A stretch of 32,000 nt of DNA from Candidatus Iainarchaeum sp. (GTDB taxonomy: Archaea; Iainarchaeota; Iainarchaeia; Iainarchaeales; VGJJ01). The stretch covers positions 120,001-152,000 of the forward strand of contig JAUYHT010000008.1 in the NCBI GenBank assembly GCA_030688545.1. The letters run 5' to 3'. Below are positions 1 through 32,000 of this stretch, one piece after another (the first letter of the stretch is position 1; each line of letters starts with the position of its first letter). The translations under genes and the position numbers were made by a program. The notes below the pieces were generated by a model, which saw only the letters and a list, made by a program, of their open reading frames with translations, was not told where the DNA came from and ran no database searches.

Positions 1-1
1 A

Positions 2-424
2 AAAATCAATGAATTTTTTAATTCTTTTGATGAAGGTGTGGCGCAAGTAATGGATGATGGTTTTATCGCTACAGAATTGAATAGACAGTTTGGCTTTTAT
101 GAGGGAAAAATTGATGTTCATCATCTCAATGTCGCACGTAAAAGTGCTAAAGAACAAACTCCACGCGTTAGAAATATGTTGCTAAGTGTTCTAAACTGGG
201 CAAAACTAACAAGCTTGGTCGTCTTACTTACATCGCATTATCAGTCCTCCAGATACCCCTATGACAATAAGGGTGCGTCCTACTCTGATGATTATCACAT
301 AAAGTATGTTCAGAATCTTGGGGTTATTCAAGCATATCCATTAGTGTATATTCAAATTCAGAATCTATTCACGTTTTTTGGAGATAGTTATGGATTAGAA
401 CTGAAACAAGTCACGGATGATTAA
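2..424 (+). CDS. hypothetical protein, probably the C-terminal fragment of a gene that starts upstream of the window
   Basis: The frame is open from nt 2 to TAA at 422-424. The track start at 38 is a GTG. No motif recognised; AT-rich. Confidence 0.3.
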   Translation, partial: KINEFFNSFDEGVAQVMDDGFIATELNRQFGFYEGKIDVHHLNVARKSAKEQTPRVRNMLLSVLNWAKLTSLVVLLTSHYQSSRYPYDNKGASYSDDYHIKYVQNLGVIQAYPLVYIQIQNLFTFFGDSYGLELKQVTDD

Positions 425-432
425 GAATTATG

Positions 433-708
433 TCAGGGTTTCAACCACGTCACAATTACAATTAAGAATGTGGCAATTGTCATCAAGATTGTTGCGATTG
501 CCATCCATTTTTGCATCTTTGTTGATGCCCTCATTTCATTGATTAGTTCCCGGCCGCTTCGCCGTTCCATTTCAAACTTTACCATCGTTAAATAATTTTT
601 GTTGATGGTGTGGGATGTAATTAGTCTCAAATCTTCATCAGATAGATCGCTGACCATTCCATTATCCAAAGAACGGTATAACTGATCCAAGTGTTCAGCC
701 TTATTCAT
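433..708 (-). CDS. small tail-anchored membrane protein (hypothetical)
   Basis: ATG at 706-708 (MNKAEHLDQ...); the track start at 735 is a GTG. C-terminal hydrophobic helix WMAIATILMTIATFLIVIVTW. It starts 1 nt after the stop of the upstream AbrB-like ORF. Confidence 0.35.
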   Translation of the reverse strand: MNKAEHLDQLYRSLDNGMVSDLSDEDLRLITSHTINKNYLTMVKFEMERRSGRELINEMRASTKMQKWMAIATILMTIATFLIVIVTWLKP

Positions 709-709
709 G

Positions 710-886
710 TCAGTTCTCCATTTTTGGTAGTTCACGTATCAGGAGTGTATTCCTTCCTTGTCGTTCCCACAGTAGCTTTGTGCCTTTTTCCCATAGCATC
801 AAGTGCATGAGTTCGACGGGTATGGTGGCATGGTAGCGGAATGAGCCGTCTTTGTTGGCGCTTTTCTGGATTTTGGAAGTTGCCAT
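710..886 (-). CDS. small AbrB/SpoVT-like (looped-hinge-helix) DNA-binding protein, putative
   Basis: ATG at 884-886 gives a 58-aa protein, MATSKIQKSANKDGSFRYHATIPVELMHLMLWEKGTKLLWERQGRNTLLIRE. This matches the AbrB/MazE-like pattern (y.vtIP.e....l.l.kG..l.w....g..l.i). The longer track ORF starts at a TTG and is low-complexity. Confidence 0.4.
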   Translation of the reverse strand: MATSKIQKSANKDGSFRYHATIPVELMHLMLWEKGTKLLWERQGRNTLLIRELPKMEN

Positions 887-1152
887 AGGGAAAACATTAC
901 CATTATATGGATTGCTTCCTATAAGGTTTGTTACCTCTAAAAGGCTAAAAAAAGAGCATCTTGATTTTACGAATAAGCGTCCTCCGGGGCCGTTTAATTT
1001 TTTGTAAGGTAGCAAACAGGGTAGCCTCTTTTCTTTTTTGGAGATGGAATGGCATATGTCGGTGGAATCAGACCGATTTTATCACTACGAACTTTTTTAC
1101 GAACTACTGAAAGGCCGAATCTGGCCCGAAAAATTTTCTCGCAAATTTTGCT

Positions 1153-1608
1153 TTATGGTTTTTTCACCGCACTTATTGATTTCCATTCATTTAATAGTGC
1201 TATGGCTTCCTTTTTTTCTACGCCGCCTTTTACTATTATTTTACCAATTTTATTTTTTTTAAGAATGTAAAATGTTCTTGTTTTCCCATATTCTCCATGT
1301 GGACATCCATAGATTACTTTGGATATTCCAGCATAAACCATTGCTTTTGCACACATTAAACAAGGTTCCACTGTGGTATAGAGAATAGATCCTTTCAACG
1401 AGTCTTTTTTCCGAGATGCTTTTCGAATAGCAGAAATTTCAGCATGAGCTGTAGGATCGTGCTTCCCGCCCTCTTGACTTCGAGATTTAGCGACGATTTT
1501 ATCACTTTTTACAATGATACAACCGCATGGATAATCGCCGCGATTTAATCCTCTTTCGGCTTCTATGAGAGCAATTTTCATTATCCGTTGATCTGAGTTG
1601 CTTTTCAT
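1153..1608 (-). CDS. CDA-fold nucleoside deaminase (guanine deaminase GuaD / TadA-like)
   Basis: Zinc motifs DPTAHAEISAIRKA and EPCLMCAKAMVYAGISKVIYG. ATG at 1606-1608 lies 2 nt after the SGNH gene stop. Confidence 0.75.
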   Translation of the reverse strand: MKSNSDQRIMKIALIEAERGLNRGDYPCGCIIVKSDKIVAKSRSQEGGKHDPTAHAEISAIRKASRKKDSLKGSILYTTVEPCLMCAKAMVYAGISKVIYGCPHGEYGKTRTFYILKKNKIGKIIVKGGVEKKEAIALLNEWKSISAVKKP

Positions 1609-1610
1609 AG

Positions 1611-2249
1611 TTAAATCCACTTTTTCTTGTTTAGGGCAGCCCACACAATTTTTTCAATGAGTTGATGACCTTTATTATTCGGGTGAATTCCATCATTCAA
1701 TGTAGAAATGAACGTTTTATTATTTAATATAGCAAATGCGTTGACAAAATAGACTTTTTCCTCCATACAAATTTTCTTCAAGGCTTCGTTGTACTTTTCA
1801 AATTGCTTTAAACGATACGACCCTTTTGGGTACCATGGAATTGGATCTACTTTGCTTTCATCGCATGGCTTTATTCCCAAGAAAACCATTTTATCTGAAT
1901 ACCTTCGCGTCATCTTTATTAGACGACGAATATTGCGCTTGAATATAGGTAGAGCAACCTTATTTTGTTTCTTTTTAGGTAACCAGATAGCATCGTTCCC
2001 CCCTCCGGAAAAAATGAAAATGTTTTGCTCAGTTGGATCATCATCTAAGCGAATCTTAGCCTCACTTTCAAATCTTTTAACTAATCCAGTTGTTGTGCCA
2101 CCTGAGATCCCAAGATTATAGATCAGTAGATATTTGTTATTTGGAATATTTTTCTGATCTAATTTCTCTCGAATTCGTGAAACCCATCCGCCTTTTTTAT
2201 CCCAAGCACCATAGGTAGTTGAATCACCAAAAACCAAAATATGTGTCAT
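1611..2249 (-). CDS. SGNH/GDSL-family hydrolase (esterase/lipase-like)
   Basis: Block I ILVFGDSTTYG, block III GGGNDA, block V DGIHPNNKGH. ATG at 2247-2249; the track start at 2279 is a GTG. Confidence 0.75.
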   Translation of the reverse strand: MTHILVFGDSTTYGAWDKKGGWVSRIREKLDQKNIPNNKYLLIYNLGISGGTTTGLVKRFESEAKIRLDDDPTEQNIFIFSGGGNDAIWLPKKKQNKVALPIFKRNIRRLIKMTRRYSDKMVFLGIKPCDESKVDPIPWYPKGSYRLKQFEKYNEALKKICMEEKVYFVNAFAILNNKTFISTLNDGIHPNNKGHQLIEKIVWAALNKKKWI

Positions 2250-2251
2250 AG

Positions 2252-2566
2252 TCAAACTCCAAGAGATTCTTTTACCCACTTTTCAAGTTTGCTTTCATTT
2301 TTTGCGACTCGAACAAATTCTATTGCTGGCAAATCGTATGAGTGTACTTTCTTTGTCTCTACAATAATTTGCTCTATTTTTTCTTTGGTCGTTTTGACAA
2401 GGAGCATTGTTTCATTAGAAGATTCCATTTTTCCCTTCCACCAATAATATGACTCAATACTGGGAATAATATTCCCACATGCCACCAGCTTTTTCAGCAG
2501 GAGATTTTGAACAATTTTCTTGGCTTCGGAACGATCTTTACAAGTAATAAATCCGATATAAATCAT
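2252..2566 (-). CDS. cutA: divalent-cation tolerance protein CutA
   Basis: Full-length CutA1-like sequence: ...LVACGNIIPSIESYYWWKGKMESSNETMLLVKTT...HSYDLPAIEF. About 104 aa, the typical size. Confidence 0.8.
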   Translation of the reverse strand: MIYIGFITCKDRSEAKKIVQNLLLKKLVACGNIIPSIESYYWWKGKMESSNETMLLVKTTKEKIEQIIVETKKVHSYDLPAIEFVRVAKNESKLEKWVKESLGV

Positions 2567-2615
2567 TCTAGACTTTTTGTTTTTTCCTTTATATTACTCA
2601 CTCGTAATTAGATTA

Positions 2616-2990
2616 TTAGGGGCTTCTACAGAGGTGTTCATGGACAATCTTCATCCCGTTAAGACCCTTCACAATGAGCATAGTTCCTCGACCACTTCCC
2701 TCTGCCATTTTCCCGATGACAATCCCTTTCCAATGAAAATTAAAAGTGCACACTGCGCACTCGTCTCCAATATACAACCACTTCACTTTTGAAATTTGGT
2801 ATTTTTCGTCTTTTATTTTGTTAAACGTCTTTTCAAAAGCTATCCTTATCTCGTCTATTCCTTTGAATGAACCATCCGTAAACTCATATATTGCATTGAC
2901 ATCGATGAATGGTTCTACATTTTTGAAATCGTGAGAATTAGAGGCCTTTTCATACTCCATCAAAAAATTATCCAGTACTTTTTCTTCCAT
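2616..2990 (-). CDS. SnoaL-like / NTF2-fold (DUF4440-like) protein
   Basis: About 124 aa. Pattern F...Y..A....D...v..f.d.da.y.f.dG...G...I...fe..f is typical of NTF2-like proteins. ATG at 2988-2990; the track start is a TTG. Confidence 0.5.
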   Translation of the reverse strand: MEEKVLDNFLMEYEKASNSHDFKNVEPFIDVNAIYEFTDGSFKGIDEIRIAFEKTFNKIKDEKYQISKVKWLYIGDECAVCTFNFHWKGIVIGKMAEGSGRGTMLIVKGLNGMKIVHEHLCRSP

Positions 2991-3042
2991 AACCCCCAAT
3001 AGTGCCCTTAATCTTAAAATAACTCCTTGCTCTATCTAGCAT

Positions 3043-3675
3043 ATGCAAGTTACAAAGTATTGTCACTGTTGTCTATTTATTGAGGAAAATGAAGCGCGGA
3101 TTCTTATCGATCCAGGAAGCTATTCAAATCCCCCCTTCGATTTGAAGCTGAATGCTATTTTCATTACGCACCAACACTCGGATCATATCGATGTGAGTTT
3201 GCTGAAGAATATTTTAGCCGAAAATACTGGTTGTCCAATTTATACATGTCAAGACGTGTCCGAAATATTATCCAAAGAAGGAATTTCATCAACTGCTCTC
3301 AAAGAAGGACAAGTTATCACAGTCAAAAATACTCCAATAAAGACTGTGGGAAAAGAACATGCTATTCTCTATCAGAAAAGTCCATGTATGAATCACGGAT
3401 TTCTAGTTTCAAATCGATTTTTCTTTCCCGGAGACGCACTAACAATTCCTAATGAATCTGTCGAAATTCTCGCCCTGCCCGTAGCCGGCCCCTGGTTGAA
3501 ACTCTCAGATGCAATTGAATATGCTATAAAAGTAAAACCAAAAATAGCATTTCCAGTACATGACGGAATTCTCAAAAAACCTGGAACAACAAACACCATT
3601 CCTCAAATCAGCTTACCGCAACAAGGAATTCAATGGATTATCCCTGAAGACGGGAAAAAAATGGGGTTTGGCTAG
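3043..3675 (+). CDS. MBL-fold metallo-hydrolase
   Basis: HxHxDH motif ITHQHSDHID, downstream FFPGD and PVHDG metal-ligand-like positions. About 210 aa. Confidence 0.75.
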   Translation: MQVTKYCHCCLFIEENEARILIDPGSYSNPPFDLKLNAIFITHQHSDHIDVSLLKNILAENTGCPIYTCQDVSEILSKEGISSTALKEGQVITVKNTPIKTVGKEHAILYQKSPCMNHGFLVSNRFFFPGDALTIPNESVEILALPVAGPWLKLSDAIEYAIKVKPKIAFPVHDGILKKPGTTNTIPQISLPQQGIQWIIPEDGKKMGFG

Positions 3676-3700
3676 TTTCAGAAATTAGTCTACTGGAATC

Positions 3701-3750
3701 TTTTTTGTTTAAATTAAGAGTAAAAAGAACGCCCCACCTCCACGGTGGCG
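3701..3750. terminator. convergent terminator zone: oligo-T tract plus an imperfect hairpin
   Basis: TTTTTTGTTT at 3701-3710 lies 26 nt after the + strand stop. Imperfect hairpin CGCC(CC)ACC-TCCAC-GGTGGCG at 3730-3750, followed on the minus strand by TTTTT (3722-3726), lies just after the minus-strand stop at 3758. Confidence 0.3.
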
Positions 3751-3757
3751 ATTCGTT

Positions 3758-4117
3758 TCACGCCAGCTGGATCACAATCTCTTTCGCATTGAGTTTTGGA
3801 TAGACATATTTTCCCTTTTTGGATTTGACAATAAGGTGGCTTTTTTCGAGCGCATTAAGGTCGCGGGATATGGATTCCTGCTTTCTTTTTGTTTTTTTGG
3901 CTAGCTGTGAAACACCCAATGGTTTTTCATCATCATATTCAATAAGTTGCTGAAGCAAATGAAGCTTCTGTGGAGACAACGCCTCCAACATACTTTTCCA
4001 ATCCTTGAAATAAATCACATGACTAGTCACTTTAATGAGTTTTGGGTTTTGGAAAACGGCCTTAAGGTCTTCCCGCGGGTTCCCCCCGATTCTGAAAACG
4101 ATCCTTCGCCCCATCAT
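3758..4117 (-). CDS. winged-HTH transcriptional regulator (COG4190-like, antitoxin-like)
   Basis: MMGRRIVFRIGGNPREDL...LSPQKLHLLQQL...LGVSQLAKKTKRKQESISRDLNALEKSHLIVKSKKGKYVYP has a wHTH architecture. I prefer ATG 4117/4114; an upstream ATG at 4171 would overlap the preceding gene by 37 nt. Confidence 0.6.
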   Translation of the reverse strand: MMGRRIVFRIGGNPREDLKAVFQNPKLIKVTSHVIYFKDWKSMLEALSPQKLHLLQQLIEYDDEKPLGVSQLAKKTKRKQESISRDLNALEKSHLIVKSKKGKYVYPKLNAKEIVIQLA

Positions 4118-4134
4118 ACGTATAGCACACTCCG

Positions 4135-4485
4135 TTATATATAATTGTTTTGGTATTGAGCCAAATACCATCTCCAGTTTCCCATGACCTTCTCATAGTA
4201 ATATATCACCGCCTCATACGAAACAGGACGATTATGATACTCCTTTTCTCCTGGACCTATGAAAAAATTATGCATGTGAATGGACTCCTTTTTGTTCCCG
4301 TCAATTTTGACAATTTCAATTGGATGACTATCTTTCCAATGAAGCTGAATGATAGCGAATGATTCAATAATCGAAAAATCTTCATCAGCCCGAATCCGGA
4401 CGACCATTTTATTCTGTTCGGTTTCATCGAGTGAAACTATCATTTTATAATTTTTCAAATCGCTCATTTTAGCAACCGCCAGCAT
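4135..4485 (-). CDS. small hypothetical protein, possible toxin-like partner (DUF6516-like?)
   Basis: 116 aa, immediately upstream of and co-oriented with the HTH gene. The histidine-rich core IHMHNFF...EYHNRP loosely recalls DUF6516-type proteins. No firm motif. Confidence 0.35.
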   Translation of the reverse strand: MLAVAKMSDLKNYKMIVSLDETEQNKMVVRIRADEDFSIIESFAIIQLHWKDSHPIEIVKIDGNKKESIHMHNFFIGPGEKEYHNRPVSYEAVIYYYEKVMGNWRWYLAQYQNNYI

Positions 4486-4562
4486 TCAATTTATATTGTT
4501 AGGGAAAATTTTTGCGCGAATTCATACCTTTATTTTTATACTGTTGACTACAAAATAGCAAT

Positions 4563-4952
4563 ATGCCCCCTATTCTCAATGTCAACGCCATCGACCACAT
4601 CAACATGTCCGTGAAGGACCTGGAGAAGAGCGTGCGGTTCTACCGAGAGGTGTTCGGCTTCGAGATCAAGGAGGACCAATCCAAGGACGCTTCCTACATC
4701 ATCGGCAATGCGCACGTGAAACTCTGTTTATATGAGGACAAGAATTTACATGTCAAGGAAGGGCTGAACCATTTCGGCTTCCACATCGAAAATTTTGATG
4801 AGATAATTTCAAGATGCAAGGAAATGGGAGTGCCGGTTTCCTATGATGGAGCAATTGAGTGGAAAAACCCCGCGCGATCCAAATCCATCTACATCACCGA
4901 CCCCTCCGGATATGTCATTGAATTAAGCAACCTTCCCGGGGGCGGGTTGTGA
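4563..4952 (+). CDS. VOC-family protein (glyoxalase / bleomycin resistance / dioxygenase fold)
   Basis: IDHINMSVKDLEKSVRFYREVFGFE ... LNHFGFHIENFDE ... YITDPSGYVIEL are typical paired beta-alpha-beta-beta-beta VOC modules. Confidence 0.75.
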   Translation: MPPILNVNAIDHINMSVKDLEKSVRFYREVFGFEIKEDQSKDASYIIGNAHVKLCLYEDKNLHVKEGLNHFGFHIENFDEIISRCKEMGVPVSYDGAIEWKNPARSKSIYITDPSGYVIELSNLPGGGL

Positions 4953-4953
4953 A

Positions 4954-5397
4954 TCACGCAATCGGGTTTATGGCAGTGATCCCCGGAATATTATTGAAAT
5001 CCTTTACGTTTTCAGTGTAAATGACATGGGTTTTATTTCGTAGTGCCGTTTGGGCTAAAACAACATCGTAATAGTCAAGACGCTGCTGGCCGCAAATCGC
5101 AACCGCTTCGCGAATGCTTATCGGGTCATCCACCAATACTATGGGAAACATCTCGCAAAAAAAGGAGATGAAATCGCCGACTTCTTGAGAATGGGTGCCT
5201 TTCTTTTGAATCATCACGCTACCAAATTCGCGCAAATTCTGCATTGCAATAAGAAAATGATCCTTATTCTCTTCCACTTCTCGCATAAACCGTTGGGCTT
5301 TGGCGTGCTTTTCCTTCTCGTTCGCATCCGCAAAATAAACGAGGATGTTGGTGTCAATTAGGGCTGTCCCGCTCATTCGAACACCTTTCAAAATCAT
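4954..5397 (-). CDS. vapC: PIN-domain ribonuclease toxin VapC
   Basis: N-terminal ALIDTNILVYF acidic PIN motif, later YYDVVLAQTA and a C-terminal TEN..DF. ATGA overlap with the upstream antitoxin gene. Confidence 0.75.
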   Translation of the reverse strand: MILKGVRMSGTALIDTNILVYFADANEKEKHAKAQRFMREVEENKDHFLIAMQNLREFGSVMIQKKGTHSQEVGDFISFFCEMFPIVLVDDPISIREAVAICGQQRLDYYDVVLAQTALRNKTHVIYTENVKDFNNIPGITAINPIA

Positions 5398-5690
5398 TCT
5401 CCGTCTGAATCGCCCACGATTTTATGCAAGTGCTCAAACCGTTTTCCTTTGTAAAGGTCGGCGCGCTTAAACGTTCCCACGCCTAAATCAATATCACGAT
5501 TGGATAATTCCCAGGCTTTTTTCCAGGCCCGTTTCCGTCTGTTTTCTTTATCTAATAATTCGAGGGCCTCTTCTACGGTCGCCGAGATGGCCCCTTTTTT
5601 ACCGCCTTTTTCCATGGCCAATTTTGTCAATAGCTTATCCTTTTCATCACTAATGGAGATTAAACGCTGTTTCATAGTAGATATGGGCAT
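5394..5690 (-). CDS. vapB: ribbon-helix-helix antitoxin VapB-like
   Basis: The KQRLISISDEKDKLLTKLAMEKG..ISATVEEALELL pattern is RHH/CopG-like. It has a 4-nt overlap with vapC and a palindromic operator candidate directly upstream. Confidence 0.6.
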   Translation of the reverse strand: MPISTMKQRLISISDEKDKLLTKLAMEKGGKKGAISATVEEALELLDKENRRKRAWKKAWELSNRDIDLGVGTFKRADLYKGKRFEHLHKIVGDSDGE

Positions 5691-5696
5691 TCCAAC

Positions 5697-5718
5697 TATA
5701 TATGGATTACCATATATA
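5697..5718. promoter_or_regulatory. perfect palindrome, candidate vapBC operator overlapping a TATA-like box
   Basis: TATATATGG-ATTA-CCATATATA has 9-bp arms and a 4-nt spacer. It lies 7-28 nt upstream of the vapB ATG (5688-5690). Confidence 0.45.
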
Positions 5719-5800
5719 TCCTTTTCGAGGGCGGAGCGCCGAGAAAAAAGGGCCGCTGAAACCTACAGACGGGGAATTCCTTTCTTGGGATAAAACTGCT

Positions 5801-7171
5801 TCACCGGGTACGGCGCGATGGGGGCTTTTCGAAAAACCCTCCTTGCTTCAAAATTCGTTTCAAATCCATTTTCCCTTTTTCCTTCAACGCGTAATTCACC
5901 TGCACGATGGGCTTGTTGAGCTTAACAATGTTCCCCAAATCAATAGGAGTGCCGGAAACCACATAGTCACAATCCGCCTTATTCAACGTCTTCTCCAGTT
6001 CGCTGATCTGGATTTTGGAATAACCCAGCGCAGGAATCACTTCTTTCAGATTGGGATATTTGTCGAACGCTTTCCGAATATCCCCCACCAGGAAGGGTTT
6101 GGGGTCTAGGATGATGGCGCCCTTCTCTTTAGCGAAAACGGTTCCCGCTCCAAATGGCATACCCCCATGCGTCACGGTGGGACCATCTTCCACCACCACC
6201 ACTTTTTTCCCACGCAACCGAATCTTAGAATCGGTATGGAGTACAGAATCCGCATGGATGATTTTAGCCTTTGGATTATAATGCTGAATGTTCCGCTGGG
6301 TCACCTTGATTTGGGACGGGTGCGCGGCATTCTCCTTGTTGATCACAATAACGTCGGCCATGCGCAGGTTGGTTTCGCCGGGATGATAATGCATCTCGTC
6401 CCCCGCCCGCAGGGGGTCCACAATTACGAAAAGGAGATCCGGCTTGATGAACGAAAAATCATTGTTCCCCCCATCCCAGATGATGACATCGGCTTCCTTC
6501 TCGGCGCGGCGGAGAATTTTTTCATAGTTCACCCCCGCGTACACAATTAATCCCTCCCGGATGTGTTTCTCGTATTCCTCCCGCTCCTCAATGGTGGCGC
6601 GGTGGTGCTTGAGGTCCTTGAGCGTGGCGTATCGCTGCACTTCCTGCCGGGTGAGATTACCATATGGCATGGGGTGCCGGATGACCACGCCCCGACGCTT
6701 AGCCAGCTTGAGCAACCCCCCAATTTTCCTCGTGGTCTGGGATTTCCCCGAACCGGTGCGCACCGCGCAGATGGCGATAACAGGTTTGCTCGATCGCAAC
6801 ATCGTGGCATCCGGCCCCAATAGCCTGAAATTGGTTCCCGCCGCCAGGCATTGAGAGGCGCGATGCATCACATACTCATGCGACACATCCGAATACGCGA
6901 ACACCACTTCATTCACCTTGTATTCCTGAATGAGTTGAGTCAGCTTGTCCTCCGGGAAGATGGGAATCCCTTTAGGATAGAGCTTCCCGGCGAGCTTGGC
7001 GGGAAACTTCCTCCCCGCTATCCCTGGTATCTGGGTGGCCGTGAAACATACTACATCATAGAAAGGATTGTCCTTGTACACCTGATAGAAATCGAAGAAA
7101 TCTCGTCCAGCTGCACCCATGATGATGATGCGGCGTTTTACGAATTGAAGGGGAGTTGTGGGCCCGGCCAT
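5801..7171 (-). CDS. COG2403-family predicted GTPase / cyclic 2,3-diphosphoglycerate synthetase-family protein
   Basis: The family signature runs along the whole length: IMGAAGRDFFDF, FTATQIPGI, VVFAYSDVSHEYVMH, CAVRTGSGKSQTTRK, IRHPMPYG, TIEEREEYE, WDGGNND, HPGETNLRMADVIVINK. Confidence 0.7.
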   Translation of the reverse strand: MAGPTTPLQFVKRRIIIMGAAGRDFFDFYQVYKDNPFYDVVCFTATQIPGIAGRKFPAKLAGKLYPKGIPIFPEDKLTQLIQEYKVNEVVFAYSDVSHEYVMHRASQCLAAGTNFRLLGPDATMLRSSKPVIAICAVRTGSGKSQTTRKIGGLLKLAKRRGVVIRHPMPYGNLTRQEVQRYATLKDLKHHRATIEEREEYEKHIREGLIVYAGVNYEKILRRAEKEADVIIWDGGNNDFSFIKPDLLFVIVDPLRAGDEMHYHPGETNLRMADVIVINKENAAHPSQIKVTQRNIQHYNPKAKIIHADSVLHTDSKIRLRGKKVVVVEDGPTVTHGGMPFGAGTVFAKEKGAIILDPKPFLVGDIRKAFDKYPNLKEVIPALGYSKIQISELEKTLNKADCDYVVSGTPIDLGNIVKLNKPIVQVNYALKEKGKMDLKRILKQGGFFEKPPSRRTR

Positions 7172-7184
7172 TCTGGTTCACCAT

Positions 7185-8573
7185 TCACAGGAAAAATTCC
7201 TTGCCTTTTAAGAATGCGCTCAGGGCACGGGCGAATTCATCATCTTTGCGCGCGAGCCCAGTCAAATGCGTTTCCTGCAGAATCTTAAAATCACTCATCG
7301 CTGAGGCCAATTCGTCTTTTTCATTAGCAATCATCTTACCTTTCCATATCTCTTCCAGTGCGCCCTCGGCCTTAACAAAACGCCTTGTTTCTTCCACCAC
7401 CAACCGCCCCTCCTCGATGCGGGGCCCCGACAAAGGATGAGAGTGGGCTTTAAGGAACGCCTCCGCATGCCCTGCTTCCACCACTTTCGGTCCAATCCTG
7501 GTTTTGGATTTCTGCAGGATAGGATTGGCGACATCGAAGAAGAGGTAACAATCCTCCCCCCCACTCGTATGGGTGAAAGTGCGTCGCACGATGAAATCAT
7601 TCTGCTGCAATCCGGTGGAGGCACGCCGGGACAATCGAGCGAGCTGCCCCCACACCACATCCTCGACGATTCCTTTTGGATAAGAAAAATGCAGGCCGAT
7701 GAGCTCTTCCGTCTGGAACCTTTTTTTCAATTCCTTTTCTGGCAAAGCCTTTTCCTGGTGACCGAAAAAGAATGTCATTCGGGGGCGGTTGAGAAAGCTC
7801 CGGGCCGCCATGATAAGACGGGCGAACTGGTTATAGGACAAGGCCGCGGCCACATTACGAATTTTATCGGTGGGATCCACGACCACCAAGAACGCGCCTG
7901 GAAAAAGCGATAGGGCCTCGGACTCGGAACCGTATTCGTTTTCCCTATCAATCACCGTGCCCTCTTTCCAAAAAGCCATGGCGCGCAGCGCTTTCTCGAA
8001 TGTCCCATATTCCAGAATAAGCAATTCCACCAGATACCCTGGCACCCCCTGGTACCGGGTGTCCGCTCCATACACTTGGATGCCCTTGAAGAATTGTTTG
8101 AGCAGACGAACCTGATTCCGTTGATAGATTTTCAATCGACGTTTGACATAGGAGGTATGAAACGGGGTGCGATCCACGGCAGAAATCTTCTCAGTAGCTT
8201 TTCCCACCTTAAACACCGGGACAATTTCCACATCGAACCCATCGATATTTCCCCGGACGTAGGGGTGTTCGCTGTAGGCTTCCTCATGGGGATTTTTACC
8301 AAAAATGAAATGGCCCAGTTTCAATCCGTGCTTCTCGAAGGATTCCCGTTTGAGGGAAGGGGAATAATACACGAAAATATCCAAATCCTTGTCCCCCGCG
8401 AGATGCGTGTCGCGCGCGATGGAACCGGCGAGCACGGCACCTTTATGGGGGCCGCGGGTCTTCCGAATGGTGCGCATGATCCTCCGGCACAATGCCTGTT
8501 CCGCGGTCCGTTCTTTCTTGGAAGGAACGATATAGGTCAACACTTTCCGTGAGAGCGCTGCTAAGGAAACCAT
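7185..8573 (-). CDS. cca: archaeal class-I CCA-adding enzyme (tRNA nucleotidyltransferase)
   Basis: GSIARDTHLAGDKDLDIFV nucleotidyltransferase motif and about 460 aa, typical of archaeal CCA enzymes. ATG at 8571-8573; the track start at 8579 is a GTG. It ends 13 nt before the next gene. Confidence 0.8.
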   Translation of the reverse strand: MVSLAALSRKVLTYIVPSKKERTAEQALCRRIMRTIRKTRGPHKGAVLAGSIARDTHLAGDKDLDIFVYYSPSLKRESFEKHGLKLGHFIFGKNPHEEAYSEHPYVRGNIDGFDVEIVPVFKVGKATEKISAVDRTPFHTSYVKRRLKIYQRNQVRLLKQFFKGIQVYGADTRYQGVPGYLVELLILEYGTFEKALRAMAFWKEGTVIDRENEYGSESEALSLFPGAFLVVVDPTDKIRNVAAALSYNQFARLIMAARSFLNRPRMTFFFGHQEKALPEKELKKRFQTEELIGLHFSYPKGIVEDVVWGQLARLSRRASTGLQQNDFIVRRTFTHTSGGEDCYLFFDVANPILQKSKTRIGPKVVEAGHAEAFLKAHSHPLSGPRIEEGRLVVEETRRFVKAEGALEEIWKGKMIANEKDELASAMSDFKILQETHLTGLARKDDEFARALSAFLKGKEFFL

Positions 8574-8594
8574 ATGCACGGGAAAACCCCCTGC

Positions 8595-8604
8595 TTAATA
8601 TATT
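8595..8604. promoter_or_regulatory. shared TATA-like box between the divergent cca and ATPase genes
   Basis: TTAATATATT lies about 22 nt from the cca ATG (8573) and 21 nt from the ATPase ATG (8625). This is consistent with leaderless or very short-leader archaeal transcripts. Confidence 0.4.
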
Positions 8605-8624
8605 CCACCGTGGTTCTCCCCTCC

Positions 8625-10223
8625 ATGGACAAACGCATCACGTCCATCCGGGGCGAATTATTGGAAGACACTCCCCACGCCCGCATCTACGAGGGGTTTC
8701 CCTACAACGAGTACGAGGCCAAGAAGCCTGTTTTCACCCCCCCTGAACAGGAATTCGCTGACGCATTGGCATCTGCCCTGAACGCGCGCACCCGCAGTGA
8801 AGAATGGTCGCACCGACTCCCAACAAACGTCGCCAAATCATTCGTCACGCCCTTCAAGATGCGCATGATTACCCTCGTTGAAAGTAATGAGCTCGTGGAC
8901 AAACTCCCCTCGGAAGAGGATTGGGAGACCCTCCACGCGGTGTTGACGGGATTGCTCCGCGAGCACGGGGATATCGTGAAAGACATGGATGCTTTCGCTA
9001 CCTATGTATTGGATTATGGGGTGGGGTATGCGCAGATAGGGTCGCTCCTCCGCGACCCCCACTTGGAGGAAGTAATGGTGAATGGGCAGAAACGAAATGT
9101 CTTCGTCTACCACCATCGCCATGGTACTTGCAAGACTAATATCTTCGTGGAAGCGCACGACCCCCACATCCTGCGCATCATCACCAAGGCATCCAAATAT
9201 GCCGGGAGAAAATTTCATGAGCACGAACCCCTATTAGACGCCCGCCTCCCCGATGGATCACGCCTCAATGCGACATTCGAAACCGTCACCCCATTTGGTC
9301 ATTCCATCACCATCCGCAAGTTCACCCGCAACATGCTGTCGGTAACCCAACTCATCGCCAACAATACCCTCACCTTTGAGACAGCCGCCTTCGTGTGGGT
9401 GATGACCGAAGGGATGGGAGTGAAACCCATGAATATGATCATCACCGGGGGCTCAGGATGCGGAAAAACGACCTTCCTCAACTGTGTGGGGAGCTTCATC
9501 CCATTTGGGGATAGGGTCATCACCATTGAAGACACGGCCGAACTCAAATTCTTCGATCGGGAGAATTGGATTTCCATGGAAGCCCAACCCCACACCCGAA
9601 CCAATCCCGGGACGGACATGAATGATTTGCTCACCAATGCCATGCGGATGCGGCCCGATAGATTAATCGTGGGGGAAGTGCGGGGAAAGGAAGCCGAAAC
9701 CCTGTTCATAGCTATGGACACCGGTCACCAGGGGTGCATGGGAACCCTCCACTCCAATTCCGCGCGCGAAATGCTCGTGCGCTTGACAAATGATCCCATG
9801 AACGTGCCCCAATCCCTATTGCCGGTGTTGGATATGGTGGTGGTGCTCCAGAAAGTGAATGATGTGAAACACGGCCTCCAACGCCGAGTATCTCAAATTG
9901 CGGAAGTGTCCCACATGAACCAGAGCATCCTCCTCTCCAACCTCTTCGAACGCCACCCGGAAACCGATCTGCTGATGCGCACCGACACCCCCTCCCACCT
10001 GATGCAGGTGCTATCCGATGCTGCTGGAAAGAACAAGCGGAGCATCCTCCAAGAAATTCTTGTTCGCCAGCGCGTGCTGGAATGGATGATCCGCCACCGC
10101 ATATTCGACCCGGCGGACGTGGAAAAGGTGGTGCAGCAATACTACTTCGACCCGGCCGGGATCGTGGACCAAGTGACAAAGGAACTGGAAGACATCAACC
10201 CCCCTCCCCCGCGGAAGAAATGA
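8625..10223 (+). CDS. type II/IV secretion-family ATPase (archaeal FlaI / PilB / VirB11-like, COG0630)
   Basis: Walker A GGSGCGKTTFLN, Asp box ITIEDTAEL, Walker B RPDRLIVGEVRGKEA, His box GHQGCMGTLHSNS. I prefer ATG 8625, because the track start at 8574 would overlap the divergent cca start. Confidence 0.8.
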   Translation: MDKRITSIRGELLEDTPHARIYEGFPYNEYEAKKPVFTPPEQEFADALASALNARTRSEEWSHRLPTNVAKSFVTPFKMRMITLVESNELVDKLPSEEDWETLHAVLTGLLREHGDIVKDMDAFATYVLDYGVGYAQIGSLLRDPHLEEVMVNGQKRNVFVYHHRHGTCKTNIFVEAHDPHILRIITKASKYAGRKFHEHEPLLDARLPDGSRLNATFETVTPFGHSITIRKFTRNMLSVTQLIANNTLTFETAAFVWVMTEGMGVKPMNMIITGGSGCGKTTFLNCVGSFIPFGDRVITIEDTAELKFFDRENWISMEAQPHTRTNPGTDMNDLLTNAMRMRPDRLIVGEVRGKEAETLFIAMDTGHQGCMGTLHSNSAREMLVRLTNDPMNVPQSLLPVLDMVVVLQKVNDVKHGLQRRVSQIAEVSHMNQSILLSNLFERHPETDLLMRTDTPSHLMQVLSDAAGKNKRSILQEILVRQRVLEWMIRHRIFDPADVEKVVQQYYFDPAGIVDQVTKELEDINPPPPRKK

Positions 10224-10277
10224 ATGGGATTTACTCTCTGGCGAATCACCCGATTGTTTATATTCCAGTAAGCCCTA

Positions 10278-11081
10278 ATGGGAAGCATGCGTTTATTGGG
10301 AATAGGATTGGCCTTTTTGCTCGTTCTCTCATTCGCCTCGGCCGATGCCCTCCTCGTGGACCCGGTGGTGGAGAAAGGGAAACCCGGCGCCACGTTTGAC
10401 TTGGGAAAGATCGAACCCGGCCAGGGGATTGAGGTCATCCTCTCCAAGGACACCGGGTATGGGGCGTCCGCATTCTGGACCCAATTTGAATGGACCTCTC
10501 TTTCGGATGACAGCCTTCGGGCGCAGGATTCCCAGATTGGCCAAGAAAGCCTTGTCGGCCGAATACAAGCCACCGGATTCACTGAGGAAGGAACGTACCA
10601 CGCCACCCTCGTCCTGAAAGGCGACCCCACCCTATTACAAGAGGAAACCTACCACGTGATATTTACTGTTCAACCCACCCTCGTGAAAGGTAGCTTGGCC
10701 GTGAGGGGGGTAGAAGGAAGGGTCAACCAGGAAATGACCTTTGATGTCCTCCTGGTGAATGATTCCTCTTCCCCCGTGCGCATCCGCGTACAACCCGAGC
10801 TACCGGGAACATGGAGCTCGCCGCGCGAGATCCACTTGGCTCCCCGCTCATTCCAGAATGTGGAGGTTGGCATTACCCCCCGATTCGCGGGAGAGAAGAC
10901 TTTCCCCCTGCACCTGGTGAATACTGAAACCAATCACATTTATTCCACGCTCCAGGGCAACCTCACGGCCCGACCCGAACTCAAAGACCGGTACGCGGCG
11001 GGGTTATACGGATTTCCATTTTTTACCATCTCATTAGTGGCGAACACCCTGGCGAATGCCTTTTTTAGCCTTCTCCTGTGA
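10278..11081 (+). CDS. secreted, C-terminally membrane-anchored surface protein (beta-rich, CARDB/NEW3-like repeats?)
   Basis: Sec-type signal peptide MRLLGIGLAFLLVLSFASA-DA and a C-terminal hydrophobic helix FFTISLVANTLANAFFSLLL. The start could instead be the ATG at 10287. TTTATATT box at 10257-10264. Confidence 0.5.
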   Translation: MGSMRLLGIGLAFLLVLSFASADALLVDPVVEKGKPGATFDLGKIEPGQGIEVILSKDTGYGASAFWTQFEWTSLSDDSLRAQDSQIGQESLVGRIQATGFTEEGTYHATLVLKGDPTLLQEETYHVIFTVQPTLVKGSLAVRGVEGRVNQEMTFDVLLVNDSSSPVRIRVQPELPGTWSSPREIHLAPRSFQNVEVGITPRFAGEKTFPLHLVNTETNHIYSTLQGNLTARPELKDRYAAGLYGFPFFTISLVANTLANAFFSLLL

Positions 11082-12694
11082 TGCATCATTTCATGTCGCC
11101 CAATGATAATCCCATGAAGCCTAATGAACGCCTGGCCCACCGGCTCTACACCGAGATTCAGGCCAATACGATTACGGACATTCCCCGCTTCAACACGCGC
11201 AAACGCGAGCTCGCAGAAGGTTTGGGAATCGCCCACTTACCCCCCAACCCGGATTTATTGCCCCTCATGCCAGGGGCATTGAGGAAGGAACAGCGCGCGC
11301 TTTTCGCCATCAAACCTGTTCGCAACATTTCAGGGGTTGCCGTCCTCGCGGCCATGGTGAAACCCCACCTCTGCCCGCATGGGACGTGCATCTACTGCCC
11401 TAAAGGATTACACCACCCCGCACCCCCCGCTTACACGGGGGATGAACCCGCGGCCCAACGCGGATACCGGAATGATTTTGACCCCTATCGCCAAGTCAAT
11501 GGCCGCATTCAGCAGCTACAAGCGGTGGGCCGGGACACTGACAAGTGCGAGCTCATCATCATGGGAGGCACCTTCCTCTCGATGCCCCTGGATTACCAAT
11601 ATTCCTTCATGCAAGGATGCTTAGAAGGGCTCGCCGGGAAACGATTTCCATCCATGGGGGAGACCATAGCGGCGTGCGAAACGAGCGCGAACCGAGTCAT
11701 TGGCATCACCATGGAAACCCGCCCGGACGTGGCCAAAAAGGAAGACATCGCCCGCATGCTTTCATGGGGGAGCACCCGCGTCGAATTGGGGGTACAAACC
11801 ATTTACGATGACGTACTTGAAAAACTGAACCGCCAACACACGGTGAAGCAGACTATTGATGCCACGCGCCGATTGAAAGAAAGCAGTTTGAAGGTAGGCT
11901 ATCATATGATGGCCAAACTTCCCCATTCCGAATTGAAACGGGACATGGCCGCGCATTTAAACATATTTTCAAACCCAGATTTCAAGCCAGACATGGTGAA
12001 ACTCTACCCCGTCGCCGTGGTGGCCAACACCGCGCTCTATGGGATGTGGAAACGCGGCGAATATGAGGAGATGACTCAAGAGGAAGCGGTGGCATTCTAC
12101 GCGGCACTGAAACCCCGCATTCCGGAATGGGTGCGAGTGATGCGGGTGCAACGCGATATCCCCACTCCCAATATTTCCGCCGGGGTGAAGAAAACCAACC
12201 TCCGCCAGCTGGTGGAAAAACGAATGAAAGAAGAGGGAACACGCTGCCGCTGTATCCGGTGCCGCGAAATGGGATTCAAAAAGGTCAAGGAAGGGGTTTC
12301 CCCTCAAAAAATAGAATTGGTGACCCGCTCGTATGAAGCCTCCGGAGGAATGGAGTATTTTATTTCCGCCGAGGACGTGGAACAGGACATCCTGGTGGGG
12401 TTTATCCGCCTCCGGATCCCCCACCTCCCATTGTTCTCCGAACTGGCCGACTCCGGATTCGTGCGCGAAGTGCATGTATATGGCCAATCTGTTCCCCTGG
12501 GGGAGCAAAATGTCACAAGCGGCCAGCACAAAGGATGGGGCCAACGCCTGCTCCAGGAAGCCGAGCGCGTGACTAAAGAGAAGCACGGTTTATCCCACGT
12601 CAACGTCATCGCCGGAATTGGAGTGAGGGAATACTACAAGAACTTGGGGTATGTGCAGAACGGGGCGTGGGTGCGGAAAAATCTGAAAGGATGA
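11081..12694 (+). CDS. elp3: Elp3-family tRNA uridine(34) modification enzyme (radical SAM + GNAT)
   Basis: Radical-SAM cluster CPHGTCIYCP, IIMGGTF, and a C-terminal GNAT segment HKGWGQRLLQEAE. ATG at 11081 overlaps the preceding TGA by 1 nt (TGATG). Confidence 0.85.
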   Translation: MHHFMSPNDNPMKPNERLAHRLYTEIQANTITDIPRFNTRKRELAEGLGIAHLPPNPDLLPLMPGALRKEQRALFAIKPVRNISGVAVLAAMVKPHLCPHGTCIYCPKGLHHPAPPAYTGDEPAAQRGYRNDFDPYRQVNGRIQQLQAVGRDTDKCELIIMGGTFLSMPLDYQYSFMQGCLEGLAGKRFPSMGETIAACETSANRVIGITMETRPDVAKKEDIARMLSWGSTRVELGVQTIYDDVLEKLNRQHTVKQTIDATRRLKESSLKVGYHMMAKLPHSELKRDMAAHLNIFSNPDFKPDMVKLYPVAVVANTALYGMWKRGEYEEMTQEEAVAFYAALKPRIPEWVRVMRVQRDIPTPNISAGVKKTNLRQLVEKRMKEEGTRCRCIRCREMGFKKVKEGVSPQKIELVTRSYEASGGMEYFISAEDVEQDILVGFIRLRIPHLPLFSELADSGFVREVHVYGQSVPLGEQNVTSGQHKGWGQRLLQEAERVTKEKHGLSHVNVIAGIGVREYYKNLGYVQNGAWVRKNLKG

Positions 12695-12695
12695 A

Positions 12696-13385
12696 TCATT
12701 TCCTCAATAATCTTTCCAATTTTTTCTTTTGTGTTTGCAGCAATCTTAGTTTTTCCCGCAGTAATTCGGGTGGCTCATTCCGGACCATCAAGTTGAATTC
12801 CTCCGCGAGATACAATTGGTTGGTATAAATATTGATATCAATAATGGTCTTCATCAAATTCTGAGAAATGTAATACTTTTTCAATCTGGAATAATATAAT
12901 TTTTGATTCGACTTACGAGCTATTGCCATCTGTCTAGAAATCACTTCTAATTCACTTTTCGCTTGTGCGGAATCATAGAGGTTATTCTCAATTTCGGTTG
13001 CCTTATGGATAGCGATAGATGGGTTTCCTCGGAAGGCATATGTCCATTTCAAATCCTTCATCTGTTGCATTTGAACGCCCATTTGCAATACCATATTATC
13101 CTGGAGCGATCCCGGATGCCTTTTCAACCAGGAAATAATCTTTGATATCCGCCGAATACGCAAGTCCGCATATTCCGACACCGCATTGGAGAAAGTAATT
13201 ACGTTAAGGAGATTTAACACTATCCCATCAATGGAACGGAAATTTTGTAATGGCACATGACTCATTTTGCCTAATGTTTGCTTTAACCCCCGTATGTCCT
13301 CAGATAAAGGTTTAAGCTGTTTCCTTAGCTCGATCCACTTGTCCCGGGGATTTCGATCTCTCCTCCTATTGGGCTTTTTAGGCAT
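12696..13385 (-). CDS. hypothetical basic, helical (coiled-coil-like) protein; AT-rich ORFan
   Basis: ATG at 13383-13385. Basic N-terminus MPKKPNRRRDRNPRDK and a K/R/E/L/Q-rich sequence. No recognisable domain. The composition switch falls exactly at the gene borders. Confidence 0.45.
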   Translation of the reverse strand: MPKKPNRRRDRNPRDKWIELRKQLKPLSEDIRGLKQTLGKMSHVPLQNFRSIDGIVLNLLNVITFSNAVSEYADLRIRRISKIISWLKRHPGSLQDNMVLQMGVQMQQMKDLKWTYAFRGNPSIAIHKATEIENNLYDSAQAKSELEVISRQMAIARKSNQKLYYSRLKKYYISQNLMKTIIDINIYTNQLYLAEEFNLMVRNEPPELLREKLRLLQTQKKKLERLLRK

Positions 13386-13428
13386 TAATGGGTTGGGAGA
13401 TTGGAATTTTTAACCTAATTGGTAAAAT

Positions 13429-14391
13429 TCAATTACCCATTTCCCGCTGGAAACGTCTAAGTGCCTTTTTGGAATATTCCAAGTCTTTCCGAATAATATC
13501 CCGCGTGCGTCCTTTGAACCGCAGTCCGGTCAGACGGAGGATTTTCAGCTCATATGTGAGGCGTTGAATATCACGGGAGTAATAATTGATTCCAGAGGTA
13601 AAAAATCGGTCGATCAATTGGGGGGAAGGGGATAGGTTTTTCTGTAATCTGTCTTGATGCGCGTCCATAGCTTCTACGAATTTCCTTTTCCAATCAATAC
13701 CTTCAAGTGAATATCCTTCAAAAGCTTTAATCTCCGGTCCGATATTGAGCAATTGCTCAACTTTTCTCTTCTCTTTTCGCCATTCACTTTTCCAGGTCTC
13801 CAGATTCCGGATATATCGCTCTCGATATTTTGATGTCGCCCCGGTGAGGGAGGATGCGGATGTCAACCAATCCAATTCAATATCCAGCCGATTAATCTCA
13901 GCCTCAATATATTTCACGTAAGCCGAATGAAACCCCAAAAGAACGGGAACGGCTCCCTTCAATTCACTAATCGTTTGGATCCTGATTTTTCCCATTCTAT
14001 TGCGAGTCGTCCGGTATTCTCGGCGTTTTTCTTTTAGATCCGCTTCTCCCTCCGCCACTTTCCTTTGGTGCAATCGCCGAAGCGCCGCTAAACGATAGGT
14101 AATCGAACGATACCGCCGATTCCTTCCAAATAGATTGACCATCAACTGGGAAGATCCTCGGTAATGAGAGGATAATGCTTGTTTCACCATATCGGGGTAT
14201 ACGCGCTCAACTGCCGATGTCCCGAAATAGATTGGTCTACGCGGCTCGGTCACCATATCCGGACGCATGACTATTCCGCGACGCCACACATTTGCACGCT
14301 TGGCTTCCCGCTCTAAAAAAGCCAAATCCCGCTTGGCTGTCTTCTTGGGATACGATCGTCTTTCTCTAGACCCCATGTTCCCCAATACCAT
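13429..14391 (-). CDS. hypothetical basic, helical protein; AT-rich ORFan
   Basis: ATG at 14389-14391 (alternative at 14376). 320 aa, Arg/Lys-rich throughout. No recognisable domain. Confidence 0.45.
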   Translation of the reverse strand: MVLGNMGSRERRSYPKKTAKRDLAFLEREAKRANVWRRGIVMRPDMVTEPRRPIYFGTSAVERVYPDMVKQALSSHYRGSSQLMVNLFGRNRRYRSITYRLAALRRLHQRKVAEGEADLKEKRREYRTTRNRMGKIRIQTISELKGAVPVLLGFHSAYVKYIEAEINRLDIELDWLTSASSLTGATSKYRERYIRNLETWKSEWRKEKRKVEQLLNIGPEIKAFEGYSLEGIDWKRKFVEAMDAHQDRLQKNLSPSPQLIDRFFTSGINYYSRDIQRLTYELKILRLTGLRFKGRTRDIIRKDLEYSKKALRRFQREMGN

Positions 14392-14398
14392 CGCGCGA

Positions 14399-14407
14399 CT
14401 TTAAAGG
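14399..14407. promoter_or_regulatory. TATA-like box upstream of the Rossmannoid/nuclease pair
   Basis: CTTTAAAGG lies 22 nt upstream of ATG 14429. A second A/T box, CAATATAC (14421-14428), could serve the divergent gene that starts at 14391. Confidence 0.3.
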
Positions 14408-14428
14408 GTGTCACTCCCACCAATATAC

Positions 14429-14794
14429 ATGATCCTCATCGCCACCATTGGTTCGGGAAAAGGGACGTGGGGACATGTCCAGCGGGTGATGAAAGAGGGG
14501 GATTGGGAGAAAACGCTGCTCATCGGGAACGATTGGAGTAAGGAGCATTTCTCTTTCCCGGAGGGGATGGATGTAGAATGGATCGTGCTCCATGCGCAGG
14601 AACCATTTGAGCAGATCAAGGAGCAGATCGCCGCCCGGTTGGATAAAAAATCGTATGGGGTGTGCCTGTCCTCGGGCAGCGGGAAGGAACATTCAGCCCT
14701 CCTCGCAGCGCTGCTGGAAAAAAGGGTGAAATGGTCCATCGCCTACCTTTCAAAAAGCCAGCTGGCCATCTACGGAGGGGAGAAGGATGCTTGA
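14429..14794 (+). CDS. minimal Rossmannoid ligand-binding-like protein (CARF/SLOG-like), function unknown
   Basis: Starts with beta1 MILIATIGSGKGTW (hydrophobic strand plus Gly-rich loop). A second Gly-rich loop follows a hydrophobic strand, YGVCLSSGSGKEHSALLAALL. About 121 aa with alternating strand/helix character. The track start at 14408 is a GTG. Confidence 0.45.
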   Translation: MILIATIGSGKGTWGHVQRVMKEGDWEKTLLIGNDWSKEHFSFPEGMDVEWIVLHAQEPFEQIKEQIAARLDKKSYGVCLSSGSGKEHSALLAALLEKRVKWSIAYLSKSQLAIYGGEKDA

Positions 14795-15155
14795 ATGGGT
14801 GCTCGCCCTCCTGGTTCTCGTGCTCGCGGGAATCAGTTTCTTCCTCTACAAACGCGTGGAGGCGCTCAGCGCCTTTGCCAATGACCTGCAATTCGCCAAA
14901 CAGAGTCAATCCGTGAAATATGGGAAAATGAGCGAGCACTGGATTCCTCTGTCAGAAAAATTTCCTTACGAGAAAGAACGCTTCCGCTTCCTCGGAAACC
15001 CCATCGACGGCCTCGCATTCCTGGATGACAAAATCGTATTCTGCGAATTCAAAGCCAACACCAGCCGATTATCTTCCGTGCAGGACAATATCAAACGATT
15101 GGTGCAGGAGAAAAAGGTGGAGTGGTTGGAAATCCAGACGAAGGAAGGAGATTAG
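14787..15155 (+). CDS. membrane-anchored PD-(D/E)xK endonuclease related to archaeal Holliday junction resolvase (COG4741 / PF10107-like)
   Basis: N-terminal TM helix WVLALLVLVLAGISFFLY, then YGKMSEHWIPL...FPY....RFLGNPIDGLAF..DKIVFCEFKANTSRLSSVQ..IK. This gives the catalytic-type PID ... E-F-K arrangement. It has an 8-nt overlap (ATGCTTGA) with the upstream gene and an SD-like GGAGGGGAGAAGG. Confidence 0.6.
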   Translation: MLEWVLALLVLVLAGISFFLYKRVEALSAFANDLQFAKQSQSVKYGKMSEHWIPLSEKFPYEKERFRFLGNPIDGLAFLDDKIVFCEFKANTSRLSSVQDNIKRLVQEKKVEWLEIQTKEGD

Positions 15156-15397
15156 CCTCTCCTACGTATCCTTCGAAGAAGTCCGGCCCCCCATTTTCGC
15201 AATCCATATTCTTTTCTTTCCTTTTCGATATGTGAATGCACCAAAATAGAAGGGTCTTGAGGGATGCTTTCCCCTTTTTCTCTCAACCTAAACCTTTTCA
15301 TCAATTCGTATGCTTCCCCCCTCTCCAAGGGTGTCACCTTCAATTTTACATCGGGCCTCAGGTCTCCCTTTTTTTTTGGTTTTTTTTCATCCGGCAT
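15152..15397 (-). CDS. small basic hypothetical protein
   Basis: 81 aa, ATG at 15395-15397, 44 nt downstream of the pelota stop on the same strand. Lys/Arg-rich termini. No motif recognised. Confidence 0.35.
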   Translation of the reverse strand: MPDEKKPKKKGDLRPDVKLKVTPLERGEAYELMKRFRLREKGESIPQDPSILVHSHIEKERKEYGLRKWGAGLLRRIRRRG

Positions 15398-15441
15398 GGG
15401 AAAGGAAAAGGATATTTCCTATTTAACGATTTGTTTTTTCG

Positions 15442-16494
15442 CTATGAGTGCTCCACCCGGTACCGCAAAATAGCCGCGATGCCCCCTAAACCATCCAATT
15501 GCTTGCCCGGGTCGGAGTCCGAATCCAGGATGGGGGAAGGGATTCCCATGCGCTTGGCGAGCGCGAGAATAATGTCTACTCGTTCCCGATTGGAATCGTA
15601 TAGGTTTTGGGAAACCAACACCCGGGAGGCCGCCCCCACCTCCACGGCGTATTCCACCTGCTTGAATCCATAGGTGGCCAACCCATCCTCTTTCCCCAAG
15701 TGGCGCATCACCTCATCCACCGCCTGGGCGTGCCGGGACATCGCGTATTCTCCCACGGCCTTGGCGATGGCCTCCGAGGCAATGGCTTCCTTCACCCCCG
15801 ACATCCCCGTGTCATGAGTGGGAATAGAGAGGAATTGTTTGTCGCCCTTAGGAAAGCGCTCTTGAAGGTACGCGAGCAAGGATTGTCGGGTGAAACCGGG
15901 CCCGGCAATGACCATTTGACCAACAGGGGAATGCTGCAGGATGTCCGCGATGGATGAAAAATAGTCATCCGGTTTGGACTGGGAAGCATATTGCTTTCCC
16001 GATCGGTAGGCTTTCACCCGCGCGGACTCTTTCACTCCTACCCCCGAAACCTCCACGATCACGGCTTCCTCGTCATCCAACACGACACAAACCAATTTGG
16101 CTTTCTTGCTATCCGCTTCTATCTGACGTAGGCGCTCGATTTCATGAGCGGGCAAACGTGTTTTTTTCACCGCGATGGGTTGACGCACCCCGAATACCAG
16201 GGAATGCATGGCATGCAATTCAACAAATTCTCCGGGTGAGCCGGATTCGATCGAGCCGGTGACACGGAGCTGGGACGAATGAGCATCCACCTCCACCTTA
16301 TTGGTTTTGAGGGAGAGGAACATCTTCAACCGGAAGGGTTTCTGCCCCACCTCCTTGGGCTTGATGAGGCGATCCGTCTCCCCACTCACTAAATCTCCCG
16401 GATGAATGAGCTGGGATACCAAACGTAATTCGTCCGAGGAATGGCACTCGACCTTGAAAGAAAACTCATCTGGCCGCAATGAAAGGATACGCAT
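15442..16494 (-). CDS. pelA: Pelota (aPelota/Dom34 homologue, mRNA surveillance and ribosome rescue)
   Basis: MRILSLRPDE...HPGDLVSGET..., about 350 aa with eRF1-like domains. I prefer the ATG at 16492-16494. The 46-codon upstream extension in the track is non-conserved and low-complexity. Confidence 0.8.
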   Translation of the reverse strand: MRILSLRPDEFSFKVECHSSDELRLVSQLIHPGDLVSGETDRLIKPKEVGQKPFRLKMFLSLKTNKVEVDAHSSQLRVTGSIESGSPGEFVELHAMHSLVFGVRQPIAVKKTRLPAHEIERLRQIEADSKKAKLVCVVLDDEEAVIVEVSGVGVKESARVKAYRSGKQYASQSKPDDYFSSIADILQHSPVGQMVIAGPGFTRQSLLAYLQERFPKGDKQFLSIPTHDTGMSGVKEAIASEAIAKAVGEYAMSRHAQAVDEVMRHLGKEDGLATYGFKQVEYAVEVGAASRVLVSQNLYDSNRERVDIILALAKRMGIPSPILDSDSDPGKQLDGLGGIAAILRYRVEHS

Positions 16495-16520
16495 ACATAG
16501 GTCGAAAGGGCGCAGGGGGC

Positions 16521-16528
16521 TTAAAAAA
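16521..16528. promoter_or_regulatory. shared A/T box between divergent pelota and the microprotein/ABCE1 unit
   Basis: TTAAAAAA lies exactly 27 nt from the pelota ATG (16494) and 27 nt from the + strand ATG (16555). Confidence 0.4.
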
Positions 16529-16554
16529 CGAGGGGAGGGTAGAATAAATACGAT

Positions 16555-16752
16555 ATGCGTCCCCTCACCAAGATAGGATGGTTCACCCTGGCAGTAGGAT
16601 GGGTTATCCTGGGGATCGTTTTCATCGCGCACAATGGGATGAATGACCCTATGGCCGCCCTCTTATGGATGTTAGGTCACCTCGTCTGGGGAGGCATTAT
16701 CCTGGGAGGGTTGCTGTTCATCCTCATGGCGGTCCTCTTCCTTTCCGCTTAA
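16555..16752 (+). CDS. 65-aa two-helix membrane microprotein (hypothetical)
   Basis: Two clear hydrophobic helices, WFTLAVGWVILGIVFIA and LVWGGIILGGLLFILMAVLFL. It fills the pelota-ABCE1 gap and ends 18 nt before the ABCE1 ATG. Confidence 0.4.
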   Translation: MRPLTKIGWFTLAVGWVILGIVFIAHNGMNDPMAALLWMLGHLVWGGIILGGLLFILMAVLFLSA

Positions 16753-16770
16753 CCATAAGGAAAACCCATC

Positions 16771-18543
16771 ATGAGCCTCAAACGAATCGCCGTCATCGAT
16801 CACGCGAAGTGCTTTCCCGACAAGTGCAACTGGCTCTGCCAGCGCAAATGCCCGGTGAACCGAGTGGGAAAGGACTGCATTACTCAAAATACCTCATTGT
16901 TCAAGGCCCAGATATCGGAAGAATTATGCACGGGCTGCGGCATCTGCCCAAAAGTATGCCCCTTCGGGGCCATCACCATCATCAACCTGGACGTGGATTT
17001 TGGAAACCCCATCCACTCCTATGGGGTTAATTTCTTCCGGTTGCATAAACTCCCCATCCCCCGCGCCCAAAACGTGGTGGGCATCGTGGGACGGAATGGA
17101 ACGGGCAAAACCACCGCCCTCCGCATCCTATCAGGACAGATGCCTCCCAACCTGGGAGACTATGATCAAAAACCCACATATGGGGGAGCAGTGGAGGCCT
17201 TCCGCGGAAAAGAATTGCAGCATGTCTTCTCCCGCCTGCGGGATGGGACGCATACCCTTTCCATTAAACCCCAGGACGTAGAAAGGATCCCGCGACATTT
17301 CCAAGGGAGCGTGCGGGAATTGTTACACACCATTTCCCCAGAAAAAACGGATGCCACGGTGCACGCCCTTGGGTTAGAAAATATCCTCGACCGGGGTATT
17401 GAACAATTATCGGGAGGGGAACTCCAGAAAGTGGCCCTCGCCGTGTGCGGAATGAAGGACGCCACCACCTATTACATCGACGAACCATCCTCCTTCCTGG
17501 ATATCCGGGAACGCTTACGCATCGCCGGCTATATCCGGGGCCTCCTTGGAAATGATAGGGGGGTTATGGTCATCGAGCACGACCTAATCCTATTGGATTA
17601 CCTCTCGGATTCGATTCACCTCATGTTCGGTGAACCCGCTGTATTCGGGGTCGTTTCGAGCGTCCATCCCACGCGGGAGGGTATCAATATGTATCTCGAT
17701 GGTTATGCTAAAGACGAAAATTTCAGGTTCCGAAACCATTCCATCACCTTCATGGAACGCGGAGCGCGCGACTTTACCAAAACAACCCCTCTCATCCACT
17801 GGCCATCCTTCAAAGTCAAGCAGGGCCCGTTCACATTGGACGCGGAACCAGGGCACCTGGGAAAGAACGAAGTGATTGGGATATTAGGACCGAATGGAAT
17901 AGGAAAAACCACCTTCATCAAGGCCCTCGCGGGACTGCTCACTCCGGAAGAAGGAGTGTTGCCCCTGCACATGCCGGTGGCCTATAAACCCCAGTATGTG
18001 GAACCCATTCCTGGAATGACGGTGGAATCCTATTTACGAACCCGCTTAACGGGAGCGGCCCGGGAGGCCCGTCATTTACTCGTGGAACCCCTCCACCTTC
18101 CCTCATTGTATGAGAAGGAGATGCAAACCCTCTCCGGAGGAGAATTGCAGCGCGTGGCCATCGCCGGGGCATTGGGAAGCGATGCCCCGCTCATTCTATT
18201 GGATGAACCCAGCGCCAACCTTGATGTGGAACAGCGCCTCCAAGCCGCCCACGCCATCCGGAGCATCGTGGATGCGTTTGATAAAACCGCGTTGGTGGTG
18301 GACCATGATCTCCTCTTCATGGATTTCGTATCGGATAGATTACTCCTATTCGATGGCGAACCCTCCACCCATGGAAACGTTCGCGGACCCATGGGGATGG
18401 AGGAAGGGATGAATGGACTATTATCCCAATTAGGTATCACTCTGCGCCGCGACCAGCACTCCAAACGCCCCCGCATCAACAAACCGGGAAGCGTTAAGGA
18501 TACCGAGCAAAAAAAGACGGGGCAATATTACTACACCAAATGA
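16771..18543 (+). CDS. abce1: ABCE1 / RNase L inhibitor homologue (ribosome-recycling ABC ATPase with an N-terminal 2x[4Fe-4S] domain)
   Basis: N-terminal Cys clusters CNWLCQRKCP and CTGCGICPKVCP. Two ABC cassettes (GRNGTGKTT / LSGGELQK; GPNGIGKTT / LSGGELQR). 590 aa. Confidence 0.9.
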   Translation: MSLKRIAVIDHAKCFPDKCNWLCQRKCPVNRVGKDCITQNTSLFKAQISEELCTGCGICPKVCPFGAITIINLDVDFGNPIHSYGVNFFRLHKLPIPRAQNVVGIVGRNGTGKTTALRILSGQMPPNLGDYDQKPTYGGAVEAFRGKELQHVFSRLRDGTHTLSIKPQDVERIPRHFQGSVRELLHTISPEKTDATVHALGLENILDRGIEQLSGGELQKVALAVCGMKDATTYYIDEPSSFLDIRERLRIAGYIRGLLGNDRGVMVIEHDLILLDYLSDSIHLMFGEPAVFGVVSSVHPTREGINMYLDGYAKDENFRFRNHSITFMERGARDFTKTTPLIHWPSFKVKQGPFTLDAEPGHLGKNEVIGILGPNGIGKTTFIKALAGLLTPEEGVLPLHMPVAYKPQYVEPIPGMTVESYLRTRLTGAAREARHLLVEPLHLPSLYEKEMQTLSGGELQRVAIAGALGSDAPLILLDEPSANLDVEQRLQAAHAIRSIVDAFDKTALVVDHDLLFMDFVSDRLLLFDGEPSTHGNVRGPMGMEEGMNGLLSQLGITLRRDQHSKRPRINKPGSVKDTEQKKTGQYYYTK

Positions 18544-18555
18544 TTTTCCGTCCCA

Positions 18556-18576
18556 ATGGATTATCAAAAAATCCAT
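18556..18576. terminator. hairpin just downstream of ABCE1
   Basis: ATGGATT-atcaaaa-AATCCAT, a 7-bp stem and 7-nt loop, lies 13 nt after the ABCE1 stop in a convergent intergenic region. Confidence 0.25.
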
Positions 18577-18630
18577 ACTACACCAAAATATCTTGATAGA
18601 AACGGGGATATTGGCGTGCGTGACGCGTAT

Positions 18631-19434
18631 CTAATCCGAATGTTCTATCTTCGTCATCAGATGCCCGCGCAACCCCGCGTGGTGGCGGGACGCGTACTCA
18701 TGCCCCCGCACCAATTCAAAACGGCGCATATAGAGAATCGTCTTGAGAATCTCAATGAAAGGAATGACCAAAACAAACATGAGAACAAGAGTGATGTACC
18801 GCCCCACGAAAAGAATGGAATCGATTCCCGCCTCAACCAAAGGAAGTAACCCCACGAGCAGGGTGGACACCACCAGGATCAACAGGAAATCCTTGGGATA
18901 CTTGAAGATCACATACCAATTGGTCTTGATGGCCTCGATGATGGGCTTCTCATCCACCACCAAAGACTGGGGGACGAAAATGAATGATAATGAGACCAGG
19001 AACAACGCGAGGTTGATCCAAACGATATCCAAACCCAGGAACAGCCCGGCGCTCACCACCAGAACAAAGAGGAGGCTGAGTAGAACAAAATAGATGAACA
19101 TGGTGAGGAAGAAATGCTCCATCATGTCCCGCAGATACCGCTTCACGGGGACATGGGAAAGGTCATTGCGCACCGCGAGCAACAACAAGGAGAGGAGGAT
19201 GGCATACATCGCCAGGAAAACCAATGAGCCCCCGACTAGGGCCGCCACCACTTCCACGGACAAAAGACTAAATGAATAATCAAAGAAAATCGTGCCATCC
19301 AGGAGAGCGGTGTTGTTGAACTGCTGGAAGAAGAACACGAACACCAGTAATATGGCGAAAGAGAGGCTAATCCTCAGGTTATTTCGATAAAGCTCCCAAA
19401 CCTGCCCCCACCACTCGGATTCAGTCCGCGCCAT
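18631..19434 (-). CDS. polytopic membrane protein (hypothetical, about 6 TM)
   Basis: ATG at 19432-19434, with multiple long hydrophobic segments. No family recognised. Confidence 0.5.
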   Translation of the reverse strand: MARTESEWWGQVWELYRNNLRISLSFAILLVFVFFFQQFNNTALLDGTIFFDYSFSLLSVEVVAALVGGSLVFLAMYAILLSLLLLAVRNDLSHVPVKRYLRDMMEHFFLTMFIYFVLLSLLFVLVVSAGLFLGLDIVWINLALFLVSLSFIFVPQSLVVDEKPIIEAIKTNWYVIFKYPKDFLLILVVSTLLVGLLPLVEAGIDSILFVGRYITLVLMFVLVIPFIEILKTILYMRRFELVRGHEYASRHHAGLRGHLMTKIEHSD

Positions 19435-19622
19435 GCTTACACCAAGGCATTATCGGGTTAAAAGCCTGCCATTCAACCGCAGGGAATCCTGTTCCTCCCC
19501 TCGGAAAAAATAGGCCCTTACAACATAAAACAGGAGGAGTTCCCTTCCTCAAAAAATTCAGGAAGAAGCGGGGACCGCATAGACTGTTATCAGCAACCAC
19601 TCGCAAACAAATTTTAATGGTG

Positions 19623-20483
19623 TTAATCCTCATCATAGTGGCGCCTCATTTCGATGTTTAGCCTTTGTCCAGCCAATAGGCCTTTTGCCATCCCGCGGAT
19701 ATGTTGATAAAAATAATCGTCTCTCTTTCCTAATCCTTTGAAATACGCATTTAATGCCAGTTCAAAGTCTTCTGGCGTCCTGAAGAGATAGTAATTACCA
19801 ATGACGTGCCATGCCTCATGCAAAAAGTGATAGAATTCAGATAGTTTTGCTTTTTCGTACCCCTCTTGGTAAGCGGGAACAAATAGTTTCTTGCTTTTTC
19901 TTTTTTCTACCTCCTCTTTAGTTAACATCTGTTTGGTGTCGAGGACGGTGACTCGTGACCCATCAATGATAAAGTTGCCCATATGTGGATGTCCATGCCA
20001 TATCCCGACACGGTGCATCTTTCCGATGGTTTCAGCAATTTTTAATCCGATTTCTCTTTTTTGGTCAGCCGACATTTTTTGGTTGTTGAACGCTTCCTGT
20101 CCGCTTGTTCCCTTCACAAAACGGAATACGTGAAAACGTCTCTTTTTAGCGTCAACATATGATGCCAAAGGGGATTCCACGCGTACTCTTCGGCCTATTG
20201 CCATAACAGCAGATACAAGAGCGCCTCGCTCACCTTTGAGTTCCCGATCAAGCATGTAGGAGTTTCTCCACCTCTTTAACGCTTCTGCATTTTTTATCAC
20301 TAATTTCATGCCGCTGGGAGTTTCCACTTGCATGGGATATTCATACGGGAATTCTTTTCCTAATGCTTTTTTCACTATTCTCCATTTTGACGGGTCGCGC
20401 AACTCAGGTCTATTTTCACGATAAATGATGGCGCGAATCGAGGAATGCGGTCTGCGCGCACGGGCAAAAGATTTTCCTTGCAT
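19623..20483 (-). CDS. protein-kinase-like fold protein (APH / Kdo / RIO-like), possibly catalytically atypical
   Basis: KMHRVGIWHGHPHMGNFIIDGSRVTVLDTKQM aligns to the HGDLHxGN ... (I/V)D catalytic and metal loops, but reads HGHPHMGN. KLVIK is a possible beta3 lysine. AT-rich gene. Confidence 0.45.
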   Translation of the reverse strand: MQGKSFARARRPHSSIRAIIYRENRPELRDPSKWRIVKKALGKEFPYEYPMQVETPSGMKLVIKNAEALKRWRNSYMLDRELKGERGALVSAVMAIGRRVRVESPLASYVDAKKRRFHVFRFVKGTSGQEAFNNQKMSADQKREIGLKIAETIGKMHRVGIWHGHPHMGNFIIDGSRVTVLDTKQMLTKEEVEKRKSKKLFVPAYQEGYEKAKLSEFYHFLHEAWHVIGNYYLFRTPEDFELALNAYFKGLGKRDDYFYQHIRGMAKGLLAGQRLNIEMRRHYDED

Positions 20484-20531
20484 AGGCTAGTTGGCTTTTT
20501 TGATTATATAAAATTTTGCAAGTAGTCCTTT

Positions 20532-21098
20532 CTACGTAGAAGCAGGGGCCGTGTGCGCGGCTTCCTTGGTATGGTGGGGCAGGGGCTCATCCCAATACCG
20601 ATGAATGATGACGAAAGAAACCCACCCCAGCAACCCCGCGAGCACGAATAGGAAGAAGGGTGACTTGAGGAGGAAATCAAGAAAGTTCTGCATCACGAAA
20701 TCAATCGTAGGACTCAACGAGACGATGCCGGGGTATGCGTCTCCCTTATTGAGGGCCACTAGAAACGCATTGTTCCAATAATAACCCACCATGGAAAAGA
20801 ACCAGGCCACATACCCTAACACCACCCACATCAAAGCAAACGGAATGGATAGAACAAAATCGTCCTTGAAATGAAGGGCATACCATTCCATCCCCAGCCA
20901 AACAAAAATGAACCCAATCAAAGGAATCCCCCAGAACAAGGGGTCCACGAACAAGTATCCCTGGAGGGGCACTCCTTGGAATAGGGAATGACCATAGGCA
21001 TCCCACTTGGGAAGGAAATCAAACACAAGATAAACAAGATACAAAATGACATACGTCAAAACAAGGAAAATGCCTATCTTCATGGGACGCGCGACCAT
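20532..21098 (-). CDS. polytopic membrane protein (hypothetical, about 5 TM)
   Basis: ATG at 21096-21098 (alternative at 21083). Aromatic-rich hydrophobic helices. No family recognised. Confidence 0.5.
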   Translation of the reverse strand: MVARPMKIGIFLVLTYVILYLVYLVFDFLPKWDAYGHSLFQGVPLQGYLFVDPLFWGIPLIGFIFVWLGMEWYALHFKDDFVLSIPFALMWVVLGYVAWFFSMVGYYWNNAFLVALNKGDAYPGIVSLSPTIDFVMQNFLDFLLKSPFFLFVLAGLLGWVSFVIIHRYWDEPLPHHTKEAAHTAPAST

Positions 21099-21193
21099 AT
21101 GCTTCCATTACAAGCCCAATGCCATAAAAACCCCATCTCCACTCCCCTCCAACACCCATCCTTCACTCACAATGGCTCTGCCCCCGGCGTACC

Positions 21194-21201
21194 CTAAAAA
21201 A
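21194..21201. promoter_or_regulatory. TATA-like box upstream of rfcS
   Basis: CTAAAAAA lies 26 nt upstream of ATG 21227. Confidence 0.35.
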
Positions 21202-21226
21202 CCCAATAGGGGATTAAGCATCTTGC

Positions 21227-24103
21227 ATGGAAGCCAAACTCCCCCCCAAAATGCCCTGGGTGGAAAAATACCGCCCTCACGCTCTCAAGGATGTAATCGG
21301 GCAACCTGAAATCGTTCCCCGACTTGAACGGTATGTGGCCACCCGGGATCTGCCGCACCTCATGTTCGCGGGGCACGCGGGAATAGGGAAGACATCAGCG
21401 GCCGTGGCATTGGCCAAAGAACTATTTGGTGAAGAGTGGGGGCAGAACTTCATGGAGCTCAACAGCTCGGACGACCGGGGCATTGATGTCGTAAGGGGCA
21501 CCATCAAGGATTTCGCGCGCACGCTAGCGTTCAATGCGGATTTCAAGATCATATTTTTAGATGAGTGCGACGCACTCACCGCGGATGCCCAACAGGCTTT
21601 GCGTCGAACGATGGAAAAATATTCCAGGACGGTTCGCTTTATTCTTTCGTGCGTAACACCCGAAACACGTATCGCAACACCTGAAGAAACTGAAATGACA
21701 ATAGGCGAATACTTTGAGCGATTTGAAGAAAAAAAAATAAAACATGTTTTCAATGTCCACGAAAAAAGGAGCAAAGCAAAAACTGATTTGGTCTTGGCAG
21801 CCTTAAAACAGAATCCAAAAATGAATGGAAAAAAAGTTATGGAAATACAAACGAATACTGGACGCACCCTCCACGTAACGGACGACCACCCCCTCTTCAC
21901 GAGTGAAGGATGGAAAAAAGTCAAGGACCTCCAAATGAAAGAAAAGATCGTTATATTTCCGGCACTGGAAACTACTTCTTATCCAACTGATATTCGACCA
22001 TTATTTGATATTGAAGAATTTGAGCGATTCCTCGAGAACCTGGAGGTGCGTCCACGTCTAAATCTCACCAACGCTACCCAATTCAGACAGTTAACCGCCA
22101 TGGACAAACGGAAAATGGTTGATAAAATACACGAATATTACTCCTTCATTTCATCGGGAAAAGGAGTTACGCCACGAGAGTTAAAACTTTTGTCATTTAT
22201 TCCAACCGATAAAAATATTTCCCGTGCCTCGTTAGCACAACATATGCAGCTATCGCGCATTCGTACCGTGCAACTACTACAAGTATTAGAATCCAAGGGG
22301 TTTGTCCGACGCACAATAGAAGGAAAAATCCATTCATTTTGCCGCACAAATGAAATCCCACGCAAAATAAGGAACTTTAGGGATATCCAAAATGAAATCA
22401 AAAAACAATTTGGAATTAGTGTTTCTTATACCGAAGTCCAAAAGCTGGCACGACGGGAAGTAGTGTTTGAAGGAAAAACAGCCGGAACCCTGAACGAATT
22501 AACAAAAAAAGAACTGTTAACCCTCCGTTGTGATGATGAAAAAACGTTTGCTCTCATCCGAGTCCTTGGATTTGTATTTGGTGACGGCCACATCATCCAT
22601 AACCACCAACGCATTTGGTTCAGTGGAAATACGGATGCGCTAGACGAAGTCCGCAACGATCTCAAAAAGCTGGGTTTCACTCCCAGCCCCACCCAGACCA
22701 AACAGATTCGCGGGAACATTGGAGGAAGACAATTCGATGGCGAAACGACATTTATGTTTCTTGATTCGCGTCCCCTGGGATACTTGCTTGCCTTTTTGGG
22801 GGCATCAACGGGAGATAAAGTAATCACGCCGTATTCCCTACCCTCTATAGTTAAAACAGGAAACCGTCTAATCAAGCGCGAATTCCTTCGTGCATTATTC
22901 GGATGCGAAGGTTATTCGCCGCGAATAACATACAAGAGTTTGGAAGCCATCACGTTGCGCATGCACAAGGATTTTATTCTCCGATCAAATATGCTCGCAT
23001 TTTTTGGCGATCTCCAAACCTTATTGAAGGAATTCGACGTTGACTCCTACTTAGGGATAAACTCAACATCCTACACACGAAAAGATGGACAAAAATCTGA
23101 AATCCACGAACTTATCATTACTCCCAATGAAGAAAACACCTATCGCTTCTTGAGTCGAGTTGGATACGCATTCGAAATAGCTAAAATGAACAAAGCACGA
23201 TTGGTGGGAGAATATTTACGCTATAAAAGTGCTAACCTAATGCGCCAAAAAAAGAAAGCGGAAGAAATCGTTGTATTATTAAAGGATGGATATACCAAAA
23301 GCGCCATCGCACGTATCGTTGATTGTTCAAGAGACTTCGTTGTTGGCCAATCTTTAGGAAAGCAAGTTCATTCACCGCACGACTTCTTATCTTATGAAAA
23401 ATGGAAAGATAAATACGGTTTCAAAGAAGGCCTTGTATTCAATGAAATCACATCCATGCACGAAATTGAGGTTCCGTTTGTCATGGATATCACATGCCAT
23501 AACGATCACAATTTTATCGCGAATGGTATTATGGCCCATAATTGCAATTTTTCATCTCGGATAATCGAACCCATCCAAAGCCGGTGTGTCGTGTTCCGAT
23601 TCCGCCCGCTGCGAAAGGTGGACCTGGAAAAGCAATTGCGATTAATCGCTGAAAAAGAGGGGGTGGTGCTGGAACCCAAAGCCATCGACGCCATAGAATA
23701 TGTGAGCGAGGGGGATATGCGCAAGGCCATCAACGTGCTGCAGGCGGCCGCGACGCTTGAAAAAAAGGTCACTGAAACCATCGTGTACAACGTGGCCAAC
23801 AAAGCGCAACCAAAAGAAGTGAAGGAAATGATCCATGCCGCCCTGAAGGGGAAATTCATGGACGCCCGGGAAAAACTGGATTACCTCATGCTAGAGAACG
23901 GGTTATCCGGGGAAGATATCATCAAACAGATCCACAAGGAAGTCCTGGATTGGGACGAAAACGAATTGGACTCCCAGACCAAAATTCGCCTTGTCGACCG
24001 AATTGGAGAATACGACTTCCGCCTCGTGGAAGGGGCCAATGAACGCATCCAGCTCGAAGCCTTGCTCGCCCAGATGGGCTTGGTTGCGAGTGAGAAGAAA
24101 TAA
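21227..24103 (+). CDS. rfcS: replication factor C small subunit, interrupted by one intein
   Basis: Exteins: PWVEKYRP, P-loop GHAGIGKTS, Walker [15 protein letters not shown] | [15 protein letters not shown]. The joined exteins come to about 327 aa, the normal RFC-S size. Confidence 0.9.
21650..23542 (+). mobile_element. 631-aa intein with a LAGLIDADG homing endonuclease and extra HTH modules
   Basis: Starts with Cys ([11 protein letters not shown] at 21650), block [21 protein letters not shown] motifs [10 protein letters not shown] and [11 protein letters not shown]. Blocks [23 protein letters not shown] are followed by the +1 Cys (TGC at 23543). It is markedly more AT-rich than the exteins. 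Confidence 0.9.
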
Positions 24104-24206
24104 GAACCTCGACGCGCCATCTGAAAATGGCCAAAGATCGACCGGTCGCGCGAAAACACCAACCGAATCACCTATAAAGAAACAAAAAACCGTGCATTTG
24201 GACAAG

Positions 24207-24218
24207 ATTTAAATTAAG
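24207..24218. promoter_or_regulatory. A/T-rich TATA-like box
   Basis: ATTTAAATTAAG lies 13 nt upstream of ATG 24231 and 19 nt upstream of ATG 24237. Confidence 0.25.
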
Positions 24219-24230
24219 CCAAACAATGCC

Positions 24231-25538
24231 ATGTTCATGCCCCAAAAAAACCGATTGGCGTCGAGACAAGAAAGGGTATTGCGGAAAATAGGATTGATGC
24301 CATTAACCTCTACTAAAGAAATTTCCACGCGTTTTGGAATATCAATTAATAACCTCAAAATTATTGAGAGATTACATGCGGGAAGGTTAGAAACCAAAAG
24401 AGGATTAATCGAAAAGTTTTCAAGGGACCCCAACAAAAATCGTCTTTTAACGCACCCAAAATTATGGGCATTGCATCGAACCATGGAACTGGCACCCCTT
24501 TTAACCGCTAGGGAAATACATGAACAACTGGAAAGAGAAAAAAAACACCACCCTCACCTTTCCTCGCTAAAAATTCCGTCCGAAAATATGATAAATTTGA
24601 CAATTAAAAATTTAAAACTCCGCACCGAAGAACAGGAAAAGATATTGCTTCGAAAAAGATATGATAAAAGAAGAAGGCCCATCAACGAATTGACTCCGGA
24701 GCAACGACAGATGCTAGCCGATGCCGCAAAACCCCTTATTGAAAGATATTGGAGTAAGATACGAAGAAATTATGGAGACGAATTGGCTGACATCATCCGT
24801 GACCATATTCAGGACGAAACCAAGTATGTTCGAATTCCCGCCCATTTATCAAAAGAAGAGATGGAACACGCATGGTTGGCCTACCTGAAAAAAGGACAAC
24901 GCTACTTTTTTCTGCGAGGGGTAGCCATTCTCCGATCGCGCACAAAAGGAAAGCGCCGCATTCAGTTTCCCGAAGGAGAAATTCCTAATATTGAAATCGA
25001 AGCACTCCAACCGATAGAAAGAGAAATGGAATTCCCTCCCGACATAACGTTTCCTACCCGCTTAAGTCGACGAGAAGGGCAAGTATTGCAGTTATTGAAA
25101 GAAGGAAAAACGCGAAAGCAGATTGCTGTAATACAAGGGGTAGGAACCGCTGCTATCGGTGCTACTGTAAGTAGGATTCGAAAAAAAATAAAAATAGGAG
25201 GTGGCGAAGAAACACCCCGCCCATCAGAAAAAACCTCACTCCCAATAAAAAAAGCTATTCGCAGACCACTTGATCCTCCAAAACAACAAAAATATCCAGA
25301 AACACATATTGGTGACCCTATTCGACGAGCCATCATTACCTACCTTTCAAAGAGAGCAGGAACCTATTATTCACGAGGGAGATTAAAGCAAAGAATACGT
25401 GAGGAGTTTCCAAGTCCACATCCATCTACATTTTGGAAAAAACGTGTCATGCCCCAAATCCAATACTTATTAGAAAATGGCTGGATTGAGGAAGAAATCA
25501 TCCAAGGGAAAGTACCTTGGTACCGGTTGAAAACCTAA
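24231..25538 (+). CDS. multi-HTH DNA-binding protein: N-terminal sigma-4-like HTH, LuxR/GerE-type HTH, C-terminal winged helix
   Basis: LSRREGQVLQLLKEGKTRKQIAVIQGVGTAAIGATVSRIRKKI (nt 25062-25190) matches the LuxR/GerE pattern. The N-terminal LASRQERVLRKIGLMPLTSTKEISTRFGISINNLKIIE is also HTH-like. C-terminal IITYLSKRAG...IQYLLENGWIEEE..GKVPWYRL looks like a wHTH. Confidence 0.6.
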   Translation: MFMPQKNRLASRQERVLRKIGLMPLTSTKEISTRFGISINNLKIIERLHAGRLETKRGLIEKFSRDPNKNRLLTHPKLWALHRTMELAPLLTAREIHEQLEREKKHHPHLSSLKIPSENMINLTIKNLKLRTEEQEKILLRKRYDKRRRPINELTPEQRQMLADAAKPLIERYWSKIRRNYGDELADIIRDHIQDETKYVRIPAHLSKEEMEHAWLAYLKKGQRYFFLRGVAILRSRTKGKRRIQFPEGEIPNIEIEALQPIEREMEFPPDITFPTRLSRREGQVLQLLKEGKTRKQIAVIQGVGTAAIGATVSRIRKKIKIGGGEETPRPSEKTSLPIKKAIRRPLDPPKQQKYPETHIGDPIRRAIITYLSKRAGTYYSRGRLKQRIREEFPSPHPSTFWKKRVMPQIQYLLENGWIEEEIIQGKVPWYRLKT

Positions 25539-25616
25539 AAAACCAAATCCGCTGCTGAATGTTGGCACAATTCAACCGTTTTGAAACCTACGGCGGTTTG
25601 GTCCCGATAAAATTAA

Positions 25617-25934
25617 ATGGATAAAAATGAAGGTCACCATATGTCTGATATTGAGCACGAAAATGAAGCCTATGAGGAGCTCAAGGATTTCCTTGAGAAT
25701 CGGTTCAATAATTTTCATTATACCATCATTGTCGGCCTCGGCCGAATTGAAAATGACAAAGAGATATATGCCATGGGATTCACATTATCGAATACGGATG
25801 CGCATACACCCTTTGGTATTATTAAGGGAATAATTGCTAATATAATAGCTGAATATCAGCAATTGATCGACCAGTATGAGCCAAACCCCGCCCCCTCGCT
25901 TTTCAAAACAAAAGGAGAAAAACCAAATGCCTAA
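25617..25934 (+). CDS. small acidic hypothetical protein
   Basis: 105 aa, ATG at 25617, AT-rich. No motif recognised. Confidence 0.35.
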   Translation: MDKNEGHHMSDIEHENEAYEELKDFLENRFNNFHYTIIVGLGRIENDKEIYAMGFTLSNTDAHTPFGIIKGIIANIIAEYQQLIDQYEPNPAPSLFKTKGEKPNA

Positions 25935-26026
25935 CATTACCCGCATTCGTGTTCCGATTGACCGTCTCGATTTACTCCGAGTTCCTTTTCCAAAAGAAAT
26001 ACTCGTGGATGCTAAAAAGGAAATGG

Positions 26027-27274
26027 CTAAAAAAAATCAAGCAAACGACGCTGATGCATAATCCGATCCAGCAATTTTGAATTTTTCTTCCATTCCTTCA
26101 AAGGAATGGTCAATTTTGATCCGAGTGCCTGTAACGCCGGTTCCAACGAATCGAATAAATATGAAGACTGTTCCATGGCGTTTCGCACATTCTGGCGACA
26201 CTGCCAAACACCCATAGGTTGTTGATACCCGGGCCCAATCTCCCGGAAGATTATGGCCGCGGCTTGCCGGCGGTTCTCTTTCATCCACTCAAGCACCGCG
26301 AGGCGCGTAGCATAATATCCTCCTGCCACATTCTCGGCATAATTTTTCCGCCCATCAAAGAATTCATGATCGCAACTCATGTGCACATTCGTCATCTCCT
26401 GCGCCCAAAAGGAACCCGGGCGATATGCTTCCATGATGTCGAATCCCCATTCCCGAGGAAGGAGGAGAACATAGAAATGATTATCCAAAAAATGGGATTC
26501 AAAAAGACGGAACTCATCAATCTGAGAAAAATCCTTGATTTGGTCGATGAGATATTTGCCGATGGTGTCGTCGGATACGGTGATGCTCCAGCGCGTGGGA
26601 GTCAATTTTCGGTTCGCCATCACCCCCAACGTACCCGCGCTCAACAGTTTGTACAAATGATGCACAGGAATATCTTTCTCGTATAATTCCTGCATCGCGG
26701 TGGCGGCCTTGACCTGGTGATCACTGACCAAATACTCCACCTTATCGGGAATGTGGGGGTTTTCCTGCAACGAAAAATGTTTCATGGGCGCCTGTGGACC
26801 CATGGGGGGTGTGTCATGGGAGAATTCCAGTTTGGACATCGGGCTTTTTGTCAATTCCACTTCCACCTCCACCTTTTGGGAAGCCATGGCAATCTCCTGG
26901 ATCTTCTGCAACTCATTGGAAGGATTGCGCGCGGCATGAATCGACATAGGAAGGTTGGACCGAATTAATTGGGAGCGGAATCCCACCAGTTCATCCAATG
27001 GCCTCCCGAACCAGCGCTCCGGGTTGTCCAACAGGTCCGCGGCGTCCGCATCCAAGGAGAACGTGGGGGCCATGGGGGCAATTTTAACCTTGGGATAACC
27101 ATGATGGGAGACGAATAACGAGGGAGGGGAACTCCCTGAAAATACCTTTCCTTTCATCCGCGAAATGGTGCGCTGTTGCCCCTCATGCTTCTCCAAAACC
27201 CAGCATATGGGCCCACACCACAAGCGCCCACGGCACTTGACACACGTTTCGGGGGAGGGCTTGAGGGGCTGCAT
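26027..27274 (-). CDS. nreA: archaeal DNA repair protein NreA (Nre family, DUF650/DUF651)
   Basis: N-terminal Cys cluster CVKCRGRLWCGPIC, then FSGSSPPSLFVSHHGYPKVKIAPM, the family hallmark. I prefer the ATG at 27272-27274, because the track start is a TTG. Confidence 0.7.
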   Translation of the reverse strand: MQPLKPSPETCVKCRGRLWCGPICWVLEKHEGQQRTISRMKGKVFSGSSPPSLFVSHHGYPKVKIAPMAPTFSLDADAADLLDNPERWFGRPLDELVGFRSQLIRSNLPMSIHAARNPSNELQKIQEIAMASQKVEVEVELTKSPMSKLEFSHDTPPMGPQAPMKHFSLQENPHIPDKVEYLVSDHQVKAATAMQELYEKDIPVHHLYKLLSAGTLGVMANRKLTPTRWSITVSDDTIGKYLIDQIKDFSQIDEFRLFESHFLDNHFYVLLLPREWGFDIMEAYRPGSFWAQEMTNVHMSCDHEFFDGRKNYAENVAGGYYATRLAVLEWMKENRRQAAAIIFREIGPGYQQPMGVWQCRQNVRNAMEQSSYLFDSLEPALQALGSKLTIPLKEWKKNSKLLDRIMHQRRLLDFF

Positions 27275-27338
27275 ACCTAGGTAAAGACAAAACGGGCTTT
27301 TCAAGGTTTGGACGGTCTATCGCCGAGGAAAACGTTAA

Positions 27339-28397
27339 ATGGGTGGATTGGGTCAATCCCCCATGACCCGATCCTCCCGGTTGCCCAGCGAGCGATTCCA
27401 TCGCCGGCCATCAACGCGAGAAAGGACACGTGCCGCTCTACTAGCACGAACGAAAAAGGGATGGCTGGAACGCCTTCACGAACCGCCCCCCTGGTGGGAG
27501 AAAGGAAAACTGTTGGATTATAGAACTAAAAGATGGAATGAGGTGGAAGAAGGCATTCGTTCTACCAGTCCCGAAAAATACGCAGAAGCCGAGCGTCAGT
27601 TAAAAAACCATTTTGATTATCAAGCTGAATACGCGATTAGAAAATATTTTGAATTGAGACCAAACACCCCCTATTCATTTGAAGAAATATATACGCGCAT
27701 GCTCGAAAGACATTATTTCAACTTTTTGACAGCAGCCAAAGAAAATTTATCTGGTTCCTCTTATATTCTTGCAAGAATGAGCCTTGCCATCGGGCCGGAA
27801 AAAAGGGTTCTTGAAAGTTTTGAACAACAAAATCTACCAAAAGCAAGTCGCTTTACGAGCCACCCACGTTTTGGCAAAGCGAGTTCCAGAAAAATATCTT
27901 TACTTGGAATACTTCCCCCCCACATCCCGACAACGCCTAGCCGACCGGACATCGTGCATTACCTATCTGGGATACCTGAACCCAACCGGACCATTGTGAT
28001 GCGCTATTTCGGAGTAGGGACAGCACCCGAAACACTAGCTTCCATTGCAAAAGATTATGGCGTAACTGGGGTAAGAATTCGCCAACGGATTCGACGCTCG
28101 CTCGAAATCATCCGCACCAGAACGCGGCCACCAAAATCAAAAAAAAAGATTATCCGACGGAGGCGGAATGAACTCATTCGGGAAACCCTTGAAATATTCA
28201 TGAAAAAGGGGGAAGGTTCTATAAAAATGATCAAATCCAGAGACCTATTTTCCCTATTGCGATTAACATATCCGGCAATTAACTATTCCACTTTTATTCG
28301 GCTGCTAACTCAACTGGAAAGAGAGGATCGAATCGACCATATCGCTTATGGGGTATACACCCTCCGCCCGAAAGGGCGGCCGAGGAAAGACCATTAA
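27339..28397 (+). CDS. multi-HTH DNA-binding protein with a sigma-70 region-4-like HTH, a C-terminal winged helix and an AT-hook-like tail
   Basis: LSGIPEPNRTIVMRYFGVGTAPETLASIAKDYGVTGVRIRQRIRRSLEIIR (nt 27963-28115) matches the RpoD region 4 pattern L..L..rE..vl.mRfGl......TLeEvg..f.VTRERIRQIE.kALrKLR. The C-terminus is ...YGVYTLRPKGRPRKDH. The Arg-rich N-terminal 55 codons are GC-rich, so the true start is uncertain. Confidence 0.55.
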   Translation: MGGLGQSPMTRSSRLPSERFHRRPSTRERTRAALLARTKKGWLERLHEPPPWWEKGKLLDYRTKRWNEVEEGIRSTSPEKYAEAERQLKNHFDYQAEYAIRKYFELRPNTPYSFEEIYTRMLERHYFNFLTAAKENLSGSSYILARMSLAIGPEKRVLESFEQQNLPKASRFTSHPRFGKASSRKISLLGILPPHIPTTPSRPDIVHYLSGIPEPNRTIVMRYFGVGTAPETLASIAKDYGVTGVRIRQRIRRSLEIIRTRTRPPKSKKKIIRRRRNELIRETLEIFMKKGEGSIKMIKSRDLFSLLRLTYPAINYSTFIRLLTQLEREDRIDHIAYGVYTLRPKGRPRKDH

Positions 28398-28422
28398 AAC
28401 CCATCCTCCCGGAAGATAGGCT

Positions 28423-30357
28423 ATGGGCGAAACCGTTTCCCTGACCCTTCCTGACGGAAAAAAAATAGAGATGGAGAGAGGAACGACCGTGCGCCAAGCG
28501 GTGGAAAAAATTGGGCCGCGCCTGGCGAAAGACGCGCTCGCCGCATCCCTGAATGGGAAGCTCGTGGACCTATTCAGCGAAGTCATTACGGAGGCCGAAT
28601 TAAAGGTACTCACGTTCTCTTCGCCGGAAGGGAAAGAGGTGTATTGGCATTCCACCTCTCACCTCATGGCGTTCGCCATCGAGGAATTATTTCCAACCGC
28701 CAAAATTGCCATCGGCCCCGCCATCGAAGAAGGATTCTATTACGACATCGATTTTGAACGGCCATTTACCCCCGAGGATTTGGAAAAAATAGAAGCCAAA
28801 ATGCGCGAATTGGCCAAGGCGGATTTTCAAGTAAAACGCATCGAGATGAAACGGGATGACGCCATCCGCTTCTTCGAGAAGAGGAAGAACCCCTACAAGG
28901 TGGAGATCCTCTCGGAATTGGCTGATGAAAAGGTTTCCTTGTACGAGGAAGGGCGATTCATCGACCTCTGCACCGGTCCCCATGTCCCCTCCACGGGAAC
29001 GATTGGGGCGGTGAAATTGTTGCGCGTCTCTGGGGCCTATTGGCGAGGGGATGCCAAAAACAAACAATTGCAGCGCGTCTATGGAATAAGCTTTCCGACG
29101 CAAAAAGAAATGGAAGCCTTTTTGAAGGAACTGGAAGAAAGAGAAAAACGCGACCACCGGCGAATAGGAAAAGAGATGAAGATCTTTGCCTTCCATGAAG
29201 ACATTGGGATGGGATTGCCATTATGGCTGCCAAATGGGGAGCAGTTGTTTCATACCCTCCAAGAATTTATGCGGGAAGTGGAGGAAGAAGCGGGATACCA
29301 ATATGTGCGCACTCCCCATATCATCAAGGGAAAAATGCTCGAACGCACCGGACACATCCCGTATTACACCGCCTCCATGTACACCCCCATTGAGATTGAG
29401 GGGGAACACTATTACCTCAGACCCATGAACTGCCCCCACCACCACGCCATCTATTCGGAACTGGTGCAGAGCTACAAACAGCTCCCTCTTCGTTTAGCCG
29501 AAGCAGGAACGATATACCGGTATGAATTGAGCGGAACCATGTATGGAATTATCCGCACGCGGGGATTTACCCAGAACGATGCCCACCTCTACGTGACACC
29601 GGAACAGGTGGAAGATGAAGTGATAAACGTACTGCAAATGAATATAGACATTTATGAAAAAATGGGATTGAAAAACTATTGGTTCCAATTGTCCCTGCCG
29701 GATTTCGAAGGACATCCTGAAAAATATGCGGGTGACAAAAAAAGGTGGGAAATGGCCGCGGAGGCCCTGCGCCGGGCCGGTAAACGGATCAAAAAGAATG
29801 TAGTGGAAGTGATGGATGAAGCCGCGTTCTATGGTCCCAAAATAGATATACAGACCAAAAATGTTAAAGGGAAGGAAGAGTCCATCGCCACCGTACAAGT
29901 AGACATCATGGTCCCCAAAAGACTTGGGTTAACCTACATCGACGAGCAGGATAAACCTCAAATACCCGTTGTCATCCACCGGGCCATCATCGGCAGCTAT
30001 GAGCGATTCATCGCGTTCCTATTGGAACAGACGATGGGAAAATTTCCCCTATGGCTGGCACCAGTGCAGGTAAAAATTCTCCCCCTGAGCGAAAAGTTCC
30101 GCACCTACGGAGAAAAAGTCTTTTTGGAAATGAAAAAGCGGGGAATTAGGGTAGAACTGGATTCCACGGACGAGACACTCAACTATCGCATCCGGAATGC
30201 GCAACTGGAAAAAGTTCCCTACATGGTGATTGTCGGGGAAAAAGAAGAGAAGGCCCATGCCGTGAGCATCCGAACACGCCAAGGAAACCAGGAGAATGGG
30301 ATTCCTTTCGACACTTTTTTGGCCCGCATCCAAAAAGAAAATGACGAAAAGGAATAA
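28423..30357 (+). CDS. thrS: threonyl-tRNA synthetase, full-length bacterial/eukaryal-type architecture (TGS + N2 editing + class II core + anticodon-binding)
   Basis: TGS start ...LTLPDGKKIEMERGTT, editing motifs HSTSHLMA and GPAIEEGFYYD, class II motifs YLRPMNCPHH, FTQNDAH, and the C-terminal LAPVQVKILPLS anticodon-binding domain. Confidence 0.9.
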   Translation: MGETVSLTLPDGKKIEMERGTTVRQAVEKIGPRLAKDALAASLNGKLVDLFSEVITEAELKVLTFSSPEGKEVYWHSTSHLMAFAIEELFPTAKIAIGPAIEEGFYYDIDFERPFTPEDLEKIEAKMRELAKADFQVKRIEMKRDDAIRFFEKRKNPYKVEILSELADEKVSLYEEGRFIDLCTGPHVPSTGTIGAVKLLRVSGAYWRGDAKNKQLQRVYGISFPTQKEMEAFLKELEEREKRDHRRIGKEMKIFAFHEDIGMGLPLWLPNGEQLFHTLQEFMREVEEEAGYQYVRTPHIIKGKMLERTGHIPYYTASMYTPIEIEGEHYYLRPMNCPHHHAIYSELVQSYKQLPLRLAEAGTIYRYELSGTMYGIIRTRGFTQNDAHLYVTPEQVEDEVINVLQMNIDIYEKMGLKNYWFQLSLPDFEGHPEKYAGDKKRWEMAAEALRRAGKRIKKNVVEVMDEAAFYGPKIDIQTKNVKGKEESIATVQVDIMVPKRLGLTYIDEQDKPQIPVVIHRAIIGSYERFIAFLLEQTMGKFPLWLAPVQVKILPLSEKFRTYGEKVFLEMKKRGIRVELDSTDETLNYRIRNAQLEKVPYMVIVGEKEEKAHAVSIRTRQGNQENGIPFDTFLARIQKENDEKE

Positions 30358-30475
30358 ATGGCCTAATTATCTTTTTTCACCAGGAATAGAACCCGAAACC
30401 GGTGACATGAATTTATGGATGAAATAATGGGCACCCTCACTCTCTCTTTTATGGTCGCGTGGGGCTAATATTTGG

Positions 30476-31585
30476 ATGCAACCCCCATCCCTTCTCATAG
30501 GTTTTTTGATTTTAGGCTCCATCGTTCTAGGAATCATCTTCCTGGGCCAACCTCAACCACTCGCACCCGACCTCGATATTTCAAACACCCTCCCTAAAGA
30601 CAATCAGAATATTGAAACCATCGCGGAAGGACTGACTATTCCCTGGGAGGTGACTTTTTTGCCTAATGGCGAATGGCTCGCGACTGAAAGACCCGGGAGG
30701 CTGTGGCGCAGTGGTGGAGACAACTCACCCATCACTATTGAAGGAGTCCATTACTCCGGGGAAGGAGGATTATTAGGTATGGCCCTCCATCCGCAATTCC
30801 AAACCAACGGGTGGATTTACCTCTATTACACTTCCCAAAACGATGGACTAATTGAAAACCAGGTATCCCGATATGTATTTGATGGCCAGCAAAATAGGTT
30901 GACCAATGCTAAAACGATATTGGGGGGTATCCCGGGATCGGCCAACCACCATGGCGGCCGGATCGCTTTCGGGCCTGATGGATATCTATACATCACCACC
31001 GGCGACGCGCAACAATCGGAAACGGCGCAGGACATAACCTCGCTCGCCGGAAAAATATTACGGGTGGATGAAAACGGGAACATTCCTTCTGATAATCCAT
31101 TCGGAAATCAAGTGTATTCGTTTGGCCACCGCAACCCCCAAGGATTAACATGGGATGCGGAAGGACAGTTATGGTCCACGGAACACGGGCGCTCCGGACT
31201 GGCCTCAGGATTCGACGAGCTCAATCAGATTGAATCAGGGAACAACTATGGATGGCCCGCCATTCAAGGAGATGAAACGGGAGAGGGGTTTAGAAATCCC
31301 ATTATCCATTCCGGCGCCACCGACACCTGGGCGCCGGCGGGGATGGCTTTCCACCAAGGAAAGATCTATTTCGCCGGACTACGAGGAGAAGCGCTATACG
31401 AATACGACCTCGTTACTCATGAACTGAAAATCCATTTCAAACACCGGTTTGGAAGGCTACGCGCCGTGGTTGCCCAAGCGGATGCGCTCTACCTTTCCAC
31501 GAGCAACCTGGACGGAAGGGGCATTCCCCGGGTCGGGGATGACAGGATCATCCGAATCAACTGGTCCTATTTCAAGGATACGTGA
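30476..31585 (+). CDS. PQQ-dependent sugar (glucose/sorbosone) dehydrogenase-family beta-propeller, membrane-anchored or secreted
   Basis: N-terminal hydrophobic helix, then PWEVTFLPNG, GEGGLLGMALHP, HHGGRIAFGPDGYLYITTGD, GHRNPQGLTWD, NYGWP, all typical GSDH-family blocks. Confidence 0.8.
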   Translation: MQPPSLLIGFLILGSIVLGIIFLGQPQPLAPDLDISNTLPKDNQNIETIAEGLTIPWEVTFLPNGEWLATERPGRLWRSGGDNSPITIEGVHYSGEGGLLGMALHPQFQTNGWIYLYYTSQNDGLIENQVSRYVFDGQQNRLTNAKTILGGIPGSANHHGGRIAFGPDGYLYITTGDAQQSETAQDITSLAGKILRVDENGNIPSDNPFGNQVYSFGHRNPQGLTWDAEGQLWSTEHGRSGLASGFDELNQIESGNNYGWPAIQGDETGEGFRNPIIHSGATDTWAPAGMAFHQGKIYFAGLRGEALYEYDLVTHELKIHFKHRFGRLRAVVAQADALYLSTSNLDGRGIPRVGDDRIIRINWSYFKDT

Positions 31586-31767
31586 AATGACTATCTCTCC
31601 ACTCTAAAATGAATCCAACGAATGGAAAACTTTACCGAATGTCCAATCGCTCGCGAAACAGTGCAAAAACAATCTGAAGGCCAAATAATCGGAAATTCGC
31701 CATATCAAAAAATAAAATTTCATTAAAATAGGAAAAAACTATCCCGCGAACCAGTTAATTAATCCTA

Positions 31768-32000
31768 TCAACTCTTGTGCAATACCCATCTATTCGCATA
31801 CATGAAAGGGATGTCAACCAATCCCACTAACCATTTCATGGCTATCAAACCAATGAAAATTGGAACTATTGGCTGCAATCCATAAAATGCCAATGTGACG
31901 AATATCATCGAATCCACTGCCATTGATGGGATGGAACTAAAAACATTCCTCATCCATAATTGTTTTCCCTTCGTAAACTCTTTGAACCAAGCGAAAATGT
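31768..32000 (-). CDS. yhhQ: queuosine-precursor transporter family (YhhQ / VUT / DUF165), C-terminal part; the gene continues beyond the window
   Basis: The frame stays open upstream of the track Met to nt 32000 (...IFAWFKEFTKGKQLW-MRNVFSSIPSMAVDSMIFVTLAFYG...), matching the conserved lW.R...S......DS.iF..iAF block. Confidence 0.55.
   Translation of the reverse strand, partial: IFAWFKEFTKGKQLWMRNVFSSIPSMAVDSMIFVTLAFYGLQPIVPIFIGLIAMKWLVGLVDIPFMYANRWVLHKS

Follow-up and report, generated by a model that had tools for sequence, protein, structure and literature searches.

A predicted stand-alone CARF-fold protein of DPANN archaea and its facultative association with a membrane-anchored COG4741 nuclease in Iainarchaeia

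Two short genes, designated here gene 1 and gene 2, are located on the forward strand of the window, i.e., of the whole 32-kb stretch of DNA that was analyzed, and overlap by 8 nt (Table 1). Both open reading frames, their overlap and the SD-like sequence directly before gene 2 were found exactly at the positions given for them in the earlier note. The codon-usage log-odds in frame reach 0.36 in gene 1 and 0.45 in gene 2, whereas the remaining five frames give at most 0.11 and mostly negative values; GC3 values (0.69 and 0.66, respectively) resemble those of the core genes encoding Elp3, Pelota and ABCE1. Gene 1 and gene 2 are genuine coding sequences with native codons.

Table 1. Positions of the genes and sequence features in the window.
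Feature	Position	Strand	Description
Gene 1	14429..14794	+	ATG 14429 to TGA 14794; 121 aa; MILIATIGSGKGTW...YGVCLSSGSGKEHSALLAALL
Gene 2	14787..15155	+	ATG 14787 to TAG 15155; 122 aa
Gene 1/gene 2 overlap	14787..14794		8 nt, ATGCTTGA
SD-like sequence GGAGGGGAGAAGG	14774..14786	+	within the 3' end of gene 1, directly before the ATG of gene 2
TATA-like box TTTAAA	14400..14405	+	about 27 nt before the start codon of gene 1; direct sequence reading
Motif 1, G10-K-G-T-W14	14456..14470	+	loop following strand 1, in the predicted ligand pocket
Motif 2, S82-G-S-G-K-E-H88	14672..14692	+	loop following strand 4, in the predicted ligand pocket
N-terminal transmembrane helix of gene 2	14790..14846	+	residues 2-20; predicted N-out/C-in; mean Kyte-Doolittle value 2.49
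Catalytic core of gene 2	14934..15053	+	E50, D74 (PID), E87-x-K89 (EFK)

The TATA-like box upstream of gene 1 is probably the promoter of a leaderless transcript comprising both genes; its distance from the start codon fits a leaderless archaeal transcript, and for this reason the ATG at 14429 is preferred over the GTG at 14408. In relatives lacking gene 1, an equivalent A/T-rich box is found at a similar distance upstream of gene 2. An SD-like motif precedes gene 2 in just 5 of 34 related pairs, so the sequence found here is a trait of the lineage to which the window belongs.

The other genes of the window are housekeeping genes, namely, those of Elp3, Pelota, ABCE1, the CCA-adding enzyme, RFC, ThrRS and others. 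Related loci share the Elp3…Pelota/ABCE1 part, and the conserved block consists of genes for a type-IV ATPase, a 267-aa protein and Elp3, an optional gene for a winged helix-turn-helix (wHTH) protein, gene 1 and gene 2, followed by the genes of Pelota and ABCE1 on the opposite strand. The pair of gene 1 and gene 2 thus lies within a conserved housekeeping block and not in a defense island; neither cyclase genes nor cas genes nor a defense island were seen. As the earlier note had pointed out, cas10, a CD-NTase gene and genes of other cyclases or signal generators are absent from the 32-kb window. In the Nanoarchaeota-dominated set of loci, gene 1 often adjoins the L1/L10/P1 ribosomal operon and orc1/cdc6, and of the 109 neighborhoods of the gene 1 family that were analyzed, a large share show synteny with ribosomal-protein genes, rpL1 in 39 and L10 in 34. 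Neighbors of the family include, in Nanoarchaeota, the ribosomal stalk operon and, in Iainarchaeia, the ribosome-rescue genes of Pelota and ABCE1.

The structure of the gene 1 protein was modeled by AF2 with the family alignment (pLDDT 95.1, pTM 0.87). The model has the topology b1a1b2a2b3a3b4a4b5b6, with six strands and a b5-b6 hairpin (E2-7, H11-23, E28-33, H35-40, E49-53, H60-68, E75-79, H85-97, E101-108 and E111-115). The CARF superfamily is defined by a six-stranded Rossmann-like core in which strands 5 and 6 form a beta-hairpin (PMC4012209), and the AF2 model shows this core, including the hairpin. In a Foldseek search against the PDB, 41 of the best 50 matches were CARF proteins, with TM-scores normalized to the query of 0.47–0.69 and a best E-value of 1e-4; they comprise Can2, Csm6, Cam1, Crn1, Csa3, Csx1-Crn2, Cad1, Card1 and VC1899, the leading ones being the CARF domains of Can2 (8q3y with E 1e-4, and 8bao). 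Non-CARF matches, methylglyoxal synthase and dehydrogenases, scored 0.42–0.49, and viral SLOG models scored at most 0.47. An earlier single-sequence model had pointed in the same CARF direction. The protein had been described as CARF/SLOG-like; the CARF-type Rossmannoid fold is borne out by the model and by its best PDB matches, nearly all of them CARF, whereas the SLOG part is not retained. SLOG/LOG and TIR folds were absent from the best 50 PDB matches, and SLOG appeared only as weak matches to viral models.

Gene 1 is a divergent member of a family of proteins of about 118 aa from DPANN archaea. An exhaustive HMMER scan yielded 135 representatives at 50% identity and at least 1585 clusters at 90% identity, which overturned the initial view of gene 1 as an orphan, based on a word-indexed protein search that had returned only gene 1 itself. 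No match to gene 1 was obtained in Pfam, NCBIfam or PADLOC; the family profile found no CARF protein among PDB sequences, and phmmer against the PDB was likewise uninformative, so that no significant sequence-profile match links gene 1 to the curated CARF families in these four collections. The commonest weak Pfam match in the family is the sub-threshold one to Csa3_N, found in 6 of 85 members (best E 0.041). Matches to Y_phosphatase2 (E 0.05) and LAGLIDADG enzymes (E 0.03) were rejected as spurious.

Conservation in the family is concentrated in two loops, GKG[TS]W and N-x-x-S-G-x-G-K-E-H, and was counted in alignment A2, containing 85 family members. In motif 1, G10 and K11 are present in 68 members each, G12 in 69, T or S at position 13 in 78 and W14 in 76; in motif 2, G83, G85 and H88 are invariant (85/85), S82 is present in 82 members, K86 in 61 and E87 in 62. 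The two Gly-rich loops singled out in the earlier note are therefore the two conserved motifs of the family, which excludes their chance origin. The conserved residues coincide with the two pocket-forming loops of CARF domains (PMC4012209). Motif 1 matches in position the polar S/T conservation of CARF strand 1, and motif 2 matches the region of the strand-4 signature [DN]x[ST]xxx[RK] (PMC4012209); the agreement with this signature is partial, however, as the strand-4 loop of gene 1 is one residue longer and the basic K86 is present in only 61 of 85 members. In the window, gene 1 has C at position 79, where the family has N, and deviates at subfamily positions conserved in at least 90% of members (N55→H, R57→Q), which suggests that this copy may be drifting. 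According to the model, the product of gene 1 is a minimal CARF-fold protein that stands alone; it belongs to a large, unannotated family of DPANN archaea.

Gene 2 matches Pfam PF10107 over residues 38-117 with E 6e-14 and 52.6 bits, against a gathering score of 23.8. Its homologues, 299 proteins with 50–78% identity, are encoded in MAGs of Diapherotrites/Iainarchaeum. The sequence carries the motifs RFLGNPIDG...CEFK, and residues E50, D74, E87 and K89 are invariant in alignment A1 of 20 homologues, so the catalytic D...ExK triad, on which the proposed nuclease depended, is intact. The motif agrees with E-(V/I)D-E(V/I)K, described for COG4741, on a minimal PD-(D/E)xK core (PMC1189080). In 20 of 20 homologues, K and R are absent before the N-terminal helix and number one to three after it, consistent with positive-inside topology, and the same cytosolic orientation was predicted for COG4741 (PMC1189080). 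A search of PDB sequences with the gene 2 profile revealed no solved relative. Judging by these sequence features, the product of gene 2 is an ordinary COG4741/PF10107 nuclease, with a single membrane helix at the N-terminus and a PD-(D/E)xK domain predicted to face the cytoplasm, and its earlier assignment as a membrane-anchored PD-(D/E)xK nuclease stands. In this location, the nuclease domain could physically reach the soluble protein encoded by gene 1.

Linkage of the two genes was analyzed in a metagenome scan with a three-sequence gene 1 alignment as the seed, in which all six frames were searched for gene 1, and in a scan of a genome collection with a degenerate DNA pattern of the two motifs, which gave 120 loci, mostly of Nanoarchaeota. 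In many related loci, gene 1 is covered by a longer antisense ORF. The five closest gene 2 relatives examined (53–78% identity) contain neither gene 1 nor a remnant of it, which had suggested that the pair was unique to the genome of the window; this was overturned by the metagenome scan and by a locus retrieved with a gene 2 homologue as the seed (L214, 19-nt spacer). Adjacent and on the same strand, gene 1 followed by gene 2 occurs in 35 other Iainarchaeial loci, so the possibility raised earlier that the genes are unlinked in other genomes did not hold. A GTDB genome of Ca. Iainarchaeum (L131) has the pair as well. Among 37 related loci with both genes, they are on the same strand and at most 200 nt apart in 34, with a median spacer of 16 nt. 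The spacer is 23 nt or shorter in 19 pairs and 46–170 nt in about one third of the pairs, several of which have a TATA-like box before gene 2.

A gene for an HxlR-like wHTH protein, absent from the window, is commonly located directly upstream of gene 1 in relatives, within 200 nt in 29 of 30 loci containing both; its association with gene 1 is about as regular as that of the nuclease gene. In another context, an HTH_24 gene, unrelated to the HxlR type, lies 18-19 nt upstream of gene 1. With E for Elp3, H for wHTH and P for Pelota, the arrangements are E-H-1-2-P in 12 loci, E-1-2-P in seven and E-2-P in five; without gene 2, E-H-1-P was found in three loci and E-1-P in one. The order H-1-2 is retained even where Elp3 is inverted. 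In Iainarchaeia (Diapherotrites), gene 1 and gene 2 make up an ancestral pair of the same orientation, in which spacers are short or missing and which is commonly preceded by the HxlR-type gene.

This linkage is facultative. Gene 1 adjoins the Pelota gene without gene 2 in eight loci (L133, L136, L137, L142, L143, L179, L180 and L210), and gene 2 is missing beside gene 1 in 119 of the 120 loci of the genome-collection scan, mostly Nanoarchaeota. The five gene 1-free relatives of gene 2 keep all catalytic residues, which indicates that the nuclease is independent of gene 1. The two-gene module proposed in the earlier note is supported in part: the pair recurs, but it is not obligate. No fusion ("Rosetta stone") protein joining the two families was found; the only hits are truncated and chimeric, with Orc1/Cdc6 or part of a histidine kinase attached.

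CARF domains are regarded as hallmark sensors of type III CRISPR signaling. To our knowledge, CARF nucleases and CARF regulators are fusions. Can2/Card1, ancillary effectors of type III CRISPR systems, consist of CARF fused to a PD-(D/E)xK nuclease; similarly, gene 1 matches Can2 CARF domains best in structure, gene 2 is of PD-(D/E)xK type, and both parts are cytoplasmic if the predictions hold. Unlike this fusion, gene 1 and gene 2 are two small ORFs with separate stop and start codons, the nuclease is PF10107-type and membrane-anchored, sequence-level similarity and a CRISPR or cyclase context are lacking, and each gene is solitary in other lineages. A homologue with CARF and PF10107 in a single polypeptide was not found, the longer hits looking chimeric.

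Csa3, a ligand-responsive transcription factor, is CARF fused to wHTH. Gene 1 resembles it in fold (matches 2wte and 6wxq), in the weak Pfam match to Csa3_N and in the upstream wHTH gene of relatives; it differs in that the wHTH is a separate gene, missing from the window, the Pfam match is far below threshold and a link to CRISPR is lacking. Ring nucleases and other phosphodiesterases account for most known solo CARF proteins; Crn1/Sso2081 and Sis0455 are ring nucleases. Gene 1 likewise stands alone, and Crn1 is among its fold matches, but Crn1-type enzymes have about 180 aa, an extra C-terminal element and a type III CRISPR context, whereas gene 1 has about 118 aa, other motifs and a housekeeping context. 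In Cam1 (8t64-8t66 among the fold matches), a CARF sensing module is also placed at the membrane, with a pore-forming membrane segment fused to CARF; here, the helix belongs to the separate nuclease. The nuclease itself is no different from COG4741/PF10107 proteins ([quoted passage not shown]), sharing their motif, helix and predicted orientation. The literature searched contains no mention of a conserved CARF-fold gene upstream of a COG4741 nuclease.

Our leading reading, with a probability of roughly 0.45, is that gene 1 encodes the sensor of an unfused, facultative, CRISPR-independent circuit with the wHTH protein and/or the nuclease as outputs. By analogy with other CARF domains, the gene 1 protein would dimerize and bind a small nucleotide-type ligand in a pocket built by the GKGTW loop after strand 1 and the SGxGKEH loop after strand 4. 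It would be the sensing subunit of a Csa3/Can2-like circuit split into separate genes, acting on the neighboring wHTH regulator in relatives and/or on the membrane nuclease; in the window, the wHTH gene would have been lost, leaving gene 1 and gene 2 on one promoter and translationally coupled. The circuit would be chromosomal and independent of CRISPR, and it would be facultative because each gene works alone in other lineages. We infer that gene 1 may gate the nuclease directly.

A somewhat less probable reading is that gene 1 and gene 2 are functionally unrelated and are neighbors only through a conserved compact block. Gene 1 would then have a housekeeping function, as in Nanoarchaeota, either in binding a ligand or as an enzyme, and gene 2 would be an independent membrane nuclease, e.g., for salvage of imported nucleic acid or policing of DNA entry; salvage and guard roles were earlier suggested for COG4741 (PMC1189080). 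Each gene is solitary in many lineages, and a separate TATA-like box precedes gene 2 in all cases where gene 1 is missing and in several long-spacer pairs. Adjacency of gene 1 and gene 2 (34/37) is no tighter than at nearby boundaries between genes of unrelated function, as with Elp3 and wHTH (22/22), and the wHTH|gene 1 boundary is equally tight; conserved synteny of a compact genome could account for the pair. Against this stand the short spacers of the 19 related pairs and the overlap in the window, the same-strand order, never broken though interruptions between gene 2 and Pelota occur in 16 of 30 loci, and the sensor function of the proteins closest to gene 1 in structure, several of which carry a fused PD-(D/E)xK nuclease.

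Two further readings assign cyclic nucleotides to the gene 1 protein. It could be an enzyme, ring-nuclease-like or another phosphodiesterase, whose substrate would be a cyclic or 2',3'-cyclic-phosphate nucleotide and whose activity would not involve gene 2. The solo ring nucleases Crn1/Sso2081 and Sis0455 are among its fold matches, and the near-invariant S82 and invariant H88 with frequent K86 and E87 resemble a catalytic constellation; however, loop conservation is equally expected from binding alone, the additional C-terminal element of the 180-aa Crn1 is missing from this protein of about 118 aa, and the window encodes no producer of cyclic oligoadenylates, making enzymatic function unlikely. 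Still less probable is a nucleotide-gated antiviral or abortive-infection pair, a split Can2/Card1 answering a cyclic oligonucleotide alarm. In fold, gene 1 is matched best by the CARF domains of Can2, and gene 2 gives a weak, non-significant PADLOC match to the nuclease part of the CARF-PD-(D/E)xK model (E 0.006). The defense or abortive-infection role considered in the earlier note nevertheless finds no support: cyclases, including cas10 and CD-NTase, are absent from the window, no PADLOC match is significant, the locus is a conserved housekeeping block rather than a variable island, and gene 2 survives without any sensor. Synteny of the gene 1 family with ribosomal-protein genes (rpL1 and L10, as counted above) is also unlike the behavior of defense genes.

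A precedent for a non-CRISPR role is RtcR, a sensor with a divergent CARF domain that controls a housekeeping RNA-repair/nucleic-acid pathway (PMC4012209). In contrast to gene 1, RtcR is a large, fused, bacterial sigma-54 activator, and the likeness was compared at the superfamily level only. A speculative and rather unlikely extension is that the gene 1 family has a housekeeping role, independent of CRISPR, in sensing nucleotides or RNA ends; in Iainarchaeia, it would read a signal derived from translation or RNA damage as RtcR does and relay it to the unfused wHTH protein and membrane nuclease; this would represent the modular form of Csa3/Can2 prior to fusion.

The gene 1 family is a large family of predicted solo CARF-fold proteins (at least 1585 clusters) for which the libraries searched, Pfam, NCBIfam and PADLOC, give no annotation. 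It is restricted to genome-reduced DPANN archaea, where it occurs amid translation and replication genes, and in one class, Iainarchaeia, it forms part of an unfused wHTH–CARF–nuclease string. Should the adjacency reflect synteny only, the lasting result would be the annotation of a new CARF-fold family. Gene 1 is also the first candidate regulatory partner for COG4741 nucleases, which have been uncharacterized for 20 years. Ligand binding by gene 1 would point to nucleotide-type signaling outside defense, in organisms with minimal regulatory repertoires, and would reveal the components of Csa3 and Can2 as separate genes.

ORF analysis and a check of the sequence confirmed the positions given in an earlier note for two overlapping genes, gene 1 and gene 2, as well as the stretch ATGCTTGA, common to the end of gene 1 and the start of gene 2, and the stretch GGAGGGGAGAAGG upstream of gene 2, all exactly as described there. 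Codon usage of both genes is that of host core genes: in-frame log-odds are 0.36 for gene 1 and 0.45 for gene 2 (other frames ≤0.11, mostly negative), and GC3 is 0.69 and 0.66, respectively, with 0.64–0.66 for the block neighbours Elp3, Pelota and ABCE1. The window belongs to a DPANN archaeon, and the genes neighboring gene 2 in it are archaeal core genes.

Three lineage-specific ORFs flanking the pair (GC3 0.44–0.47 versus about 0.65 for core genes) encode basic, coiled-coil-like products without Pfam matches and take the spot held in relatives by gene H, encoding an HxlR-type winged helix-turn-helix (wHTH) protein; the longest of them has a 25%-identical counterpart in the same position of the related locus L007. 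A long ORF antisense to gene 1 is found in many genomes, reaching 119–157 aa in relatives (e.g., L138, L146, L152 and L170), and longest-ORF gene calling picks it over the true gene 1. Its codon-usage score is poor, which makes a compositional artefact the probable explanation; it is a pitfall for automated annotation.

Features of the region containing gene 1 and gene 2 (positions in the window)
Feature	Position	Strand	Remarks
PIN-domain (VapC-like) protein gene	4954-5397	-	possibly half of a toxin–antitoxin pair
Lineage-specific ORF	12696-13385	-	GC3 within 0.44–0.47
Lineage-specific ORF	13429-14391	-	320 aa; GC3 within 0.44–0.47
TTTAAA box	14400-14405	+	spacing to ATG 14429 as expected of a leaderless transcript
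Antisense ORF	14401-14739	-	112 aa
Gene 1	14429-14794	+	ORF, 121 aa
Gene 2	14787-15155	+	ORF, 122 aa
Lineage-specific ORF	15152-15397	-	GC3 within 0.44–0.47
Pelota ORF	15442-16632	-	mechanical ORF from GTG 16632, 396 aa
Hydrophobic ORF	16555-16752	+	65 aa, between Pelota and ABCE1; no Pfam match
Replication factor C small subunit gene	21227-24103	+	interrupted by intein with LAGLIDADG homing-endonuclease domain; Pfam Rep_fac_C, AAA, Intein_splicing, LAGLIDADG_3

Searches of curated libraries and PDB sequences with gene 1 gave no match, and a word-indexed protein search returned only gene 1 itself. An exhaustive HMMER scan revealed 135 representatives, nearly all stand-alone and 115–120 aa long, and a profile built from 85 of them recruited at least 1585 clusters from Woesearchaeota, Pacearchaeota, Nanoarchaeia and Iainarchaeum, all annotated as 'hypothetical' and devoid of Pfam domains. 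Conservation in the 85-sequence alignment is focused on two loops, L-(G/S)-x-G-K-G-(T/S)-W after strand 1 and N-x-x-S-G-x-G-K-E-H-(M)-A after strand 4, with G83, G85 and H88 invariant and S82 present in 82 of the 85 sequences. The AlphaFold2 model based on the family alignment (pLDDT 95.1, pTM 0.87) has the topology b1a1b2a2b3a3b4a4b5b6, and CARF proteins account for 41 of its 50 top PDB matches in Foldseek, with TM(query) of 0.47–0.69. The best match is Can2 (8q3y, E 1e-4), and the others include Csm6, Cam1, the ring nucleases Sso2081 and Sis0455, Csa3, Csx1-Crn2, Cad1, Card1 and VC1899, while the few non-CARF Rossmannoids reach a TM(query) of only 0.42–0.49. A low-confidence single-sequence model retrieved the same CARF set, and Csa3_N is the most frequent weak Pfam match in the family (6/85). 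SLOG/LOG and TIR readings were unsupported by the structural matches.

The predicted fold agrees with the published CARF core (PMC4012209), as do the positions of the two conserved loops, but the strand-4 motif exceeds the canonical CARF signature by one residue and gene 1 matched none of the curated CARF profiles; we therefore place the modelled protein in the CARF superfamily at the fold level, as a putative new minimal solo family outside every named CARF family. The window's copy departs from its subfamily at two positions conserved at ≥90% (N55→H and R57→Q) and at the C-terminus. Judged from the sequence, these deviations would fit either altered specificity or relaxed constraint; sister genomes of the window's lineage have lost gene 1.

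Gene 2 matches PF10107 (Endonuc_Holl, COG4741) above the curated Pfam threshold (E 6e-14). The earlier note was correct on both structural points, the sensor-type fold of gene 1 and the nuclease fold of gene 2. The 299 homologues of gene 2, about 120 aa long and 50–78% identical, belong nearly all to Diapherotrites/Iainarchaeum MAGs. A 'Candidatus Diapherotrites archaeon' MAG encodes a protein 100% identical to that of gene 2. In an alignment of 20 homologues, E50, D74, E87 and K89 are invariant, and all 20 have a strongly hydrophobic N-terminal helix with no K/R before it and 1–3 after it, which predicts a cytoplasmic location of the nuclease domain. The 2005 description of COG4741 lists the same features and speculates on toxin, guard or salvage roles, with no data behind them (PMC1189080); the family is also treated in PMC3424549. 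Since this description fits and sequence search detected no solved structure of any family member, gene 2 is a typical member of a family that is known but uncharacterised.

The closest relatives of gene 2 (L003, L004, L006, L007 and L009; 53–78% identity), which formed the first context sample, argued against a gene 1–gene 2 unit: they contain neither gene 1 nor its remnant, and gene 2, preceded by its own TATA-like box, lies in the block Elp3 – none or one unrelated gene – gene 2 – Pelota (reverse strand) – small ORF – ABCE1. The small ORF, found in the same position as in the window, encodes 65–73 aa in the closest relatives and is replaced by a 141-aa NUDIX gene in L009. As for Pelota itself, the gene call in an identical contig is 350 aa long, implying a start near 16494.

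When metagenomes were scanned with gene 1 and its two nearest homologues, 34 of 37 related loci with both genes had gene 2 at most 200 nt downstream of gene 1 and in the same orientation, with a median spacer of 16 nt and 19 spacers of ≤23 nt. The paired copies are only 38–48% (gene 1) and 43–58% (gene 2) identical to those of the window, which indicates that the arrangement is old. The pair is also present in a Ca. Iainarchaeum genome from GTDB (L131) and in L214, reached from a gene 2 homologue (19-nt spacer). In loci with both Elp3 and Pelota in view, the stretch between them holds H, gene 1 and gene 2 in 12 loci, genes 1 and 2 as in the window in seven, gene 2 alone in five, H and gene 1 in three, and gene 1 alone in one. 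In Iainarchaeia, the two genes make up an operon-like unit that is real and ancient.

The main rival explanation, itself plausible, is mere synteny of two proteins with independent functions. Either gene exists without the other, and a genome-collection scan with a strict two-motif pattern yielded 120 loci, mostly of Nanoarchaeota, all encoding a gene 1 homologue and 119 lacking gene 2. Of the 109 analysed neighborhoods, 39 contain ribosomal protein L1, 34 contain L10, 34 an M50 peptidase and 15 Orc1/Cdc6, usually directly downstream. The gene 1–gene 2 boundary, tight in 34/37 loci, is preserved no more often than Elp3–H (22/22) or H–gene 1 (29/30), so synteny conserved in compact genomes can account for a large part of the adjacency; gene 2–Pelota is preserved far less often (14/30). 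In about one third of the pairs the spacer is 46–170 nt long, and several of these carry a TATA-like box ahead of gene 2. A search for genuine fusions of gene 1 to other domains found none.

The H gene, of about 100 aa and matching the HxlR family (E 2e-5 and 3.5e-4), is present in about 30 loci and was found nowhere in the window. Another wHTH gene, unrelated to H (HTH_24, E 1.5e-7), is located 18–19 nt upstream of the gene 1 homologue in L135 and L139–L141 (about 5720–6340), in a different archaeal genomic context, and a conserved 151-aa protein showing weak similarity to HTH_20 (E 0.09) is encoded divergently from gene 1 in 24 of the 109 Nanoarchaeota loci and in L010–L012. Thus, a DNA-binding partner of gene 1 recurs at least as often as the nuclease. 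A 52–65-aa ORF is also divergent from gene 1 in the latter loci; in L135 and L139–L141, gene 1 is followed by a 90-aa acylphosphatase-like gene (assigned by eye) and no nuclease, and in about 15 Nanoarchaeota loci by Orc1/Cdc6 on the same strand.

Pfam scans of the other ORFs of the window identified a deaminase, GDSL hydrolase, metallo-beta-lactamase, glyoxalase, PIN protein, intein-containing RFC, Nre, ThrRS, glucose dehydrogenase and two HTH proteins. Precomputed annotations of the contig supply the type-IV ATPase, Elp3, Pelota and ABCE1, and the upstream CCA-adding enzyme is identified by synteny with L003 and L004. None of these sources revealed a cas gene, cyclase or known defence protein within the window, and the sole PADLOC match was a weak one (E 0.006), between gene 2 and the nuclease portion of a CARF–PD-(D/E)xK model. 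The defence or abortive-infection role suggested in the earlier note is, accordingly, unlikely. The PIN gene was the sole defence- or addiction-type gene noticed.

No paper found in a literature search ties CARF domains to these DPANN taxa or describes a CARF partner of PF10107. We rate gene 1 as an apparently new minimal solo CARF-fold family in an unusual housekeeping context, and the unfused wHTH–CARF–nuclease arrangement as part of what is new. We infer sensing, dimerisation and possible contact with the nuclease for the gene 1 protein, which on the likeliest reading would act as a dimeric small-ligand sensor using the two conserved loops, within an unfused circuit whose outputs may be the wHTH regulator and/or the membrane nuclease. 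In the window's lineage the wHTH would have been lost, and one promoter would serve gene 1 and gene 2, whose stop and start codons overlap.

Follow-up and report, generated by a model that had tools for sequence, protein, structure and literature searches.

Proteins with a bacterial-type HTH have been described in archaea before. The Tfx/EnfR regulators contain a sigma-70 region 4-like (sigma-4) HTH and bind promoters as dimers (PMC10570040), LuxR-type proteins have been surveyed in archaea (PMC5413776), and genes classified as sigma-70 are reported to be prevalent in DPANN Woesearchaeota (PMC8204110). For such DPANN genes, Castelle et al. 2021 found no accompanying anti-sigma factors and left the mechanism open (PMC8204110). 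The first-pass annotation of the locus described here called sigma-4 proteins unexpected in archaea, which is overstated in view of these precedents. Sigma-4 domains lacking a sigma-2 domain are also found joined to a wide range of other modules, for instance in P0014-P0021. What protein B adds to the published sigma-70-like genes of DPANN and the sigma-4-HTH regulators of the Tfx/EnfR type is most likely a small, fast-evolving archaeal family whose N-terminal domain had not been seen before.

The window is a 32,000-nucleotide stretch of a Candidatus Iainarchaeum contig, and its archaeal origin is borne out by genes for an archaeal CCA-adding enzyme, a protein with an eRF1 domain, ABCE1, RFC and Nre. 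Genes A and B lie on the forward strand on either side of nreA, as first annotated, and every peptide quoted for them was found in the translations. A (24237..25538) encodes 433 amino acids (435 from the ATG at 24231; pI 10.4), while B (27363..28397) encodes 344 (352 from the ATG at 27339; pI 10.6); Lys and Arg make up about 21% of both proteins. In each case the second ATG, 24237 or 27363, is the likely start, because gene callers chose it (product P0002, beginning MPQKNRL, for A and P0001 for B) and a TATA-like box lies about 25-27 nt upstream, at a distance that the relatives of B conserve. The nreA-like gene occupies the reverse strand (26027..27274); its ORF reaches 27304, but translation probably begins at the ATG at 27274, and the called product has 415 amino acids. 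It has Nre_N (3.6e-86) and Nre_C (9.4e-36) domains in Pfam and scores 285.9 bits with the NreA model of NCBIfam, under the equivalog cut-off of 700. With a probability of about 0.62, we interpret A and B from their sequences as conventional, strongly basic DNA-binding regulators of transcription in an uncultured, probably DPANN-like archaeon; they would be lineage-specific, unrelated to each other and not sigma factors.

The HTH of B (residues 209-259; 27963..28115, forward strand) is of the sigma-70 region 4 type, in agreement with the initial assignment. It matches Pfam Sigma70_r4 with an E-value of 8.9e-7 and 28.8 bits (cut-off 24.1), and its model superimposes on region 4 of sigma-L (3hug_E) with an rmsd of 2.1 Å over 56 columns (Foldseek probability 1.00). 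The B family was collected by an exhaustive HMMER search and aligned; it comprises B and 12 relatives and is rare: of 1.84 billion cluster representatives, about 12 belong to it. One relative, P0004, shares 45% identity with B. Sigma70_r4 was found in 10 of the 13 members (best E-value 3.8e-15), and the family profile matched region 4 of SigA/RpoD in the PDB at 4e-12. In the sigma-4 domain of the family, the recognition helix retains the ER(V/I)RQIE signature of primary sigma factors, and the domain matches these better than LuxR regulators. The suggestion of a lineage-specific regulator family fits B, given its HMMER-collected relatives and their alignment.

Upstream of the HTH, B carries a family-defining N-terminal domain (residues 25-172; 27411..27854, forward strand), delimited by alignments and a domain model. 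It starts with the motif L..LH.PP.WW..GK, which is followed by a helical bundle with AE.RL..HFDY.A...I..YF...P.SP.SFE..Y..ML. The domain model (pLDDT 86.3, pTM 0.78; full-length AlphaFold model, pLDDT 77.4) had no match in the PDB (best E-value 2.8) or in the BFVD viral structure library (best E-value 0.93), and most likely represents a novel fold. A degenerate sigma-2-like helix bundle had been proposed for this part of the protein and was rejected, because Pfam Sigma70_r2 matched none of the 13 family members, hhalign comparison of B with RpoE and a sigma factor detected no region 2, and the model lacked structural matches.

The C-terminus of B consists of a long basic helix (residues 266-290) and a winged helix (residues 296-342; 28224..28364, forward strand), to which DSSP assigns strand 296-299, helices 300-310 and 316-328, and strands 332-336 and 339-342. 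In Foldseek it resembles the Fur DNA-binding domain (probability 0.98); matches to AbiEi (E-value 0.0022) and MarR winged helices were weak. This winged helix is an optional add-on module, present in only four of the 13 B-family members (B, P0010, P0012 and P0017) and, putatively, in one of three A-family members. It is followed by the AT-hook-like RPKGRPRK (residues 343-350; 28365..28388, forward strand), which had been singled out earlier and is literally there. However, translating the window in all six frames yields the motif only once; it has no Pfam AT_hook match and is absent, as is any GRP motif, from all 12 relatives including P0004. Since it is not conserved, it cannot define the function of the B family.

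The LuxR/GerE-type tetra-helical HTH predicted in A was confirmed (residues 278-322; 25062..25196, forward strand). The Pfam GerE match has an E-value of 8e-8 and 32.2 bits (curated cut-off 23.5), and the profile of the three-member A family matched RhlR (2e-5), DesR (3e-5), GerE (5.5e-4) and also NarL in the PDB. For A and B alike, the HTH matches are far above chance level. The two known relatives of A, P0003 and L091:8001-8957, share about 30% identity with it and sit elsewhere in their own genomes. Alignment defines a conserved N-terminal region (24237..24680, forward strand) with the motifs RQ..L.KIGL.PLTS....RFGI and LL.HPKLWAL.R...LAP..T..EI. A second, sigma-4-like HTH had been proposed here; the region is possibly HTH-like, as suggested by an hhalign match to the B-family sigma-4 profile (E-value 2.3e-4, probability 45%, 22 columns), but it matched nothing in Pfam or the PDB. 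The C-terminal tail of A (residues 323-435; 25197..25538, forward strand), a Lys/Arg/Pro-rich linker with a putative winged helix, is specific to the window and absent from both relatives.

A lack of structural similarity between A and B had been named beforehand as refuting. Comparison of the two by sequence and profile showed that the HTH domains are homologous (hhalign probability 80-96%) and detected no similarity elsewhere. The idea that A and B are paralogues was rejected, as their homology is confined to the HTH. Of the common tail architecture that had been described for both, the basic helix and winged helix of B are seen in its model, but no likeness between A and B extends beyond the HTH. 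The A tail aligns in register with B-family tails at non-significant scores (hhalign E-value 0.012, probability 3.5%; BLASTP E-value 0.058).

Both genes have promoter-like elements. A TATA-like box of A, TTTAAATT (24209..24216, forward strand), is centred about 25 nt before the ATG at 24237, a spacing that would be expected for a leaderless archaeal mRNA. B is preceded by the TATA-like CGTTAAAT (27333..27340, forward strand), which follows a conserved CGCCGA and overlaps the first ATG at 27339. The window, L084 and L089 have the arrangement CGCC(G/A)A...T(T/A)AAAT(A/G)GG in common, and in each of them an ATG follows about 24 nt downstream. A candidate TATA-like element of nreA, TTGAAAAG (27297..27304, reverse strand), lies about 26 nt before the nreA ATG; it is kept as CTTTTCAA or CTTTTGAA in the window, L084 and L089 and reads ATTTCAA in L004. 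The elements of B and nreA are divergent and stand back to back, about 35 bp apart.

The proteins would share a plan found in LuxR/FixJ/sigma-4 superfamily regulators, in which a regulatory N-terminal part precedes a C-terminal tetra-helical HTH. The HTH would serve as the DNA-reading head, which in A is GerE-like and in B most resembles region 4.2 of group-1 sigma factors. The basic linker and winged helix that the A and B copies of the window appear to have gained may form a second module, binding DNA or a partner. Oligomerisation, or the sensing of a signal or partner, might be the role of the N-terminal domain of B. Like the Tfx/EnfR regulators, A and B may modulate the access of TBP, TFB and RNA polymerase, and would not act as sigma factors. 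Because the candidate B promoter stands back to back with that of nreA in a conserved nreA-thrS slot, the simplest guess is that B acts on its own promoter and on the nreA control region that diverges from it. Nonetheless, local regulation of nreA by B is not obligatory, since B-family genes occur in other neighbourhoods and the nreA promoter is kept in L004, which lacks B.

These neighbourhoods also bear on whether A and B could be left over from a virus, plasmid or defence island that integrated beside nreA, for example as regulators or AbiEi-like antitoxins, which we consider improbable. Such an origin would agree with the GC3 values of 0.36 for A and 0.42 for B, well under the roughly 0.6 of core neighbours, the varying RFC-nreA interval among relatives, which in L085 contains a gene with a weak JAB-domain match and, by eye, a LAGLIDADG-like gene, the absence of B from L004, the closest species representative, the weak AbiEi match of the winged helix, and a 13-nt direct repeat on both sides of the B ORF. 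Against it, the order nreA/B/thrS is found in four genomes (the window, L084, L085 and L089), where the B proteins share only 29-45% identity and their neighbours about 75%; the same slot despite such divergence points to old vertical inheritance. L004 has retained a related B-type promoter-like element, which suggests that B was lost there and not gained elsewhere. The B family is located in archaeal chromosomal contexts, with further members adjoining class II LysRS, NOG1 and PolD-DP1, or ScpB, and low GC3 is common to B-family genes of other genomes and other orphan ORFs. No integrase, tRNA or toxin partner was found near A or B. The IMG/VR viral contigs contained no match to A and one 37-residue match to B, which was set aside; PHROG matches were limited to sigma-factor/regulator HTHs (extending into the winged helix for B), and PADLOC matches to generic HTH or winged-helix domains. 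The viral or mobile origin raised by the first-pass annotation is thus unsupported, although it is more viable for A, where evidence is thinner, than for B.

It is less probable still that B, possibly along with A, works as a genuine sigma-like factor that docks on the archaeal RNA polymerase and steers it to particular promoters, beside or in place of TBP/TFB, which could reflect a bacterial system taken over by an archaeon of the DPANN type. The DPANN sigma-70-classified genes with their open mechanism (Castelle et al. 2021; PMC8204110) speak for this, as do the proximity of the B-family sigma-4 to primary-sigma region 4 and its RERIRQIE-like recognition helix. The Foldseek matches of full-length B are nearly all sigma factors, but they are weak (best E-value 4.5e-3), with none at E ≤ 0.001 and a TM of about 0.16. 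Every factor of the sigma-70 family relies on sigma-2 both to attach to the clamp helices and to melt the -10 element, and B is devoid of this domain by Pfam, hhalign and structure. Moreover, B is dispensable in L004, and a lone sigma-4 is a common modular HTH of non-sigma proteins (P0014-P0021; Tfx/EnfR, PMC10570040). The least credible proposal, a nucleoid-associated protein or xenogeneic silencer coating AT-rich islands, appeals to the RPKGRPRK tail, the basic linker and high pI of B and the heterogeneous G+C content of the window (36-42% at 1-5000), but is unsupported given the non-conserved motif, the lack of Pfam homology to H-NS, Lsr2, MvaT or Rok and, as a weak argument, a GC3 that is low relative to core genes and so does not point to the high expression of an abundant chromatin protein.

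Between A and nreA lies a small acidic ORF of 105 amino acids (25617..25934, forward strand); family searches gave nothing significant (Pfam Gag_FV_central, E-value 0.18; PADLOC PDC-S59, E-value 0.0067), but it is conserved, as L004 has an ORF with 56% identity in the corresponding place. Downstream of B, thrS (28423..30357, forward strand), the conserved neighbour of B-family genes, encodes a bacterial-type threonyl-tRNA synthetase with 43-48% identity to bacterial genome loci and about 75% to its counterparts in L004, L085 and L089. TGS, tRNA_SAD, tRNA-synt_2b and HGTP_anticodon domains are present in the L085 and L089 counterparts and TGS in that of L001. A TATA-like box, CATTAAAAC (28392..28400, forward strand), overlaps the B stop codon, and in L084, L085 and L004 CATTAAAATC or CATTTAAACC precedes thrS by about 27 nt, which suggests that thrS has its own promoter.

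Between the intein-containing RFC small subunit upstream and thrS downstream, the window holds four genes: ORF A (24231-25538, forward strand, 435 aa), the small acidic ORF S (25617-25934, forward strand, 105 aa, pI 4.8), the Nre-family gene nreA (26027-27304, reverse strand; Nre_N 3.6e-86, Nre_C 9.4e-36) and ORF B (27339-28397, forward strand, 352 aa). A and B lie where the first-pass annotation had placed them, all peptides quoted for them are present, and the GerE-type helix-turn-helix (HTH) of A and the sigma-70 region 4 (sigma-4) HTH of B score above the Pfam cut-offs. In A, GerE is matched by residues 278-322 with 32.2 bits (cut-off 23.5, E 8e-8), and a profile search of the PDB links this HTH to RhlR, DesR, GerE and NarL. 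In B, residues 209-259 match Sigma70_r4 with 28.8 bits (cut-off 24.1, E 8.9e-7). Over the same HTH stretches, the sigma and LuxR matches in NCBIfam are all sub-threshold. Sigma70_r4 is recognized in 10 of the 13 aligned members of the B family (best E 3.8e-15) and GerE in one; the B-family profile retrieves SigA/RpoD region 4 from the PDB at 4e-12, while the rest of the profile, outside sigma-4, has no match to any solved protein in that search. The initial observation is confirmed, and its interpretation is partly supported.

The first-pass annotation had also presented A and B as alike. BLASTP detects no significant similarity between the two proteins. Comparison by hhalign aligns the LuxR segment of the A family with the sigma-4 segment of the B family (Prob 96%, E 1.2e-9), and the whole-family profiles match with Prob 80% over 47 columns, which cover the HTH only. 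The N-terminal parts of the two families do not match in the profile comparison, and the similarity of the C-terminal tails is not significant (BLASTP E 0.058 over 23 residues; hhalign E 0.012, Prob 3.5%), although this alignment is nonetheless in register with the winged-helix layout. The HTH domains are therefore homologous, but no significant likeness is seen in the tails or in the N-terminal parts. Because only the HTH matches, A and B are different proteins with one common superfamily domain, and an origin as paralogues is rejected, as the similarity seen by BLASTP and profiles is confined to the HTH and not significant in the tails. Both proteins are very basic (pI 10.4 for A and 10.6 for B; about 21% lysine plus arginine). 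Both genes also have a low GC3 (0.36 for A and 0.42 for B versus about 0.6 in nreA, thrS, ABCE1 and the CCA enzyme), and a like deficit is found in the B-family genes and the other orphan ORFs of the related loci L085, L089 and L093. We read the low GC3 as a trait of fast-evolving accessory genes rather than as evidence of recent transfer.

The best-supported interpretation sees A and B as conventional DNA-binding regulators from the LuxR/sigma-4 superfamily. DNA would be read by the tetra-helical HTH, the lineage-specific N-terminal region could serve oligomerization or the input of a signal or partner, and the optional basic linker with its winged helix could provide a second contact. Candidate targets are the B gene itself, by autoregulation, or nreA; this is the simplest target hypothesis because the nreA and B promoters are divergent and closely spaced. 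The best precedent for the probable mode of action of A and B is the Tfx family, which includes MTH0916 Tfx and EnfR (TON_1525) of Thermococcus onnurineus. These archaeal proteins have a sigma-70 region 4-like HTH that binds promoter DNA, in the case of EnfR as a dimer (PMC10570040). As predicted for A and B, they use a sigma-4-like HTH as the DNA-reading head of an archaeal protein and act as ordinary regulators. Tfx proteins, however, carry the HTH at the N-terminus, ahead of the acidic TFX_C domain, whereas A and B are basic throughout, and their HTH is central or C-terminal, with a long, unrelated N-terminal part before it and sometimes a winged helix after it. No Pfam match to TFX_C was obtained for A or B at E<=1. 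A also resembles the LuxR/FixJ/NarL/GerE regulators (PF00196) in that an N-terminal part precedes a C-terminal GerE-type HTH, but it differs from them by the absence of receiver, autoinducer-binding, GAF and PAS domains, by 270 unmatched N-terminal residues and, in the A protein of the window, by an additional C-terminal tail.

The first-pass annotation had considered sigma-4 proteins unexpected in archaea, but they have already been reported (PMC10570040, PMC5413776, PMC8204110). LuxR-type proteins, among them archaeal "LuxR solos", and sigma-r4-annotated proteins have been catalogued in archaea, DPANN included (PMC5413776). Furthermore, Castelle et al. (2021) described, as fam00359, sigma-70-like genes of bacterial type that DPANN genomes truly encode and that are prevalent in Woesearchaeota; they occur without anti-sigma factors, and their mechanism was left unclear (PMC8204110). 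This is the same phenomenon as the one flagged in the window, with the B family likened to fam00359 by description and a DPANN-like placement of the window that we infer from the genes present in the loci and from this parallel in the literature. Since Tfx/EnfR, the archaeal LuxR/sigma-r4 catalogue and the DPANN sigma-70-like genes are published, the phenomenon as such is known. The novelty lies in the delineation of the B family, its novel N-domain, its conserved genomic slot and its turnover. If the interpretation as conventional regulators is right, the gain is mostly tidy annotation: two uncharacterized archaeal proteins obtain a defensible regulatory role, and the idea that a sigma-4 match in an archaeon must imply a sigma factor is corrected. 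In addition, a small family emerges that is defined by the genomic anchor nreA/B/thrS and by an N-terminal domain without structural relatives. By description, it offers a concrete, testable example of the DPANN sigma-70-like genes (PMC8204110). Its fast divergence and its presence or absence in highly syntenic genomes also make it a possible marker of lineage-specific regulatory turnover.

The B family became accessible only through an exhaustive HMMER search, as a word-indexed search of 5.8 billion clusters returned B itself only. The HMMER scan of 1.84 billion representatives gave 19 matches at E<=1e-3, and approximately 12 of these have the N-terminal region of B at 22-45% identity. In the alignment, the family members start with a basic N-terminus, often containing LPSERF, followed by the motif L..LH.PP.WW..GK and by a helical core (AE.RL..HFDY.A...I..YF...P.SP.SFE..Y..ML.R). 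Further downstream are an FE..F motif, a variable linker and the sigma-4 HTH, whose recognition helix retains the ER(V/I)RQIE signature of primary sigma factors. When searched with an HMM of the N-domain, every related locus yields a single ORF (E 1e-44 to 1e-56), and neither the window nor any other locus examined contains a second B-family copy. The called N-terminus of one member, P0004 (220 aa; locus L084, 375-1211), is probably too short: the frame is open further upstream, and this extension encodes MPKTRSLPSE...WLDRLHQPPKWWRKGKQL, which corresponds to the N-terminal motifs of the family. The AlphaFold model of B (pLDDT 77.4) consists of helices at residues 26-165, a disordered segment (171-198), the HTH (202-262), a long basic helix (266-290) and a winged helix (296-342). 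When the whole model is searched with Foldseek, sigma factors top the list, yet none reaches E<=0.001 and the TM-score is about 0.16; good local matches are obtained with sigma-4 (3hug_E, rmsd 2.1 A) and with a Fur-type winged helix. The long sigma-factor alignments of the full-length model are non-significant and driven by sigma-4 together with generic helices.

Region 2 (sigma-2) of sigma-70 factors binds the clamp helices and recognizes or melts the -10 element, and a degenerate version of it had been suspected in B. Pfam finds no Sigma70_r2 in any of the 13 B-family members at E<=0.1, and residues 1-200 of B are without a Pfam, NCBIfam or PDB match. Residues 25-172, modelled alone with the family alignment, yield a high-confidence domain model (pLDDT 86.3, pTM 0.78) that has no neighbour in the PDB (best E 2.8; best sigma factor E 7.3, TM 0.29) or in the BFVD viral structure library (best E 0.93). 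By hhalign, the N-domain profile scores below 1% Prob against both E. coli RpoE and P0020, a bacterial-type protein from the HMMER search that contains sigma regions 1.2 and 4 and is probably a sigma factor. Thus, a sigma-2 in B is not supported by Pfam, by hhalign or by Foldseek on the domain model, and B is a sigma-4 HTH joined to a domain without structural relatives. Sigma-4 without sigma-2 is not unusual, because the non-family matches of the same search show it fused to HTH_3, fused to alpha-CTD repeats or standing alone.

B may still have a genuine sigma-like role directed at RNA polymerase (RNAP), as the sigma-4 of its family is primary-sigma-like and its homology to region 4 of the bacterial sigma-70 factors (groups 1-4) includes the recognition-helix signature. 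Against this stand the absence of sigma-2, the defining domain of sigma function, and a close relative that manages without the gene. B also lacks regions 1.2 and 3 and has an additional winged helix, and it operates in a host with archaeal machinery. A contact of the B family with the basal transcription machinery, as an RNAP-associated factor in which sigma region 4 is grafted onto a new N-domain, is in our view highly improbable. In such a factor, the N-domain could replace sigma-2 as the polymerase anchor or bind TFB/TFE, and the sigma-70-like recognition helix could read a -35-like element. If true, this would amount to a hybrid bacterial/archaeal initiation pathway in a DPANN-type lineage and would be highly interesting.

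The genomic context of B bears on its origin. The order nreA (reverse), B-family gene (forward) and thrS (forward) is conserved in four independent assemblies, i.e., in the window (B), L084 (P0004), L085 (P0010) and L089 (P0017). Among the four, sequence identity is about 75% for ThrRS and about 74% for NreA but drops to 29-45% for the B proteins. This combination of a conserved slot and low identity relative to the neighbours indicates that B is positionally old and fast-evolving. In L004, the closest species representative found (ThrRS 76% identical), the order is RFC(intein)-S-nreA-thrS; A and B are absent, and gaps of about 400 bp and 116 bp, respectively, are found where they would be. 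Alignment of the nreA-side intergenic regions reveals conserved back-to-back TATA-like elements, CTTTTCAA for nreA and CGCC(G/A)A..T(T/A)AAAT for B. In the window as well as in L084 and L089, the B element is followed by an ATG at a distance of approximately 24 nt, and this spacing places the start of B at the ATG at 27363, which is also the choice of the gene caller. L004 keeps a related B-type element although the gene is absent, which argues for a loss in L004 and not for a gain in the window. A recent insertion of B is rejected in view of the B-family genes in the same slot in L084, L085 and L089 and of the promoter remnant in L004. A conserved TATA-like box of thrS, CATTAAAAC, is located at 28392-28400 and overlaps the stop codon of B in the window, so the window-specific C-terminal extension of B reaches into the thrS promoter; its counterparts are CATTAAAATC in L084 and L085 and CATTTAAACC in L004. 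Other B-family genes are found next to class II LysRS (twice), in a NOG1-UPF0147/PolD-DP1 interval and next to ScpB, all of which are archaeal housekeeping neighbourhoods.

The proposal that these proteins derive from mobile elements is contradicted for B by the deeply conserved gene order and somewhat more plausible for A. A 13-nt direct repeat, CCGATCCTCCCGG at 27368-27380 and CCCATCCTCCCGG at 28400-28412, brackets the B ORF nearly exactly; the striking placement of its copies, 5 nt after the ATG and 3 nt after the stop codon of B, recalls an insertion scar. It is probably due to chance, because one copy belongs to the conserved N-terminal coding sequence of B and the other to the conserved thrS leader.

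An AT-hook or silencer role of B, also raised in the first-pass annotation, hangs on one motif. RPKGRPRK is present at the extreme C-terminus of B (residues 343-350), where its GRP core is flanked by basic residues as in HMGA-type AT-hook proteins, and it is the only such motif in a six-frame translation of the window. Unlike in AT-hook proteins, however, it occurs as a single copy in one protein only and is not conserved: none of the 12 B relatives has a C-terminal GRP, and the motif is therefore not the mechanism of the family. Pfam and NCBIfam searches at E<=1 reveal no homology of A or B to the silencers H-NS, Lsr2, MvaT or Rok, which together with the non-conserved motif speaks against xenogeneic silencing. 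A viral origin is without support: no A relatives are found among the viral contigs of IMG/VR, the only match of B there, to a giant-virus MAG, is 37 residues long and was judged meaningless, BFVD holds no structural match to the N-domain, PHROGs yields a single sigma-factor family over the sigma-4 and winged-helix stretch of B (E 4e-7), and PADLOC gives marginal winged-helix or HTH matches only.

The A family is much smaller than the B family and comprises, besides A, only P0003 from an NCBI MAG (context HSP20-A-ScpB) and an ORF at L091 of a JGI metagenome (context RpoK-unknown-A-HerA), each approximately 30% identical to A. Both relatives terminate directly after the LuxR HTH, and a tail of 113 residues is found in the window's A only. 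Conservation within the family is highest in the first 145 residues, and residues 1-270 of A have no Pfam, NCBIfam or PDB match. A second HTH had been proposed at the N-terminus of A; its sole support is a weak alignment by hhalign between residues 27-48 and the sigma-4 helix-turn-helix (E 2.3e-4, Prob 45%), and neither Pfam nor the PDB search detects it. A occupies a variable slot, since the RFC-nreA interval, a hotspot of variation in this lineage, holds other genes in relatives. In L085 (1692-4833), three unrelated ORFs take the place of A and S: the first (384 aa) has a weak JAB/MPN-like match (HTHPANEPFPSPID; Prok-JAB E 9.6e-4, below the cut-off), the second has 144 aa, and the third (443 aa) contains a LAGLIDADG-like segment, recognized by eye, and a winged-helix-like C-terminal end.

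Some further features touch both families. P0003 of the A family (L002, 2936-4491) and P0008 of the B family (ENA ERZ27297570 contig), which come from different genomes, are each convergent to scpB within 9 bp, and the two families may thus occupy equivalent positions. An H-x-P-x-x-W motif is common to the A family (LLxHPKLWAL) and the B family (LHxPPxWW), but this similarity is non-significant (hhalign E 0.016). The heptamer TTTGGAC, a candidate operator half-site, occurs at 24197-24203, 5 nt before the TATA-like box of A, and at 27307-27313, between the divergent nreA and B boxes. With 5 copies in the window versus 6.4 expected it is not above chance, and no shared A/B operator was found.

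As for the neighbouring genes, S is a real gene, because the ORF at the same position in L004 (3262-3546) is 56% identical; no family in Pfam, NCBIfam, PHROGs or PADLOC matches it significantly. The 61-aa ORF that overlaps S (25876-26061) is without support. The window's RFC small subunit (21227-24103, forward strand, 958 aa) carries a large intein with homing-endonuclease-like and HTH-like sequence; that of L004 (20-2794, 924 aa) likewise contains an intein, and the L085 orthologue (572-1558, 328 aa) is intein-free. The extein parts are 75-92% identical. The window's ThrRS (28423-30357) is bacterial-type and 43-48% identical to sequences from Nitrospirota, Cloacimonadota and Bacteroidota. The B-family loci L087 and L095 adjoin class II (bacterial-type) LysRS, and an aminoacyl-tRNA synthetase gene adjoins the B-family gene in 6 of the 9 contexts examined.

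The window as a whole is archaeal, as it encodes an archaeal CCA-adding enzyme, an eRF1-domain protein and ABCE1; an Elp3-like radical-SAM protein and an ATPase of the type II/IV secretion family (T2SSE) are also present, and there are no tRNA or Rfam matches. Six ORFs of 188-456 aa without a Pfam match at E 0.001 (0.01 for 20532-21098) are further lineage-specific genes: 5801-7171, 12696-13385, 13429-14391, 18631-19434 and 20532-21098 on the reverse strand and 10278-11081 on the forward strand. Finally, positions 1-5400 of the window may represent a genomic island: the G+C content is low (36-42% versus 52-56% at 6-19 kb), and small accessory genes are densely packed, encoding a cytidine/dCMP deaminase, a GDSL lipase, a SnoaL-like protein, a metallo-beta-lactamase-fold protein, an HVO_A0114-type winged-helix protein, a glyoxalase and a PIN-domain protein.
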